Source of the DNA: a virus
Length of the DNA stretch: 43,823 bases
Reading direction: 5' to 3' (one strand)
IMG/VR virus record: IMGVR_UViG_3300045988_085211
Coordinates: 1 to 43,823 of that record
The stretch's first letter is position 1. Each line of letters opens with the position of its first letter. The notes under the pieces were generated by a model. It did not search any database. It saw only the letters and a list, made by a program, of their open reading frames with translations, and was not told where the DNA came from. Below are positions 1 through 43,823 of the stretch, piece by piece. Both the position numbers and the translations under genes were made by a program.

Positions 1-25
1 CGGGTTCAATTCCCGTCATCAGCTC
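1..25 (+). other. tRNA 3'-end-like fragment (T-arm plus 3' acceptor strand), partial only
   Basis: CGGG-TTCAATT-CCCG T-arm followed by TCATCAGCTC and a T-run; no 5' half present in the window. Confidence 0.55.
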
Positions 26-55
26 TTTTTTTATGCCTAAAATAAGGCATTCTTA
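1..55. repeat. Terminal direct repeat copy 1 (att core, or circular-assembly overlap)
   Basis: Exact 55/55 identity with 43769-43823. Confidence 0.9.
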
Positions 56-58
56 AAT
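33..58 (+). terminator. Hairpin ATGCCT-N6-AGGCAT with T-rich tail downstream of the tRNA-like fragment
   Basis: Perfect 6-bp stem at 33-38/45-50 followed by TCTTAAATTT. Confidence 0.35.
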
Positions 59-84
59 TTCGTGTCATCTTTCGTGTCATCTAA
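59..84 (+). promoter_or_regulatory. Tandem TTCGTGTCATCT x2 (putative integrase arm-type sites), left copy
   Basis: 26-bp block identical to 43611-43636, which lies on the other side of the core. Confidence 0.5.
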
Positions 85-624
85 CTATAGCTTGTCCAAG
101 AACTCTTTCTTCCACTTCTTATCATCCACCCAGTATGCCGGGCATGGCTTTCCTGTTACATCAAAGTGCCGGATTACGTGTGCCTTGTCGATATTATATT
201 TCTTCATCAGCTTTTTTGTAAGTGTAACAGCATTCTGAATCGTCGCTGCTGACGCTCCAGCTTTTCCGTCTCTTACAGTATCACACAATTCGATGTTGAT
301 CGAGTTGGCATTGGTGCAAAGTCCATACTTCTTGCCACCGCCTGTCTTCCCACAGTTCGGATATTTTTTCCCGCCAACGGACCATGCGACATTTTTAAGC
401 GGCACTGACTTCGTGTAGGAATCATCATCGACGAAATAATGCGCGCTGGCTTTGACCACATTTTTATGGAAGTATTTCGCATTCGCTTCATCTGTATCGC
501 CATCATTGGCGGTGTAATGGATAACGATGTACTTGATGGATTTTAAACTTCTCTTATCTCCATAGTTTTTCGGGTTCGCAAACAACTGCTTTACAATTGC
601 TTTGATTGCTTTTGTAACTGCCAT
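85..624 (-). CDS. N-acetylmuramoyl-L-alanine amidase endolysin (Amidase_2/PGRP type)
   Basis: IVIHYTAN, AHYFVDD, INIELCD and HFDVTGKPCP motifs; terminal gene next to the holin. Confidence 0.9.
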   Translation of the reverse strand: MAVTKAIKAIVKQLFANPKNYGDKRSLKSIKYIVIHYTANDGDTDEANAKYFHKNVVKASAHYFVDDDSYTKSVPLKNVAWSVGGKKYPNCGKTGGGKKYGLCTNANSINIELCDTVRDGKAGASAATIQNAVTLTKKLMKKYNIDKAHVIRHFDVTGKPCPAYWVDDKKWKKEFLDKL

Positions 625-625
625 G

Positions 626-853
626 CTATTCCTCCTTAACTTCCGGGATGCCGGCTACACTGGTGAGCAGCGATACCAAGCCTGCAACGATCGATGCAGA
701 TACTACCATCTTCCAGTCTACTGCAGACACGACTGCACTTGTTCCGATAACAGCAATAGCTGTCTGCGCCATAGTCTTCACTGCTCTGACTGCTGCGGCC
801 TTTGCCCATTTCTGCGTGTTTACTGATACTTTGAATACACAATTTTTTGGCAT
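626..853 (-). CDS. Holin (two hydrophobic helices, charged C-terminus)
   Basis: 75 aa, TM-rich (AIAVIGTSAVVSAV, IVAGLVSLLTSVAG), immediately upstream of the endolysin. Confidence 0.75.
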   Translation of the reverse strand: MPKNCVFKVSVNTQKWAKAAAVRAVKTMAQTAIAVIGTSAVVSAVDWKMVVSASIVAGLVSLLTSVAGIPEVKEE

Positions 854-854
854 A

Positions 855-1157
855 TTAGTCTCCTTCCTGTGGCTCTGTTGACAGAGCCATCAATGCGTTA
901 TATAGTTGCGTTCCTACTCCGTTACCATGAAGCGCATGATACTGCTGGTACTCATCCTCTAAGGACTGCTTAACATACACCGGACAATATCCTAGATCAT
1001 CATGGTATTTATTGTACAGGCGTATGAGGTCGGCACGGAGCAACGCCCTGACCCCCTTGCGAGTAGCAATTACCTGTCTATACAGGAATAAAATTGCGCC
1101 TGCAAAAGCAGTTATTAACTGCCAGTTGTCTGATATGAATTTGATCATTCGGTGCAC
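855..1157 (-). CDS. Lysis-cassette membrane-anchored protein, function unknown
   Basis: 100 aa with an N-terminal TM (WQLITAFAGAILFLY); first gene after the promoter element at 1178-1217. Confidence 0.5.
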   Translation of the reverse strand: MHRMIKFISDNWQLITAFAGAILFLYRQVIATRKGVRALLRADLIRLYNKYHDDLGYCPVYVKQSLEDEYQQYHALHGNGVGTQLYNALMALSTEPQEGD

Positions 1158-1177
1158 TCCTTAATATTTATGATTAA

Positions 1178-1217
1178 AGTATACTCCCTATTCTTTGACT
1201 ATTTGTACCAAATAAGG
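1178..1217 (-). promoter_or_regulatory. Conserved TTGGTACAAAT element plus -10-like TATACT (copy a), heads the lysis operon
   Basis: - strand CCTTATTTGGTACAAAT, then 22 nt after TTGGTA, then TATACT (1183-1178). Confidence 0.55.
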
Positions 1218-1238
1218 GACACCCGAAGATGTCCCTTA
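1213..1238 (-). terminator. Intrinsic terminator after the fibre gene
   Basis: 9-bp stem TAAGGGACA/TGTCCCTTA with an 8-nt loop, followed by TTATTT on the - strand. Confidence 0.6.
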
Positions 1239-1248
1239 AGCTTGCTAC

Positions 1249-3423
1249 TTAATATTCCAATTCACTGTCTTCTCCATATCCATCAGATATGCAATACAGT
1301 TTTCTTTCTTTTCGATTGATTACCAGATAGATTGCACAATCATTAATCCAGTTTACATACGACGGATGCCCAAATATGGCACGCGTACTAACCGCATATA
1401 TATCATTTCCGAATTTGTTAACACCTGATGAATGGATATGTCCATGTACATTTGCGATGATGATATTACTCTTGTTGTTAGTAAAATCATAACTAACACT
1501 ACTCTCAAAATCTTTGGTAGTACATTCACAGTTGCCTGCGGTACCTTCCTTGAAAGCATTTAAAATTTCTACCATCGAATCTCCACCATGTTCCGGAGTT
1601 ACTCCGGCTCTCTGATTATTCGCAAATTCATATTCAAACAGATCATTGCTGATTGGGTGATGTGAAAATAAAATCACTTGCCAACCAGCTTCCTGAAACT
1701 TCAAATGATCCGCAACAAATTGTAATTGTGACTGGCTGAATCCTGTAATGTGTTGCCCTGCATAGTTTATACTATTATTATCTTCATCTAAAACTTGCGG
1801 AATATCTATCGTATTCAACATAAATACACGGATCTTTTTATTCGGTATATCATAATATCCATATGTTTTCTGAATATTATCTGCGTCCCTTTGAGTTTTA
1901 TCCTGATCAATATCTGATAAGATTGCAAATCGCTCCTCATCGTTTACCATTCCATTTTTCACATCAAGATGCATCGTGTTATCATCGTGATTTCCTTTTA
2001 TGACAAACCTTGGCGCATCCGCTCTTGTTCTTTTCATCAGTGCTCCCAGATACTTCAATGAAGCTGTAGCCGTCTCTTTATCCGTATCTTTGCTATTATC
2101 CAGATAATCCCCTCCAAAAACAAGCATATCAACCTTACATTCTTTACTCACAGAATTATATCTGCTCAAATATTTCTGGATTTTAGAACTGCTCTGTTGC
2201 AAATAGTCCTCGTCTTTTCCACATGTAATATGCAAATCAGTCTGAAATGCAATAAGTGCTGTATTTGAATCACTTGCATTTTTTATAGATGCAATAGTTG
2301 TTTTCAGTTCTGTATTTTCCTCTGTAGAAAGCTGCACATCCAACAAATTTGCATCCGCTTCATTTCCATATTTTGCAGCAATCTGATCCAGCAAATTCGT
2401 AATCTGATTATCACATAAAGCTATACTTACATCATTTGAAGATATGTTTTCCGGTTCGTATACAAGGCATCTGTAGTAAATGCCTTTCTCCGGTTTAAAC
2501 GCAGCATCAGCCGTATACCAGCTACTTGCTTTCAACCAAGTATATTTTCCTGTCTCATCGTCATATGTATATGAATAATAACTATGTAATGCCGTAGATG
2601 GAATATTGGCAACAAATACCATTCCATCCTTTTGCACCTTTTTGTACTCCACACTTCTTGTAAAGATCAGACTTCCATCGTTTATATCCTCTCCATTTTC
2701 CCAAGATATCTCTCCATTTTCAAACTGTCCAAAAAATTCTGTGTCATAATTGAATAAAATATTTGTGTTAATTTCCATACTGCCAACAGTAGATATCAAC
2801 CCTGATATTGAATTTTTGTTAGAGCGAATTTCCTTTTCCAATCGTGGAATATCATTTATATAATTTTCCAAATTAGATACTGACTTTAATAATCCAATAA
2901 TTGGATTGGGATCTGCTTTCGCACATGACGAAAACACCGCAATTTTATCGTCATCCCATACGGTATAATTTTGCTCTCTGACTAATATACAAAATATTCT
3001 ATCCCCTGCAATAGTGAATGTTGATGCTGTCATCCATCCATCTGGGTCCGATTCATCTGGTAAATAAGTTCCCTGCAAATCATACACGAATACTCTATGA
3101 TAATACTTTGAAGTATTTTTAAAAGTGATTATGGTATTTACATTCGTAGAAATTTTTTGACACCGTATACGCATTGATTTATCATCACCGATCAATTCGC
3201 CATTCTTAGCATCGATTTGTCCAATTGTCCAAATCAAATCTGGCAAAGCACCTGCGCATTCACCGTATACTTGTGTCCGTAAGTCTGTAACATCATAATA
3301 TGCTGACACACCATTCTCATCAAAATAGTTCTTTATGGCATTGGTCACCTGTTCGTCTGTAGCGGGATGAGATATGGGTTGTGTAATATATCTTCCATCC
3401 CTTGTCTTTAAAGCAATGCTCAT
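1249..3423 (-). CDS. Tail fibre/receptor-binding protein with C-terminal calcineurin-like metallophosphoesterase domain
   Basis: Motifs DLH, GGDYLDN, GNHD, SHHP and GHIH in order; RBS AAGGGGGA before the ATG at 3423; last gene of the tail module. Confidence 0.75.
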   Translation of the reverse strand: MSIALKTRDGRYITQPISHPATDEQVTNAIKNYFDENGVSAYYDVTDLRTQVYGECAGALPDLIWTIGQIDAKNGELIGDDKSMRIRCQKISTNVNTIITFKNTSKYYHRVFVYDLQGTYLPDESDPDGWMTASTFTIAGDRIFCILVREQNYTVWDDDKIAVFSSCAKADPNPIIGLLKSVSNLENYINDIPRLEKEIRSNKNSISGLISTVGSMEINTNILFNYDTEFFGQFENGEISWENGEDINDGSLIFTRSVEYKKVQKDGMVFVANIPSTALHSYYSYTYDDETGKYTWLKASSWYTADAAFKPEKGIYYRCLVYEPENISSNDVSIALCDNQITNLLDQIAAKYGNEADANLLDVQLSTEENTELKTTIASIKNASDSNTALIAFQTDLHITCGKDEDYLQQSSSKIQKYLSRYNSVSKECKVDMLVFGGDYLDNSKDTDKETATASLKYLGALMKRTRADAPRFVIKGNHDDNTMHLDVKNGMVNDEERFAILSDIDQDKTQRDADNIQKTYGYYDIPNKKIRVFMLNTIDIPQVLDEDNNSINYAGQHITGFSQSQLQFVADHLKFQEAGWQVILFSHHPISNDLFEYEFANNQRAGVTPEHGGDSMVEILNAFKEGTAGNCECTTKDFESSVSYDFTNNKSNIIIANVHGHIHSSGVNKFGNDIYAVSTRAIFGHPSYVNWINDCAIYLVINRKERKLYCISDGYGEDSELEY

Positions 3424-3436
3424 TTTATATTCCCCC

Positions 3437-5062
3437 TTATGGTGCAATCAATGTAACTGATTTTTGAGCAATTAAAATTGTCTCATCTGTAAATACCGCA
3501 TAATTCTGTTCCTTCATCGTTATGGCAATCATATAATCATCCTCTAATATAACGCTTGATTCTGTATGCCATTTATTGTTTTCTGCTGTTATATCTTTTA
3601 AATAATTTCCTGAAAGATCATAATAAATCAATGTCCAATTATATTTTGCAGCATTAGAAAATGCTATCTTTGTTCCCTTAGGTAGCTCTAGTGCCTCATT
3701 TGATGTAATTCTCATTTTTTGAGAATCATCTACCAGCACACCAGCTTTGTCTGTTCTAATACCAATCCGAAAAGAAAAACTCGGAAGAATATAACGAACA
3801 TTACATTGCACTGTATGATTACCACACTTTGCATATATGATACAATCAGCTGTTTTTTTTGTTATTCTCTCCACAACACCATTTGAAACAATAGCTATTC
3901 TTTCGTTGCTACTGTACCATTTTACAGGTTCTGTACAATCAACAGGTTCAACACTTGGCACCAATATCAAATTATTTAAACTGAATGCGCTTATTTTTTC
4001 ATCATTTTTATTTAAAGATAACTTCGTACACGGAATTGTATTAAGGACTAAGCCTTGCAACACAATACTTCCGATCAGATTATCACCATACATGAATTTT
4101 AAAGTCTGGTTCGAATCTGATGTTATAGTAATGTTCTGAACCAACAACTGCTCCATAAGACTATCCAGGAGCTTATCATCATCACCTTCAACCTCTTCAT
4201 ATACAACTACATTTTCCAAATCCTTATTTGCATCCTGAATCGATTTAATGTCTGATGCCAAGCTGCCTTTTATTAATGGGTTCTTTTCTGTCGCATCTAA
4301 TGCATATGTACCTTTTTCACCTATAGCATTACTATTGGTCAGCTGTGTGGAACTGTGAATTGTTCCATCTGCATCAATAACCAAACTATCGCCATCAGGG
4401 CGCACTAGTCCCACCATATCGGTGGTTGCAATTTTAACATTTGATACACCTCTGGCTGTATCGGCATATGTTTTCGCTTTTGCTGCATACCCCTGTGCCA
4501 AGTCAGCACTCGATGCAGAATTGTCACTACTATCACTCGAAGCCTTTGCCGCCTTTTCTGCCTTTGCAGATTCCACCCTAATGTCCGCAAGGTAATCCGG
4601 TCTTAAATGCTTTTCTTCAATACTTCCCTCTTTTACGATTGCGGGCACCTTACCGTCACTGCCAATATCAAAAGCGATGGTATCGCTATCTGTAAATTCG
4701 TATTGTGTAATCAGCGCGCTCAAATCAACATACTGTTTTGTACCATCGTCAAGTGCAATGATTAACTGCTGCGTCTGTGGATCATAAGCAAAGTTCACCG
4801 CCAGCTTTTCCAGCTTGGTATCAATTACCGCTTTTGAACCATTCATCTTAACGACCGTCAATGTTCCTTGAGATTCATCCCACAGTATTTCTTTCACAAG
4901 TTCATTGGCTTTTGTTAGATCGACTTTGGATGCATCCATAGCAACCACACGATCATCCAGTGCATCAATACCGGATTCGATATTGTTCAACCGTGTTCTG
5001 TTTACCGCTGTCTTCTCGCTCGGATAGTTCTCCCAGTATTCACGCGCATATATTTTCTGCAT
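3437..5062 (-). CDS. Tail fibre protein (conserved fibre N-terminus, Ig-like Big_2-type segment, C-terminal module shared with the next gene)
   Basis: N-terminus MQKIYAREYWENYPSEKT..LNNIESGIDALD is typical of prophage fibre proteins; position after Tal. Confidence 0.7.
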   Translation of the reverse strand: MQKIYAREYWENYPSEKTAVNRTRLNNIESGIDALDDRVVAMDASKVDLTKANELVKEILWDESQGTLTVVKMNGSKAVIDTKLEKLAVNFAYDPQTQQLIIALDDGTKQYVDLSALITQYEFTDSDTIAFDIGSDGKVPAIVKEGSIEEKHLRPDYLADIRVESAKAEKAAKASSDSSDNSASSADLAQGYAAKAKTYADTARGVSNVKIATTDMVGLVRPDGDSLVIDADGTIHSSTQLTNSNAIGEKGTYALDATEKNPLIKGSLASDIKSIQDANKDLENVVVYEEVEGDDDKLLDSLMEQLLVQNITITSDSNQTLKFMYGDNLIGSIVLQGLVLNTIPCTKLSLNKNDEKISAFSLNNLILVPSVEPVDCTEPVKWYSSNERIAIVSNGVVERITKKTADCIIYAKCGNHTVQCNVRYILPSFSFRIGIRTDKAGVLVDDSQKMRITSNEALELPKGTKIAFSNAAKYNWTLIYYDLSGNYLKDITAENNKWHTESSVILEDDYMIAITMKEQNYAVFTDETILIAQKSVTLIAP

Positions 5063-5072
5063 ATTCTGCCCC

Positions 5073-5294
5073 CTATACGGAAAGTGTTTCTACTGCATCC
5101 TCAAAGTCTGCTCGATCAGCTTTGAAAGTCTCTTTATTGTTCTTGTAAAGTTCCTCATTTTGAATTGCGTAATTTACACTGCGCTTTCCATCTGCCTGGA
5201 TCTGTGCGTTAAAATAAACAAATGGAGTTGCCTTTCCTTCTACATCTACTGATGATACTCCACTCACATTAATTGTTTTCTGTACTGTTAACAT
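5073..5294 (-). CDS. Small tail-module protein, function unknown
   Basis: 73-aa ORF; its start overlaps the Tal stop; co-oriented with the module. Confidence 0.5.
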   Translation of the reverse strand: MLTVQKTINVSGVSSVDVEGKATPFVYFNAQIQADGKRSVNYAIQNEELYKNNKETFKADRADFEDAVETLSV

Positions 5295-7657
5295 AATTTT
5301 TCCTCCAATTCTTGTACTCTTTGATTCAATATTGTTATCTCGCCATGCAAAACGAAATTATCACATTTTATAAATTCCATATCAATCATTTGCTTTTGAA
5401 TCATTGCCGTATTAAGAGCTATAAACTCCTGATAGCAAAGGACGTAAATATCCGATGCTCCATTGTTGCTAATTAAAAAGTTGTTCCATTCTTCATCCGA
5501 ACCAAAGTCATATCTTGTGAAATAGGAATGTTCCAACGCAAAGAGCTCATCGTTTCCGATTCCCGATGCTATTAAAGCTTCTTCAACATCCTGTGCGACA
5601 AAGCCTATGTGTATTCCATTTGAATCATCAACAAATCGATATTCCATAGGCCTTAGCTGCTTGAAAAAATTTTCATATCGTGCATCGTTCAGCAACTCAG
5701 AGAAATCCTTTTTCTTCCTGCGGTCTGACGTAGTTTTCCATCCACCTTTAGAATATCCTCCCGCAAATGGATTAGGTGTAGTTCCGCACCATACTGAATT
5801 ACTACTAGGAATAAAATTGTCATTTCCACTCATTGTCACATATGCACTTGATCCTCTAAGATATTCTGCATTTGTGGCAACAGTAGAATGGCTTGCTTCT
5901 CCTGCCTTAGCTGCATGCTCTGCCTCTTGTGCCGTTCTTGCTGCATTGGCAACTGCACTATCATATACCCAATCCCGTGTTGCGACCTCGTCTTGTCCGA
6001 TTAAGATACCTCCTGTATCTGGTACAAAAATTATTCCATTGTCTATAACAAGATCACCATATTTTCCCGTCTGGAAAAACCTTTGTCCGTTTATGGTTCC
6101 ACCCTTTAGCCGATCGCAACTAATTTCACCAGTTGTAATATTTGCACCATTAATTGTCGTGCTTCCGGCATTAGCTAAATCCCAAAAAGACACAAAACCT
6201 GTAACAGTTATATTTGCATTATCCGACGATGTATCTATCACATTTCCATTTTCATCGTATAATCGGATTGTAAGCCCTACACTTTGATCGCCACCGGACG
6301 CTGTCAGTCCGATGCTATGCGCCGATTGTGATATTCTGGTAGACATCTCTGCTTCCGAATTTAAACGTGCCATAACTTCTGCTTGAATCTGGCTCGCTGT
6401 CATTTCAAGCTGTGAAGATGTGTTTTCATCTAAATCATTAAACTGTGCCAAAAGATGATCCGCATTCCGCTCCAATGTACTTGTACGGCGCTGTACATTT
6501 GCCAAAGTTTCTCGCATAGAATTAGTATTTTTACTATGATTTTCTACACCCTGGGAAACTATAGAATCTCTCTTCGACTGTACACCGGTAAGAGTTCGCT
6601 GTAAGATGTATGTTTCTACAATCTCCCTGGAAGTGTTGAAACGAATCGGATCTCCCAACTCTAGGCACGGATTACCAACGCATGTACAACTTTTAATCGG
6701 TGTGTATTCTGCCTGTGCAATTACCGGCAGCAGATTATTCGCAATCTGCTTCATTTCAGCCCCAGTCTTGTCGCTTATAAGGAAGTTGCCGGAAATAACA
6801 TAATTGTTTCCAGATGTTCCCACAATAGCCCCAGCAGTAGAATCATCTGCCCGGATCTCCAACTGTGTTATTGCTTGGCTTTGGAACGCTTCATAGTCAA
6901 ATGTGATATAATGCCCAGTCATACTTTCGGTGTTTGCATCCGATGGAAAGAGATCTTCCCGTGGGTACAGATCTTCTGCCGGATACAGTGCAGATGTAAT
7001 CGCCTTTAAAATCACATACTCAAATTTCCCATCTCTCCCAATGTTTCCAAATGCTCCGTTGATCTCACAAATCGCTTCGATGATTGTCTTGCCACTTATC
7101 GTAGCTTCTGCGGTCACGCTGGAATCCTCGGACTGTGTAGTTACCAGTGTTTTGTTTACTATCATGGAATCGTTGACAAGGTTTGTCTCTTTCTGTTCAA
7201 TGCCGAGGTGTGCAAAAAAACTGTCGCGAAATGCTTTCAGGGTCATCGGAAAAGACAAACCATCATACCAGCTCTTTACATTAGAATTAATAATGTCATA
7301 CATGGCATCATAGGCAACGATCTGTCTCTTGGTACGGTCTGCTGTTGGCGTGTCTGACTGCACTGTGTATGTACCATATACAAACGGATCATCTTCATTT
7401 CCTTCCAGAATTTCCACTGGACGCAACTTCATTCCCTTTGTGGCAATTGGCACTTCCCTTCCGGTAAAAGAAATCTGATTCGGCATACAGGAGCCAAATT
7501 TCAGTTCTGTGCCATCATTCAGCGTTTCGGTAAGCGTGAACGTATCCTGCTCTCGCGTGGTATTATCGATCACATGCTTTGTACCAATCACTTCTATATT
7601 AAGTTGCTTATCTATCGACTCCGTATAATAGAGTTCCTTATTTTTTCCTGCGATCAT
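5288..7657 (-). CDS. Tail-associated tip/lysin protein (Tal-like) with C-terminal Peptidase_S74 intramolecular chaperone domain
   Basis: 789 aa after TMP and Dit; C-terminal TSDRRKKKDF..IGFVAQDVEE matches the S74 autoprocessing signature. Confidence 0.8.
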   Translation of the reverse strand: MIAGKNKELYYTESIDKQLNIEVIGTKHVIDNTTREQDTFTLTETLNDGTELKFGSCMPNQISFTGREVPIATKGMKLRPVEILEGNEDDPFVYGTYTVQSDTPTADRTKRQIVAYDAMYDIINSNVKSWYDGLSFPMTLKAFRDSFFAHLGIEQKETNLVNDSMIVNKTLVTTQSEDSSVTAEATISGKTIIEAICEINGAFGNIGRDGKFEYVILKAITSALYPAEDLYPREDLFPSDANTESMTGHYITFDYEAFQSQAITQLEIRADDSTAGAIVGTSGNNYVISGNFLISDKTGAEMKQIANNLLPVIAQAEYTPIKSCTCVGNPCLELGDPIRFNTSREIVETYILQRTLTGVQSKRDSIVSQGVENHSKNTNSMRETLANVQRRTSTLERNADHLLAQFNDLDENTSSQLEMTASQIQAEVMARLNSEAEMSTRISQSAHSIGLTASGGDQSVGLTIRLYDENGNVIDTSSDNANITVTGFVSFWDLANAGSTTINGANITTGEISCDRLKGGTINGQRFFQTGKYGDLVIDNGIIFVPDTGGILIGQDEVATRDWVYDSAVANAARTAQEAEHAAKAGEASHSTVATNAEYLRGSSAYVTMSGNDNFIPSSNSVWCGTTPNPFAGGYSKGGWKTTSDRRKKKDFSELLNDARYENFFKQLRPMEYRFVDDSNGIHIGFVAQDVEEALIASGIGNDELFALEHSYFTRYDFGSDEEWNNFLISNNGASDIYVLCYQEFIALNTAMIQKQMIDMEFIKCDNFVLHGEITILNQRVQELEEKLC

Positions 7658-8070
7658 CTGACTTTTCCTCCGTATCCAATCAGAGCAAATCTATGCGCTG
7701 CATATTTAACTGTTTTATCGTCAGCATACACTACCACAGGTGTAATATCCGGAACATAACAATACATAGAGACATACTCTCCCAATTCAGATACATAAGC
7801 TGTGCACATGCATTTCTTCTCCCGTTTGTTCACATACTGCTTTTCTACATGATCATAGAAATTCCGTAGCTTTTCCTCATCCATTGATGGAAGCTGCCAC
7901 TCAACCTTCTCGACCTGATTTGCCAAAGCGGTTCTATGCAACTCTCCATTATCATCATTGTAAGAATCTTTGTCCTGTCCAAGCAGTGGAGCTTGGAATG
8001 ATTCAGCTGATATGTATTCAAATGGCACTGTCCATGTGCCGATTTTCACAAGATAACCGCCGTATCCCAT
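7654..8070 (-). CDS. Putative distal tail protein (Dit), unusually short
   Basis: 138 aa; assigned by its position between the tape measure and Tal only. Confidence 0.45.
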   Translation of the reverse strand: MGYGGYLVKIGTWTVPFEYISAESFQAPLLGQDKDSYNDDNGELHRTALANQVEKVEWQLPSMDEEKLRNFYDHVEKQYVNKREKKCMCTAYVSELGEYVSMYCYVPDITPVVVYADDKTVKYAAHRFALIGYGGKVR

Positions 8071-8082
8071 AACTCCACCTCC

Positions 8083-11000
8083 TTAAAATTCAAATGCTGG
8101 ATTGCCGGTTGCCCGGAAGTATTCGTTTGCTTTCTGCTGTGTCACACGGAAGATTCCATTCGGATCTCCCTCTACTTTAAATGTAACATTAACATTGTTG
8201 CCTTTTGTACCAATTGCAGATCTTACCGCCCGGTATACACCATCCGATACGGATGCTACAATCTGGTTATTGTTCATTACCGCTGTATGTCCACCAAGTG
8301 TGCCTACAAGCTCCGGTCCTGCTTCTCTCGCAATAAAAAGCTGCCCTGCCGGTGCATTCTCTGTGCCGACTGCATACTGGGTAATGTTGTGCCACATTCC
8401 ACCAGTATAAACTCCGCCAGTGGCTTTCTTCGTGGCTTTCGTACCTACATTTACGGATTTTCCACCGAAGAACGATGTAACCGAAGACCACAGATTGCTC
8501 AACGAATTTTTCACAAATCCGATTCCAATACTAACAACCTTTTTTCTGTTCGCCCAAGTCTTACTAAACGAATCCCATAATTTAGATGGTGTCGATGAAT
8601 CAGCGATCTTTGCTTTAAAATCCGCAATTTTGTCTTTTACACCTTTCCACTTTTTATGGAATTTACTCCATAAGTCTCCAGCATCAGATGCGATCTTGGT
8701 TTTAAAATCTGCGACTTTATCTTTCACACCATTCCAGTTTTTCTTTAAACCACTCCATAGATCAGATGCCTTTGTGGCAATTTTTGACTTAAATTCAGCG
8801 GTTTTATCTTTCACGCCATCCCATTTTTTCTTCAATCCGCTCCACAGATCAGAGGCTTTGTCCTTAATCTTTGTCTTAAATTCAACATATGTATCTTTGA
8901 CTTTCCCCCATCCTTTTTTCATTCCCTCCCACATACTCTTCATTAAATCTTTGAACTTTAATGATTTCATTTTGGAGGTTATTCCATTCCATACACCTTC
9001 TAGGATATACTTACCCATAGGCTTCATTTCTTTTGATGGAGAATGAATACCAAATGCCTTTTTAAAGGCTTTTATGAACGGATCAAAAATATTAGTTTTA
9101 ATCCATGTTCCAACATTTGCGAGAGCATCTGTGATTCCTGTAAATATTCCTTTTACAACACCACCACCGCATTCGTCGATTTTATCCTGGAAATATTGTT
9201 TTGCATTACTAAAAGCATTTCCTATAAGTTCTCCAATCGCTTTTGCCAGATCAAGTGCAGACTTCAGCGCAGTTCCAAGGAACTCTCCTATATCACTGGC
9301 TAATCCTTTCCAATCAAATCCTTTGAAAAAATCAGCAATAGATGTTCCAATATACTTAAGGGTCTCTTTCCAATTAATTTCCTTTATTGCTCCTGTAAGG
9401 AATGTAAATAAGGCATGAAGCGCACCGCTTATGGATTTTCCTATGCTCTTCCATTTGATTGCCTTAAAAAATGCTCCTATGCCATCAATGATGCCTTTGC
9501 CTAAAGACTTCCAATCTGTATTGTAAAAAAGCTCACTTAAGATCTCGAACAGTCCTGATGTAAAAGTTCCAAGTGTATCGCCAAGTCCTTTCCAATCAAA
9601 TGTTGTGAAAATTCCTGTCAGCGATTCTCCTATTGATTTTCCAAGCTTTTTAAAATCAAATGTATGTACAAATGTCTGTGCGAAGACAATTGCAGTATTT
9701 AATCCCTCCGCAATCGTGCTTCCAACAAGTTCCCAGTTCGTACCATCCAGAAAGCCATTTAAAAATGTAGCAATTCCACTTGCGATATGTTTTGTCTGTT
9801 TCTTAATGCCATCCCACGGAATCCCCTCTAAGGCTTCTGTCAGTTTTTTGCCAAGCATTTCTCCTATTTCCGACCAATCATCTGTCTTCAAAATGTCCTT
9901 GATCTTCTTTGCAAGGCTTTCAATCTTAGGATCAATATTTTCTGTAGAAAACATATCCCCTACGTTTGTTCCTCCGCCTCCTGAACCACCTCCCGAATCA
10001 GAATTGGAAGAGATAACATTCAACTCGTTAAACGACTGTAACTGACCTTTCAACTTACTTGCAGATTTGGTTGCTTTGTCCAACCCCGAAGCATAATCCT
10101 TTGTCTGCTTTTTCGCTTTTATCCATGTACTCTTTCCAGTTAGGGCAGATATAAACTGGTTAACCTTGTTGATTGCGGATGTAAGCATATTAACCAAAGA
10201 TGTAAGTGCAGGACCTACGGCCGTGATAATCGGGGCGGCTAAAGAACCGAATGCATTTTTAAGTGTGGCTATTGCACTTGTGAGCTGCGACATCTTTGCA
10301 TTGACATCACCGGAATACTTCGCCATATTCTGCGCTCCGTCTTTAATGGCGGATATCATAGCATTCCATCCCTTGGAAATCCAATTAAAGACAAACATCG
10401 AAAGGGCAATTCCATTTAATCTGGAAGCAAATGTCCCAAGCATTCCGCTGCCTTTCTTGCCGTGTGTGATAAATTTCTTGAAGGCACTTCCTGCGGATTT
10501 CAAACGAGATGCCAGTCCAGATACCTTCTCGCCGGTAGATTTTGCCTTAGATTTAAAAGAATCTAACCAACCTCGAGTCTTTTTTTCACTTTTTTGAGCT
10601 TCATTACCAGCACGTGCTTCCTCTTTTGCTATATTTTCGGCACTACTTGCCGTCGCTTCACCTTTCGTAGCTAAGCGATCGGTACTTGATGCCGCAGCTT
10701 CCTCTTTTGCAGATAACTCTTCAATTTTCTGAGATGTAATGTCCATCTGTGCATTAATTTCAGAAAGCTGTTCTGCTTTTTTCTGATACTCTGGAGATGT
10801 TTTTATATCATCAACACTTTTATAAGCAGTTCCGGAATCCAAATAATCCTGTGCTTCACCTCTTGCATACTCTAGTGATTTTGTGAGCTGATCTAAATCA
10901 TATTGCATAGATTTAAATGCGCGACTATCTGTTTTTCCACCAATAGCTATGAATTTCTCCATCCGCTCATTAAGACCATCCATTTTTTTCGTTGTATCAT

Positions 11001-11193
11001 TTATAAATTTTTGCACTTCTGCAAATTCATCTGTCGGCATCTTAGAAGATTCCATTTTACGCATTTCATCGGTTAATACAGATGCTTTTTTTGCAAACTT
11101 TGATAATCGGTTTTCAAGGCGTAGCATCTGGCTAGAGACATCCTTGGTATCTATTTTGGTGTCAATCAAAATACTTCCATCAGCTTTTGGCAT
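8083..11193 (-). CDS. Tail tape measure protein
   Basis: 1036 aa, coiled-coil N-terminus, Gly-rich linker, internal DWKxLG and 29-aa repeats; canonical position. Confidence 0.9.
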   Translation of the reverse strand: MPKADGSILIDTKIDTKDVSSQMLRLENRLSKFAKKASVLTDEMRKMESSKMPTDEFAEVQKFINDTTKKMDGLNERMEKFIAIGGKTDSRAFKSMQYDLDQLTKSLEYARGEAQDYLDSGTAYKSVDDIKTSPEYQKKAEQLSEINAQMDITSQKIEELSAKEEAAASSTDRLATKGEATASSAENIAKEEARAGNEAQKSEKKTRGWLDSFKSKAKSTGEKVSGLASRLKSAGSAFKKFITHGKKGSGMLGTFASRLNGIALSMFVFNWISKGWNAMISAIKDGAQNMAKYSGDVNAKMSQLTSAIATLKNAFGSLAAPIITAVGPALTSLVNMLTSAINKVNQFISALTGKSTWIKAKKQTKDYASGLDKATKSASKLKGQLQSFNELNVISSNSDSGGGSGGGGTNVGDMFSTENIDPKIESLAKKIKDILKTDDWSEIGEMLGKKLTEALEGIPWDGIKKQTKHIASGIATFLNGFLDGTNWELVGSTIAEGLNTAIVFAQTFVHTFDFKKLGKSIGESLTGIFTTFDWKGLGDTLGTFTSGLFEILSELFYNTDWKSLGKGIIDGIGAFFKAIKWKSIGKSISGALHALFTFLTGAIKEINWKETLKYIGTSIADFFKGFDWKGLASDIGEFLGTALKSALDLAKAIGELIGNAFSNAKQYFQDKIDECGGGVVKGIFTGITDALANVGTWIKTNIFDPFIKAFKKAFGIHSPSKEMKPMGKYILEGVWNGITSKMKSLKFKDLMKSMWEGMKKGWGKVKDTYVEFKTKIKDKASDLWSGLKKKWDGVKDKTAEFKSKIATKASDLWSGLKKNWNGVKDKVADFKTKIASDAGDLWSKFHKKWKGVKDKIADFKAKIADSSTPSKLWDSFSKTWANRKKVVSIGIGFVKNSLSNLWSSVTSFFGGKSVNVGTKATKKATGGVYTGGMWHNITQYAVGTENAPAGQLFIAREAGPELVGTLGGHTAVMNNNQIVASVSDGVYRAVRSAIGTKGNNVNVTFKVEGDPNGIFRVTQQKANEYFRATGNPAFEF
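8599..8955 (-). repeat. Four in-frame tandem repeats of about 29 aa inside the tape measure gene
   Basis: DLWSGLKKKWDGVKDKTAEFKSKIATKAS-like units repeated four times. Confidence 0.8.
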
Positions 11194-11203
11194 ATCTGCT
11201 CAC

Positions 11204-11824
11204 CTACTTCCTGCCGCGTATTTCAGCCATCATGCGGTCATAATCATCAATGGCGGTTTTCTCTTCCTCTGTGTACTCTTTCTTCTCTTCTGGCTGATCC
11301 AGTGCATAGATCTGCTGTGCTTTGCGCAATGCCTTGCGATATTCAGCCGATGTATTGTTGTCCGGCTTCTCCTGTCGTTTCGATACCACCTGTAAAAAGC
11401 TTGATAGCTTGTACGGCATATTCCAAAGCAGACCGCAGAACATCCACCAGTGCATATAATCCACAGCAGCCAAATCAATTCCGTAGATTTGCCGGAAATC
11501 AGCATAAATGCGCCATTGGTCAACATCATAGTCAACCACGCGTGTTTTATCTCCATCCGGATTCGGATTATCGTGGAACCATCCAGAAAGAAACCATTCT
11601 ACACATTCACCAAGCTCCTGCCCCTGCGGATGATCCCGAAGATACTCTTCCCCATTCTCATCCCCCTCGGCAAACATGAGCCACACGAACATATCGCTTT
11701 TCTCATAATCCGTCAGTCCACGATCATATTTCGCCTGCAGCATCTGGATGCCAATTGTAAAGTCCGTATTCACTTTGTATCCGTGCCACTCTTCCGGCAG
11801 CTCATCGATCAGTACATTATTCAT
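11204..11824 (-). CDS. Phage Gp15-family protein (tail assembly chaperone position)
   Basis: N-terminus LIDELPEEWHGYKVNTDFTIGIQM resembles the Phage_Gp15 family; lies just upstream of TMP. Confidence 0.65.
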   Translation of the reverse strand: MNNVLIDELPEEWHGYKVNTDFTIGIQMLQAKYDRGLTDYEKSDMFVWLMFAEGDENGEEYLRDHPQGQELGECVEWFLSGWFHDNPNPDGDKTRVVDYDVDQWRIYADFRQIYGIDLAAVDYMHWWMFCGLLWNMPYKLSSFLQVVSKRQEKPDNNTSAEYRKALRKAQQIYALDQPEEKKEYTEEEKTAIDDYDRMMAEIRGRK

Positions 11825-12404
11825 TCTTTACATCCTTGTACTCCTGGATCAGCTGATTCTTATTCTTGTTATGCTTATTGCGATTATGCCTGCGTGCCGC
11901 ACGATTTGGAGAATACTTCTTGCGGATTGCTTCATTTCTTGTCTGGAAGAGATCACTCATCACCGGCATTACCGCATTCACAAAATCAATAAGGGCATCT
12001 TCATCCGGAACAAAGTCCTCGTGCATCTCATAGCTCTGACGGAACACGTTACGGATCGTGTCTTTGCCAAACAGAGTATCAATCTCGCGGATCATTCCCT
12101 CTATGATGCCGATACGCATCTTGGAGGCATCTACGATGATATCCATTCGCACATTATCGGGAAGCTTGTCAAACTCCTCTCCCTCATATTCCTTGTATTT
12201 TTCTCTATAAGAATTAACATCATCCTCACCGAGGTTTACCACCTCTTCAAGATTGTGCACGAGCTCAACAAAACGCGTTGCCGTAGCAGCATCCGCGGTA
12301 TTGATACGAAGCACTGTGATCAATTCTCCTTCGAGGTTATTGACCTCGATCGTCTTAATTCCATCATCAAAAGTAATTGTTCTAATATCTGCCATCATTA
12401 CCAT
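11817..12404 (-). CDS. Tail assembly chaperone-like acidic protein
   Basis: 195 aa between the major tail protein and Gp15; ATGAATAA overlap with the next gene. Confidence 0.5.
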   Translation of the reverse strand: MVMMADIRTITFDDGIKTIEVNNLEGELITVLRINTADAATATRFVELVHNLEEVVNLGEDDVNSYREKYKEYEGEEFDKLPDNVRMDIIVDASKMRIGIIEGMIREIDTLFGKDTIRNVFRQSYEMHEDFVPDEDALIDFVNAVMPVMSDLFQTRNEAIRKKYSPNRAARRHNRNKHNKNKNQLIQEYKDVKNE

Positions 12405-12444
12405 CCTCTCTTAATCCGGGGCGCGAAAGAGAGGTACGCGTCCC
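12405..12444 (-). promoter_or_regulatory. Hairpin/pseudoknot candidate that engages the SD of the chaperone gene
   Basis: Stem GGGACGCG/CGCGCCCC; its loop CCUCUCUU is complementary to the downstream SD AAGAGAGG. Confidence 0.35.
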
Positions 12445-12471
12445 GAATATGCTAATTGTTTTGATTAACAC

Positions 12472-12987
12472 CTATTCCTTTGATCCTGCACTCGCAGCAT
12501 CTTCCTTTTTCTTCCAGGTAAATGTGCCTCCAGCACCGATTGTGATTGTTCCCTGTTCCACTTCTCCATTACCATTAATCTGAATAGATGATGTAAGGGT
12601 ATCTCCACCTGATCCACCGGTACTTGATGGGCAAACTGTAACCGGAAGGCGAATGCAATCACCTGTGCCGGATTTAATGTCAGTCTTGTAAAATCTGTAA
12701 TAATGTGTATTACATTTATCCCCCGTCGGGAATGTCTTGAACATCGTGTCAATTGCGGTCTGCATATCATCAGACAGATATTCGCGGGATGGTGTCATAG
12801 AAAACGCATATCCCTTTACTGTATTGGACGCATTCTTCATGTTTACGTACTGCTTAGATTCGGTGTTTGGTCCCCAGTCCTCTGTCAGTTCCGTATAGCC
12901 ATCGCCCATCTCGGCAAGTTTCTCTGTAGAGCCAGTAAGTGCTCCGATGTCCAATAAGGACACCATGTTGGTACGATCTAATGCCAT
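12472..12987 (-). CDS. Major tail protein
   Basis: 171 aa, N-terminus MALDRTNMVSLLDIG..YTELTEDWGPN is typical of siphovirus major tail proteins; position. Confidence 0.8.
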   Translation of the reverse strand: MALDRTNMVSLLDIGALTGSTEKLAEMGDGYTELTEDWGPNTESKQYVNMKNASNTVKGYAFSMTPSREYLSDDMQTAIDTMFKTFPTGDKCNTHYYRFYKTDIKSGTGDCIRLPVTVCPSSTGGSGGDTLTSSIQINGNGEVEQGTITIGAGGTFTWKKKEDAASAGSKE

Positions 12988-13002
12988 GTGTATTTCCTCC
13001 TG

Positions 13003-13458
13003 TTATTTTTTGTAAAAATATATAAGTTGCATATTTACGCCGTAACCCATCTGTTTTTCATCCTGCATAATTGGCAGGACTACAGATGTACGTGCGATTT
13101 CCTGTAATGTCATGTGTGGATCAGCAAATTCAATGCCGGTATCTTCCAGCCATTTGCTCAAATTCTCCAGAACCATCTGTGCATCTATGGATGATTTGTT
13201 GTTTGTCGGAGAACTGCGGTATACAATTTGGAATGGCATCTGTGCTGTATAGCTGCCACTCACATATTTCTTTATGTATCTCGCACCAGATAATGGGAAA
13301 ATCCCGATGGAAGTATCCGCATTAATGCCGTTCCACTTCACATTTCTGTTGCTGGCTTTAAAGTTCTTCGGAAAATCCGGATACTTCAAAATCAGGTCCA
13401 GCACTGCATTTTGTGCGCTTTCCGCGTCTTTTATAGTAAGTTTCTCTACCTCTTCCAA
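13003..13458 (-). CDS. Tail completion/terminator protein (position-based)
   Basis: 151-aa ORF directly upstream of the major tail protein gene. Confidence 0.45.
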   Translation of the reverse strand: MEEVEKLTIKDAESAQNAVLDLILKYPDFPKNFKASNRNVKWNGINADTSIGIFPLSGARYIKKYVSGSYTAQMPFQIVYRSSPTNNKSSIDAQMVLENLSKWLEDTGIEFADPHMTLQEIARTSVVLPIMQDEKQMGYGVNMQLIYFYKK

Positions 13459-13902
13459 TTACACACCTCCAACCTCAAAATGTGGCATGATGTCCCCATA
13501 CCGGTCTACCGTCGTTACTTTGTATACAGAATTCAGATTGTCATGTGCCCATCCATAGGCTTCTGATTCTGGAATCTCCAAGTCGGTATGATCGCCTTTG
13601 ATGAAAAAATCATCTGTCGGGTGGAACGTGATATAGTTTGGCTTTTCATCGTCCGGAAGAGCATCCCACGCTTTTGGCTCCATGTATGGCTTAGGTATCT
13701 TCCCCAGGTCAACAAAAAGCTTTACTGCATCCGCGCTATCCATGCCGCTTTTGGTTACATTTGCGCCCTTGGTTTCCACAAGGTTCACGCGTTCCAACAA
13801 AGTCGGATAATACTTCTCTTCCTCGGTATCTGGATCACAGAAGTAGTTAAACAGCGTCACAGTGTCGTTGTAAAACAATCCAAGTCCCATCAGCGTCCAC
13901 AC
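13459..13902 (-). CDS. Head-tail joining (head closure) protein (position-based)
   Basis: 147-aa ORF in the connector block, abutting its neighbours. Confidence 0.45.
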   Translation of the reverse strand: MWTLMGLGLFYNDTVTLFNYFCDPDTEEEKYYPTLLERVNLVETKGANVTKSGMDSADAVKLFVDLGKIPKPYMEPKAWDALPDDEKPNYITFHPTDDFFIKGDHTDLEIPESEAYGWAHDNLNSVYKVTTVDRYGDIMPHFEVGGV

Positions 13903-14024
13903 TCCTTACCGCATTTTGTGCACTTCCAGATGTGTTTCCGGACATAATGGTTGCCGTGGGTGCGAACATCCATGTACATATACGGCATCATTCTGTGCTT
14001 GCAAAATAATCTCTTTAAAAACAT
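13890..14024 (-). CDS. 44-aa Cys-rich small protein (possible zinc ribbon)
   Basis: TGATG stop/start overlap with the upstream gene; sequence MFLKRLFCKH..WKCTKCGKECGR. Confidence 0.35.
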   Translation of the reverse strand: MFLKRLFCKHRMMPYMYMDVRTHGNHYVRKHIWKCTKCGKECGR

Positions 14025-14431
14025 CACATCACCCCCGCATAAAGTAATCCGGTGCCGGGCAAGTATTCGCATACCGTGTCGTAACACAACCGGTTCTGTG
14101 CCACCTTGTCATTCAGCACCTTATCCACCAAAGTTTCATTTGTCCCAAAGCTGATTGACTGACCGCCCGAAGACATTGACTTTACGTTGCCCTCTTGTGG
14201 ATCATTCGCATGATTGGTTTTGAAGTCGATCTTATAGAGCAGATCTGCCAGTGCACAGGTGGCTTTCTGGATACGCTCATCAAACTCTGCTCGGGTATCA
14301 TCATTGATATTTCCATAGGTCAACTGATCCAGCTTCATTGATGCTCGGTCTTCCCACTTGGGGAAAAGGGATTCCTCGATAGAATCCCCATAATATTTTT
14401 CTTTGTAGAAGTCATATGTGGTATATCCCAT
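14024..14431 (-). CDS. Head-tail connector/adaptor protein (gp6-like)
   Basis: 135 aa immediately after the capsid gene; N-terminus YTTYDFYKEKYYGDSI is typical of connector adaptors. Confidence 0.6.
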   Translation of the reverse strand: MGYTTYDFYKEKYYGDSIEESLFPKWEDRASMKLDQLTYGNINDDTRAEFDERIQKATCALADLLYKIDFKTNHANDPQEGNVKSMSSGGQSISFGTNETLVDKVLNDKVAQNRLCYDTVCEYLPGTGLLYAGVM

Positions 14432-14448
14432 CAGAAATCCCCTTTCTG

Positions 14449-15615
14449 CTATCCTCTGGTAATGATTCGCATGATATTGATTGCCTTGATTGGGTAATAC
14501 TTTGCACTGCCAGATTCATTGTTCTGTGCGATCTCCCAATTGGATCCATCTTCAAGCTGCTCTGCTGTTGGAGATACAATGGTTGGAGTTTTCCAAGAAA
14601 TACCGTATGGGCAGAATACTTTTCTCTGTCTTGTGTACAGAGTTGTCTCGCCGCCGTTCTTTGCAGGATTGCGGTTCATCTCGGACGGAACCTTCACGCC
14701 GCAGTTTGTATACTCGATTGCACCATTTCCAAGAACGTAAGTTGTATACTCCGTGTATGCATCAGCTGTTTTCTCGTAGTATCCAGTTGTCGCAGGATTG
14801 TCACTTGGAGAACCAACAGGCTTGTACTCTTTCGTAGACTGCTCATAGTAAGTCTTACCTGCCTGTACTGTCTGGTCTGTGGTCTTCGTGTACACAGCAT
14901 CAACCTGTCTTGTTGGCATGGTATCGTCAACAAGCACGATTCTGCCATTTAAGGTTGCCAGCGGAAGGTTTCTTTCGATTCCGTTGCTGTCCGTATACTT
15001 CATGTACTCCAAGAGATTAAGATTCTCCAGACCAGTAGCTATGTGGGAATGCATAACAGTAAGTGCAAAGTTTGCTTTCTTGTCACCAAGTGCCACCTGC
15101 ATACCAGTGTTTAATGTTGTAGCACCAAAAGTACCATCTTCTTTTGCAGAAATATCATAGGTGTGCTTTGTTACGAAGTTCTTACCTTCTCCGGTACTCA
15201 TAGAGAACACGCCTTTGAGGGTGCTAAGAAGTGTATCCTGATCCACATCATCCCAGAACTCTGCGACTTCTCCTGCTGCTGCAGAATAGTCATCTCCGGA
15301 GATATCAGATGTAAAGTCCTTCTCCACCCATGCCTGAGCACGTCCAACAACGATACGTCCCATAGCATAATTTCCACGCTCGTCTGCTGTAATGTCTGTC
15401 TTGCCGTCGTAATTTACGCCCTTTCCAGACAAACGTGCTTTGATAAGTGTGGTGATAAAGTTGCCACCTTTCTGATCCGGCAGCATAGAGACATACTCGC
15501 TATGCTCCACAATTGCGCCACAGTGGAGCAATTCATTCATGCGAAGGTTCGGTGTCTCACGCAATACAGCGTCGAATACTTCGCCATTAAAATTTACTAT
15601 GTCAAATAATGCCAT
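14449..15615 (-). CDS. Major capsid protein
   Basis: 388 aa following the scaffold gene; size and order. Confidence 0.8.
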   Translation of the reverse strand: MALFDIVNFNGEVFDAVLRETPNLRMNELLHCGAIVEHSEYVSMLPDQKGGNFITTLIKARLSGKGVNYDGKTDITADERGNYAMGRIVVGRAQAWVEKDFTSDISGDDYSAAAGEVAEFWDDVDQDTLLSTLKGVFSMSTGEGKNFVTKHTYDISAKEDGTFGATTLNTGMQVALGDKKANFALTVMHSHIATGLENLNLLEYMKYTDSNGIERNLPLATLNGRIVLVDDTMPTRQVDAVYTKTTDQTVQAGKTYYEQSTKEYKPVGSPSDNPATTGYYEKTADAYTEYTTYVLGNGAIEYTNCGVKVPSEMNRNPAKNGGETTLYTRQRKVFCPYGISWKTPTIVSPTAEQLEDGSNWEIAQNNESGSAKYYPIKAINIMRIITRG

Positions 15616-15618
15616 TTA

Positions 15619-16266
15619 TTATTTCTCCTTTCCTCGTCTCAGATATGGCGTAATGTCCATATCCGGGTTCTGATTTTTCAGTTTCATAAGCTCGGCCATA
15701 GACAGTTTTGCTCCGTCCGGCTGGCCAATGTTGTTCCCGACAATCTGGCTACGGTTCTGCTGTGCCTGGAATGTTTTATCGTCAATGAGGATATCCGGCT
15801 TGTAATTGCCCTTCTCATCCTTGACAATTGCATCAAACAGATCAGAAACGCTCTTACCTCTCGCTTCATCCGAATTAAGGGTTTCAACGAGCTGCTTCTT
15901 GATTGCATCCGCTGTAATAGCATTAACAAAATGCTTGTCGGCAAAGAAATCTGTCACAAGGCTGTCAAGTCTTGCAATCTCGTCCCTTTCCTTGCGCTCC
16001 TTACGCTCATTCTCGAGTGTTGCAGTCAAGTCCGCGATCTTCTGATTCAGCGCATCAGCATCCGGAGCAGCATCTTTCAAAGTCTGCAGTTCCTTTTCAA
16101 GATTCTCCTGTTTGGTTTCAAGCTCTTTTTTTTCATTTTCCAAGGTGGTAATCTTGTCATTTTTCTTCTGTACTTCCAGATCTGATACAAATTCCCCCGG
16201 AAAAGCCTTTTCAATCTCTGGTGTAATCTCAACACCAAGAGCTTTCAGTTTGTCGATAATATTCAT
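15619..16266 (-). CDS. Scaffolding protein (GP20-like coiled coil)
   Basis: 215 aa, highly charged heptad-rich sequence; precedes the capsid gene. Confidence 0.75.
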   Translation of the reverse strand: MNIIDKLKALGVEITPEIEKAFPGEFVSDLEVQKKNDKITTLENEKKELETKQENLEKELQTLKDAAPDADALNQKIADLTATLENERKERKERDEIARLDSLVTDFFADKHFVNAITADAIKKQLVETLNSDEARGKSVSDLFDAIVKDEKGNYKPDILIDDKTFQAQQNRSQIVGNNIGQPDGAKLSMAELMKLKNQNPDMDITPYLRRGKEK

Positions 16267-16345
16267 TTACAAGTTCCTCTCTTTCTTAAAAGTTGTTAAT
16301 CCGGTCAGCCCGGCACGAATGAGTTGCTATTTGATCCATAGCTGG

Positions 16346-16387
16346 CAAAACACAAATAAAAAGGCACGCCCAACAATAGGACGCGCC
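16346..16387 (-). terminator. Intrinsic terminator inside the scaffold-operon leader (T2)
   Basis: 9-bp stem GGCGCGUCC/GGGCGUGCC (2 GU pairs) followed by UUUUUAUUUGUGUUUU on the - strand. Confidence 0.6.
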
Positions 16388-16467
16388 ACATGGTTCATCC
16401 TATAACTTTTGTAGGTCAGCGAACGGATTCCTACGTTCCGTCCGGTGCTTATTCATTTGTTATATTA

Positions 16468-16507
16468 ATTTTATCATGGGATTATAAAAGATTTGTACCA
16501 ATTTTAG
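16468..16507 (-). promoter_or_regulatory. Conserved CTAAAATTGGTACAAAT element plus -10-like TAAAAT (copy b)
   Basis: 22 nt between TTGGTA and TAAAAT (16473-16468); lies just downstream of terminator T1. Confidence 0.55.
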
Positions 16508-16510
16508 ACA

Positions 16511-16540
16511 CGCAAAAAGCGCCTATATTTCAAGGCGCTT
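16511..16540 (-). terminator. Intrinsic terminator after the MuF-like gene (T1)
   Basis: Perfect 7-bp stem AAGCGCC/GGCGCTT followed by a T-run on the - strand. Confidence 0.65.
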
Positions 16541-16605
16541 CCCCTGAGTAATGAAAGTAATTGGGAGAACTATAAGATAGCAATTGGAATAAATCCGCTT
16601 GCAAT

Positions 16606-16648
16606 ATTATAATACACTAATCCATTTAATTATTTGTACCATTTTCAA
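16606..16648 (-). promoter_or_regulatory. Variant element AAAATGGTACAAAT plus TATTAT/TATAAT (weak extra copy)
   Basis: One mismatch to the core; 22 nt to TATTAT; overlaps the 3' end of the 16626-17885 CDS. Confidence 0.3.
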
Positions 16649-17885
16649 TTCTGTTTTTGAAAGCTGTGGCTCTGCCGTTTGCTCGCTTCGCTTGTTCTTT
16701 CTTGAATCCAGCAACTTTTACGCGGTCGCTTTGTTTCTGCAAGTCGTTTTCTGCACAGAATACACCGTAATTTCTATTCTGCATCCGGAGCTTGTATGCC
16801 AGCTTGTCATAATCTCCACGGATGTTCTCATCATCAGGAAACGCTTTCAGCTCCTGTTCTTTCACAAGCAACTGCCGTTTTGTTTTTCGGATAGCACGCT
16901 CCATTGCTCTTTGCTGTTGTTGCAGATCATATAACTGCTGGCTCTCATGCACATCAATTTTCGGGTTTCCATTCGCATCCACATACGGATTGCGTAAAGA
17001 CTTATCCCAAGGCTTATGTGAGTGCCGACAATTATACCCATGTAACCCTAGAGGATTAACCACATGCCCCTCTCCGGTCTGTGGATCTATATCATATCCA
17101 GTAGCTTCCAGAAGATTCGGTGCATCCGGATCAGAACCGCGAATCTTATATACTTTTCCCTGCCACCAATCGTGAGACTGCAAGCCTGTAGGGTTATTCT
17201 TGTCATGTCGCGCGCCCATATGCGCGGACACCAGAACATATTCTGCCCCAGCTTCCACAATATACTTATTCGTAACCTGTGCGGCGGTCTGGTTCATGGA
17301 TGTTACAATGCAACAGCGAACTGCGGCTTCCAACGATCTCCGGGAACCGGTTGGATAATCCACACGCATACCATTCTCCGCATACCGATCCAACACCTCA
17401 CAGATTGCACTACTATAGGACTGCAATCCGCTCGCCACACGAAAATCTACTTCGTTCAGAAGATTCAGCAGATCCCGTTGTGATTGGTCAATAGTCGTGT
17501 TTGTAAGATTGCTCAATTCTCCGAATGTTTTCATCAGTTCGGCATTCATGGCAACGATCACCATGTTGTTTTGTAGCGGTGGCTGCACATCTGCCAAACG
17601 TTCCAACACGCCCTTATCATCCGAAAATGAAGTAAGCACACTCTCTCGCAGCAACCGGCGCACTTCGTTCCGACTCTTGCCTGTCAGCTCCGAAATACGT
17701 TTTACAATCTCCTGTCTGTGTAAACCCATCTGCTGCAGCTTCCACAGTTCGCGGTCTGCTGTTCCGGATAGGCTCTCGGATTCTATCAAACGCATGGCAA
17801 TATCCTGCAAAATCCAATCTTCCAGCTCCTGGTACATCTCTATTAACTTGTCCGACTTACCATAAAAATAATCTGGAGTAAGCAT
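16626..17885 (-). CDS. Minor capsid/head morphogenesis protein (minor capsid protein 2 / SPP1 gp7-MuF-like)
   Basis: 419 aa following the portal block; N-terminus LTPDYFYGKSDKLIEMYQELEDWILQDIA is typical of the family. Confidence 0.7.
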   Translation of the reverse strand: MLTPDYFYGKSDKLIEMYQELEDWILQDIAMRLIESESLSGTADRELWKLQQMGLHRQEIVKRISELTGKSRNEVRRLLRESVLTSFSDDKGVLERLADVQPPLQNNMVIVAMNAELMKTFGELSNLTNTTIDQSQRDLLNLLNEVDFRVASGLQSYSSAICEVLDRYAENGMRVDYPTGSRRSLEAAVRCCIVTSMNQTAAQVTNKYIVEAGAEYVLVSAHMGARHDKNNPTGLQSHDWWQGKVYKIRGSDPDAPNLLEATGYDIDPQTGEGHVVNPLGLHGYNCRHSHKPWDKSLRNPYVDANGNPKIDVHESQQLYDLQQQQRAMERAIRKTKRQLLVKEQELKAFPDDENIRGDYDKLAYKLRMQNRNYGVFCAENDLQKQSDRVKVAGFKKEQAKRANGRATAFKNRIENGTNN

Positions 17886-18296
17886 CTATCCTTTGCCTGC
17901 CTCTCTCTTAACTAAATCCACCCATTGTTTTCCATGCGTTTCCTTTGCTCTGTCAAACCAATGATCTGTAGTTCCCGGAGTATGTTGTACAAGTGGCATT
18001 CCTGTAGGGTATTTTCTCTCGCCTTTGTTCGCAAAAGATCGGCCGTCTTCTGTCAGATACAATTCCCCCATATACTGGTAATGTGCATATGGAGTATTCC
18101 ATGCCACTTGCCCACCATATATGCCATCCGGATAATTTGCCGATCCTCGCAAGGCTCCCTGTGCCATTGGTATGTATTCATCACAATCTGCAACCACCTG
18201 CATGTTCAGCAACTTCTGCGCATTCCGTATATTATTGTCTATCCGCTTTGTATCTATATGGATATCAACGCATCCAACAGATTTGTTGTACTGCAT
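17886..18296 (-). CDS. Head-module protein, function unknown
   Basis: 136-aa ORF abutting the MuF-like gene. Confidence 0.45.
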   Translation of the reverse strand: MQYNKSVGCVDIHIDTKRIDNNIRNAQKLLNMQVVADCDEYIPMAQGALRGSANYPDGIYGGQVAWNTPYAHYQYMGELYLTEDGRSFANKGERKYPTGMPLVQHTPGTTDHWFDRAKETHGKQWVDLVKREAGKG

Positions 18297-18311
18297 ATTA
18301 TCTAACCCCTT

Positions 18312-18641
18312 TTAACAATTATTGCGGCAGTGATACGGTCCTTTCCTGCTAAAATAGACATTATAATACAATCCAAGAAACTTTATAGCTCTATATCGTT
18401 TTCTCGGTTCCAATGCCAAAATCGTATAGTTGCTCTTTTTTTCTCTTATAGGACTTAAAAGTTTTTTAAACCCTCTAACCATATTTCCCATTGCTTCCAG
18501 CAAACTCTTTCTCACCATTTGTGCTTTCTGTTGTATCTTCTGCACGGCGCGTACTTTTTGTATTAACAACTTAACCTGCACCACCATAAGCCCCATTCTT
18601 TCAATAGCTTCTTTCTGCTCCTGTGTAATGTTGATTATCAT
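18312..18641 (-). CDS. Hypothetical basic protein
   Basis: Strong RBS AGGAGG 8 nt before the ATG, directly after the portal stop; the C-terminal half is compositionally odd. Confidence 0.4.
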   Translation of the reverse strand: MIINITQEQKEAIERMGLMVVQVKLLIQKVRAVQKIQQKAQMVRKSLLEAMGNMVRGFKKLLSPIREKKSNYTILALEPRKRYRAIKFLGLYYNVYFSRKGPYHCRNNC

Positions 18642-18652
18642 TTCTTTTCCTC

Positions 18653-20122
18653 CTATTCTTCTCCAAATAATCCATCTTTGTTCTGATTTGCATTTTCTTC
18701 ATCGCGCTCGGCAAACATTTCATCGATTTCCTGATCGTTGAATCCCTCATACTCTTTGAGATACTTGCGTTTACTGTATACACCATTCATCATCAGCTGG
18801 TAGGCTCGGGTGCGGTCCTGCTCAAAGGATGCCAGCAGATCCTTAAAATAAAACACATCTTCGTCTGCCACATCCTCATCAAGCGCATTCACATATCCGC
18901 TCGGCATATTGAAAAATACATCACAATATTTATCCAGCGCATACGCCAGATCTTTGATAGCTGTCTTGAGTGCATTTCGGATATCTGTAATCGTTTCTAC
19001 TGTCTCGCTATCATCACTCTCAATCTCTGTTGCTGTGGCAATGCCAGTCTTGCGATCAAGAACAAACTGCCCCTGTGAGAATCCTGCCTTTGTGGAGATC
19101 ATGGAAAGAATAGAGTTGATATCCGCCACTCTCTGCTCTGTGAGCAGTGTCGGCACATGCTCATCAACCGTGTTCTGTGCATCAACTCCCATCTTTAAGC
19201 CCTTTACAAATCTCGGAAGTTCAACCCTTGCCTTATCCCCAGTATTCTTATCACGTTTCATCAGCGCATTTTCATCGATAAATGTGATATGCTGGGAATC
19301 GTCCACCTCATCGTCTTTTCGGCTCCATGCCACATCCAGATTGCGCAATTCCTCGATGCAGTTCACAAATACTGCCACACCCTCAGGGGATGCATAATCA
19401 ATCGTATTGTTATACGGCATCTTGAAATACCCGAACAATGGCTTTTCTACATTGGAAATGCTGATAGATTCCGGTATATCTTTCCACTCTGGTACATCCG
19501 TCAGCTTGATGCTTCTGCCAAGGCTATCACTGCCCCTTGACTTGAAAGCCTTATTCTCAATCGTATATGTACGCCCTGTGCGCTCCCCATCCTCTCCAAT
19601 CGTAGAAGTGAAATGCTGATACTCCAATCTGGTATAGTAATCATCACCTTTAACCTGCCGATCAATAAAAATAACTCCAAGGATGTCCCCATTGCTGTTC
19701 TTTTCCGTTACTGCAAAACTGCCCGGCATTACATAGTCGATTGCTCCGGCCGGATTGTATGTGCCATTAGGCTTTAAGATAATCCCGCCGGCACCACAGG
19801 CATCTTCTACCTTATCCCGGATAGACTTCTGTATCATTGCCCCGATGCACTGATTGATATAATCTGCCCTGTCACTTCCACTGATTGTCACATTGATATC
19901 CAGGCAGGTCTTCTTACTGGTGTAATAGCATAAGAACTTGGCAAAGTTGATTGTACGCACATTCTTGCTCACCCAATACGGTCTACCCTTGATGATGTTC
20001 TGCCACTCGATCTGTGCCATCTCCATCAGATCAGAGGAGATAATATCAACATTAAATTCTTTCTCTGCACTTGTTTTGAATAAATTCATGAAAAACTCCT
20101 TTACTCGTGTGAATATGTTCAT
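18653..20122 (-). CDS. Portal protein
   Basis: 489 aa directly after the terminase; size and order; RBS GGGTGGTGA. Confidence 0.85.
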   Translation of the reverse strand: MNIFTRVKEFFMNLFKTSAEKEFNVDIISSDLMEMAQIEWQNIIKGRPYWVSKNVRTINFAKFLCYYTSKKTCLDINVTISGSDRADYINQCIGAMIQKSIRDKVEDACGAGGIILKPNGTYNPAGAIDYVMPGSFAVTEKNSNGDILGVIFIDRQVKGDDYYTRLEYQHFTSTIGEDGERTGRTYTIENKAFKSRGSDSLGRSIKLTDVPEWKDIPESISISNVEKPLFGYFKMPYNNTIDYASPEGVAVFVNCIEELRNLDVAWSRKDDEVDDSQHITFIDENALMKRDKNTGDKARVELPRFVKGLKMGVDAQNTVDEHVPTLLTEQRVADINSILSMISTKAGFSQGQFVLDRKTGIATATEIESDDSETVETITDIRNALKTAIKDLAYALDKYCDVFFNMPSGYVNALDEDVADEDVFYFKDLLASFEQDRTRAYQLMMNGVYSKRKYLKEYEGFNDQEIDEMFAERDEENANQNKDGLFGEE

Positions 20123-20133
20123 ACGTCACCACC

Positions 20134-20334
20134 CTACAATTTCATAGTAAATGCATTATCTTTCAGCAATACTCCGCGATCTGTCTCGGTAAATACCGGC
20201 TCTGTGCCTTCGTATACTTTCAATTCGACATCCTTCCGCAGAATATTCTCTTTGCCATTATCGGAAATACACGCAATCACTTCTCTTGATTCTTTGTCCA
20301 CAAGAACATAATGCTTACTCTTCATATTCTTCAT
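20134..20334 (-). CDS. Small hypothetical protein between terminase and portal
   Basis: 66-67 aa; RBS GAGGAGG upstream; overlaps the terminase stop. Confidence 0.45.
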   Translation of the reverse strand: MKNMKSKHYVLVDKESREVIACISDNGKENILRKDVELKVYEGTEPVFTETDRGVLLKDNAFTMKL

Positions 20335-22267
20335 CATCTGCCTCCTCGTCTATCTCATCATCGTAAAGTCCATTGTTGCGCCGGCTTTCCATAATCACAC
20401 GGTTCAATCCATAGATCAGCGCCATTACACAGTCCTCACCAATCTTTGGGTACGCATCTGAAAAGCTACCGTCTGCCAACTGCTCATGCTCCAAGGTTGT
20501 CAGCTCATGCGCAAGGTGCGGGCATCGCTCCGGATCAACCACGATCTTTGTGGTCTGTTGTAACCACTCCCAACAGTAGTCTCTACCTTTGCCAGATCCC
20601 CAGCGCTTTTTAGCACCGATCGCATTAAATCCCCAATCCTGCATCTCTGCGATAGCATCTGGGCGAGCAGAATCACAGATAATCTCCTCTTCAAAGTACT
20701 TCTTAATCTTCCGCGCAAATGTACTATTCTTGCACCGCTTGGCAAATACCTCTGCCACGCAATACAACGTGTCTGCATCCTCATCATAGTACGCAACCTC
20801 AAATGTCTGCGGATGCTCGAAACCGAAGTCTAAGCCATAATAGAGAAATGGCAGATTCTCGATCTCTGTGTCCGTGATGGTTCGCTCTTCCACATTGTCG
20901 AAGATACCGCCACCAGTCCCTGTTACTTCCCCAAGGTAATTGTTACGGTAATATAGCGGCTTATGCACCTTAAACCACTCCGCACGCTCGAAGAATCGTT
21001 TACCAAGCCATTTCACTGGCACATTGTAATAATAGCTGTGACACACTCTGGTCTGTGGTTTATTCCGGCACTCTTCCACATACTGGTTCATAAAGTTGTT
21101 CTTTGATTTCGGCGGGTTGAATATCTTTATATCGAGTGCATGGGTGTCCGATCTCAGGAAGGTGTCCTCTATATTATCCATCTGCTCCACACCTGCCATT
21201 TCGTCACACTCTTCGTGGATCAGCATCTTTACATATCCAAATGGCACATTAAACGATTTAAGGGAAATAGGCTTATCCGCCCCCACGAACATTACCATCT
21301 GTCCGGTTGGTTTATACACTGCACACATGGGTGATTGCTTAAAATCCCAGTTATCCAGATCATTGTACCGGATCACGGTTTTCATAAACTGGTTATACAC
21401 AGATCCACGCAGATCAACCTTGTATCGTCTGGTATATACAATATGTGCCTGCGGGTCCTGCCGGATGGTTTCATACGCCAAATCTCCCCAGAAGTTGGAT
21501 TTGATAGAACCACGCCCACCCTTAGACACAATCTCGTGCACATCTACCTCACCGGCAAATGCTTCGTGTACTGTCCGGTAAATCTCCACAAAGTCGGAAG
21601 TAATGTCTGTGATCGGTACAGTCCAAAGTGGTGCTTTCTCGCGCTTTTCCTTTTCCTCTCGCTCAATCTTCTGCTTTTTTGCAATGGTTAATGCCTTTTC
21701 TAAACCATCCATAGCCTTAAGCTGATTAGTGAAGTCCGGTGCAAATCCCCTATCGTCTGTTACCTCTCCCTTTGCTATCTTGCTTCTGCGCTCCTGTATG
21801 TCTGCAAGGCTCATAATGTCGCGATGCTGTTCTTTCTCGATACACTCCATTTGCTCGGCAATTCTCTCTGAAATATTAGGTTTCTTTAGATTCTCGTGTC
21901 CTGTTATTCCAGCCACCTTTTCAGAGTACCCCGCCGCCTTTGCCGCCTGTGTAGCATTTCCACCATTCTTGATGTATTCCGCTGCAAATGCTTCCTGCTT
22001 TGGTGTCAGCTTCTTTCCTGTAGTCTTATCTTTATTTTTTGAAACGTTGCGTTTCGTTTCATTTTTCTTTTGAAACGTTTCACTTGCGTTATCATCCCAT
22101 TTATATCTATTCTTCCATGTCCGGATAGTAGCATCAGAACAATTCAATTGAGTAGCGATATCGACCAACTTCATACCGCTTTTATACAGTTCATATGCTT
22201 TATCACTCAATGGATTCTTCCTTGCTGCCAACCGATCATCTCCTTTCCTGGCACTAAAAAAGGACAT
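20315..22267 (-). CDS. Terminase with small-subunit (HTH + Terminase_2-like) and large-subunit (PBSX/Terminase_3-like) regions in one reading frame
   Basis: LTPKQEAFAAEYIKNGGNATQAAKAAGYS (TerS signature), then Walker A GGRGSIKS and the TerL body, with no intervening stop. Confidence 0.85.
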   Translation of the reverse strand: MSFFSARKGDDRLAARKNPLSDKAYELYKSGMKLVDIATQLNCSDATIRTWKNRYKWDDNASETFQKKNETKRNVSKNKDKTTGKKLTPKQEAFAAEYIKNGGNATQAAKAAGYSEKVAGITGHENLKKPNISERIAEQMECIEKEQHRDIMSLADIQERRSKIAKGEVTDDRGFAPDFTNQLKAMDGLEKALTIAKKQKIEREEKEKREKAPLWTVPITDITSDFVEIYRTVHEAFAGEVDVHEIVSKGGRGSIKSNFWGDLAYETIRQDPQAHIVYTRRYKVDLRGSVYNQFMKTVIRYNDLDNWDFKQSPMCAVYKPTGQMVMFVGADKPISLKSFNVPFGYVKMLIHEECDEMAGVEQMDNIEDTFLRSDTHALDIKIFNPPKSKNNFMNQYVEECRNKPQTRVCHSYYYNVPVKWLGKRFFERAEWFKVHKPLYYRNNYLGEVTGTGGGIFDNVEERTITDTEIENLPFLYYGLDFGFEHPQTFEVAYYDEDADTLYCVAEVFAKRCKNSTFARKIKKYFEEEIICDSARPDAIAEMQDWGFNAIGAKKRWGSGKGRDYCWEWLQQTTKIVVDPERCPHLAHELTTLEHEQLADGSFSDAYPKIGEDCVMALIYGLNRVIMESRRNNGLYDDEIDEEADDEEYEE

Positions 22268-22285
22268 ACCGTTATGGTACATCCT

Positions 22286-22361
22286 CTTGGTAGTCAACCG
22301 GAATCGAACCGATGCCTTGTCTATCAACCTGTTCTGCCAGCCTAAACTATCTTCTACCAAG
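22286..22361 (-). other. tRNA-like element (acceptor stem plus canonical T-arm, no anticodon arm)
   Basis: CTTGGTAG...ATCGG-TTCGATT-CCGGT...CTACCAAG; 76 nt; fills the gap upstream of the terminase start. Confidence 0.35.
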
Positions 22362-22790
22362 ATAATCATACCATATTTTCTTTGCTCTTGCTACCATCTT
22401 CTTCTCTTCAACATTTAGTTTTGTTGCGCCCTTTTCTCCATCTCTTTCATTGTGATAATACCCATGATGCACATGCGGATCTAGTTCTGCATGCTTATGT
22501 CCAAAGTTTATTTCTTTTACATGTTTGTTTTCTTTATCGAAATAAACTATTTTCAATAAATCATTTCCGCCAACTACAGCATAGACCCTCCCTTTTGTCA
22601 TGGTTTCAAAAAGACTTTCTGATTTTCTTGAATTTGATTCTATAAATTTTATATTTCCTGATACCAAAGGTTTTCCATTCACATCCATGATTGAGTGAAA
22701 TTGTGATCCATATTCATTACCTCTATTGCTTATGCCACTATTGGCTCCTCTACCGCCCACTTGATCACTCCTTACTCCACTTTCCATCAA
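22347..22790 (-). CDS. Hypothetical His-rich protein
   Basis: 147-aa ORF; GHKHAELDPHVHHGYYH cluster; start uncertain because it overlaps the upstream gene. Confidence 0.5.
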   Translation of the reverse strand: MMESGVRSDQVGGRGANSGISNRGNEYGSQFHSIMDVNGKPLVSGNIKFIESNSRKSESLFETMTKGRVYAVVGGNDLLKIVYFDKENKHVKEINFGHKHAELDPHVHHGYYHNERDGEKGATKLNVEEKKMVARAKKIWYDYLGRR

Positions 22791-23382
22791 AAGAGTTTAC
22801 CTTCACAATCTTTTCTTTACACTCCTCCGGAACTCTGCCATAAAATATGATCAGCTCCGGCTCCAGCCGCTCCACCATCTCAAAATATCCATCTAAGAAT
22901 CGCCGTTTCTTCTCTGCGCTGTTCTGTGTTCCAACAGAAGAAACCGCAACAACGCTTTGTGTAGGTTCTCCATCAAAGCACCACTCGAACGAATCCCGAT
23001 CACTCCAACAAATTGTTGGAATAACGTTAATACCATGCATCTGCCAGTATGCACCGAGCCAATGCTTTCGGTAATGATTGTAAATCTGCAACGGCTTTGG
23101 GAAGTCCGTATACAGACTGAAATCCGGTGTCAACACATACTTAAACCTCTGCAGCATAGGAATATATTTGTCCGGATCAGTCCATACCCTATTGAACTGG
23201 TAGTCGTCCAGAAAGAAATGCACTGCTTTATCCTCACAGTTCTTCATGCTCTTCGCATAGTTGAATCCGACGAACTCCGCATTATCAAATTGTGTATGTT
23301 CTAACTCCGGAATGTCATACCGACCAACTCCATCAAATAACATCCGTTGTACGTTTTCATAATTTCTCTGTGCTCTGTACAT
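22765..23382 (-). CDS. DUF4417-like protein
   Basis: HFFLDDYQFNRVW..LTPDFSLYTD..NVIPTICW motifs recalled from DUF4417; first gene of the packaging operon. Confidence 0.7.
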   Translation of the reverse strand: MYRAQRNYENVQRMLFDGVGRYDIPELEHTQFDNAEFVGFNYAKSMKNCEDKAVHFFLDDYQFNRVWTDPDKYIPMLQRFKYVLTPDFSLYTDFPKPLQIYNHYRKHWLGAYWQMHGINVIPTICWSDRDSFEWCFDGEPTQSVVAVSSVGTQNSAEKKRRFLDGYFEMVERLEPELIIFYGRVPEECKEKIVKVNSFDGKWSKE

Positions 23383-23407
23383 GACCTAATCCTTTCCTCA
23401 TACCATA

Positions 23408-23446
23408 ATTATAAAGCAGGATTTCAGATGATTTGTACCAATTTAG
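23408..23446 (-). promoter_or_regulatory. Conserved CTAAATTGGTACAAAT element plus TATAAT (copy c), heads the packaging operon
   Basis: 22 nt between TTGGTA and TATAAT (23413-23408); lies just after a terminator. Confidence 0.6.
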
Positions 23447-23451
23447 GGCAT

Positions 23452-23481
23452 GAAAAAAGAGAGGTCAAACGATCCTCTCCT
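23452..23481 (-). terminator. Intrinsic terminator after the 3-TM protein gene
   Basis: Stem GAGAGG/CCTCTC followed by TTTTTT on the - strand. Confidence 0.65.
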
Positions 23482-23492
23482 TTATTAGTACC

Positions 23493-24116
23493 TTATGCAT
23501 CCTCTTGATTTAAATCGGTTGCCGACATAACGACATTAACTACACCATATTCTTCATCCGTTTTGCTTCCATCATCACAAATGTTTTTATAATGTGCTTT
23601 TTCCTCCTCTGAAAGCATATCATGCCAATCCATTTTGCATGTACTTATTCCACCTTGAATATACTTTATTTGATCCATCGCGCCACTCAACATAAGTTTC
23701 GTATTAGCATCTAAGTTTTCTTCGTCTTGTATGTATTGTTCAATTTTCTTATACGCTGTATTAGCTGCAGATTCAATATAATTTATATGTCGAAATGAAC
23801 GTAATGCCAATTCCTCTTCTTGATTCTTAAATTCAACTTTTGATGATTTTTTTGTTAGCAACCAAGAAAAAACCACACTACCAAAAACATTAATCGCCAC
23901 GGAAGCAAACAATTCTAATTTATGAATTGTTGCAAAATATATTGACCCTACAACAATCAAGAGAGAAAAGACCAATATAAAATTATCCAAATTGACATAC
24001 ATTTTTCTTAGAAATTCATATAAGTTCATATTCTTCGGTCGAATACGCCCCAATATAAAACCAAATACAATGCCTATGCAACACGAAATAATAGCATATT
24101 TAATATCTACTGCCAA
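23493..24116 (-). CDS. Uncharacterised 3-TM membrane protein with helical C-terminal domain (candidate toxin/effector partner of PanA)
   Basis: TTG start overlaps the upstream stop by 10 nt; TM helices at aa 8-25, 46-64 and 69-87; no family recognised. Confidence 0.6.
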   Translation of the reverse strand: MAVDIKYAIISCCIGIVFGFILGRIRPKNMNLYEFLRKMYVNLDNFILVFSLLIVVGSIYFATIHKLELFASVAINVFGSVVFSWLLTKKSSKVEFKNQEEELALRSFRHINYIESAANTAYKKIEQYIQDEENLDANTKLMLSGAMDQIKYIQGGISTCKMDWHDMLSEEEKAHYKNICDDGSKTDEEYGVVNVVMSATDLNQEDA

Positions 24117-24553
24117 TTTTTGTCTATCCTTTCACCGTAATAATCTCTCATATTTTTTAGTGATATTGGGTTTCTAGAATATGTGCTAGAATCACAACCA
24201 ACTCTCGCACTTTGCCACGGCATCTCCGAATGTGTCATCCGTTCCAAGGTATCCGCATCATAATCACCATATGTGCTATAAACTTGATTCAAAAATACTC
24301 GAATGCCTTCATTATTAAATTTAATATCATGCGTGCATCTAGGTATATTTTCCCATCCCCACCCACGATAACGACTGTATAAATCTGGCGAAACAGGACC
24401 GTGAACCCATGCTTCAAATCTGTTTGGGAACAATTGTTTTCCATAGTTAGCCAGATACCACGCTTGTGCATAATAACATAATTTCTGAAGCTTTTTATGC
24501 GACATAGATTCTTTGCTCAAGAAAAAATCCGCAACTTCATAAATGTTTTCCAT
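24107..24553 (-). CDS. DUF4065/Panacea-domain (SocA/GepA-like) antitoxin-type protein
   Basis: KLQKLCYYAQAWYLANYGKQLFPNRFEAWVHGPVSPDLY signature; RBS AAGAGGGA before the ATG at 24553. Confidence 0.75.
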   Translation of the reverse strand: MENIYEVADFFLSKESMSHKKLQKLCYYAQAWYLANYGKQLFPNRFEAWVHGPVSPDLYSRYRGWGWENIPRCTHDIKFNNEGIRVFLNQVYSTYGDYDADTLERMTHSEMPWQSARVGCDSSTYSRNPISLKNMRDYYGERIDKNWQ

Positions 24554-24600
24554 AAGCGTCCCTCTTTCTCCCGTAAATTCACAACCCATTTGGTATTATT

Positions 24601-24629
24601 ATATTAGCATATGCATAAATAGGTGTCAA
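24601..24629 (-). promoter_or_regulatory. Near-consensus sigma-70 promoter for the PanA/3-TM pair
   Basis: TTGACA (24629-24624), 17 bp, TGcTAATAT extended -10 (24609-24601). Confidence 0.65.
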
Positions 24630-24664
24630 TATTACCAAACGTTTGTTCTTGTTTGATAAACACT

Positions 24665-24907
24665 TTACCACACCATCCTCAACTGACCGTTCGGCTCTTC
24701 CACGATACGCCCCAACCTCTGCTTCATGATCCTTTGCGCAATCCTGCGCTTCCTGTAAAAGCAATTCCTGCTAATCGGGAGAATACCGTGGTGTGCTTCC
24801 AGCATGTCGTAGCTTGTCCCGATCACGATGGATTCTGTCAGCTCCGCGGCAATGAAGCTGTCTACTTGGTTGCAGATCTCGAATACTTCCTTTTCGTCCA
24901 CAGGCAT
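24665..24907 (-). CDS. Small sigma-region-4/ArpU-RinA-like HTH regulator (tentative late activator)
   Basis: 80 aa; C-terminal ISRNCFYRKRRIAQRIMKQ resembles sigma-like phage late regulators; lies upstream of the late genes. Confidence 0.4.
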   Translation of the reverse strand: MPVDEKEVFEICNQVDSFIAAELTESIVIGTSYDMLEAHHGILPISRNCFYRKRRIAQRIMKQRLGRIVEEPNGQLRMVW

Positions 24908-24976
24908 TCCCCCTTTCAATTTTTGATAAAAAAATACCAACCATCGTATTTGACGGTTGGTAATATACCTATATAT

Positions 24977-25288
24977 CTAATTCGCTCTTTTTGTTTGATA
25001 ATCTTCAGATAATCTGATTGCTTCATCTGCTTTATATGTATCCATATCATAAAACACAAAATTACAAGTTCCTTTATCATACGCATACCATATTCGGCGC
25101 CTTGTCTTTTCTGTAAACAAATTTGATAATGCTGTTGCATTTTGTTTGCAAACCATAGATCCCAATGTTCTGAATTGACTTTCATATACAATTCCATGAA
25201 GTGCTAGTTCGAAACAGATTTTTGCCAGATCTGAATCCATATATTCTTCCAAATGTTCCCCTAATGGTTTTGTACAATCATATTCCAT
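24977..25288 (-). CDS. Hypothetical protein
   Basis: RBS GAGGTGA 5-6 nt before the ATG at 25288; downstream of the promoter at 25315-25343. Confidence 0.55.
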   Translation of the reverse strand: MEYDCTKPLGEHLEEYMDSDLAKICFELALHGIVYESQFRTLGSMVCKQNATALSNLFTEKTRRRIWYAYDKGTCNFVFYDMDTYKADEAIRLSEDYQTKRAN

Positions 25289-25314
25289 GTTTATCACCTC
25301 GTAGTTTTTTTTAA

Positions 25315-25343
25315 ATTATACTACATCAATCGTCACTATTCAA
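25315..25343 (-). promoter_or_regulatory. Sigma-70-type promoter
   Basis: TTGAAT (25343-25338), 17 bp, TATAAT (25320-25315). Confidence 0.55.
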
Positions 25344-25387
25344 TTGTCAATGTCCACATTTTTCGACATTTTTATTGTCTACTCTGC

Positions 25388-25522
25388 TTAACCTATTAAG
25401 TCACACCACCAGTACAGCCAAGCAAAACATATATAAGTTCTTTTCTTCATTGTGTACTTTTTAGGTACTATCATTACAGTCGGTAAAATTGTAAATGTGT
25501 CCTTTCTCCAGCTCACTTTCAT
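25388..25522 (-). CDS. 44-aa small hydrophobic protein
   Basis: Below the ORF-track cutoff; RBS GGAGGGG 8 nt upstream; MKVSWRKDTFTILPTV..FAWLYWWCDLIG. Confidence 0.5.
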   Translation of the reverse strand: MKVSWRKDTFTILPTVMIVPKKYTMKKRTYICFAWLYWWCDLIG

Positions 25523-25541
25523 TGTTTTGCCCCTCCAAATC

Positions 25542-25700
25542 CTAATCTTTTAATTCAATAGCCACATTCTCGCCTTTGAATACAACCTGTCCCGTTCCAT
25601 CAGCACAAGCTATTTCATATGCACCGCCTTTGTCTGTAATGCTCTCGGCATCTTCTCTATGCAATATGGTTTCTCCATTTTTCTTTACATCAATTTTCAT
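25542..25700 (-). CDS. 52-aa small protein
   Basis: Below the ORF-track cutoff; RBS GGAGGA 7 nt upstream; MKIDVKKNGETILHRED.. Confidence 0.5.
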   Translation of the reverse strand: MKIDVKKNGETILHREDAESITDKGGAYEIACADGTGQVVFKGENVAIELKD

Positions 25701-25721
25701 GTTTGATTCCTCCATTAAAGC

Positions 25722-25856
25722 TTATTCCTCTGTCAATTCAGCATATATTTCGTCCTGCAAGGTTTCCTTGTCATTATCTTTAATCATCGCGATTATAAGA
25801 TCCTTGTTATCTACAAGGTATTCTGCAATTACTTCTGCAATTTCATATGCGTTCAT
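25722..25856 (-). CDS. 44-aa acidic small protein
   Basis: Below the ORF-track cutoff; RBS AGGAGG 8 nt upstream, directly after the methyltransferase stop. Confidence 0.55.
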   Translation of the reverse strand: MNAYEIAEVIAEYLVDNKDLIIAMIKDNDKETLQDEIYAELTEE

Positions 25857-25875
25857 GTTACCGCCCTCCTTAAAT

Positions 25876-27474
25876 CTACGCAAACCGTAACTGTCCGGTC
25901 TGTTCTGCCTTAATCATCATGTTTGGCGTGCGCTCTGCTACACACAACTCCGGCAAGTTCGCTTTGACCAATGCTGCAGGGATTGGCGGGCATACTGCAT
26001 TGCCGCATCTGCGCACCTGCTCGCTGCGTGGGTAAGTTTTGCCAGTATAGTCATGATCGATTATGTAATCATCTGGAAATCCTTGGCATCCATACAATTC
26101 TTTTGGCTCTAACATTCTCAGCCCGATATCTACGATCTGGTAATCCACACCCTCGATTGTCACAAGTCCGAATCTGTCTTTGGTCGTAACCGTATCAAGT
26201 GGTTGCTCTATATCCTGTCCTGTGGCATCGCCGTAGTATTTAATCAAAAACGCTCTGACTTCCCCGAAATGCCCCGGTGATGTAGTAATGGTATGTAATG
26301 GTTCTCTCATATCCTGCCCGGTGCCGCTCTTATAAAATTTACTTAAAAACGATGTAACCAATCCGTACCTGTTCGAGCCATCCACAGTCATAATCGGATC
26401 TTTTATGGTCTGCCCCCGGACTTCTCCCTGTGCTGTCTCGGAATGGTACTGGATCAATGTTGGACTAATAAGACAATGTTCATTTTTGCTTACAATCGTT
26501 GTGAGCGGCTCCCTCACATCCTTACTCCGATCCTTTGTGAACCCGGTCTGCCCGATCTGTACCATGTATGGCTCCACAATCCCGTAACCATGCTTTCCGG
26601 TGATTGTAGGCATCGGCTCTCGGATGTCGTTCGGTCTGCGCTCACCGCCGTGGTTGCACTGGATAATAAATGGCTCCGGATTATCCAAAACGAATTTTTT
26701 CAGTCCTCTTGCGATCCGATCCATCGTTTTGGGTGCAAGTGGTCGCACCGCACGGATTCCATATTTCTTTTTGATTTCCTCTGCCGTATCAAATATGCTC
26801 GGACAAGGAAGAGAAAAATCCAATTGCGTATATGCTCCAACATAAGGTTTTTTCAATCCAGCTTTTACCTCTTCACTGTCTGCCGGTCCGTGCGTTGGAT
26901 CCGGCCATACAATCGGCTTGCCGTCGCACCGGGCGATCATAAAGAATCGTTTACGCATGGTCGGCGCACCATAATCGGCGGCAATCAGCTCACGGAACTC
27001 CACTTTATAGCCAAGATCCCGAAGTTGCTGTACGAACCGCTCAAATGTCTTACCCTGTTTGCTTTTAATCGGATGATGCCGTCTGTTTAATGGTCCCCAT
27101 GTCTTGAACTCTTCCACGTTCTCCAACATGATAACCCTCGGTCTGACAAGTCCTGCCCAGCGTAAGGCTACCCATGCAAGACCTCTGATGTTTTTATCCT
27201 TTGGCTTTCCGCCTTTTGCCTTACTGAAATGCTTACAGTCCGGCGAGAACCAGGCAAGTCCGACCGGATGCCCATTGCATGCCTTAACCGGATCAACCGT
27301 CCACACGTTTTCACAGTAATGCTCGGTGTTCGGATGATTCGCCTTGTGCATCTTGATAGCCTCTGGATCGTGATTGATTGCAATATCAACGCTGTATCCA
27401 GTTGCCAGTTCAATCCCGGTTGAAGCTCCACCCCCGCCGGCAAAATTGTCAACTATCAATTCTCCGTTAATCAT
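25876..27474 (-). CDS. DNA (cytosine-5) methyltransferase with expanded multi-repeat target-recognition region
   Basis: Motifs DNFAGGGG (I), SPDCKHFS (IV), ENV (VI), MRKR (VIII) and GNAV (X); five EPLxTIT-like repeats between VIII and IX. Confidence 0.9.
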   Translation of the reverse strand: MINGELIVDNFAGGGGASTGIELATGYSVDIAINHDPEAIKMHKANHPNTEHYCENVWTVDPVKACNGHPVGLAWFSPDCKHFSKAKGGKPKDKNIRGLAWVALRWAGLVRPRVIMLENVEEFKTWGPLNRRHHPIKSKQGKTFERFVQQLRDLGYKVEFRELIAADYGAPTMRKRFFMIARCDGKPIVWPDPTHGPADSEEVKAGLKKPYVGAYTQLDFSLPCPSIFDTAEEIKKKYGIRAVRPLAPKTMDRIARGLKKFVLDNPEPFIIQCNHGGERRPNDIREPMPTITGKHGYGIVEPYMVQIGQTGFTKDRSKDVREPLTTIVSKNEHCLISPTLIQYHSETAQGEVRGQTIKDPIMTVDGSNRYGLVTSFLSKFYKSGTGQDMREPLHTITTSPGHFGEVRAFLIKYYGDATGQDIEQPLDTVTTKDRFGLVTIEGVDYQIVDIGLRMLEPKELYGCQGFPDDYIIDHDYTGKTYPRSEQVRRCGNAVCPPIPAALVKANLPELCVAERTPNMMIKAEQTGQLRFA

Positions 27475-27803
27475 GGCATCACCTCCGGAAAATCCTCGAT
27501 TTGCATCTGTCCTTCCAGATCATCCGCAGACTTTTCATCCTCTTCGCAAGCGGATATCATTTCTGCATCCATATCCGATTCTTTTCCAATGTCAATAAGG
27601 ATCAAAGGCTGCCCTTGGTCTGTCACCCACATTACATTTTCCAACTTGTACAGTTTTCTTTTTCTTGGATTCGCGCAGATAATACTCACCGGTGCATCAT
27701 CCGGAAAGCTGTTTACATATTCTTTTAATTCATTATTCTTCATTTTTTCAAAGGAACCCGATATATCGTTACCCCGGCCGGAGGTTCGGCTCCTTTCTTT
27801 CAA
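27471..27803 (-). CDS. Hypothetical acidic protein (start uncertain: TTG 27803 coupled to the upstream stop, or ATG 27743)
   Basis: ORF in operon context; TTGA overlap with the upstream stop; ATGA overlap with the methyltransferase start. Confidence 0.5.
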   Translation of the reverse strand: MKERSRTSGRGNDISGSFEKMKNNELKEYVNSFPDDAPVSIICANPRKRKLYKLENVMWVTDQGQPLILIDIGKESDMDAEMISACEEDEKSADDLEGQMQIEDFPEVMP

Positions 27804-28039
27804 TCAAATCTTGTTTCTTTGCAAATTCTGGTTTCTATACTTCTTCTAATGGGCTTGTTATCACTTCCCTTTATAAATCTGTGTAATAAATCCCATTGAT
27901 AACCTCTTCGTTTAAAGCATGCAATTGAACACCATTCAACATCACAATGCACACAAGGTTCTCCGAAGCATTCATTTTTCTCGTTCACAGGTTTTTCTTC
28001 AAACAAATTAATCTGTCCGGCAATTTGCTTGATATCCAT
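27800..28039 (-). CDS. Cys-rich small protein, function unknown
   Basis: 79 aa containing CFGEPCVHCDVEWCSIAC; directly follows the PP-loop gene. Confidence 0.5.
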   Translation of the reverse strand: MDIKQIAGQINLFEEKPVNEKNECFGEPCVHCDVEWCSIACFKRRGYQWDLLHRFIKGSDNKPIRRSIETRICKETRFD

Positions 28040-28045
28040 CACCCC

Positions 28046-28783
28046 CTACTGTTGTGCCAAATAGCACATTATCCCACAATCCGGGAAAATCTCTGTGTTC
28101 ATGTTACCTCTGTCCGGGTCAAGTTCGTCCAGATATACCGGATTCCCTTTTCCGTCCTTAAGGATTGAATAACCAACTTCTCTTTCTAACTTCGCCCGAC
28201 TTTCGAATACTTCCGGGAAATCTTTTCGAATCCGATTCCAATATCCCATACCGCCCTTGACGCATCCGATGCAGTTATTGTTCGGATATCCAAGGTCATA
28301 CGTCAAAGGTCGGGCAAATAAAAAAATCCGTTCAAACAATCCATGTACCTCTTGTTTTGAAAGGTTTCTGTTAATTAGTGGAAATTCATGTGCAGCTTGC
28401 GGATTTGCTTCAATCGTCCTCTCTGCCCGGTTCTTTTCTTTTAAATCAAATCCCCAGACATACGTTAATTCGTAATCCTTATGCTGCTCCTCCCACTCTT
28501 TTCTCACTCTCTTTTTGAGCCAATTCGTGCAAGGTGCAAAGCCACCAGGCATTCTTATAACCCCTGCCGTTCTTATGCAGTCCTCAACGCTTCTGTATTC
28601 CTTAGATTTCAGTATCTGAATCTCTTTTCCAATTGCTTTCTCGCAATCCTTAATAAATCTGATACTGTCCTCGTGTTGGTCTGCAATGTCAATGTAAATC
28701 CATTCGTCTACATCTCCGGCAAGCCAGCCTGCCATAAAACTGCTGATACCTGCACTTACCCAACATACTTTTAATTTCTTCAT
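28046..28783 (-). CDS. PP-loop ATP-pyrophosphatase / PAPS-reductase-like (adenine nucleotide alpha-hydrolase superfamily) protein
   Basis: N-terminal VCWVSAGISSF P-loop-like motif, C-terminal NNCIGCVKGG; about 245 aa, as in phage PAPS-reductase-like proteins. Confidence 0.6.
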   Translation of the reverse strand: MKKLKVCWVSAGISSFMAGWLAGDVDEWIYIDIADQHEDSIRFIKDCEKAIGKEIQILKSKEYRSVEDCIRTAGVIRMPGGFAPCTNWLKKRVRKEWEEQHKDYELTYVWGFDLKEKNRAERTIEANPQAAHEFPLINRNLSKQEVHGLFERIFLFARPLTYDLGYPNNNCIGCVKGGMGYWNRIRKDFPEVFESRAKLEREVGYSILKDGKGNPVYLDELDPDRGNMNTEIFPDCGIMCYLAQQ

Positions 28784-28787
28784 AACA

Positions 28788-28816
28788 CCACGCTACAAAT
28801 CACTTTGTAATCGTGG
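28788..28816 (-). promoter_or_regulatory. Stable hairpin ending 4 nt before the PP-loop gene ATG (covers the weak SD)
   Basis: CCACGAUUACAAA-GUGA-UUUGUAGCGUGG, about 12 bp, then UGUUAUG. Confidence 0.45.
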
Positions 28817-28964
28817 ATAAGGAACACTGGCTTCCCATGCTGACGGTCTGAAACTCACATATGTCGAATACGCTATATGTGCGCTACTTCAAATTCCGCC
28901 TTATCGAATCGTCAACGCAACTATTATTCCTTTTGTGCAATTTCTGAACACCCTTAAATTGCAA

Positions 28965-28980
28965 CCTCGGTTTACCGAGG
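28965..28980 (-). terminator. Hairpin CCTCGG-N4-CCGAGG after the 28986-29252 gene (weak U-tract)
   Basis: Perfect 6-bp stem followed by UUGCAAUUU. Confidence 0.35.
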
Positions 28981-28985
28981 ATTCG

Positions 28986-29252
28986 TTATTCCTTTCTTTC
29001 TGCTAAAATTTCAGCCAAGCAAGCGTTAAAGCCCGCTTTGAACATATTTGCGCCGAACCCTTCACTCGTATATCCAATTTTTCCCGGCAATTCCCGGAGC
29101 GGACACCAATCTGGTCTATCTTCAATTAGGTCGATATCCCTTACCGTTTCCATTGCTTGACAAGTCTCCGTGTCGCTTTCCTCATCGCAATACATAAAAT
29201 TGCAATCAAAGCACGATTCCGGCATATCCATAATCAATACTGCTTTAGTCAT
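28986..29252 (-). CDS. Cys-rich small phage protein, function unknown
   Basis: 88 aa; MPESCFDCNF..CQ..RPDWCPL pattern. Confidence 0.55.
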   Translation of the reverse strand: MTKAVLIMDMPESCFDCNFMYCDEESDTETCQAMETVRDIDLIEDRPDWCPLRELPGKIGYTSEGFGANMFKAGFNACLAEILAERKE

Positions 29253-29255
29253 ATC

Positions 29256-29909
29256 TCACACTCCTTCCGGCTTTTCGCACCGTTCAAATTCGATAACCCA
29301 GACCCACGGATTTGCATCCCATCCGTATCGGTCAAGGTCTGATTTCTTGATGGTGTTGTTCCAAATCCCTATAAACGATGTAATTGTCATGTTTTCATCA
29401 AGTCCTCCATTCGTGTGGATATACTTATCTGCTCCTTCTGCTAACGCACTTTCTGCGCTGATCTCATGCAACCGCTCCACTCTCACATCCGTAACCTTAA
29501 GGAAAATACGTGCTGCTTCTTTCGGCATATGAATGGACGGATGCCAAGGTTCTTCCGCATCTTCGGAATTTGCAACGCTTGCTTTGTATCCGTAAAATTC
29601 TGCCAAGCGGCATGATTCGCCTTTTCCTATGCGTTTGGTGTATTTATGCCACGTTTCTCGGACATACAGGATATCTCCCGGTGCATACCTATACGGCGGC
29701 TTAACGTATTGAATAGAGCCACCATATTCATTAGCGGAAAATCCAAAGCATCCTACCTCTTTCTTCTCTGTACTGTCGGTAACAAAACCGAGCGGAAATG
29801 TATGCTTTTCGTCTGGTTGCGGCTTTACTAACCTCCGAGTACAGGTCTTCCGTCCGTCCAGAATCGCCCGAACCATTTCTGTATTGAATAAAATCGGTTT
29901 AATTGCCAT
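29256..29909 (-). CDS. PUA/ASCH-like fold protein (tentative)
   Basis: N-terminus ILFNTEMVRAILDGRKTCTRR is typical of ASCH-like phage proteins. Confidence 0.4.
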   Translation of the reverse strand: MAIKPILFNTEMVRAILDGRKTCTRRLVKPQPDEKHTFPLGFVTDSTEKKEVGCFGFSANEYGGSIQYVKPPYRYAPGDILYVRETWHKYTKRIGKGESCRLAEFYGYKASVANSEDAEEPWHPSIHMPKEAARIFLKVTDVRVERLHEISAESALAEGADKYIHTNGGLDENMTITSFIGIWNNTIKKSDLDRYGWDANPWVWVIEFERCEKPEGV

Positions 29910-30294
29910 CTACCCCACCTCTCTTCGGATATACAAGTTTCAAATCATATCCGCTTGCAATAAATTTCAACGTCAATTCGTGATTGACTGCGTTTCCGAG
30001 CTTATCGTAAATCCAGTACATATCCTCTTGCGTGAATTGTGTTCCGAGATATTCATTGTATCCAGAAAGAAGTGATTCCCTCCATTCTTTATTTCTCTTC
30101 TCTTGGCGGTAAGGTTCTCCCTTTGCAAGTGGTCTGGAACACCACTCTAAAAGTTTACAGATAATATCTTTCTGTGTATTACAGTCTTTTGCTATAAAAT
30201 ATACATTCCCTTTGTCTGATAAAACAAGTTCTCCAAATTGAGTAATATAACTCTTCGGAAAGCATTTCATCACATTGAAAATTTCATTAAGCAT
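29899..30294 (-). CDS. Hypothetical protein
   Basis: 131-aa ORF with overlapping start and stop in the operon. Confidence 0.55.
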   Translation of the reverse strand: MLNEIFNVMKCFPKSYITQFGELVLSDKGNVYFIAKDCNTQKDIICKLLEWCSRPLAKGEPYRQEKRNKEWRESLLSGYNEYLGTQFTQEDMYWIYDKLGNAVNHELTLKFIASGYDLKLVYPKRGGVDGN

Positions 30295-30709
30295 CCTTTT
30301 TCTCCATTTCTTTCAGCTTGGCTTCGGCTTCCTCTTGTGATAAAAACCATGTTTCCTTGTACATTTTTTCTGACAGGATTCGGTCTGTTGCATATTCTCG
30401 ATCCTTATCACACTCCATGTACCATCCTTTTTCTGTAAAAATAATCAAGGCTACTTTCTGATGATAAACTTTGTTGTTCTCCGGGTGCAGACTTAAAATA
30501 TTTAATTCATAATTGATTTTGCTAGGAATTATATATACATCTGAGCCAATTCCACACGGCAACCGCAGAAGTAATCCCTGCTCCTCGGCATCCTCATATT
30601 CTTTGAGTTTCCGATATACGGCATCTATTTCTTCACAATCCGGTTCACATGCCCTTTCCCACATTTCATCATCAATCCACAATGGATTTCTCTCCGTTAA
30701 TCTCTCCAT
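30287..30709 (-). CDS. Hypothetical protein
   Basis: RBS GAGGAA 5 nt before the ATG at 30709; co-oriented. Confidence 0.55.
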   Translation of the reverse strand: MERLTERNPLWIDDEMWERACEPDCEEIDAVYRKLKEYEDAEEQGLLLRLPCGIGSDVYIIPSKINYELNILSLHPENNKVYHQKVALIIFTEKGWYMECDKDREYATDRILSEKMYKETWFLSQEEAEAKLKEMEKKDA

Positions 30710-30710
30710 G

Positions 30711-31058
30711 CTATTCCTCACTTTCTCTGTACGGCTCAGGTAATGGCATCCAAGCGATAACGTCCAGAATATTCATCCCATCCGTGAAATTAATTCCGTT
30801 CCAAAACGCTCTAAACGGATATACATTATCCTGCTCACTACTTCCGTATTTTGTTGTTACCAAATATACTTCCAAATATTTTCCATAAAACACTGGGTTT
30901 TCTTCCGGTTCTTCCGGCAATCTTTCACTTGCCGGAATCCAAGGATTTTTCAGTTTTTCAAGGCTGTTCTTATTATCTACAAACGTCTGTGGCTCCGCCT
31001 TAAGCTTGATGTTCTTGGACTTTTCCTTGCAAAAGGAAATCTGTTCATCTAATGTCAT
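30711..31058 (-). CDS. DUF551-like protein
   Basis: WIPASERLPEE ... VIAWMPLPEPY signature. Confidence 0.65.
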   Translation of the reverse strand: MTLDEQISFCKEKSKNIKLKAEPQTFVDNKNSLEKLKNPWIPASERLPEEPEENPVFYGKYLEVYLVTTKYGSSEQDNVYPFRAFWNGINFTDGMNILDVIAWMPLPEPYRESEE

Positions 31059-31096
31059 GTTCTACATCGCTTTCTATTTGACCAAATCATTTATAT

Positions 31097-31225
31097 TCAC
31101 ACTGAATCCGCTTTTCTTATTCTGTAAAACATAAGCATCGGTATCGATAAAATAAATGTTGCCTTTGTCTTTTTACAAAACGGACACAAATCATCTTTCG
31201 ATATGTGCTTAACTACGTCTCCCAT
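31097..31225 (-). CDS. 42-aa small protein with CPFC motif
   Basis: Below the ORF-track cutoff; RBS TAGGAGGA 7 nt upstream, directly after the upstream stop. Confidence 0.45.
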   Translation of the reverse strand: MGDVVKHISKDDLCPFCKKTKATFILSIPMLMFYRIRKADSV

Positions 31226-31235
31226 GCTGTTCCTC

Positions 31236-31784
31236 CTATCCATTCAACTGCAAATTCAACTGATCTTGAAAATACTCAACAATGAACTGATCCGTCATTC
31301 CCTTAGCGTAATTCTCTGAATTTGCCTTAAGATTCGCCCAAAACAAGTCCATTTGTGTTTTTCCAAAGCGCTTATTCTTTTCCATAAGCACTGAAAAGGT
31401 CAGTACCAGGAATGATTCAATCGCGCTATATGATTGCATATTCGCCATATTGAACGACTGCAATCCAACTTTTCCCTTTGGCAGTCCGCCCATCATCTTT
31501 ACTCTTGGTCGGTATGGAAACTCCATAATCTTCCGGCTTAAGATGCAGTTCCATCGCTTGTCAATTTTCTCAACAGCAGCATCATAGCGATCCGCACTGT
31601 CAAGCAATTCCGCGTTCTTCTCATGCATCCGGTTGTTAAAATCTGTAAGCGTATCTGTTTCCATACCGAAGTCGTAGTAAAGTACTGTAAAACTCAACAA
31701 CTGCAAGGACTTGAATGTTTCGCAAAACACTCTATCTCCAATTGCCTTCAAGCGAGCCTCCGGACAACTCTTTACTCCGTGCAT
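31236..31784 (-). CDS. Hypothetical protein
   Basis: 182-aa ORF; RBS GAGAGGAG; TAATG overlap with the upstream gene. Confidence 0.6.
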   Translation of the reverse strand: MHGVKSCPEARLKAIGDRVFCETFKSLQLLSFTVLYYDFGMETDTLTDFNNRMHEKNAELLDSADRYDAAVEKIDKRWNCILSRKIMEFPYRPRVKMMGGLPKGKVGLQSFNMANMQSYSAIESFLVLTFSVLMEKNKRFGKTQMDLFWANLKANSENYAKGMTDQFIVEYFQDQLNLQLNG

Positions 31785-32083
31785 TACTTCTCCTCTCTGA
31801 TCTGATGTCCCTTAACGCATGTGTACCAGAATCTGCAACTTGGATCACATATTTTCGTTTTCTCTCCATAGCTGCAAGTCCGACCACTGCCATAATAGGT
31901 GCTGTTTGCCTTAAATCTGCTATAGGCTTTCGGATCTCTGTTTTCTGTCTTGGAACCGTCATACGCTCGAATCGATTCCGATATCTCTGCATTTATTTTC
32001 TCAAGACGCTTCTGCGTATTCGTTCTGTGTCTCAATTTATCGCCCCTTTGGGTAGACGGGGCATTTCTGCCCCTGCTTTGCAA
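31784..32083 (-). CDS. Basic Cys-containing small protein (start uncertain)
   Basis: The reading frame is fixed by the TAATG coupling to the next gene; the N-terminal extent is unclear. Confidence 0.4.
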   Translation of the reverse strand: MQSRGRNAPSTQRGDKLRHRTNTQKRLEKINAEISESIRAYDGSKTENRDPKAYSRFKANSTYYGSGRTCSYGEKTKICDPSCRFWYTCVKGHQIREEK

Positions 32084-32156
32084 GGTAAAAAATCATGGCT
32101 TGTGATAACTATCTCGATTTTCGACTTGCTGTTTCTTTCGCCTTCCGGCTGGTGTT

Positions 32157-32885
32157 TCAACCGCCAAGCAACTTTCGCTCCAAGGCTTCAAAGTCCTGCT
32201 CTCTCGGAGTAAAGTTATTGAATTTATTCTGTGTGGATGCCTTATTGTCCTTAAGGGGGAATAAGCCTTTCCAACTGTTCATGATTGACTGCTCCAGAAT
32301 CTTAACTGCCGTATCTGAATTACCACCGGACAACTCCGTCAGTTTCTTGATAGCCATTCCAACAGCACGATCAGTCATCGGAGCTTTGATCTGCTTTCGT
32401 ATATCGACAAAATCAGCAAATGCCTGATTCAGCTTTTCATCCTCTGGGAAGAAATCTTTTTTGGTATTTTTTTCTTTATTTCCTTTCTTCCCTTCTTTCT
32501 TTTCTTCTATTGTTGTCGTTTGAATGTCGTTAGAATGTCGCTTGCTTGGCTCTTGACTGACGCTTTGCTTGTCGTTTGCTTGGTACAAATCGTACTTAAC
32601 CACTGAAAATACTGTGAATTTGTTTGTCGTTTTGCTTGTCACTTCGCCTGTCATTTTCAAATGTGAAATTGCAGTGCGAATTTCCCTTTCTGTAAGTCCT
32701 GTTTCACTTGCAAGCTTTCCAATGGAAGAAACAAAAGAGCCTCGAGGAACAACCATTCCTTTAAAATTTCCATCCTTCCAATTAGCTTTTAACAACATGT
32801 GGATGAATGCCCGTGTTGTATTAATATCCGAATACCATTCCCAATCCAGAAGTCCGCGGCTCAATTTAATGTAACTTCCATCCAA
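32157..32885 (-). CDS. DnaD-domain replication initiation/replisome organiser protein
   Basis: N-terminal YIKLSRGLLDWEWY wHTH-type and C-terminal DnaD/DnaB_2-like FADFVDIRKQIKAPMTDRAV..SWKGLFP. Confidence 0.7.
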   Translation of the reverse strand: MDGSYIKLSRGLLDWEWYSDINTTRAFIHMLLKANWKDGNFKGMVVPRGSFVSSIGKLASETGLTEREIRTAISHLKMTGEVTSKTTNKFTVFSVVKYDLYQANDKQSVSQEPSKRHSNDIQTTTIEEKKEGKKGNKEKNTKKDFFPEDEKLNQAFADFVDIRKQIKAPMTDRAVGMAIKKLTELSGGNSDTAVKILEQSIMNSWKGLFPLKDNKASTQNKFNNFTPREQDFEALERKLLGG

Positions 32886-33260
32886 CTACTCCACCTCCCG
32901 GATCAATACCTCTATTCGGGGATTGGCAGCATCTACATAAAACTCATCAGAGAATCCGGTTATCTCTTTCCAACCGTCATTTTTCAGCACATGAGCATAT
33001 ACAAGAGAATCTTGTATTACCTTGCGCCCATAGGACGATATATTGTCTAAATCGCGCTTTTTGTTCTTCTCATACCACCGATACTCCATGTACACCGGCT
33101 TATCGATTTTCACACGCTTCAGGCATTGCCGGATGGCATTGATCACAACCGCTTCGCTCCTGGATTTCATCTGTGCGCCTTTGTAACGATTCGCACGTTC
33201 AGCCGATATGTAATCGTTCAGATTATCCAGTCTCCCGGGTATTATCAGTAAGTATTCCAA
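32886..33260 (-). CDS. rusA: RusA-like Holliday junction resolvase (probable TTG start inside the longer ORF)
   Basis: LLIIPGRLDNLNDYISAERANRY...RDLDNISSYGRKVIQDSL resembles RusA; the N-terminal 62 codons of the listed ORF overlap a better gene in another frame. Confidence 0.6.
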   Translation of the reverse strand: MEYLLIIPGRLDNLNDYISAERANRYKGAQMKSRSEAVVINAIRQCLKRVKIDKPVYMEYRWYEKNKKRDLDNISSYGRKVIQDSLVYAHVLKNDGWKEITGFSDEFYVDAANPRIEVLIREVE

Positions 33261-33537
33261 CTTCTCGCCACCTTTCGAATGTCTGGCGCATTGCCAGCCG
33301 TTTTGCCTGTATTTTTCTTGCTCTGGATAACTCTTTTGCAAGATATTCTTTAAGCTCTGCTTCGTCTGTGAGATTGCCCGGAACTGGTCTATAATAGCCA
33401 TTCCCCACATTGATAATGCAGTCGTTATTCCGATTTGCCTTTTCAATGTGCGCTCTCAACACTCTGTCCTCTATGGGGTTCGCCGGACGCTGTACCGCGT
33501 TCTCATGCCCGTAGGGGATATTTTCAATCTGTATCAC
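33223..33537 (-). CDS. Hypothetical protein
   Basis: 104-aa ORF in the operon with protein-like composition. Confidence 0.55.
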   Translation of the reverse strand: MIQIENIPYGHENAVQRPANPIEDRVLRAHIEKANRNNDCIINVGNGYYRPVPGNLTDEAELKEYLAKELSRARKIQAKRLAMRQTFERWREVGILTDNTRETG

Positions 33538-33546
33538 TCGATCACC

Positions 33547-33834
33547 TCACAATACCGACTTTCCGAAGATTTTCCGAAAGTCCTCTCTGGTCCCATAATG
33601 TTCTTCGAAATATTTTTGTGCCATCTGCTTAAGCTTCAGATCTATTTCCGCAGCATTCTTTCCTGCCTGCGCTCCATTCGGATGTAGATCCGGCCGGAGC
33701 GGGATCACAAAACCATACTTCTCGCTATTCTTCCGGTTGGAACCGCACCAGATATGGTGCCTCTCCACCGGAGCTGTTCCAGTAAAATAGCAGTGGTCCA
33801 TATCATCCGTAAATACGCTCCAGAGCCTTTTCAT
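33547..33834 (-). CDS. Small Cys/His protein (HNH/NinG-like, tentative)
   Basis: ATGA overlap with the upstream stop; HCYFTG..ERHHIWCGSNRK..PLRPDLH. Confidence 0.4.
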   Translation of the reverse strand: MKRLWSVFTDDMDHCYFTGTAPVERHHIWCGSNRKNSEKYGFVIPLRPDLHPNGAQAGKNAAEIDLKLKQMAQKYFEEHYGTREDFRKIFGKSVL

Positions 33835-34364
33835 GCTGCACCCCATTCCTGCTTCATGCGTTCCAATTCATCCGGTGTAGCTGTCTCAATTCCAAGCTCC
33901 TGCGCCTCTTCAACGATGCGGTCAATAAAGCGGCTCATTTCTGCGGTGTTGTATTCGCTCGATCCCTTAATCATCAGATAGGATGCAAAATTGCCGTTAT
34001 CTTTAATATGTTTCCAATGGCCAGACACCTTTGCCATGTCTACTGTCTTTTTAACTGTAATAGTGATATATCCGCTTTCATCCTCGTAAAACGTGCCGTA
34101 CTTCTGGAGCATATCCTCGTATACATCTTCTTTACTGGAAGAGATATCCGGATGGTTGGCAATCTTGGTCATAAGCACCCATGCATAAGCATTAGCATCA
34201 AGGCTCCGCTTCTGGCGGTACTTAACCGCCTTTATCCGAAGCAGATCATATTTTTTCACGCTTTCAATCTGTCCGGATGCCGAAGCATCAACCTCGAAAG
34301 TGAGGATGATGCTATTTCCGTCAAATGTCCGGCTGGCTCCGGTAAGCTTTCCAGTAGTTTCCAT
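33831..34364 (-). CDS. NinB/Orf-like recombination mediator (tentative)
   Basis: KRSLDANAYAWVLMTKIA motif resembles NinB; lies adjacent to ERF. Confidence 0.35.
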   Translation of the reverse strand: METTGKLTGASRTFDGNSIILTFEVDASASGQIESVKKYDLLRIKAVKYRQKRSLDANAYAWVLMTKIANHPDISSSKEDVYEDMLQKYGTFYEDESGYITITVKKTVDMAKVSGHWKHIKDNGNFASYLMIKGSSEYNTAEMSRFIDRIVEEAQELGIETATPDELERMKQEWGAA

Positions 34365-35029
34365 TAGGCATCAGCTTCTTTCTTTTTCTTGTACCAAAAC
34401 TCTACCTGCTCGATGAGCTTGTCTGCCAGCTCGGTAGAAATATCACCTGTACCGTTATAGTGGTATGTTTTCTTTAACATATCAGTAACATCTGATTCCT
34501 TGGTGTTTTTACACATTCCGGCGTATGCCATAATAAATTCATTAAGTTTTCTCAACTGTTCCGGTGTTGCCGGATTAAACTGTGGCTTCTCCGTGTCCGG
34601 TGTTTCTTCATCCGGGTCCTTCATTTCTTCTGTCGGAATACAAAACACTTGGAAGCACGCATACTTAAATGCAATAGCCATAGCCTTATTGGTTGCCTTG
34701 TCTCCGGAATCCATTCCCTCACCGACGGTTACCGCTTCGATGCAGGAACCGTCCTCGGCATAAAAGGTGTACTTGATCCGACACACTGAATAAATCAATG
34801 CCCCACCGCTTTTCGTTGTGCGTTCTTCCCTCGACTGGTCCAGCACTTCCGGCACAATAAACACATGGTTTTTGGTCAATGCAGGGTTAATTGCATTCAT
34901 CACCGCATCAATGCCACGGTATTTAAAACCCTGCTGTTTGTTAACTGCATCCTTGCCGACGGCCCCGATCTCTTCCATGCATCGGGAAATGGCTTCGTAA
35001 ATATTCATTTTCTTTGCTGTCTCTGCCAT
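34364..35029 (-). CDS. erf: ERF-family single-strand annealing protein
   Basis: GFKYRGIDAVMNAINPAL ... GEGMDSGDKATNKAMAIAFKYA signature. Confidence 0.85.
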   Translation of the reverse strand: MAETAKKMNIYEAISRCMEEIGAVGKDAVNKQQGFKYRGIDAVMNAINPALTKNHVFIVPEVLDQSREERTTKSGGALIYSVCRIKYTFYAEDGSCIEAVTVGEGMDSGDKATNKAMAIAFKYACFQVFCIPTEEMKDPDEETPDTEKPQFNPATPEQLRKLNEFIMAYAGMCKNTKESDVTDMLKKTYHYNGTGDISTELADKLIEQVEFWYKKKKEADA

Positions 35030-35031
35030 TC

Positions 35032-35895
35032 TTATACCCTCCGGAATTTAATGCCGTACTCACGCATGGCAGATTCAAGCTGTGCAATCTGGAATAAATC
35101 AGCAATAACTTCATACCGTACTGTATTTCCAGCCGGTACGGATGCTGCAGATTCTTCTTTTGGCTCTTTGGTTGGAACCGCAGGAATAACCGGAACAGCA
35201 CTTCCGGAAGGTTCTTCTTTTTCTTCCTCTGCTTCGATTCTTTCCTCGCGCTCTTTCTCTCTGCGCAGGATCTCTTCTTTCTGTTTCTGGAACTGATTCA
35301 TTGTTGCAATAGCAACAGACAGCTCTAACGTAGCTTTATATCGCTCAATACCCTTATCCTCATACTCGGATTCCATGCTACGGATAGTTGTAAGATCTGT
35401 CTCCACGTGGGTCATGCGCTCAGTAATCGCTTCTGTTATAGCTTTCTTGGTAGTGGTAGCATTTTCCCAACGTTTATCGTAAATCTTCTGTAATGGCAAA
35501 TACTCGGCAGCTTCTGCATGTTCGGCAGCAATGCCTGTATAAATGTCCTTGATCAGTGCTCTCTTTTCCTCAACGCGTTTACGCTCAAACTCTTCTATCT
35601 GTTCATTGATAAATTTGATAGGCTCATCCACCTGCTTCTTCAATTCATTAACTTTCACTTCGAAAGCGTCACATGGTGCCATATATGCTTTCTTTACTTC
35701 CTTGCGCTTGTCATCCAAAGCTTTATTAAATTTTCTAAGGTATGCAACCGTATCCTTAGCATCTTTCTTGGAATCTTCGGTAAAAACCATTTTCTTATAT
35801 GTATCAAGCTCTGCTGCCAAAGCCGCCTTAATACTGTCAAAATTGGCATCAATAGTTCCGTTCTGTAACTGTACTGATAAGTTAAGTTTCTGCAT
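35032..35895 (-). CDS. DUF1351-like protein (ERF-associated)
   Basis: 287 aa; N-terminal region as in DUF1351; conserved pairing with ERF. Confidence 0.7.
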   Translation of the reverse strand: MQKLNLSVQLQNGTIDANFDSIKAALAAELDTYKKMVFTEDSKKDAKDTVAYLRKFNKALDDKRKEVKKAYMAPCDAFEVKVNELKKQVDEPIKFINEQIEEFERKRVEEKRALIKDIYTGIAAEHAEAAEYLPLQKIYDKRWENATTTKKAITEAITERMTHVETDLTTIRSMESEYEDKGIERYKATLELSVAIATMNQFQKQKEEILRREKEREERIEAEEEKEEPSGSAVPVIPAVPTKEPKEESAASVPAGNTVRYEVIADLFQIAQLESAMREYGIKFRRV

Positions 35896-36055
35896 ATTTA
35901 AAATCCTCTACTTTCATTGTTATCTGGCCAGATGCATCGCACGCAAACAGTGCCATGAATCTGCTTTCCTTTAATTTGCTTTTTTCCTGGCAATCACATG
36001 GTTCCCCAGGATCAAGATTCGCACCACAATGCGAACACGTTCTGTAATATCCCAT
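35882..36055 (-). CDS. 57-aa zinc-ribbon-like small protein
   Basis: Below the cutoff; TAATG coupling upstream; CSHCG..CDC. Confidence 0.45.
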   Translation of the reverse strand: MGYYRTCSHCGANLDPGEPCDCQEKSKLKESRFMALFACDASGQITMKVEDFKYAET

Positions 36056-36231
36056 TACTCAATCACCTTCCGGAAGCAAGACACCATACAATCTTCACAG
36101 TAAATCTTGCCGCCGATATCGTAATAAAAATCATCTTGTATTGGTTCTTCGCAGCACTCGCATAATGGCCGTTCTTCCAATTTGCTCTCCATTTCTGCCT
36201 CATGCTGTTCAAACAAATCATAATTATCCAT
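36055..36231 (-). CDS. 58-aa Cys-rich (CECC..CEDC) small protein
   Basis: Below the cutoff; its stop overlaps the next ATG; the SD spacing is long (13 nt). Confidence 0.4.
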   Translation of the reverse strand: MDNYDLFEQHEAEMESKLEERPLCECCEEPIQDDFYYDIGGKIYCEDCMVSCFRKVIE

Positions 36232-36318
36232 TCATTTTGAATTTTCACCTTGCAAACGCTTATAATATCCATTACACTAAAAATGAAATATTTTATTGAA
36301 TTTATTTCTTTGATGGAA

Positions 36319-36480
36319 TCACTCTCTTGGACGGTGGGTTGGTTCCATCTTTTTCATTTCAGCATCAAGCATCTCTTGGAAATCCCCTTCGCTCTCTTTT
36401 CCCTTACGCGGGTACGTTGGATTCTGGTAATGCTTTCTGTACTGGTCTTCCGGATATGGTATTGCGCCGCAGATGTTCAC
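36319..36480 (-). CDS. 53-aa small protein (GTG start)
   Basis: Below the cutoff; RBS AAAGGAGA 6 nt before the GTG, directly after the upstream stop. Confidence 0.45.
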   Translation of the reverse strand: MNICGAIPYPEDQYRKHYQNPTYPRKGKESEGDFQEMLDAEMKKMEPTHRPRE

Positions 36481-36491
36481 TCTTTCTCCTT

Positions 36492-36704
36492 TCAACTTGC
36501 TTTGCGAAGGTTCTTGATTCGCTGTTCTGCATCTTTGCGCTCTTTTTCAAGCCGTTCTGATGCGTATGATGCCCACAACATCATGAGACCCACAACAATC
36601 ATTGCCACAGTCAGAACCACACCAGTCACTGTCTCGGATGCTGTTGCAGCCATGCCATACATCAGAAGTGCTGCTCCGCATGTGTTAATAATTTTTCTTT
36701 TCAT
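36492..36704 (-). CDS. Small two-TM membrane protein
   Basis: 70 aa; RBS AGGAGA; hydrophobic core followed by a charged tail. Confidence 0.6.
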   Translation of the reverse strand: MKRKIINTCGAALLMYGMAATASETVTGVVLTVAMIVVGLMMLWASYASERLEKERKDAEQRIKNLRKAS

Positions 36705-36713
36705 GTTTCTCTC

Positions 36714-36962
36714 CTATTCCGGTATATCCTTAAATGCAACCGTAATCTGCAATCCCAATTCGTCCGCCATAAGATAAAAATTTCTGACACTCATGGTCTC
36801 CGGTTTATTGAACCAGTTCTGAATTGTCTTTTCTGTTACTCCAAACTTCGGAGCCAGATCGGATGTTTTCTTATGCTTCTGCGCCTGTCCACCTGCAAGC
36901 ATCCCGCAAAGATAATCCATGCGGCGCTTGGTAAGGCTCTGTGCAAGATTTGTTTTTGGCAT
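36714..36962 (-). CDS. Small HTH DNA-binding protein
   Basis: 82 aa; TSDLAPKFGVTEKTIQNWFNK helix-turn-helix. Confidence 0.6.
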   Translation of the reverse strand: MPKTNLAQSLTKRRMDYLCGMLAGGQAQKHKKTSDLAPKFGVTEKTIQNWFNKPETMSVRNFYLMADELGLQITVAFKDIPE

Positions 36963-36971
36963 TCTCCCACG

Positions 36972-37014
36972 CTCCTTTCTGTTACTTTTTCTCCTTTTGT
37001 GATATGCTTAATAA
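36972..37014 (-). repeat. 43-bp purine-rich leader repeat, copy A
   Basis: 40/43 ungapped identity with 37698-37740; lies immediately upstream of the 36714-36962 gene. Confidence 0.8.
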
Positions 37015-37029
37015 AAGGAGGATTTATCA

Positions 37030-37545
37030 ATGTATCTGTTAACCATTTTTTTAGTAGTTGTAATCATAAAATTTGTTTTAAATCTTTCTAGGCTTATTTC
37101 AACCTATATAATGTTTGCCATTTTTCGTAAACGCCCTAAAAATTTAGCTCAATATTGTCCGTTTGTAACATCATTATTTAATTCTGCCGGAACACAACAA
37201 ATCATTATTTCTACTATTGATTCTTATGGTATCAATGTAGGCAGCAGAGATTATATTTCAAACTCATTAACCCGTTCCGACACCTATGATGAAATTTACA
37301 CAATTTTCGAAAGAACAATTGGTGTTTATAAATTCCGCATGTTACAAACTATCAATCCTTTTTACTGGCTTTTTCTACCTAAATACATACTTGAAGATTT
37401 CAGGATTACAATTCCTAGAATTGGACAGTCAATATTAAATCTGTTCTATTGGATTATTGGTTTTGCCGGAACATACTTTCTTGAAAAATATCTGGATTCC
37501 CATTTTCATGATTTCTTTCAGCATATAATTGATATGCTTCCGTGA
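37030..37545 (+). CDS. Opposite-strand AT-rich membrane protein (moron), function unknown
   Basis: Strong RBS AAAGGAGG; 171 aa with N- and C-terminal TM segments; embedded in the - strand early operon. Confidence 0.6.
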   Translation: MYLLTIFLVVVIIKFVLNLSRLISTYIMFAIFRKRPKNLAQYCPFVTSLFNSAGTQQIIISTIDSYGINVGSRDYISNSLTRSDTYDEIYTIFERTIGVYKFRMLQTINPFYWLFLPKYILEDFRITIPRIGQSILNLFYWIIGFAGTYFLEKYLDSHFHDFFQHIIDMLP

Positions 37546-37690
37546 TAAAACTTCTAATCTCACTACGTTCTCTGCGGCTTGCAGTTTTCCGAAGCCGAAT
37601 TACTTCGTCAAACATTGCCTGATACAATACAGCATCTACTTTTTCTGTATTCGTTTCTGCAAATACCGGCTCATTTAAATACTCCGTCAT
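37454..37690 (-). CDS. Hypothetical early protein (3' end overlaps the convergent + strand gene by 92 nt)
   Basis: RBS GGGAGA; 78-aa ORF. Confidence 0.5.
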   Translation of the reverse strand: MTEYLNEPVFAETNTEKVDAVLYQAMFDEVIRLRKTASRRERSEIRSFITEAYQLYAERNHENGNPDIFQESMFRQNQ

Positions 37691-37697
37691 TACTCAT

Positions 37698-37740
37698 CTC
37701 CCTTCTGTTACTTTCTCTCCTTTTGTGATATGCTTTATAA
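37698..37740 (-). repeat. 43-bp purine-rich leader repeat, copy B
   Basis: 40/43 identity with 36972-37014; lies immediately upstream of the 37454-37690 gene. Confidence 0.8.
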
Positions 37741-37752
37741 TTTGCGCTCTTG

Positions 37753-37956
37753 TTATAAGCACAATCTCACTATTACTGTCACTATCTGCACTATGAGTGC
37801 CACAAAACTAAGGACTATTGAGAGATATGGGTATCGGTATATGAATGGCACGCCATCATTATATTTTTTTAAGCATTTATGAAGTTTCCTCATCTTCTTG
37901 CCATCTCTCAATGGGTCAGCATCCTGCATCGCATCCCATAATTCCCAGTGCGTCAT
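37753..37956 (-). CDS. Small protein with C-terminal TM helix
   Basis: 67-aa ORF; LSIVLSFVALIVQIVTVIV. Confidence 0.5.
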   Translation of the reverse strand: MTHWELWDAMQDADPLRDGKKMRKLHKCLKKYNDGVPFIYRYPYLSIVLSFVALIVQIVTVIVRLCL

Positions 37957-38013
37957 CTCTTCGTATGATTTGATGTTCTCACGCTCCTTTCTACTGTTAT
38001 CTAAATGGTTTTC

Positions 38014-38053
38014 CTAAAATTGGTACAAAATTTGCTTTTCATTATGATAAGTT
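38014..38053 (+). promoter_or_regulatory. Conserved CTAAAATTGGTACAAAA element (copy d) with TATGAT 17 nt after TTGGTA
   Basis: Same 16-17-nt element as copies a-c, but on the + strand upstream of the 38119 gene. Confidence 0.5.
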
Positions 38054-38118
38054 GTTAAAGGGTACTCTCCCTTAAGGCTTTCCACGGAAAATCTTGCCTT
38101 GGATGGGAGGTGATACAT

Positions 38119-38319
38119 ATGACTTCTCTTTCTGAGAAAGCTTTAAAACTTCTTCAAGCTAAAGCCGATACAGGAGTGACCGAATTTCACGATCTCGATA
38201 TCATGATTCCTCTTGGTCTTTCCTTTCCGGTTGTCAGTAACGTAATTGCTGAACTTGAAAAAGAAGGATGCATAGATGTTGACCGTCAATATGTCCGCTC
38301 ACGTATTACATTGATCTGA
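38119..38319 (+). CDS. Small winged-helix-like protein on the + strand
   Basis: RBS GGGAGGTGA 7 nt before the ATG; 66 aa. Confidence 0.55.
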   Translation: MTSLSEKALKLLQAKADTGVTEFHDLDIMIPLGLSFPVVSNVIAELEKEGCIDVDRQYVRSRITLI

Positions 38320-38345
38320 CTTCTATGCTTGATAGTCCTAAGTGT

Positions 38346-38570
38346 TCACAGCGCTTGGGAATATTTTTCTGTCTCTACGAAATCCGCCGGCGAAATTTCG
38401 AGATACTTGCAAATTGCAAGGAACTCACCAGCTCTCAACGGTCTTGCGCGATTGGCATTCGAAAAACTATCATAAAGCTTCATATATGAAATTCCTGTTT
38501 TTCTTGATAATTCGGCTAAACCAATGCCTTTGCGCTTAATCGCATCAGCTACATTACTTTCTAGCGACAT
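38346..38570 (-). CDS. XRE-family HTH protein (second early regulator)
   Basis: GIGLAELSRKTGISYMKLYDSFS HTH; RBS AAGGAGA. Confidence 0.7.
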   Translation of the reverse strand: MSLESNVADAIKRKGIGLAELSRKTGISYMKLYDSFSNANRARPLRAGEFLAICKYLEISPADFVETEKYSQAL

Positions 38571-38590
38571 ATTCACTCTCCTTTCCGTCG

Positions 38591-38605
38591 TGCACGTTTT
38601 GTGCT
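38591..38605. promoter_or_regulatory. Operator-like inverted repeat TGCAC-N5-GTGCT (O3)
   Basis: TCGTGCACGTTTTGTGCT is nearly identical to the site at 38828-38845. Confidence 0.5.
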
Positions 38606-38606
38606 C

Positions 38607-38807
38607 TTATTGGTCAAAAAAAATAAAGTTGACTGATCTTTTGTAATACTTTGCGAGCCTCATTTTAATATCATCACGAGGTATACGCTCTCCCTGCTCA
38701 TACATTGCCAAAGCAGAAGTACTTATTCCACAAGCTTTCGCAACCGTATCTCTGCTTTTATCTCCTCTTAATTTGAGGAGACGTTCTGCAATCGCTTGTT
38801 TATTCAA
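38607..38807 (-). CDS. Cro-like XRE HTH protein (TTG start)
   Basis: RBS TAGGAGGTGGGAGA before the TTG; first gene of the leftward early operon; HTH DTVAKACGISTSALAMYEQG. Confidence 0.7.
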   Translation of the reverse strand: MNKQAIAERLLKLRGDKSRDTVAKACGISTSALAMYEQGERIPRDDIKMRLAKYYKRSVNFIFFDQ

Positions 38808-38830
38808 TCTCCCACCTCCTATATTTTTCG

Positions 38831-38845
38831 TGCACGTTTCGTGCT
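38831..38845. promoter_or_regulatory. Operator-like inverted repeat TGCAC-N5-GTGCT (O2)
   Basis: Lies between the leftward -10 box and the cro RBS. Confidence 0.5.
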
Positions 38846-38852
38846 TAGTTTT

Positions 38853-38881
38853 AATATACACGTACTGTGCACACATGTCAA
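38853..38881 (-). promoter_or_regulatory. Leftward early promoter
   Basis: TTGACA (38881-38876), 17 bp, TATATT (38858-38853). Confidence 0.65.
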
Positions 38882-38895
38882 GCACAATTTGTGCA
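38881..38895. promoter_or_regulatory. Operator-like inverted repeat AGCAC-N5-GTGCA (O1)
   Basis: Abuts the -35 box of the leftward promoter. Confidence 0.5.
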
Positions 38896-38903
38896 TTTTT
38901 TTG

Positions 38904-38932
38904 TTTACTTTAATACACGATGCGTGTATAAT
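38904..38932 (+). promoter_or_regulatory. Rightward repressor promoter overlapped by the 17-bp palindrome ATACACG-ATG-CGTGTAT
   Basis: TTTACT, 17 bp, TATAAT; the palindrome at 38913-38929 spans the spacer and part of the -10 box. Confidence 0.55.
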
Positions 38933-38961
38933 ATGCTTAAAGATATACGGAGGTATTAAGC

Positions 38962-39285
38962 ATGGCTCAATTTGATAAGATATTAAAATTATTGAGAAAT
39001 GAGAAAAATATGTCCCAGCAAGAACTCGCTGATGCTCTTGGAATATCAAAAAGTTCTATAAATATGTATGAGCGGGGTGAACGGCAACCGAATTTTGAAG
39101 TGTTAGAAGCAATTGCCGATTTCTTCAATGTAGATATTGATTATTTGTTAGGGCGAACAAACAAAACAACCAAAATAATAAATCCAAACACCATCGCCGC
39201 ACACTTCGATGGCGATGAGTACACCCCAGAGGAACTTGATGAAATCAAAGCCTTTGCAGAATTTGTTAAGTCAAAAAGAAAGTAG
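38962..39285 (+). CDS. CI-like XRE-family repressor
   Basis: MSQQELADALGISKSSINMYERGERQP HTH; divergent from cro; followed by the ImmA-like gene. Confidence 0.85.
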   Translation: MAQFDKILKLLRNEKNMSQQELADALGISKSSINMYERGERQPNFEVLEAIADFFNVDIDYLLGRTNKTTKIINPNTIAAHFDGDEYTPEELDEIKAFAEFVKSKRK

Positions 39286-39335
39286 TCCTTTTTATAGGAC
39301 AGTAGATAATTTAAGATGCGGTGGAGGTGATTATA

Positions 39336-39812
39336 ATGAATAAATTCGAAGAATTATGTCAAACCGCTTCTGATACAAATGTAGATATCATTGATTATTC
39401 TTTTACCAGTAAGCGAATCAAAGGATTATATTGCGACGGTACTATTGCACTTAACCGTGATATGTACATAGAAACCGAAAAAGCTTGTGTGCTTGCAGAA
39501 GAATTGGGACACCACTACACAACAGTTGGAGATATTATGGATCAGACAGATACGGCAAACCGAAAGCAGGAACGACGTGCCCGAATCTGGGCGTACCACA
39601 AACTACTCTCTCTTAATGATCTGGTTGATTCATACAAGCATGGGTGTCAAAACCAATTTGAGATTGCCGAACATCTAAACGTCACAGAAGAATTCCTTAT
39701 GGATTGTTTAAGCTACTATAAGGAAAAATATGGTCTTTATGTCAGACAAGACAATTATGTAATATACTTTGAACCATTAGGAATATTGGATATTTACGAA
39801 ATGAGAAAATAA
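39336..39812 (+). CDS. ImmA/IrrE-like (DUF955) protein with variant metal motif EELGHH
   Basis: Position directly after the XRE repressor; LAEELGHHYT occupies the place of HExxH. Confidence 0.6.
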   Translation: MNKFEELCQTASDTNVDIIDYSFTSKRIKGLYCDGTIALNRDMYIETEKACVLAEELGHHYTTVGDIMDQTDTANRKQERRARIWAYHKLLSLNDLVDSYKHGCQNQFEIAEHLNVTEEFLMDCLSYYKEKYGLYVRQDNYVIYFEPLGILDIYEMRK

Positions 39813-39846
39813 TATCTTCTCGATTTTGTGAAAGAAGGTGTACCAC

Positions 39847-40911
39847 ATGAAGAAAAAGCATGGAATATTATGGTATATTGTAGTTTTTCCCTTTATTGCA
39901 CCATTTTATTTAGCCTACTACATTTTTTTATTTTTCATATCACTTAGTATATATATGATACAATTGCCTTTTCGTATATGCCAAATATGTTTTAAGCAAA
40001 TTGTACAATTGTTTAAAATTCCGTTTTCTCATAAGGAAACTGTTACTAATGGGATTGAATATGAACAATATTGTGCCAATTACTTAAACAGGCATGGATA
40101 TCGAAATGCCAAAGTAACAAAGGCAAGCGGCGATCATGGTGTTGATGTTATAGCATATAAAAGAGGTAAAAAATACGCAGTTCAATGTAAATATTATTCC
40201 TCTCCAGTAGGCAATAAAGCAATTCAAGAAGTTTATACTGGAATTGCTTTATATGATTGCAATCATGGAATTGTTATCACAAATTCAACCTTTACAAAAC
40301 AGGCGAAAGCCGAAGCTTCAAAACTCGGGATAAAACTTATGCCTATGGTTGAGCCACAAGGAAAGCTTTTCCCTGTAAAGTCAATACTTGCGTTTATTAT
40401 TTTTATACTGTTTTTGGTGTATCCCAAAGAAGTAATTATATTTCTTTCAATTATATTCTTCATGATTCTTGTTTACTATTTAGGACGTAGAACATATTTG
40501 AAAATGAAATACAAGGTTCCCGAACAGGAAACATTTAATTCGAAGTGGGACCTCGAAGAAAAACAACCTTCAACTGAAATTGAGCCAACTTTAACTTTTG
40601 AAAATACAGTTGAAAAAGATCTTTCATATATTTCCGAGGTCGATCCATATACCACTCTTAATCAGGAGAAATGTGAGGAAAAAATAATTACTGAGCAGCT
40701 TACTGAACAAGTTTCTGAACAAGTTTCTGAACAGGTTTCCAATCATGATCGTAGCGAAACCAAACATAAAGAACCAAAGCGTTCCAATAATTCAAGTAGA
40801 AGTATAACCACAAAGCCCAAACCTCCCCTTTCTAGATACGATTTGGAAAGGTACGCTGTTATGTGCAATGCTGATTTAGAACATAAAGATGAAATGGAGC
40901 AATATAAATAA
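39847..40911 (+). CDS. Membrane-embedded Mrr_cat-type restriction-endonuclease-domain protein
   Basis: GDHGVDVIAY..YAVQCKYY..GIVITNSTFTKQA core flanked by TM helices on both sides; acidic repeat tail. Confidence 0.7.
   Translation: MKKKHGILWYIVVFPFIAPFYLAYYIFLFFISLSIYMIQLPFRICQICFKQIVQLFKIPFSHKETVTNGIEYEQYCANYLNRHGYRNAKVTKASGDHGVDVIAYKRGKKYAVQCKYYSSPVGNKAIQEVYTGIALYDCNHGIVITNSTFTKQAKAEASKLGIKLMPMVEPQGKLFPVKSILAFIIFILFLVYPKEVIIFLSIIFFMILVYYLGRRTYLKMKYKVPEQETFNSKWDLEEKQPSTEIEPTLTFENTVEKDLSYISEVDPYTTLNQEKCEEKIITEQLTEQVSEQVSEQVSNHDRSETKHKEPKRSNNSSRSITTKPKPPLSRYDLERYAVMCNADLEHKDEMEQYK
40705..40740 (+). repeat. 12-bp x3 in-frame tandem repeat (EQVS)3
   Basis: GAACAAGTTTCT GAACAAGTTTCT GAACAGGTTTCC. 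Confidence 0.9.
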
Positions 40912-40933
40912 TTATTTTTTCAATTAAAAACCG

Positions 40934-40956
40934 CTCTGGTGCTACCGACACCAGAG
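40934..40956 (-). terminator. Hairpin CTCTGGTG-N7-CACCAGAG with its U-tract on the - strand only
   Basis: Perfect 8-bp stem; the - strand reads ...CACCAGAGCGGTTTTTAATTG. Confidence 0.5.
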
Positions 40957-41042
40957 CAAGTACCTTGACAATATAATACACTTACCCGGGAAGCCGAGGA
41001 ACGGTTGCATCTACTCCGAGCCTGTGAAGGGGGATGATGCCG

Positions 41043-41129
41043 ATGGTTACATATTCTGATCTGTTCACGTTTGTGATAATGATATGTGCTATTGTTACAC
41101 TAGTTTGTAATTTCAGACATAAAAAATAA
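41043..41129 (+). CDS. 28-aa hydrophobic type I toxin candidate (Hol-Tox/Fst-like)
   Basis: RBS GAAGGGGGA 8 nt upstream; MVTYSDLFTFVIMICAIVTLVCNFRHKK has a single TM helix and a basic tail; below the ORF-track cutoff. Confidence 0.6.
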   Translation: MVTYSDLFTFVIMICAIVTLVCNFRHKK

Positions 41130-41164
41130 CCGTCCAGCTCCTGAGAAAAGTTGACGGCTATTTT
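41121..41164. terminator. Putative bidirectional terminator shared by the toxin mRNA and the antisense RNA
   Basis: A-run, CCGTC..GACGG stem, T-run; readable from both strands; the stem is weak. Confidence 0.4.
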
Positions 41165-41219
41165 CCATTGATTTTTCGCCGGAGTAGATAGCTGACACCT
41201 ATCTATCGGCTTTCCTGTT
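41122..41219 (-). ncRNA. Putative antisense antitoxin sRNA (about 95 nt)
   Basis: Starts about 7 nt after the consensus promoter; has an 11-bp 5' stem-loop; ends at the terminator whose U-tract overlaps the toxin stop codon. Confidence 0.5.
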
Positions 41220-41225
41220 AAGTGT

Positions 41226-41254
41226 ATTATATGTGATATGTATACTTTTGTCAA
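41226..41254 (-). promoter_or_regulatory. Perfect-consensus sigma-70 promoter firing leftward
   Basis: TTGACA (41254-41249), exactly 17 bp, TATAAT (41231-41226). Confidence 0.7.
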
Positions 41255-41258
41255 ATGG

Positions 41259-41284
41259 CCATTTTGCCAACGTTGGCAAAATGG
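41259..41284. repeat. 26-bp perfect palindrome CCATTTTGCCAAC/GTTGGCAAAATGG
   Basis: Every position 41259-41271 pairs with 41284-41272. Confidence 0.95.
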
Positions 41285-41335
41285 TGTAAACCGATATTAC
41301 CAAAAAGATAATGAAACTGTATGGAAAGGAAAAAT

Positions 41336-42445
41336 ATGGACGATTTCAAAGATCAATTACAAGCTATGCTTTTACGTAATACAAGCCATACCAAAGAACA
41401 GCCTGTTGCACCCACAAACTCTGATGAATCGCAAGTGATTTCTCCGGATTCGCCAGCAAAGGAAGTTGTACTCTACCAAACAGATGACGGCAATGTAAAC
41501 GTCTCTGTGATATACTATAATGAATCATTTTGGCTTACACAAAAAGCTATGGGGGAATTGTTTGGAGTTAACTCTCAAGCAATAACAAAACATCTAAGAA
41601 ATATTTACGAAGAGGGCGAGCTTTCTAAAGAAGCAACTTGTTCCAAAATGGAACAAGTTCAAATTGAAGGTAATCGTGAAGTAAAACGTAATCTCGATTT
41701 TTACAATCTTGATGCTATTATTGCAGTTGGATATCGGATAAGTTCTATGAAAGCCACTAAATTTCGTCAATGGGCAACTACTACCCTAAAAGAATATATA
41801 ATCAAAGGCTTTGTGCTTAATGATGATATGTTGAAGAATGGTCCCAAATTCGGAAAAGACTATTTTGACGAATTACTGGAAAGAATCAAAGAAATTCGCG
41901 CCAGCGAACGACGGTTCTATCAGAAGATCACGGACATCTACGCGCAATGCAGCTACGATTATGATCCTAAAAGTGAAACAACACGGACCTTTTTCAAAAC
42001 GGTCCAAAACAAGTTGCTCTTTGCAATTACAGGACACACCGCACCTGAGATTATTCATGATCGTGCGGACAGTACCAAGGATCATATGGGGATGCAGACA
42101 TGGAAAAATGCTCCAGATGGTAAAATTTTGAAGTCAGATGTTACCGTATCCAAAAATTATCTCTCAAAAGAAGAGATTTCCGGATTAAATGATATCGTCA
42201 ATATGTATCTGGATTATGCAGAAAACCAAGCAAAACGAAATAAGCTGATGTCCATGAATGATTGGATAACAAAATTAGATTCGTTTTTACAGTTTAATGA
42301 ATATGATCTGATGGAAAACCTCGGAATCATCTCTCGCGAAGTAGCAAATTCCTTAGCAATAAAGGAATATGAGAAATACAGAGTTATTCAAGATGATAAT
42401 TATGTTTCTGATTTCGATAAAGCCACAAAGAAATATTTGAAATAA
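41336..42445 (+). CDS. RhuM-family protein
   Basis: VSVIYYNESFWLTQKAMGELFG..NLDAIIAVGYRISS..ASERRFYQKITDIYA signature of RhuM-like proteins. Confidence 0.75.
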   Translation: MDDFKDQLQAMLLRNTSHTKEQPVAPTNSDESQVISPDSPAKEVVLYQTDDGNVNVSVIYYNESFWLTQKAMGELFGVNSQAITKHLRNIYEEGELSKEATCSKMEQVQIEGNREVKRNLDFYNLDAIIAVGYRISSMKATKFRQWATTTLKEYIIKGFVLNDDMLKNGPKFGKDYFDELLERIKEIRASERRFYQKITDIYAQCSYDYDPKSETTRTFFKTVQNKLLFAITGHTAPEIIHDRADSTKDHMGMQTWKNAPDGKILKSDVTVSKNYLSKEEISGLNDIVNMYLDYAENQAKRNKLMSMNDWITKLDSFLQFNEYDLMENLGIISREVANSLAIKEYEKYRVIQDDNYVSDFDKATKKYLK

Positions 42446-42602
42446 TAAAACCGCCCTGCTCTACCAAAGCAAGGCGGCAAGCTCCCGAATGATACGAAAG
42501 CCCTAAGCAAGCATATTGTATCATTCTCGGAGCAGCTACGCAAGCGGAACACCCGTTCCACGCTGGCTGTTATTTTTATACACAATTTTAAGGAGGTACA
42601 AT

Positions 42603-43610
42603 ATGAATGCAAGAAAATTACCATCCGGATCTTGGAGAGCACGGCTCTTTCTGGGTGAGGATGAGCAGGGAAAGAAACACTACAAATCTTTTACAGCTCC
42701 AACAAAACGCGAGGCTGAAAAGCTGGCTCTTACATACGAAGCAGAGCAAGCAAAGGAAAATGATATCTCTTTCGGCAAAGCTTACGAAAATTATTTGGCA
42801 CTAAAATCTAATATTCTGTCTCCTTCTACGCTACGCGGTTACCGGCAAATGGAAAGCTATTTTAAAGAGATTAAAGACATAAGAGTGTCAGATATAGATC
42901 AGGAAACTGTCAAAGCCTTTATCAATAAGTTTGCGGGGAAATATTCGCCTAAAACTACACGTAACTGCTATAGCCTGCTTTGCGCTGTTATTCGTTCCGA
43001 AATTCCGAATGCAGACTTTAAAATAACGCTTCCTCAAAAAGAAGTGTTAACCTACTACATTCCAAAAGACCAGGAAATAAAAAAGATCCTTGATTACACA
43101 AAAGAAAAGAATTATGACCTATACATTGCAATTTTGCTCGCTTCTATTGGCACCCTACGTAGATCAGAAATTTGTGGTTTGACGATCTCTGATGTCGATG
43201 GTAACATAGTACATATACACAATGTTGTAGTTAAGGGGCCAAATAAAGAATGGGTTCTTAAACAGGTACCAAAAAATAGCACGTCTGACAGATATGTGGA
43301 ATATCCCGATTTTGTTATTTCGGAACTTCCAAAAGAGGGGAAACTTTGTAACCTGAATCCCGATAGGATCACAAACGAGTTTGGACGCGCTTTGAAGAAA
43401 CTTGGATTGCCACATTTTCGTTTTCATGATCTTCGCCATTATGCAGCTACAATTATGCATGCAATGGGTGTGCCAGAAGCATATGTAATGGAGCGTGGGG
43501 GGTGGAAAACAAATACAACTCTAAATCAGGTTTACAGAGGAACACGTTCTGATTTTTCAAAAAAATATGCGGCCCAGACAAATGCATATTTCGGAAAACA
43601 TCTAAGCTGA
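42603..43610 (+). CDS. int: Tyrosine recombinase/phage integrase with N-terminal arm-binding domain
   Basis: RBS AAGGAGG; KLPSGSWRARLF arm-type N-terminus; HDLRH..GGWKT..VYRG catalytic region. Confidence 0.95.
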   Translation: MNARKLPSGSWRARLFLGEDEQGKKHYKSFTAPTKREAEKLALTYEAEQAKENDISFGKAYENYLALKSNILSPSTLRGYRQMESYFKEIKDIRVSDIDQETVKAFINKFAGKYSPKTTRNCYSLLCAVIRSEIPNADFKITLPQKEVLTYYIPKDQEIKKILDYTKEKNYDLYIAILLASIGTLRRSEICGLTISDVDGNIVHIHNVVVKGPNKEWVLKQVPKNSTSDRYVEYPDFVISELPKEGKLCNLNPDRITNEFGRALKKLGLPHFRFHDLRHYAATIMHAMGVPEAYVMERGGWKTNTTLNQVYRGTRSDFSKKYAAQTNAYFGKHLS

Positions 43611-43636
43611 TTCGTGTCATCTTTCGTGTCATCTAA
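43611..43636 (+). promoter_or_regulatory. Tandem TTCGTGTCATCT x2 (putative integrase arm-type sites), right copy
   Basis: Identical to 59-84; begins at the base after the int stop codon. Confidence 0.5.
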
Positions 43637-43699
43637 TTTAATTTTCGGGGTTCTGATTTCGTATTTTATCTTTGCAATTAGAATTTGAAATTATAGAAA

Positions 43700-43749
43700 A
43701 ATCCAGTATTTACAAGGATTGTAGCGTTATCCATTGCAAATACTGGATT
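43700..43749. repeat. 12-bp perfect inverted repeat AATCCAGTATTT ... AAATACTGGATT in the att arm
   Basis: Arms at 43700-43711 and 43738-43749 with a 26-nt spacer; 20 nt upstream of the core. Confidence 0.85.
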
Positions 43750-43768
43750 GTATAAAAAAGAGCTTTAT

Positions 43769-43823
43769 CGGGTTCAATTCCCGTCATCAGCTCTTTTTTT
43801 ATGCCTAAAATAAGGCATTCTTA
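43769..43823. repeat. Terminal direct repeat copy 2 (att core, or circular-assembly overlap)
   Basis: Exact identity with 1-55. Confidence 0.9.

Follow-up and report, generated by a model that had tools for sequence, protein, structure and literature searches.

The late operons of a Lachnospiraceae prophage are headed by a short conserved box that is strongly enriched, stands at a rigid distance from a -10 element, keeps its place across related phages and covaries with a small phage protein. The best reading of this comparative analysis is a new family of late-gene activators that would bind in place of the -35 element and work like the RinA/ArpU (Ltr) regulators. These late promoters are probably activator-dependent, with the 80-aa protein encoded at 24665-24907 as the activator. 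Late-gene control is essentially unstudied in phages of strictly anaerobic gut Firmicutes, and a literature search found no paper on the box motif or on these late promoters. The analysis yields a promoter model, a candidate regulator from an unannotated family and a specificity prediction that links one residue to one base. The promoter model would allow late operons and the adjoining accessory-gene slots to be annotated in hundreds of gut prophages, and the activator/promoter pair could provide a compact orthogonal tool for Lachnospiraceae, which are poor in genetic parts.

The window, that is, the whole stretch of 43,823 nucleotides analysed here, is filled by a prophage of about 43 kb from a group with gut-bacterium hosts. 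Early, replication, packaging, head, tail and lysis genes follow one another on the minus strand from about 38900 down to 85, and the plus strand from 38962 carries the immunity and integration genes (an XRE repressor, an ImmA-like protein and an integrase at 42516-43610). The closest named relative is Roseburia phage Jekyll (LR596902.1), a mitomycin C-inducible prophage of Roseburia intestinalis L1-82. In a genome scan with a narrow alignment, which matched 6 species-level genomes, homologues of the marker protein are confined to Roseburia, Lachnobacterium and other Lachnospiraceae. The window phage is a temperate siphovirus of Roseburia/Agathobacter (Lachnospiraceae). A tRNA search of the window found none, and Rfam gave zero matches in it at gathering thresholds and only chance-level ones at 16200-16700.

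The box, its spacing and its conservation

The motif TTGGTACAAAW occurs six times in the window as an exact match, against 0.03 expected from shuffles, which bears out the six copies listed in an earlier note on this DNA and their positions. When the box is joined to its -10 element in the composite TGGTACAAA-N18-TANNNT, six matches are found and 0.00 are expected. Five of these six composite sites, designated A, B1, B2, C and D, lie at gene starts or boundaries, and loosening the core to two mismatches adds zero further sites in the window (0.95 expected). A longer element of 16-17 nt had been described at four sites. At three mismatches or fewer the 17-mer is found at three of them (16491, 23431 and 38014) as well as at 8203 and 16632-16648, but site A (1201-1217) has only the 11-nt core in common with it. 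B1 (16609-16642) was not among the sites listed earlier.

The distance of 22 nt from TTGGTA to the hexamer, reported for the three late copies, is exact at A (TATACT), B2 (TAAAAT) and C (TATAAT). The 3' half of the box (ACAAAT) sits at the position of the -35 hexamer, with a 17-bp spacer to the -10, and agrees with TTGACA at one position. This describes the geometry better than the earlier statement that it does not fit a canonical -35 box; no site has a match to the canonical -35. Hairpins of -13.5 to -17.1 kcal/mol (z -2.8 to -4.1) stand directly upstream of A, B2 and C, and the one at A has a weak U-tract. The rule that the element always follows a terminator holds for these three and breaks down at B1 and D. 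The functions encoded 3' of the boxes are late ones (holin/amidase, scaffold/capsid, terminase).

Site C, on the minus strand, comprises the box CCTAAATTGGTACAAAT at 23431-23447, spanning -43 to -30 of the predicted promoter of the DUF4417/fused terminase/portal operon, and the hexamer TATAAT at 23408-23413, with a predicted start near 23401 (A). Pfam identifies DUF4417 in the first gene after C, followed by a terminase reading frame in which small- and large-subunit domains are fused. An intrinsic terminator hairpin with a U-run (23455-23483, minus strand; -13.5 kcal/mol, z -2.8) lies 5' of the box; this hairpin closes a toxin-antitoxin insert. Box C is kept at the equivalent place in Jekyll, where it reads TTGGCACAAAT, and across nearly all the 74 related loci. 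Site B2, the predicted promoter of the scaffold/capsid/tail operon on the same strand, has the box CTAAAATTGGTACAAAT at 16491-16507 and the hexamer TAAAAT at 16468-16473, preceded by TGA as in an extended -10, and Pfam finds scaffold and capsid in the genes that follow. The hairpin 5' of B2 (16514-16543, minus strand; -15.6 kcal/mol) is kept in relatives and, judging by its position, would end both the packaging operon and a short transcript from B1.

At site A, likewise on the minus strand, the box TTGGTACAAAT (1201-1211) and the hexamer TATACT (1178-1183), which is kept in all A-type relatives, form the predicted promoter of the lysis cassette. The genes 3' of it encode a 100-aa protein, an r1t-type holin and an amidase, the last two recognised by Pfam. 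The head-tail operon ends at a terminator hairpin at 1213-1238 (minus strand; -17.1 kcal/mol, z -4.1), the U-tract of which extends into box A.

The element is conserved in related phages: it recurs at equivalent positions in Jekyll and in some 150 loci from related phages of Lachnospiraceae. The Jekyll equivalents of C, B1 and B2 all keep the 22-nt spacing and read TTGGCACAAAT or ATGGCACAAAT in all three. The Jekyll boxes, at 24428-24438, 16454-16464 and 16320-16330 on the minus strand of LR596902.1, differ by one base, which has changed jointly across all three late sites. The product of the gene at 24665-24907 served to collect the 74 IMG/VR loci, and in nearly all of them TTGG(T/C)ACAAAT stands on the coding strand 3' of that regulator gene; the spacers and the first genes after the box vary among these loci. 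A set of 38 non-redundant TGGYACAAAT sites was taken from the window, Jekyll and 80 related loci, with spacers that differ among sites. TAnnnT follows at an offset of 18 in 35 of the 38 and at 17 or 19 in none of them (0/38). An exact scan of IMG/VR with the 14-mer AAATTGGTACAAAT returned chiefly unrelated chance matches, and it is the longer composite pattern that is informative.

A matrix built from 68 sites gives AAa-TTGG(T/C)ACAAAT-c at -43 to -29 and TAwaAT at -12 to -7, with 17 nt between the box and the -10. Several positions outside the search pattern are conserved as well, namely A at -43/-42, T at -40 and -30, A at -8 and T/A at -1/+1, the last of which fits a predicted start at a distance of 7 nt from the -10. 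In the window such predicted starts fall near 23401, 16602, 16461 and 1171. The same matrix is rich in T from -58 to -52, a trace of the upstream terminators. TG occurs at -15/-14 (extended -10) in about 45% of the promoters, and the remaining half or so have neither TGn nor any -35 match.

These figures bear on the sign of the regulation. The box at -43 to -29 could be a repressor operator, the promoters being intrinsically active and silenced until late by a phage protein (the 80-aa protein or another), and this is an unlikely reading with some points in its favour: the frequent extended -10 means that a -35 element may be dispensable, and overlap with the -35 region is a classic position for an operator. 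However, the other half of the promoters lack both TGn and a -35 match. For a repressor mere overlap would do, whereas the fixed 17-bp spacing (35/38, none at +/-1) points to a stereospecific contact with polymerase. The place of the candidate gene, at the end of the early region, is also that of known late activators.

An 80-aa protein as candidate regulator

The gene at 24665-24907 (minus strand) is the final conserved gene ahead of the DUF4417/terminase operon. Jekyll, where its product is VUE37364.1, and the 74 related loci have it in the same place, and accessory genes often separate it from the operon. Nearly all of the 74 protein-derived loci have the homologue 25-5200 nt upstream of a packaging-type box. 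Conversely, when IMG/VR was scanned for the motif first, a same-strand homologue turned up 25-2500 nt 5' of each packaging-type box that has 1 kb or more of upstream sequence. Homologues with 50% (L306 type) and 36% (L364 type) identity still retain the box. Homologues of the first lysis gene are preceded by TTGGTACAAA(T/C)-17 nt-TATACT in phages whose contigs also hold the regulator, while more distant homologues in other phages have a hairpin in front and no box. Since the homologous lysis genes of other phages lack it, the box tracks the phage's own regulator and not the downstream gene. Directly 5' of the regulator gene lies a strong terminator hairpin (24935-24962, minus strand; -16.9 kcal/mol, z -5.0), which is kept in most relatives in two alternative sequences, with variable genes beyond it. 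No promoter for the regulator gene was found behind this terminator.

The protein has little company among described families. Pfam and NCBIfam are blank for 20 family members even at E <= 5, the PDB holds no match by sequence, and the sole family match, weak but consistent, is to phrog_11237 (function unknown). It is nevertheless common in gut metagenomes (635 clusters at 90% identity), and among 1.8 billion representatives it has only 51 matching clusters at 50% identity. For a distant, N-terminally extended subgroup (P0161, P0163, P0165), a search of viral and metagenome contigs found no loci. The AlphaFold model has a mean pLDDT of 79 and consists of four helices (residues 5-15, 20-29, 33-40 and 47-66), with N48 starting the final long helix.

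A Foldseek search of the model against the PDB and BFVD gave nothing significant, the best viral matches being uncharacterised gut-phage proteins. The matches to sigma factors, SigF among them, are weak and at chance level: TM 0.49-0.55 with E 6 for 8jzt_E, and TM 0.53 with E 4 for a phage protein annotated as 'ECF sigma'. The pattern SYDMLEAHHG-ILPIS-RNCFYRKRR resembles the helix-turn-helix of sigma region 4.2 to the eye, and the helix-turn-helix character of the protein is best taken as a reading of the model and of this sequence pattern, not as a result. An hhalign comparison of the family with region 4 of Escherichia coli sigma-70 yielded nothing significant either. Because the PDB, Pfam, NCBIfam, Foldseek and hhalign all gave nothing significant, assignment of the protein to sigma region 4 or to a RinA/ArpU-type domain was dropped and is kept as a resemblance.

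The protein and the box are also tied by a single pair of positions. Residue 48 is the first variable residue of the final helix, at the helix start. Regulators with Asn48 are associated with 47 distinct promoters that have T at -36 and 1 that has C, and those with Arg48 with 26 that have C and 1 that has T, although the number of independent switches behind these counts is small because the Asn and Arg clades are related, so that shared ancestry partly confounds the association. Regulators with Ser or Thr at this residue are mixed, with either base at -36. A mosaic protein (L177) combines an N-terminus of the Asn clade with an Arg-type helix, and its boxes carry C. Asn with A:T and Arg with G:C are classic pairings of side chain and base. 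From this pattern we infer that residue 48 contacts base pair -36.

Position, co-occurrence with the box and this covariation all favour 24665-24907, one of the two candidate genes put forward earlier, and the proposal of a phage-encoded factor acting at dedicated late promoters gains support, as a predicted reading, from the comparative evidence. The covariation also weighs on the idea of a host reader of the box, be it an alternative sigma or a Lachnospiraceae transcription factor, to which the 80-aa protein would be unrelated. The box does stand where a -35 element would be, the phage group has a narrow host range, and the C variant, TTGGCAC, looks like a sigma-54 -24 element. The T/C variant, however, tracks the phage's own protein and not the host genus, and in the motif-first IMG/VR scan the matches outside the window's phage group are nearly all chance-like among the viral contigs scanned. 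Sigma-54 promoters have TGGCAC at -24 and, after 5 nt, TTGC at -12. The sigma-54 reading was rejected, for the C-variant TTGGCAC is followed 22 nt on by TAwaAT, a sigma-A-type -10 at fixed distance, with no GC at the -12 spacing. A host reader of the box is therefore quite unlikely.

Proposed mechanism and relation to known switches

For the preferred reading, in which the 80-aa protein is an activator, the following scheme can be proposed; we infer binding to the box, activation rather than repression, late timing and contact with polymerase. The protein would bind the box as one unit, using its C-terminal helix, with residue 48 reading base pair -36 (T:A in the case of Asn, C:G in that of Arg). 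A palindromic dimer site (TTnGTACnAA) was considered and rejected: the C variant breaks the partial GTAC symmetry, and the site is therefore asymmetric and probably occupied by one bound unit. The sigma-A-type -10 elements imply that the host holoenzyme is used. Since the box fills the site of sigma region 4 at an invariant distance from the -10, the protein would stand in fixed register with polymerase, and once bound it may recruit or complete the host enzyme, either by touching region 4 of sigma-A or by replacing region 4 on the DNA. The terminators 5' of three boxes would split the late region into a packaging/portal unit (C), a head-tail unit (B2) and a lysis unit (A). Insulated in this way, each of the three would depend on its own box. 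The same factor apparently also drives a short RNA (B1) and a small gene of the immunity region (D).

The terminators invite a different reading, in which the box is the loading site of a Q-like antiterminator and the protein makes polymerase terminator-resistant, as the earlier note had also considered. Q-binding elements of lambda, 82 and 21 are likewise located in the promoter region, and like lambda Q the present system would be a late switch acting at the promoter. The regulator gene itself lies behind a terminator, and B2 has a promoter-proximal one: a strong hairpin at 16363-16387 (minus strand; -17.6 kcal/mol) follows B2 by about 75-100 nt, ahead of the scaffold gene start at 16266. 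It is the third of three hairpins in a conserved leader of about 195 nt, which shows little covariation because its sequence is nearly invariant, and its presence makes further control of the head-tail genes likely. Yet A and C have no terminator before the first gene, their leaders being only about 20-30 nt long, and the terminators that precede the boxes, with operons restarting after them, are the opposite of read-through. The constitutive promoters targeted by Q have a canonical -35, which is missing here, and the 80-aa protein has no similarity to Q families. Promoter type, terminator placement and protein thus all differ from lambda Q, and antitermination of this kind is very improbable.

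It is more improbable still that the boxes are non-regulatory module-boundary sequences kept by recombination among mosaic phages: they do lie at junctions of exchangeable modules, beside which inserted accessory genes (morons) gather, but the conserved 11-15 bp are too short for homologous exchange, and a -10 at fixed distance, constant co-orientation with the downstream genes and a conserved start context are promoter traits.

The Ltr superfamily of late regulators in Gram-positive phages comprises RinA, ArpU, LtrA (sigma70_r4-like), LtrB (DUF1492) and LtrC, which activate late operons; their sites consist of 2-4 direct repeats of 7 nt that lie directly distal to the ltr gene and serve one operon from terS to lysis (PMC3753634). 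The system of the window would work like Ltr in several respects. The gene for a small phage protein closes the early region, immediately before the packaging (terS/terL) module. A terminator and a tightly regulated promoter separate the regulator from the late genes. Each regulator has a specific DNA site of its own, and a C-terminal DNA-recognition region is proposed. Membership fails on family assignment and site type. The 80-aa family is unrelated by sequence or HMM to phage_rinA, ArpU, Sigma70_r4, DUF1492 and LtrC, and about 80 aa compare with about 100-140 aa in Ltr. Instead of repeats, each promoter has one asymmetric box of 11-15 bp, which takes the -35 position and lies 25-5200 nt away from the gene. 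Where Ltr serves one operon, at least three late operons here have promoters of their own, and there are two extra targets; accessory genes often lie between the regulator and its first target. The new family would be a fifth, structurally distinct answer to the RinA/ArpU-type late switch.

A complete sigma factor, another option in the earlier note, is not supported by the promoters or by the protein: the -10 elements are of the ordinary sigma-A type, and 80 aa cannot supply region 2. The likeness to sigma-70 and ECF promoters is one of geometry only (a box at the -35 position and a 17-bp spacer), and without region 2 the 80-aa protein is no sigma factor on its own. Sigma, RinA, ArpU and DUF1492 domains are absent from all early-region proteins scanned.

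Closer in promoter architecture are PhoB at pho boxes, T4 MotA/AsiA at middle promoters and lambda cII, activators that replace the -35 and act through sigma region 4. Their promoters share with the present ones a good -10, no -35 and a specific box that lies in the -35 region and keeps a fixed distance to the -10. PhoB and cII bind to repeated sites, as dimers or tetramers, and the T4 MotA box is centred at -30 and requires the co-factor AsiA; by contrast, the box described here is single and asymmetric and is centred near -36. No homologue of PhoB, MotA or cII was detected, and the early-region proteins scanned have no matching Pfam domain. A bolder version of the activator reading, possible though doubtful, is that the 80-aa protein takes over the part of sigma region 4 by itself, supplying -35-region recognition to the host sigma-A polymerase without an AsiA-type co-factor and with a specificity set largely by residue 48. 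If true, it would be a minimal, reprogrammable module for sigma appropriation, so far known only from phages of Lachnospiraceae and here mainly from those of Roseburia.

Further copies of the box

Two of the six exact copies lie inside genes. An antisense copy at 32580-32590 (plus strand) stands amid iteron-like repeats in the replication-organiser gene, and no -10 was found at the proper offset from it. The other, a box-like match with TACATT at 22 nt (8180-8213, minus strand), falls inside the tape-measure gene, where it encodes the codons I-G-T-K. As a conserved promoter this site at 8203 was rejected, being missing from most relatives; its presence probably reflects coding or an accessory promoter.

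The predicted promoter B1 (16609-16642, minus strand) consists of the box ATGGTACAAAT, 17 nt and TATTAT. Lying 141 nt 5' of B2, its box shares bases with the stop codon of the minor-capsid gene and is not preceded by a terminator; B1 is also present in Jekyll and in 14 further loci. By its position, B1 would yield an RNA of about 85-90 nt ending at the 16514-16543 terminator, and this predicted RNA contains a conserved CCUCCUUU stretch. A small reading frame opposite the RNA was rejected, reading frames being inconsistent between relatives.

Site D (38014-38053, plus strand) precedes a small plus-strand gene of the immunity/early region at 38119-38319 and has the box CTAAAATTGGTACAAAA. The TATGAT noted earlier at 17 nt is present, but a TAAGTT also stands at 22 nt. 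In L196, the closest relative of D (86% identical), the arrangement is ATGGCACAAAAT-16 nt-TAAAAT, so that the 22-nt geometry is kept. The product of 38119-38319 had been the second candidate regulator. Its gene, however, is itself downstream of a box and has close relatives in only 17 IMG/VR loci, and its 43%-identical relatives carry an ordinary TTGATT-17-TAAAAT promoter instead; the gene is better read as a target than as the regulator.

Predicted transcripts ahead of the head genes

Two predicted promoters carrying the proposed late-promoter element (the box), B1 and B2, precede the scaffold and capsid genes. The leader of the B2 transcript (~195 nt, 16267-16461, minus strand) is almost unchanged among relatives and is without a match to any Rfam family. 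It is organized as two hairpins followed by a strong intrinsic terminator (16363-16387), with ~95 nt separating the latter from the scaffold start codon. Since this terminator lies inside the leader and before the scaffold start, head-tail expression seems, from this layout, to need read-through. Four relatives (L124, L126, L128 and L132) carry an insertion of ~70 nt 3′ of the terminator, at about 8460-8530 in L124. The insert includes a T-arm resembling that of a tRNA (GCAGGTTCGAATCCTGC), together with an acceptor-like end; ARAGORN calls no tRNA in it.

Promoter B1 and the terminator at 16514-16543 together predict a short RNA of ~85-90 nt whose 3′ end is formed by that terminator (putative RNA at 16510-16605, minus strand; 16345-16435, also minus strand, in Roseburia phage Jekyll, LR596902.1). 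The RNA body is variable among relatives except for a conserved single-stranded stretch, CCUCCUUU, which reads UCUCCC in the window. Because this stretch is complementary to a Shine-Dalgarno sequence, the predicted B1 RNA may act late in infection as a small RNA blocking the translation of a target. On the opposite strand, the ORFs are inconsistent, differing from relative to relative.

The candidate regulator gene and its surroundings

The 80-aa candidate box-binding activator (the regulator) is encoded by a gene with no visible promoter. A strong terminator, consisting of a hairpin and a U-run (24925-24970, minus strand), is placed 20-30 nt 5′ of its ribosome-binding site and occupies an equivalent position in most of the related loci L122-L195. 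Two sequence versions of this hairpin occur, ACCAACC...GGTTGGT and AACCAAGT...ACTTGGTT, each conserved with the regulator, and the genes 5′ of it are unrelated from phage to phage. The interval from the regulator to its first target promoter, that of DUF4417/terminase, contains an insert of two genes (23493-24589, minus strand) with its own promoter-like site (24601-24629) and its own terminator; one gene encodes a SocA/Panacea-domain antitoxin-like protein, the other a 207-aa membrane protein. Relatives carry varied cargo of 0-5 kb in two slots, this one and another upstream of the regulator. Two regulator paralogues are present in L155 and likewise in L379.

Jekyll bears an additional box (43796-43841, minus strand; ATGGCACAAAAT-16 nt-TATAAT) upstream of a 53-aa gene (43616-43777) that adjoins the integrase and possibly encodes an excisionase. 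As its geometry is correct, the box-reading factor may also control this gene beside the integration module.

Immunity, replication and packaging modules

Three 13-bp palindromes of the form GCAC-N5-GTGC (38592-38604, 38832-38844 and 38882-38894) are located around the divergently oriented XRE repressor gene and Cro-like gene and are probably operators of the immunity switch. These are the only exact copies; allowing ≤1 mismatch gives 9 matches against 2.1 expected.

The replication-organiser gene (32157-32885) contains five or more iteron-like repeats (TTGTCGTTTG and variants; 32510-32655, plus strand), which are probably the origin of replication. The box copy among them (32580-32590) is in antisense orientation and without a -10.

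The terminase ORF (684 aa, 20315-22369, minus strand) joins small- and large-subunit domains in a single reading frame: an HTH and Terminase_2 (residues 121-227) form the small-subunit part, and Terminase_3 (residues 280-481) the large-subunit part.

What the first reader, a model, noticed from the sequence alone, without database searches (positions are those of the whole stretch)
23452..24645. PanA (DUF4065) antitoxin-like gene coupled to an unassignable 3-TM protein under its own consensus promoter: candidate new toxin-antitoxin / abortive-infection module
The gene at 24107-24553 carries KLQKLCYYAQAW..FEAWVHGPVSPDLY. This is the hallmark of the DUF4065/Panacea (SocA/GepA-like) antitoxin domain, which is known to pair with many unrelated toxins. 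Its stop overlaps by 10 nt the TTG start of a 207-aa protein. That protein has three N-terminal TM helices and an acidic helical C-terminal domain of about 120 aa that I cannot place in any family. The pair has its own promoter (TTGACA, 17 bp, TGcTAATAT at 24601-24629) and its own terminator (23452-23481). It looks AT-richer than its flanks by eye and sits between the early genes and the packaging operon. That layout is typical of a lysogen-expressed moron. Inference: the membrane protein is a toxin or effector held in check by PanA and serves phage defence or superinfection exclusion.
Basis: partly seen in the sequence, partly recalled or inferred. Interest (0 to 1): 0.8.

Follow-up and report, generated by a model that had tools for sequence, protein, structure and literature searches.

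The report
PanA antitoxin–membrane toxin prophage cassette
A temperate gut-bacterium (Roseburia-type) phage carries a small two-gene cargo cassette: a Panacea (PanA) antitoxin gene coupled to an uncharacterised three-helix membrane protein, behind a promoter with a DNA-damage (LexA) box. This is a new toxin family inside an already known class of toxin-antitoxin systems.

Summary
On the minus strand, 24107-24553 encodes a stand-alone Panacea/DUF4065 protein (PF13274, 79 bits, GPV motif). Its stop overlaps by 10 nt the TTG start of a 207-aa protein (23493-24116). That protein has three N-terminal TM helices, a conserved acidic cytoplasmic helical hairpin, and no family, fold or PDB match.

The pairing is conserved. 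Every homologue with upstream DNA, down to 28% identity, has a PanA gene directly upstream, usually overlapping by 4-11 nt. Genomic contexts are unrelated. PanA and partner co-diverge (r=0.88).

About 75 related phages share the flanking genes. Most have about 100 nt at this junction and others carry different cargo, so it is a moron hotspot.

Two corrections. The terminator belongs to the phage backbone, not to the cassette. The conserved promoter is preceded by a clostridial LexA box (exact in 10 of 20 distinct loci against 1% background), so expression is probably SOS-gated rather than constitutive.

PanA paired with membrane-depolarising toxins is already established (Kurata 2022, Ernits 2023). 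This is therefore a new member of a known kind. Toxicity, neutralisation and any defence role remain untested.

The parts
24637..24648 (-). LexA (SOS) box-like palindrome GAACAAACGTTT. It ends 7 nt upstream of the -35 hexamer and marks the 5' limit of the anciently conserved cassette.
   Evidence: It matches the clostridial operator GAACnnnnGTTT, and the C. difficile recA operator is GAACAAATGTTT (PMC4234289). An exact GAACnnnnGTTY box occurs in 10 of 20 distinct panA upstream regions against 9 of 872 background windows, p about 2e-15. In 9 of those loci it starts 19-22 nt before TTGACR. In the window taken alone the motif is not significant. Homology to the diverged cassette L034 (75% identity) starts at 24650.
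24601..24629 (-). Sigma-70-type promoter: TTGACA, 17-nt spacer, extended -10 TGcTAATAT.
   Evidence: scores it 10 of 12 plus TG. The same aTTGACAc-17-TGnTAnnAT arrangement recurs upstream of panA in most homologous loci, despite diverged surrounding sequence and unrelated contexts.
24107..24553 (-). panA: stand-alone Panacea/DUF4065 protein of 148 aa with no extra N- or C-terminal domain. It carries the GPV motif at residues 52-54.
   Evidence: PF13274, 79.2 bits. phrog_1281. The AlphaFold2 model has pLDDT 95 and pTM 0.91. G52, P53 and V54 are invariant in 25 homologues. The identical protein is named 'Panacea domain-containing protein [Roseburia faecis]' by NCBI.
23493..24116 (-). Putative PanT toxin/effector gene, 207 aa, with a TTG start translationally coupled to panA. 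Protein layout: TM1 residues 5-25, amphipathic helix 32-41, TM2 46-66, TM3 69-88, cytoplasmic antiparallel helical hairpin about 89-166, disordered acidic tail ending in the conserved NQEDA.
   Evidence: ORF. 134 homologues, none annotated with a function: most carry no name, the few named ones are 'hypothetical protein' or 'uncharacterized membrane protein', and one cluster member bears an automatic histidine-kinase label. The N-termini of homologues align with the TTG start, and the invariant motifs are FSWLLTKK, RHINY and IKYIQGGI.TCKMDW.D.LS. AlphaFold2 model. Topology. The start overlaps the panA stop by 4-11 nt in 15 of 20 distinct loci.
23853..24104 (-). Membrane-embedded part of the partner protein (TM1-TM3, residues 5-88).
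   Evidence: Kyte-Doolittle scores above 1.6 for three segments. Mean K+R is 3.2 in loop 1 and 4.5 after TM3, against 0.7 at the N-terminus and 0.4 in loop 2. Helices are seen in the model.
23619..23852 (-). Conserved cytoplasmic helical hairpin (residues 89-166). It is the most conserved part of the family and the inferred PanA-binding and/or oligomerisation domain.
   Evidence: pLDDT 85-93. The invariant polar residues R109, N112, K151, Y152, Q154, G155, G156, T159, K161, D163, W164 and D166 cluster here, with H110 conserved in at least 90% of sequences. No structural relative was found.
23452..23483 (-). Intrinsic terminator hairpin plus T-run. It functionally ends the panAT transcript but is inherited from the phage backbone, where it is the terminator of the upstream 91-aa gene in insert-free relatives.
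   Evidence: dG -17.5 kcal/mol, z=-3.4. The sequence CCTCTCTTTTTTCATGCC(C)TAAA is shared with empty-site phages L061, L062 and L102. Regions downstream of the toxin gene are unrelated in other panAT loci.

Best explanation
Window 24650-23493 (minus strand) is a self-contained, horizontally mobile PanA-PanT cassette. It is a type II toxin-antitoxin module of the Panacea class, carried as accessory cargo at a variable junction of a temperate Lachnospiraceae (Roseburia faecis-type) siphophage. The junction lies between the last early/regulatory gene and the packaging operon.

Shown:
- A stand-alone Panacea protein is translationally coupled to a 3-TM inner-membrane protein.
- The two genes are inherited as one unit with their own conserved promoter.
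- The unit occurs in unrelated genomic contexts.

Inferred mechanism:
1. The membrane protein inserts N-out/C-in.
2. Its conserved cytoplasmic helical hairpin mediates oligomerisation into a membrane-depolarising or permeabilising assembly.
3. PanA binds this cytoplasmic, juxtamembrane part directly and keeps it inactive, as shown for stand-alone Panacea with the Bartonella membrane toxin.
4. The weak TTG start and the coupling keep toxin synthesis at or below antitoxin synthesis.

Inferred regulation: stand-alone PanA has no DNA-binding domain. Transcription is instead gated by host LexA through the box just upstream of the -35, so DNA damage raises expression.

Inferred role: release of the effector stops growth. 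Release would follow loss, titration or triggering of PanA, for example by an infecting phage. This gives abortive infection or exclusion and/or stabilises the element.
For: PanA identity:
- PF13274 at 79 bits over the full profile, with the GPV motif. A high-confidence compact fold.

Conserved pairing:
- Among loci fetched with the toxin as query, every one with an intact toxin homologue and upstream DNA has a PanA gene directly upstream. This holds down to 28-36% toxin identity (L019, L021, L025).
- The overlap is 4-11 nt in 15 of 20 distinct loci.
- Pairwise identities of PanA and partner correlate, r=0.88 over 17 pairs.
- Degraded copies fit a TA pattern. PanA is intact with a frameshifted toxin in L043. 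Both genes are frameshifted in L017. An orphan 81-residue toxin fragment without PanA occurs in L018 and L050. No intact toxin lacks PanA.

Mobility:
- Contexts include a prophage accessory region with AntA/Bro-N, a chromosomal island next to Phd/ParE and PBECR4, an MmeI restriction-modification island with an integrase, and IMG/VR viral contigs.
- The identical cassette sits in at least three phage backbones, always just before the packaging genes.
- In about 75 related phages the orf91|DUF4417 junction is usually empty (about 100 nt) or holds other cargo: a LexA-DBD-only protein, a TIR-like protein, or TM proteins.
- GC drops to 0.31.

Membrane protein:
-.

Precedent:
- PanA-neutralised TM toxins depolarise membranes (PMC8832971).
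- Stand-alone Panacea neutralises directly by contacting the region next to the TM segment, and Panacea probably does not autoregulate transcription (PMC10440598).

LexA box:
-.
Against: - No experiment or computation here shows toxicity, PanA binding or neutralisation.
- In Kurata et al., 8 of 25 tested PanTs were non-toxic in E. coli and 5 were not rescued. About 1,000 Panacea proteins had no predicted toxin partner.
- The most conserved part of the partner is a polar cytoplasmic domain rather than the TM helices. That is unusual for a simple pore-former and could indicate another activity.
- Distant homologues of 300-400 aa that share the TM-hairpin core are not next to PanA. The core is therefore not obligatorily toxic or antitoxin-dependent.
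- The LexA box lies upstream of the -35 rather than over it. Half of the loci lack an exact box, and the loci share ancestry, so the p-values overstate independence.
- No PADLOC defence model matches beyond a weak, probably compositional hit.
Confidence: 0.6

Rival explanations
1. The pair is a conserved two-component membrane system that is not a toxin-antitoxin. The 3-TM protein would be a non-toxic membrane-anchored scaffold, sensor or superinfection-exclusion factor acting at the membrane, for example against DNA injection. PanA would be its soluble partner or sensor rather than a neutraliser.
For: - The conserved part is a polar cytoplasmic hairpin with invariant R, N, K, Q, D and W residues (plus a near-invariant H110), which suggests specific binding rather than lipid disruption.
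- Long-branch homologues exist without PanA.
- Ernits et al. favour a sensory role for Panacea.
- About 1,000 Panacea proteins lack a predicted toxin.
- There is a weak recurrent similarity (18 of 25 members, best E=2.4e-4) to the TM-anchor region of PD-lambda-1/SNIPE, a membrane-bound anti-injection nuclease.
Against: - Strict co-inheritance, start/stop overlap and the decay pattern (no intact partner without PanA) are the classic TA signature.
- The protein has no enzymatic or DNA-binding domain.
- The SNIPE similarity covers only a TM helix plus a coiled helix, at 15 bits.
Confidence: 0.15
2. It is a type VI-like system. PanA would act as a proteolytic adaptor, as SocA does for SocB, delivering the membrane protein to a protease such as ClpXP or FtsH. 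The disordered acidic C-terminal tail with its conserved terminal NQEDA would serve as the degradation or docking signal.
For: - SocA is a Panacea-domain protein that works this way (PMC8832971).
- The partner ends in a low-confidence tail (the last three 10-residue blocks average pLDDT about 50; residues 184-194 are below 50) whose last five residues are near-invariant while the linker is variable.
Against: - NCBIfam's SocA equivalog model scores 53 bits against a cut-off of 190.
- The PanATs tested by Kurata et al. did not need ClpXP or Lon and formed stable complexes.
- Stand-alone Panacea neutralises directly.
Confidence: 0.1
3. The module is a real PanAT whose only biological role is selfish. 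It would act as post-segregational or addiction-type stabilisation of the cassette and the prophage, or as SOS-linked dormancy (TisB-like persistence), with no role in phage defence.
For: - The cassette also sits in non-phage chromosomal islands beside another TA pair, Phd/ParE.
- LexA-controlled membrane toxins such as TisB cause depolarisation and tolerance after DNA damage (PMC11997105, PMC12626290).
- No defence-database model matches.
Against: - Its neighbours are often defence-type genes: an MmeI restriction-modification system in L021, and PBECR4 in L007.
- The same phage junction holds a TIR-like protein in a relative.
- Phage-borne TA cargo of this type has shown defence activity in other families, for example Kita RosmerTA (PMC10440598).
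Confidence: 0.2
4. The pair is a lysis-timing device of the phage. The membrane protein would be a holin-like protein and the cytoplasmic protein an antiholin.
For: - The membrane protein has three TM helices.
- Expression is possibly SOS-linked in a prophage.
Against: - The endolysin lies about 23 kb away at 85-624.
- Most related phages lack the pair altogether.
- The cassette also occurs outside phages.
- The protein is much larger than typical holins and has a 120-aa cytoplasmic domain.
Confidence: 0.03

Closest known systems
PanA-PanT (Panacea) type II TA systems with membrane-targeting toxins: E. coli STEC O31 PanT (cluster T3), Bartonella apis/choladocola PanT (T12/D11), Helicobacter sp. 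PanT (Kurata et al. 2022, PMC8832971; Ernits et al. 2023, PMC10440598)
   Same: - A stand-alone Panacea antitoxin sits upstream of, and overlaps, a gene for a TM protein.
- Some of these systems are phage- or prophage-borne.
- The toxin has a cytoplasmic segment next to its TM region, which is where Panacea binds in the Bartonella pair.
   Different: - The validated toxins are described as small peptides with a charged N-terminus and C-terminal TM helices, or a coiled coil followed by C-terminal TMs. Here three TM helices come first and are followed by a 120-aa conserved acidic helical domain.
A profile search of 1.84 billion representatives returned only proteins with this family's own motifs.
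- tblastn found no match in 50,697 phage records, which include Streptococcus phage P9, carrier of another membrane PanT.
- No LexA box has been reported for PanAT; neither word occurs in the paper.
SocA-SocB (type VI TA, Caulobacter)
   Same: The antitoxin carries the Panacea/DUF4065 domain.
   Different: - SocA is a ClpXP adaptor, and SocB is a soluble inhibitor of the replication clamp.
- The window's PanA scores 53 bits against a cut-off of 190 for the NCBIfam SocA equivalog.
TisB/IstR-1 and other LexA-controlled membrane toxins of E. coli (type I TA)
   Same: A membrane-inserted toxin is transcribed from a LexA-box promoter. By analogy, the expected consequence is depolarisation after DNA damage (PMC11997105, PMC12626290).
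   Different: - TisB is a 29-aa peptide controlled by an antisense RNA (my own knowledge). Here the antitoxin is a protein and the toxin has 207 aa.
- The host is a Firmicute with a GAAC-N4-GTTY operator.
- The resemblance is functional only. There is no homology.
PD-lambda-1 / SNIPE (membrane-bound GIY-YIG nuclease that cuts injected phage DNA; PMC13190303)
   Same: There is a weak PADLOC hit of residues 70-158 to profile positions 7-103, the TM anchor plus the following helix. It is seen in 18 of 25 family members.
   Different: - The window protein has no DUF4041 and no GIY-YIG domain.
- Bit scores are about 15.
[quoted passage not shown]
- The window protein is not a member.
Phage 'morons' / accessory-gene hotspots in temperate phages
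   Same: - AT-rich cargo with its own promoter is inserted between conserved backbone genes.
- There is presence/absence polymorphism, with alternative cargo at the same junction.
   Different: - The classical definition includes an own terminator. Here the terminator is the resident one of the upstream backbone gene.
- The promoter looks SOS-gated rather than lysogen-constitutive.

Membership tests
Panacea/PanA antitoxin (Pfam PF13274, DUF4065) | Significant match to the PF13274 profile above the gathering threshold | tested here: met
   79.2 bits against a cut-off of 25.7, E=5.8e-22, profile positions 1-113 of 113.
Panacea/PanA antitoxin (Pfam PF13274, DUF4065) | Conserved GPV signature motif, reported as critical for neutralisation (PMC8832971) | tested here: met
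   HGPVSPDLY is present. G52, P53 and V54 are invariant in 25 homologues.
PanAT type II TA module | Conserved bicistronic, closely spaced or overlapping arrangement with a partner gene across genomes | tested here: met
   PanA lies directly upstream in every locus that has an intact partner and upstream DNA. The overlap is 4-11 nt in 15 of 20 distinct loci. Contexts are unrelated.
PanAT type II TA module | The partner is toxic when expressed alone and is rescued by the cognate PanA | not testable with these tools
   This needs expression assays. The only indirect evidence is the decay pattern: no intact partner occurs without PanA, and frameshifted toxins occur with intact PanA.
PanAT type II TA module | Direct PanA-toxin complex formation | not testable with these tools
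Co-divergence of r=0.88 is compatible with a complex but is not proof.
Validated membrane PanT clusters (T3, T12/D11, Helicobacter PanT) | Sequence homology to a validated membrane PanT | not tested
   The sequences of WP_000019185.1, WP_077993242.1 and WP_095295403.1 were not available. The architecture differs (TMs first, long C-terminal domain). The RefSeq homologue WP_118530219.1 and the host genera Roseburia and Acetatifactor are absent from the PanAT tables. Blautia appears only once, in a MazF (T9) pair, and not as B. producta. The stored files are truncated.
SocA (type VI antitoxin, NCBIfam NF047745 equivalog) | Score above the equivalog cut-off | tested here: not met
   53 bits against a cut-off of 190. 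Only residues 16-72 match.
PD-lambda-1 / SNIPE | DUF4041 plus a GIY-YIG nuclease domain after the TM anchor | tested here: not met
   Only profile positions 7-103 of 496 match, at about 15 bits. There is no Pfam hit to DUF4041 or GIY-YIG.
LexA (SOS) regulon of Firmicutes/Clostridia | GAAC-N4-GTT(C/T) operator in the promoter region | tested here: met
   GAACAAACGTTT lies at 24648-24637, 7 nt upstream of the -35. An exact box occurs in 10 of 20 homologous loci against 1% background.
LexA (SOS) regulon of Firmicutes/Clostridia | LexA binding and DNA-damage induction | not testable with these tools
   This needs EMSA or SPR with the host LexA, and RNA measurements after mitomycin C.
Phage moron | Accessory insertion between conserved backbone genes, with presence/absence polymorphism and deviant composition | tested here: met
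   Most of about 75 related phages have about 100 nt at the junction. Others carry different cargo. GC is 0.31 against 0.42-0.49.
Phage moron | Own promoter and own terminator | tested here: inconclusive
   The promoter is conserved with the cassette. The terminator is backbone-derived, and downstream regions are unrelated in other loci.

The most novel reading that the evidence does not exclude
The cassette is an SOS-gated, protein-antitoxin counterpart of TisB-type membrane toxins, spread by phages among human-gut Lachnospiraceae.

In this reading LexA sets the level of a PanA-effector complex. PanA acts as a trigger sensor, as Ernits et al. hypothesise for Panacea. The effector is a new kind of membrane protein whose conserved cytoplasmic hairpin and terminal NQEDA peptide form a regulated switch rather than a passive pore. 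This would link the host DNA-damage response, prophage induction and exclusion of competing phages.

The wider TM-hairpin superfamily, including PanA-independent 300-400-aa forms with extra C-terminal domains, would then be an unrecognised family of membrane-anchored effectors.
Probability: 0.2. Interest if true: 0.65.

Novelty: new member of a known kind. Interest (0 to 1): 0.45.

Why it matters
- It adds an unannotated and apparently sizeable toxin/effector family to the PanAT class. The family has 134 clusters at 90% identity and 138 representatives at 50%. The identical antitoxin occurs in at least 68 index blocks of public assemblies, including human-gut metagenome samples.
- Its hosts, gut Lachnospiraceae and their temperate phages, are poorly studied for TA and defence biology.
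- The conserved LexA box gives a concrete, testable answer to how PanA operons without a DNA-binding domain are regulated.
- The orf91|DUF4417 junction is a defined cargo hotspot that can be mined for further accessory or defence genes.
- If the membrane protein proves toxic, its conserved cytoplasmic hairpin offers a handle on how Panacea recognises membrane toxins.

Tried and rejected
- **Family assignment of the 207-aa protein.** Pfam, PHROGs, PADLOC, NCBIfam, PDB sequence profiles, and Foldseek against PDB and BFVD gave nothing usable. The FtsX, MLANA and 'putative transporter' hits are sub-threshold and reflect TM composition.
- **PD-lambda-1/SNIPE lead.** Followed up and rejected as membership.
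- **Phage database.** megablast and tblastn found no match.
- **PanA model against PDB by Foldseek.** No significant hit; the best was DarG at E=1.2. No PDB sequence hit either.
- **Prior listing of the family in Kurata 2022 or NetFlax tables.** The accession and the host genera were not found, except Blautia, which appears only in an unrelated MazF pair. The stored files are truncated, so this is weak negative evidence. Cluster T1, which contains Lachnospiraceae entries, is an mRNase family and not this one.
- **CapRel link.** I considered that the C-terminal antitoxin domain of CapRel is Panacea-like and rejected it after reading the paper. The two are distinct clusters.
- **Rfam and repeat scans of the region.** No RNA antitoxin and no flanking repeats.
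- **Second GAAC box inside panA (24428-24439).** Not conserved in homologues and treated as chance.
- **Holin/antiholin reading.** Rejected on distribution.
Full report
**1. What is in the sequence**

Both genes lie on the minus strand.

- **panA** runs from ATG 24553 to TAG 24109-24107 and encodes 148 aa. A GAGAAAGAGGGA ribosome-binding site lies 7 nt upstream.
  - An in-frame ATG at 24589 would add 12 residues. It has no RBS, and homologues start at MENIY/MESIY.
  - The protein matches Pfam PF13274 (SocA_Panacea) over the whole profile at 79.2 bits, against a cut-off of 25.7. It also matches phrog_1281.
  - It carries the GPV motif that Kurata et al. call the signature of Panacea.
  - It has no additional domain. 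AlphaFold2 gives a compact fold with pLDDT 95.
- **The second ORF** (24116-23493, 207 aa) starts at a TTG that overlaps the panA stop by 10 nt. A GAAAGGA Shine-Dalgarno sequence sits 10 nt upstream, inside the conserved YGERI codons of panA.
  - Homologue N-termini (MAIDIK..., MVIDIKY...) align with this start.
  - Most homologues use an ATG at the equivalent position.

**2. The partner protein**

- Three segments exceed Kyte-Doolittle 1.6: residues 5-25, 46-66 and 69-88. Across 25 homologues, loop 1 and the stretch after TM3 are K/R-rich (means 3.2 and 4.5). The N-terminus and loop 2 are not (0.7 and 0.4). This gives an N-out/C-in topology.
- AlphaFold2 (pLDDT 76, pTM 0.45) shows TM3 continuing into a long cytoplasmic helix (68-131) that packs against a second helix (137-166). 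This hairpin has pLDDT 85-93. It is followed by a low-confidence acidic tail (block means about 50; residues 184-194 below 50).
- Conservation is highest in the end of TM3 and in the hairpin, not in TM1-TM2. The motifs are N.F....FSWLLTKK, ALRS(Y/F)RHINYIE.AAN and IKYIQGGI.TCKMDW.D.LS. The last five residues, NQEDA, are also conserved.
- Nothing places the protein in a family.
  - Pfam, PHROGs and NCBIfam give only sub-threshold TM-type hits.
  - A PDB sequence profile search finds nothing.
  - Foldseek against PDB and BFVD gives only generic helical hairpins at E above 0.4.
- PADLOC gives a weak hit to PD-lambda-1 that recurs in 18 of 25 members, with a best E of 2.4e-4.
  - PD-lambda-1 is SNIPE, which has a TM anchor, DUF4041 and a GIY-YIG nuclease.
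  - Only its TM anchor and the following helix are matched.
  - I treat this as compositional similarity and not as membership.

**3. Is the pairing real?**

- The partner has 134 homologous clusters at 90% identity. None is annotated with a function. Those with a named source come from Lachnospiraceae, Eubacteriales, Clostridium, Blautia, Acetatifactor or Roseburia.
- I fetched loci through exact-protein look-ups and through scans of genomes, viral contigs and metagenomes.
- In every locus with an intact homologue and upstream DNA, a PF13274 gene lies directly upstream. This includes distant pairs: L019 (toxin 30%, PanA 49% identity), L021 (36% and 46%) and L025 (28% and 39%).
- The partner's start overlaps the panA stop by 4-11 nt in 15 of 20 distinct loci.
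- Pairwise identities of the two proteins correlate, r=0.88 over 17 pairs.
- Degraded copies follow the pattern expected for a TA pair:
  - L043 has an intact PanA and a broken partner.
  - L017 has frameshifts in both genes.
  - L018 and L050 carry an 81-residue remnant without PanA.
  - No intact partner lacks PanA.
- A full profile search of 1.84 billion representatives found 138 clusters. They include a branch of 300-400-aa proteins that keep the TM-hairpin motifs (F.W..K.S..EF, A..AYRR, DW.D.IGEE) and add a C-terminal domain. In the few contigs available these are not next to PanA.

**4. Context**

*The window is a complete temperate siphophage.*

| Feature | Coordinates |
|---|---|
| Endolysin | 85-624 |
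| Tape measure | 8083-11193 |
| Major head protein | 14449-15615 |
| Portal | 18653-20122 |
| Terminase | 20315-22369 |
| DUF4417 protein | 22765-23382 |
| Cassette | 23493-24650 |
| C5-methyltransferase | 25876-27474 |
| ERF recombinase | 34364-35029 |
| Mrr-like nuclease (plus strand) | 39838-40911 |
| RhuM (plus strand) | 41321-42445 |
| Integrase (plus strand) | 42516-43610 |

*Likely host.* The identical PanA is annotated by NCBI in Roseburia faecis and occurs in at least 68 index blocks.

*A cargo hotspot.*
- About 75 IMG/VR phages share the order orf91, DUF4417, phrog_9479, terminase.
- Most have about 100 nt between orf91 and DUF4417. Only the window's own contig has panAT there.
- Other relatives carry different cargo at the same junction:
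  - a 78-84-aa protein consisting only of the LexA DNA-binding domain (PF01726, 1e-13)
  - that protein plus a 116-aa TM protein
  - a 2.4-kb insert
  - a 222-aa protein
  - a TIR-like 242-aa protein (PADLOC TIR effector, 1e-12)
- GC falls to 0.31 in the partner gene, against 0.42-0.49 around it.
- The cassette is therefore accessory cargo in a hotspot.

*Outside this phage family.* The cassette sits in prophage accessory regions (AntA/Bro-N), beside Phd/ParE and PBECR4 in a chromosomal island, and beside an MmeI-type restriction-modification system and an integrase.

*Limits of the mobile unit.*
- Near-identical copies in three different phage backbones extend from 24965 to about 23396. They include orf91 and the region before the packaging genes.
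- Diverged cassettes (70-75% identity) share only 24650-23493. That span runs from the LexA box or promoter to the partner's stop codon.

**5. Transcription signals**

*Promoter.*
- The TTGACA-17-TGcTAATAT promoter is present.
- By itself it is unremarkable, because such matches occur at chance rate here. However, the same aTTGACAc-17-TGnTAnnAT arrangement precedes panA in most homologous loci.

*Terminator.*
- The hairpin after the partner gene is real (dG -17.5 kcal/mol, z=-3.4).
- Alignment with empty-site phages shows that CCTCTCTTTTTTCATGCC(C)TAAA and the sequence after it belong to the backbone. There the hairpin terminates orf91.
- Regions downstream of the partner gene are unrelated in other loci.
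- The cassette therefore brought a promoter and uses the resident terminator.

*LexA box (a new observation).*
- A GAAC-N4-GTT(C/T) palindrome lies just upstream of the -35. In the window it is GAACAAACGTTT at 24648-24637.
- This is the LexA operator of Bacillus and clostridia. The C. difficile recA operator is GAACAAATGTTT (PMC4234289).
- In the window alone it is not significant.
- An exact box is present in 10 of 20 distinct panA upstream regions, against 9 of 872 background windows from the same loci (binomial p about 2e-15). In 9 of them it starts 19-22 nt before TTGACR.
- With one mismatch allowed (against GAAC-N4-GTTC), 12 of 20 regions have a box against a 4.6% background. Two of these lie downstream of the -10.
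- The loci share ancestry, so the p-values overstate independence. Even so, the surrounding sequence has diverged while the box and its spacing have not.
- Stand-alone Panacea has no DNA-binding domain and probably does not autoregulate (PMC10440598). LexA control is therefore a plausible substitute.
- This argues against simple constitutive 'lysogen expression'.

**6. Mechanism**

*Shown:*
- a coupled, co-inherited and mobile PanA plus 3-TM-protein unit with its own promoter

*Inferred from established PanAT biology:*
- PanA-associated TM toxins from E. coli, Bartonella and Helicobacter depolarise or permeabilise the membrane and are neutralised by PanA. PanATs form complexes (PMC8832971).
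- Stand-alone Panacea neutralises directly by contacting the segment next to the toxin's TM region (PMC10440598).

*Proposed steps:*
1. The 207-aa protein inserts N-out/C-in.
2. PanA holds its cytoplasmic hairpin.
3. When PanA is lost, titrated or triggered, the protein oligomerises and collapses membrane potential.

The TTG start and the coupling keep toxin output at or below that of PanA. Defence, exclusion, addiction and SOS-linked dormancy are all compatible with the data and cannot be separated here.

*Caveats:*
- Toxicity, binding and LexA control are untested.
- A sizeable share of predicted PanTs were non-toxic or not rescued in E. coli.
- The strongest conservation lies in a polar cytoplasmic domain.
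- PanA-free long homologues exist.

**7. Comparison and novelty**

- *What it works like.* It works like a PanAT module with a membrane toxin. It passes the testable membership criteria of that class: the Panacea domain, the GPV motif, and a conserved overlapping bicistron.
- *What it is not.* It is not a SocA equivalog (53 bits against 190). It is not SNIPE.
- *The toxin family.*
  - Its architecture differs from the validated membrane PanTs, with TMs first and a long conserved C-terminal domain.
  - The family is unannotated.
  - The RefSeq homologue WP_118530219.1 and the host genera Roseburia and Acetatifactor do not appear in the PanAT tables of Kurata 2022 or NetFlax. Blautia appears only in an unrelated MazF pair.
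  - Those stored files are truncated, and I could not compare sequences directly.
- *Verdict.* This is a new member of a known kind. The conserved SOS box, the hotspot and the wide occurrence of the identical cassette in public assemblies, including human-gut samples, keep it moderately interesting (0.45).

Noticed in passing
L093:4658-4894, L060:1521-1757, L063:4649-4894, L053:4283-4537 (phages related to the window, same junction as the cassette): Several related phages encode, at the junction where the window has panAT, a 78-84-aa protein that consists only of the LexA DNA-binding domain (PF01726, E=1e-13) and lacks the cleavage/dimerisation domain. It sits just before the packaging operon, which recalls the LexA-homologue late activator gp6 of phage GIL01 (PMC6182141, title and abstract only). 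A link to the LexA box of the panAT promoter is unexplored.
   Followed up: partly
window 39838-40911 (+) and 41321-42445 (+), next to the integrase at 42516-43610: A second accessory locus lies on the opposite strand. It holds an Mrr_cat restriction-endonuclease-like protein (PADLOC PDC-S02 / ZorD nuclease-domain hits) and a RhuM-family protein (PADLOC candidate system PDC-S05, E=7e-150). This is probably lysogen-expressed defence cargo at the attachment-site end of the prophage.
   Followed up: partly
window 20315-22369 (-): The 684-aa terminase ORF matches small-subunit PHROGs over residues 62-230 and large-subunit PHROGs over 280-664. Small and large terminase subunits therefore appear fused in one polypeptide. 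In related contigs the gene caller gives a 650-aa product with the same mix of domains.
   Followed up: no
L125:417-1145: One related phage carries a 242-aa protein at the same hotspot that matches the PADLOC TIR effector model (E=1.2e-12). This supports the junction as a place where defence-type cargo accumulates.
   Followed up: partly
P0212 (L020), P0240 (L023), P0263 (L024), P0198, P0226: A distant branch of 300-400-aa proteins shares the TM plus helical-hairpin core motifs (F.W..K.S..EF, A..AYRR, DW.D.IGEE). These proteins add a coiled coil and a beta-rich C-terminal domain of unknown family, and they are not preceded by PanA. Their upstream neighbours are a DUF4411 protein and a DAHP synthase.
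   Followed up: partly
window 24665-24940 (-) and terminator 24962-24935 (-): The 91-aa gene upstream of the cassette (orf91) is conserved in about 65 related phages, immediately before the packaging operon. It is preceded by a strong terminator and travels together with panAT in near-identical copies found in other phage backbones (window 24965-23396). It may be the late-gene activator. It has no family assignment beyond a weak phrog_11237 hit.
   Followed up: no
window 24116-24088 (-): A second promoter-like site (TTGGCA-17-TG.TATTAT, 10 of 12) coincides with the TTG start of the partner gene. A transcript from it could only encode a form starting at Met30 and lacking TM1. One contig's gene call (L132, 169 aa) also starts internally. 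It is probably chance.
   Followed up: no
window 24428-24439: A second exact GAACnnnnGTTT match (GAACAATTGTTT on the plus strand) lies inside panA, about 115 nt after its start. It is not conserved in homologous cassettes, so it is probably chance.
   Followed up: yes
L017, L043, L018, L050: These are decayed copies of the cassette. Both genes are frameshifted in L017. The partner is disrupted while PanA is intact in L043. An orphan fragment covering residues 38-118 of the partner, without PanA, occurs in L018 and L050.
   Followed up: partly

Follow-up and report, generated by a model that had tools for sequence, protein, structure and literature searches.

The window, a stretch of 43,823 nucleotides (positions 1 to 43,823 of IMG/VR virus record IMGVR_UViG_3300045988_085211), carries at 40965-41254 a conserved cassette of about 290 bp, which is likely a type I toxin-antitoxin (TA) module of the TxpA/BsrG (Hol_Tox) kind, situated among the lysogeny genes of a Lachnospiraceae prophage. 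The evidence consists of coding constraint on a small ORF, membership of sister cassettes in a known toxin family, conserved promoters and a conserved terminator, a long-range helix formed by the plus strand, and adjacency to a recombinase gene. The locus had been read as a type I TA module in an earlier note on this DNA, and each feature named there was recovered in place or not more than 1 nt away. That reading was upheld by the coding constraint, the Hol_Tox matches of the sister peptides and the conserved promoter and terminator, all of which are properties of the sequence. Two general attributes of a type I system were found, namely a small hydrophobic ORF under selection and an antisense gene predicted to overlap the toxin mRNA.

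The limits of the cassette were taken from sequence comparison. Conservation among the relatives begins and ends at two TTGACA hexamers, which bound the cassette on the left (plus strand) and on the right (minus strand), and the flanks diverge. The cassette was present in 29 viral contigs and, in a genome scan, in at least 120 species genomes, almost all of them gut Lachnospiraceae; the site was always a prophage lysogeny region. Dorea acetigenes, Blautia schinkii DSM 10518, Roseburia porci and Frisingicoccus caecimuris DSM 28559 are examples of cultured species with the cassette. The oriented modules numbered 130, of which 99 were below 90% identity, and nearly all came from Lachnospiraceae or other Clostridia. 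For the comparative alignment, 97 non-redundant cassettes including that of the window were used. The complete arrangement is repeated across many unrelated flanking contexts, occasionally in tandem copies. A covariance model calculated from the 97 relatives gave 213 bits for the window at 40973-41230, the window being one of its training sequences, and detected no second copy of the cassette in the window.

The usual site of the cassette is between the repressor or accessory genes of a prophage and the integrase. In 8 of 10 sampled genomes, the downstream neighbour was a tyrosine integrase or a serine recombinase in the same orientation as the cassette, and the genes upstream encoded a cI-like repressor, ImmA or Abi_2. 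The window has this layout as well, with the cassette beside the prophage integrase. A BLAST search of the 421-bp region gave no match in phage or plasmid collections, and no description of this cassette family in Lachnospiraceae was found in the literature searched.

The open frame on the plus strand extends from 41034 or 41043 to 41129. Read from the ATG at 41043, it encodes the 28-aa peptide MVTYSDLFTFVIMICAIVTLVCNFRHKK followed by a stop codon. A Shine-Dalgarno (SD) sequence, GAAGGGGG, is located at 41026-41033, 9 nt before the ATG; ORF and ribosome binding site agree with the earlier note. Its description of the product as a single transmembrane helix with a basic tail was likewise confirmed, as the peptide forms one hydrophobic helix with a basic tail. 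The ATG at 41043 is invariant in the 97 non-redundant relatives and the purine-rich block upstream of it is conserved. Peptides of the family comprise 25-32 aa, end in HKK, NKK or RKK and have a mean hydropathy of 2.59 for residues 7-22. Single-nucleotide codon differences among the relatives were found 8856 times at the third, 2355 times at the first and 1339 times at the second position, and synonymous differences (8552) were more numerous than non-synonymous ones (3998). Judged by this substitution pattern, the 28-codon ORF is a true coding sequence under purifying selection.

For assignment to a protein family, 90 family peptides were compared with Pfam Hol_Tox (PF16935), which has a gathering cut-off of 23.3 bits. 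At E ≤ 0.01, 47 of the 90 matched (best E = 3.1e-9). The sister peptides L012 and L019 reached 24.0 and 25.0 bits; the positive controls reached 34.5 bits (BsrG) and 31.3 bits (TxpA). The window peptide gave no Hol_Tox match in its 28-aa or 31-aa form, even at E ≤ 10. The Hol_Tox search suggested earlier was, therefore, positive for the sister peptides and negative for the peptide of the window itself. This peptide is presumptively tied to the family by the RNA cassette that it has in common with the sister peptides and by a weak match of its N-terminus to BsrG (hhalign probability 13%). NCBIfam produced only weak matches, to the ComI-like competence inhibitor (E = 0.002-0.055). A tblastn search of the window peptide against phages gave no match, and nothing matching the peptide profile was found among solved structures. 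Four family peptides were looked up exactly in a collection of 15 billion proteins and all were absent. The peptide is, therefore, effectively unannotated, as had been claimed for the locus.

The putative toxin promoter has a TATAAT -10 box at 40972-40977 (plus strand) with a predicted transcription start near 40984, and a properly spaced -35 box is missing. On the minus strand, the consensus promoter TTGACA-17 nt-TATAAT reported earlier for the antisense RNA was recovered from 41254 to 41226 with a consensus score of 12/12. It is the sole perfect consensus site in the scanned region of 1.2 kb. Although the -35 hexamer was excluded from the search pattern with which the cassettes had been collected, the antitoxin -35 box matched the consensus at 6/6 positions in 66 of 95 relatives and at ≥ 5/6 positions in 86 of 95. 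For the toxin promoter, the best -35 match at a spacing of 16-18 nt was ≤ 3/6 in 87 of 95. This asymmetry is family-wide and agrees with the earlier prediction of weak toxin and strong antitoxin transcription. A conserved TTGACA at 40965-40970 sits 1 nt upstream of the toxin -10 box. No covariation was detected between this left hexamer and the antitoxin -35 box, and pairing of the left with the right TTGACA as an extension of the helix described below was rejected, since only 1 of 56 variant cases matched.

The two ends of the cassette are related to each other. The 13-mer TATAATACACTTA is found at 40972-40984 (plus) and at 41219-41231 (minus). With one mismatch allowed, it occurs 3 times in the window (0.07 expected), and none of 100 shuffles reached 3. 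It is included in a 27-nt inverted repeat (40971-40997 and 41206-41232, 89% complementary); a second inverted repeat of 10 nt is perfect (41009-41018 and 41180-41189). Their inverted orientation makes the predicted 5’ ends of the two RNAs nearly identical and not complementary. The left copy of the 13-mer had been interpreted as a duplicate of the -10 and start region of the antisense promoter without a -35 box. The repeat and the missing box were both found, but the ends also flank the arms of a long-range helix, for which a duplicated promoter does not account.

It is unlikely that the peptide is a non-toxic membrane protein of the prophage, for instance a holin-like modulator, a superinfection exclusion protein or a ComI-like protein, and that the antisense RNA merely tunes its level. 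The Pfam name for the Hol_Tox family is ‘holin-like’, the weak NCBIfam matches are to ComI, and the wider family has members that lack toxicity in certain hosts (Fozo et al. 2010, PMC2887945). However, a peptide promoter lacking the -35 box is paired with a consensus antisense promoter in about 90% of the cassettes, which is the signature of a gene to be kept off, and for BsrG and TxpA, which Pfam groups with the sister peptides, toxicity has been demonstrated by experiment (PMC3834814, PMC2887945). The setting beside an integrase and among defence genes, too, suits maintenance or defence.

Between the two promoters, a central hairpin (41124-41163) is preceded by an A-run and followed by a T-run. 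It is the predicted terminator of the antisense RNA and would form a stem-loop in the toxin mRNA. The complete A-run/stem/T-run element (41123-41164) reaches into the end of the toxin ORF, with its stop codon and final Lys codons. The stem covaries among the relatives; its core pair is CG in 50, GC in 32 and AU in 7. The hairpin is more stable on the minus strand in 87 of 97 relatives. At least 5 U follow it on the minus strand in 64 of 97 and on the plus strand in 37 of 97 (the window has 4), and the U-run of the plus strand is ≤ 3 in 42 of 97. U-tails were counted as direct runs; in folds of the whole region, the A-run pairs with the T-run. The element had been described as a terminator on both strands. 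This was supported for the antisense strand, whereas on the plus strand the hairpin is the weaker one in the 87 relatives and may serve as a leaky terminator at most.

The predicted antitoxin RNA of about 100 nt (41119-41219, minus strand) is delimited by its own promoter and terminator, which, on sequence evidence, are conserved across the family. Its predicted fold from 41219 to 41119 has -32.7 kcal/mol (z = -4.65) and none of 200 shuffles was as good. The model recovers the fold that had been proposed before, i.e., a 5’ stem-loop (41178-41210) and the terminator hairpin, followed by a U-run. A local hairpin at 41186-41204 (stem 41186-41191 with 41199-41204) belongs to the antisense 5’ stem-loop and is an alternative to part of P1b (see below). 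Five of its six pairs change on both sides and 97.9% of the cells are paired.

The predicted toxin mRNA covers at least 40984-41232 (plus strand), since both arms of the long-range helix are needed on one RNA. This helix joins the 5’ and the 3’ part of the mRNA in two segments. In P1a, 40986-40996 pairs with 41207-41217, and in P1b the pyrimidine-rich 5’ arm 41009-41018 pairs with 41180-41189, which is the perfect inverted repeat mentioned above. RNAalifold recovered the helix from the alignment of the relatives. In total, 94.8% of the cells are paired compared to 80.8% in shuffles and 35-51% in slid controls, and 22 of 26 pairs change on both sides; none of 500 shuffles reached the observed values. 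For P1a (alignment A1, columns 14-24 and 291-301), 96.9% of the cells are paired and 9 of 10 pairs change on both sides. The non-Watson-Crick pairs of P1a, read on the plus strand, comprise 134 G:U and 20 A:C. For P1b, the values are 105 G:U and 52 A:C, counted for internal pairs only, as terminal extension of the helix is a confounding factor otherwise. The best P1b helix in the relatives has a mean length of 9.0 bp compared to 6.5 bp in shuffles. In a separate scan, in which G:U and A:C were scored alike, the 5’ arm of P1b occurred in 79 distinct sequences. Among the 40 cases listed, P1b usually ends 21-33 nt (mostly 24-25 nt) upstream of the ATG.

The excess of G:U over A:C indicates that the helix is formed by the RNA of the plus strand, and neither by DNA nor by the minus strand. 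Since the arms covary on the plus strand, the toxin mRNA should read through the central terminator up to at least 41217. The antisense RNA is then fully and not partly complementary to it; from this geometry follows a predicted complementarity to the whole toxin 3’ UTR and the last three codons. The covariation check among homologous prophages, which had been suggested earlier, was positive for the helix and the internal hairpins in the 97 relatives. The full-length plus strand RNA folds with -76.7 kcal/mol (z = -3.3) and paired 5’ and 3’ ends, whereas the RNA truncated at the central terminator has z = -0.8. In an alternative pairing, the 5’ arm of P1b is the main predicted partner of the SD sequence. 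For the SD sequence, almost the same accessibility is predicted in the free (0.33), the truncated (0.29) and the antitoxin-bound (0.29) mRNA. As ≥ 5 U follow the central hairpin on the plus strand in 37 relatives, a large part of the toxin mRNA may end at this point, short of the 3’ arm.

No conserved terminator of the toxin mRNA was found beyond the cassette among the relatives. In the window, a perfect palindrome of 13+13 nt (41258-41285, plus strand) is located just outside the conserved cassette and no U-run follows. It may be the 3’ stem-loop of a read-through toxin mRNA, or an operator, but this assignment is uncertain. A hairpin of ≤ -10 kcal/mol without U-tail is present within about 75 nt downstream in 37% of the relatives compared to 27% of random segments, and 24 of 33 such hairpins begin directly after the antitoxin -35 box. 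Upstream of the toxin promoter, a hairpin resembling a minus strand terminator (40931-40959) could stop antisense read-through; related hairpins flank other cassettes.

That both RNAs end at the central hairpin as a shared terminator, overlapping by only about 45 nt similarly to par/fst, as the earlier note implies, and that the cassette ends are copies of a promoter and a leader, is improbable. Flanked by an A-run and a T-run, the central hairpin could stop transcripts of either strand, the plus strand U-run of ≥ 5 occurs in the 37 relatives mentioned, and a conserved terminator past the cassette is missing. However, the arms covary as base pairs dominated by G:U on the plus strand (134:20 and 105:52), which duplicated promoters and leaders would not do. 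Furthermore, the central hairpin is weak on this strand, as given above, the RNA truncated there shows no excess structure, and the repeats of par/fst are direct with complementary 5’ ends, whereas those of the cassette are inverted with 5’ ends alike.

A MITE-type mobile element, with terminal inverted repeats for transposition and with incidental ORF and ‘promoters’, is very improbable: the cassette is a discrete unit of about 290 bp with inverted ends, occurring in many contexts and sometimes in tandem, but its arm mismatches show a bias towards G:U on one strand that is not expected of DNA repeats, purifying selection acts on the ORF, the internal hairpins covary and the insertion slot is specific, i.e., the lysogeny modules of prophages. 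Practically no weight is left for the 90-aa ORF on the minus strand (40982-41254) as the real gene of the gap; it is the longest ORF there and has a weak sub-threshold match to Pfam DUF7634 (E = 0.0099, 16.6 bits, cut-off 27), but NCBIfam gave no match, the substitution pattern agrees with the plus strand frame and not with that of this ORF, and of 97 relatives only the window itself has a stop-free minus strand stretch of ≥ 85 aa (median 58 aa), so that the frame is not conserved and its earlier dismissal as an artefact was justified.

For the type I TA module, we infer the transcripts, cleavage by RNase III, translational control, relative RNA stability, toxicity and role as follows. The weak promoter lacking a -35 box (-10 box at 40972-40977) would yield a plus strand mRNA for the 28-residue membrane peptide. 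This mRNA would pass the central hairpin, whereupon its first ~35 nt would pair with nt ~197-234 (40986-41018 with 41180-41217). The long helix would close the toxin mRNA and resemble P1 of the bsrG mRNA. Transcription from the opposite consensus promoter (41254-41226) would start at 41219 and end at ~41120, and the resulting RNA of about 100 nt would be abundant. It would consist of the 5’ stem-loop, a variable linker and the terminator and would be perfectly complementary to the toxin 3’ UTR with the 3’ half of the helix. By analogy to bsrG/SR4 and txpA/RatA, pairing of antisense RNA and mRNA would form a duplex of about 100 bp, which is cleaved by RNase III, and the toxin mRNA would be destroyed. 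Pairing would also free the 5’ arm of the mRNA, the pyrimidine-rich part of which could then pair with the ribosome binding site. On loss of the prophage or a collapse of transcription, the antisense RNA, being the less stable of the two, would decay first. The peptide would then be made and insert into the membrane, and growth would stop. In this way, the module would stabilise the prophage or abort an infection.

Besides being an addiction module, the cassette could be a gate on recombinase expression, but this is doubtful. The idea arises because the cassette lies upstream of a recombinase gene of the same orientation (8 of 10 genomes), lacks a conserved terminator for its toxin transcript, and contains a convergent promoter and a leaky bidirectional terminator. 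If it is true, transcription from the repressor operon or the toxin promoter must cross a zone of collision and termination to reach int, and the level of the antisense RNA could couple excision and integration to the state of the TA module. The conserved TTGACA abutting the toxin -10 box could be part of such control.

The cassette is uncatalogued and absent from Rfam, yet ordinary in kind, and it reveals no new principle. Type I TA modules are almost invisible to annotation pipelines. The alignment of 97 cassettes, together with a structure supported by covariation, suffices to define a new RNA family, which would allow annotation of the peptide and the antisense RNA across gut metagenomes.

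Among known type I systems, the toxin mRNAs of hok/sok and AapA1/IsoA1 are closed by pairing of both ends, as predicted here. In those systems, pairing of the ends makes the full-length transcript inactive until its 3’ end is trimmed. Their antitoxins pair with the 5’ region or the translation-initiation region, whereas the 3’ arm itself is the predicted target of the antitoxin of the cassette. The hosts of hok/sok and AapA1/IsoA1 are Proteobacteria, and the toxins of both systems are unrelated to that of the cassette.

Like par (fst/RNA II) of the Enterococcus plasmid pAD1, the cassette has a small hydrophobic toxin and two convergent transcription units with one bidirectional terminator between them. 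In par, direct repeats make the 5’ ends of the two RNAs complementary and RNA II blocks translation. Such direct repeats with complementary 5’ regions were not found here; the repeats are inverted, the 5’ ends alike, and complementarity is confined to the toxin 3’ UTR. In addition, the toxin family is Hol_Tox here and Fst/Ldr in par. The layout had been likened to both par/fst and txpA/RatA. Due to the inverted repeats and similar 5’ ends, the likeness to par/fst was not retained, whereas that to txpA/RatA was, and it applies to bsrG/SR4 as well.

The type I TA modules of Clostridioides difficile are found in Clostridia too, are carried by prophages and have been proposed to stabilise them. 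Their antisense arrangement differs from that of the cassette, and a review describes their toxins of 34-59 aa as dissimilar in sequence to the B. subtilis families (PMC6563280).

The toxins of txpA/RatA and of EF3263 from Enterococcus faecalis have the N-terminal motif M-(S/V)-T-Y-(E/S) in common with that of the window, although TxpA has 59 aa and the window peptide 28 aa. As in txpA/RatA, a convergent antisense RNA is predicted over the toxin 3’ UTR. In E. faecalis, the antisense RNA overlaps the 3’ UTR (about 110 nt; Fozo et al. 2010, PMC2887945), and the txpA/RatA duplex is degraded by RNase III (PMC2887945). Like the cassette, txpA/RatA (skin element) and EF3263 are located in excisable elements. 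A later review (PMC6563280) states that the Lachnospiraceae species Clostridium bolteae was among those in which the survey of 2010 had detected TxpA-like sequences. In the literature searched, no paper mentioning both TxpA and Lachnospiraceae was found, nor was a long-range closing helix or a cassette structure found described for Lachnospiraceae TxpA-like sequences.

The bsrG/SR4 system of the B. subtilis prophage SPbeta is prophage-borne like the cassette, and BsrG and the toxins of the sister cassettes belong to one Pfam family, Hol_Tox. In the bsrG mRNA, nt 1-35 pair with nt 232-262 to form P1 and the stop codon is located in SL3, to which SR4 binds as well as to the 3’ half of P1 (Jahn and Brantl, PMC3834814). 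Cleavage of the bsrG mRNA depends on RNase III, the SD helix is longer once SR4 has bound, and the antitoxin promoter is the stronger one (PMC3834814). Likewise, a long helix joins the first ~35 nt of the predicted toxin mRNA of the cassette to a 3’ segment and encloses SD sequence and ORF; the stop codon lies at the foot of the hairpin complementary to the antitoxin terminator. This hairpin and the 3’ half of the helix are the predicted targets of the antisense RNA, and the antitoxin promoter is again predicted to be the stronger one. In contrast to bsrG/SR4, the peptide has 28 instead of 38 aa and the antisense RNA about 100 instead of 183 nt. Its start lies inside the 3’ half of the helix and, therefore, the 5’ ends of both RNAs are nearly identical. 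Directly after the helix, the antitoxin promoter is found instead of a terminator stem-loop. The host clade is Lachnospiraceae and not Bacillus.

At the RNA level, the Rfam model of BsrG (RF01412) aligned end-to-end with 40974-41253 (plus strand) at 19.5 bits (E = 0.025; gathering score 55). It also matched 4 of 5 other members on the right strand with 16-23 bits, below the gathering score, and nothing in the window reached an Rfam gathering threshold. In the reciprocal search, SPbeta bsrG was not recognised by the covariance model of the cassette (3.9 bits, E = 3.1; L150 347-643), and nhmmer gave no match between the cassette and SPbeta bsrG. Homology to bsrG at the RNA level is, therefore, not demonstrated. 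Of the features of a bsrG/SR4-type system, a terminator after the helix and reciprocal RNA similarity are absent, whereas the enclosing 5’-3’ helix and an antisense RNA complementary to the 3’ part including one half of the helix are predicted from the sequence. The cassette would, thus, extend the bsrG/SR4-type design, in which the mRNA is closed by its 5’ and 3’ ends and the antitoxin acts on the 3’ arm, from Bacillus to Lachnospiraceae, the dominant butyrate-producing clade of the human gut, and in that clade it probably contributes to the stability of prophages or to defence against phages.

The cassette at 40965-41254 is, judged from sequence, a well-supported prediction of a real and effectively unannotated type I toxin-antitoxin module of the TxpA/BsrG kind. 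Relatives were absent from phage and plasmid records searched with BLAST. Three exact-pattern scans yielded 29 IMG/VR loci, and one gapped pattern fixing both ends only yielded at least 120 loci in a species-representative genome set. Among the loci listed, the hosts nearly all belong to Lachnospiraceae or to other Clostridia of the gut (Dorea, Blautia, Mediterraneibacter, Enterocloster, Roseburia, Eisenbergiella, Frisingicoccus, Murimonas). From the matches listed, 130 oriented modules were taken, 120 of them unique and 99 below 90% identity. Conservation starts at the left TTGACA (40965) and stops at the right TTGACA (41254) and the flanks are unlike among relatives, so that the unit is a cassette of 290 bp.

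The toxin ORF begins at ATG 41043 on the + strand (product MVTYSDLFTFVIMICAIVTLVCNFRHKK) and is preceded by the ribosome-binding site (SD) GAAGGGGG at 41026-33 (+); both, like all other elements that the earlier note lists, are present in the sequence. The ATG is invariant among modules, peptides have 25-32 AA, and with few exceptions the C-terminus is HKK, NKK or RKK. Codons with single-nucleotide differences changed at positions 3, 1 and 2 in 8856, 2355 and 1339 cases, and 8552 substitutions were synonymous vs. 3998 non-synonymous. By this comparison, the 28 codons are a gene. Two peptide subfamilies were distinguished, MSTYEE(F/L)... and MVTYSDLF..., the window peptide belonging to the second. 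Several contigs carry two cassettes, some in tandem with 45-80 nt spacing (L012, 1133-1729; L071, 3608-4212; L098, 102-666), further ones being L067 and L107. The copies in L012, L098 and L107 are MVTY-type plus MSTYE-type or another MVTY-type, and in L071 both are MSTYE-type. The listed 90-AA ORF on the – strand, already suspected to be an artefact, was rejected as a gene: of 97 modules, the window is the only one with a stop-free stretch of ≥ 85 AA on that strand.

Exact peptides were absent from a 15-billion-protein collection by look-up, and an exhaustive phmmer search returned 91 clusters (P0001-P0091), most of them chimeras or ORFs erroneously prolonged across the 5' UTR. Among the entries are also pairs of cassette peptides fused into one and artefacts of assembly, and the end of P0064 (...GRASCRERV) is a translated sequencing adapter. 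The search against Hol_Tox (PF16935), which the earlier note had proposed, was positive for 47 of 90 family peptides from sister cassettes (best E = 3e-9, some above the gathering score); the window's own peptide was without match in Pfam or NCBIfam. As controls, BsrG (query 100% identical in SPbeta) scored 34.5 bits and a sequence which we take to be TxpA 31.3 bits. Since sister peptides match Hol_Tox, which contains BsrG and TxpA, the cassette family is placed within the TxpA/BsrG toxin family, and the window's subfamily is probably a divergent branch linked to the others through the common RNA framework. The TxpA family was defined with 118 members by Fozo et al. 2010 (PMC2887945), and, according to a 2019 review, the TxpA-like sequences of the 2010 survey include some in Clostridium bolteae (PMC6563280).

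The antitoxin promoter TTGACA-17-TATAAT (41254..41226, –) matches the consensus at 12/12 positions, the textbook convergent promoter noticed earlier. Its -35 box, which was absent from every search pattern used to collect modules, is 6/6 in 66 and ≥ 5/6 in 86 of 95 modules; that of the toxin promoter reaches at most 3/6 in 87 of 95. The asymmetry of strong antitoxin and weak toxin promoters, predicted before from the window, is thus a conserved trait. A -35-like TTGACA (40965-40970; on the – strand, 41232-41240), placed 1 nt 5' of the toxin -10, is kept in most cassettes. No covariation with the antitoxin -35 was seen, and cassettes with this abutting TTGACA have no -35 at normal spacing for the toxin -10. 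The duplicated -10/start segment was recovered as the 13-mer TATAATACACTTA at 40972-84 (+) and 41219-31 (–); with one mismatch permitted, the window holds 3 matches vs. 0.07 expected.

The predicted antisense RNA (41219->41119) folds into a 5' stem-loop (41178-41210) followed by a hairpin and U-run (-32.7 kcal/mol, z = -4.65), which reproduces the earlier fold. The central hairpin (41124-41163) had been read as a terminator for both strands. In 87 of 97 modules its – strand RNA version is the more stable, and ≥ 5 U follow the hairpin on the – strand in 64/97 and on the + strand in 37/97 (4 in the window). It would primarily be the antitoxin terminator and, in the toxin mRNA, a stem-loop or at most a leaky terminator. 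The A-run encoding the antitoxin U-tail is the peptide's Lys-Lys-stop. Downstream of the cassette, no conserved terminator was found among relatives.

An inverted-repeat search placed the 13-mer within a 27-nt repeat (40971-97/41206-32, 89%) and found a second, more internal and perfect one of 10 nt (41009-18/41180-89). For the alignment of 97 modules (A1), RNAalifold gave three elements: the central hairpin, a local hairpin and a long-range helix that brings the two ends together. Under a structure specified by hand over these modules, 94.8% of cells pair vs. 80.8% in shuffles, and 22 of 26 pairs changed on both sides, the covariation among relatives that had been asked for; none of 500 shuffles reached the observed values and slid partners lowered pairing to 35-51%. 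Covarying stems are the outer helix P1a (40986-96/41207-17, +), the central hairpin (41124-33/41154-63) and the local hairpin (41186-91/41199-204). Two C:U mismatches in P1a, at A1 columns 13/302 (window 40985/41218) and 15/300 (window 40987/41216), are conserved in 66-67 of 97 modules and suggest a required irregularity rather than drift. The inner helix P1b (41009-18/41180-89) aligned poorly and was therefore examined in each sequence separately: the best helix has a mean length of 9.0 bp vs. 6.5 in shuffles, the 5' arm mostly ends 21-33 nt 5' of the ATG (commonest 24-25; among 40 cases listed), and a separate scan scoring G:U and A:C equally gave 79 distinct arm sequences.

On the + strand, G:U exceeded A:C in P1a (134 vs. 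20, unbiased diagonal) and in internal pairs of P1b (105 vs. 52). Neither DNA repeats nor – strand RNA would produce such a bias; both arms must therefore lie on one + strand RNA, the toxin mRNA reading through the central hairpin to at least 41217. Modelled folding energies agree with this extension (40984-41232, z = -3.3 with ends paired; cut at the central hairpin, z = -0.8).

Toxin mRNA decay would proceed via RNase III acting on the ~100-bp duplex with the antitoxin. As a possible second effect, the displaced pyrimidine-rich arm 41009-18 might pair with the SD. In the partition function, the chief predicted SD partner is the 5' UTR between P1a and SD, which includes this arm (47.5% of pairing mass). 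SD accessibility is nearly equal in the free, truncated and antitoxin-bound states (0.33, 0.29 and 0.29), so that SD sequestration by the arm is a weakly supported step of the model.

In the window, a cI-like HTH repressor (38962-39285), an ImmA/IrrE peptidase (39321-39812) and a membrane-anchored Mrr_cat nuclease (39838-40911) precede the cassette; RhuM (41321-42445) and a tyrosine integrase (42516-43610) follow. In 10 diverse genomes, the gene directly downstream encodes a tyrosine integrase in five and a serine recombinase in three; the others encode a SIR2_2 protein or a DUF3644 protein bearing a restriction-endonuclease-like domain. Genes on the upstream side are HTH repressors (4), ImmA, Abi_2 (2) and others. 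This location is in keeping with a role in prophage maintenance or defence, of the kind proposed for type I modules in B. subtilis and C. difficile prophages (PMC6563280). A 12-nt tandem repeat (GAACAAGTTTCT, about 3 copies, 40700-40740) encodes an EQVS repeat in the C-terminal tail of the Mrr_cat protein.

Window 42446-42520 (TAAAACCGCCCTGCTCTACCAAAGCAAGGCGG...) is the sequence abutting the right cassette edge in IMG/VR loci L002 and L005-L009; therefore, 41255-42445, comprising a palindrome and rhuM, looks like an insertion between cassette and hairpin/integrase. The palindrome (41259-41284, perfect 13+13, CCATTTTGCCAAC/GTTGGCAAAATGG), immediately upstream of the antitoxin -35 and ~40 nt before rhuM, has no U-run after it on either strand and could be an operator or RNA stem-loop. 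GC-rich hairpins with AAAA 5' of the stem and loop GCUACCAAC or GCCAACA stand beside many cassettes, mostly directly past the antitoxin -35 (window 40931-40959 and 42450-42478; right flanks of L048, L080, L099 and others; SPbeta bsrG region L150, 610-624). By a narrow regex, 16 of the 97 right flanks contain such a hairpin vs. about 0.4 expected. The SPbeta bsrG terminator shares 15 identical nt (GGTGCTACCAACACC) with L080 and L099, and this may be a relic of a common 3' stem-loop.

The cassette had been likened to par/fst. Because par/fst repeats are direct, whereas those of the cassette are inverted, par/fst is the poorer match and the bsrG/SR4 plan fits better. The Rfam BsrG model (RF01412) aligned end-to-end to 40974-41253 with 19.5 bits vs. 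55 needed, and scored 16-23 bits on four other members; reciprocally, a cassette covariance model scored 3.9 bits on SPbeta bsrG and nhmmer gave no match there. The cassette was therefore kept out of the Rfam BsrG family, and its own family is a candidate new RNA family of known kind. In bsrG mRNA, helix P1 joins nt 1-35 to nt 232-262; of the stem-loops SL1-SL3 that it bears, SL1 holds the SD and SL3 the stop codon. The antitoxin SR4 pairs with SL3 and with the 3' half of P1, upon which RNase III cleaves, nt 1-33 are released and the SD-hiding helix grows longer; of the two promoters, that of the antitoxin is stronger (Jahn and Brantl, PMC3834814). From its sequence, the cassette is predicted to have the same plan. 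It differs in that its antitoxin has ~100 nt and starts within the 3' half of P1, so that the 5' ends of the two RNAs are near-identical, and in that the antitoxin promoter occupies the site of the bsrG terminator. By this analysis, the cassette is filed as a module working like bsrG/SR4, of the same toxin family and outside the Rfam BsrG family.
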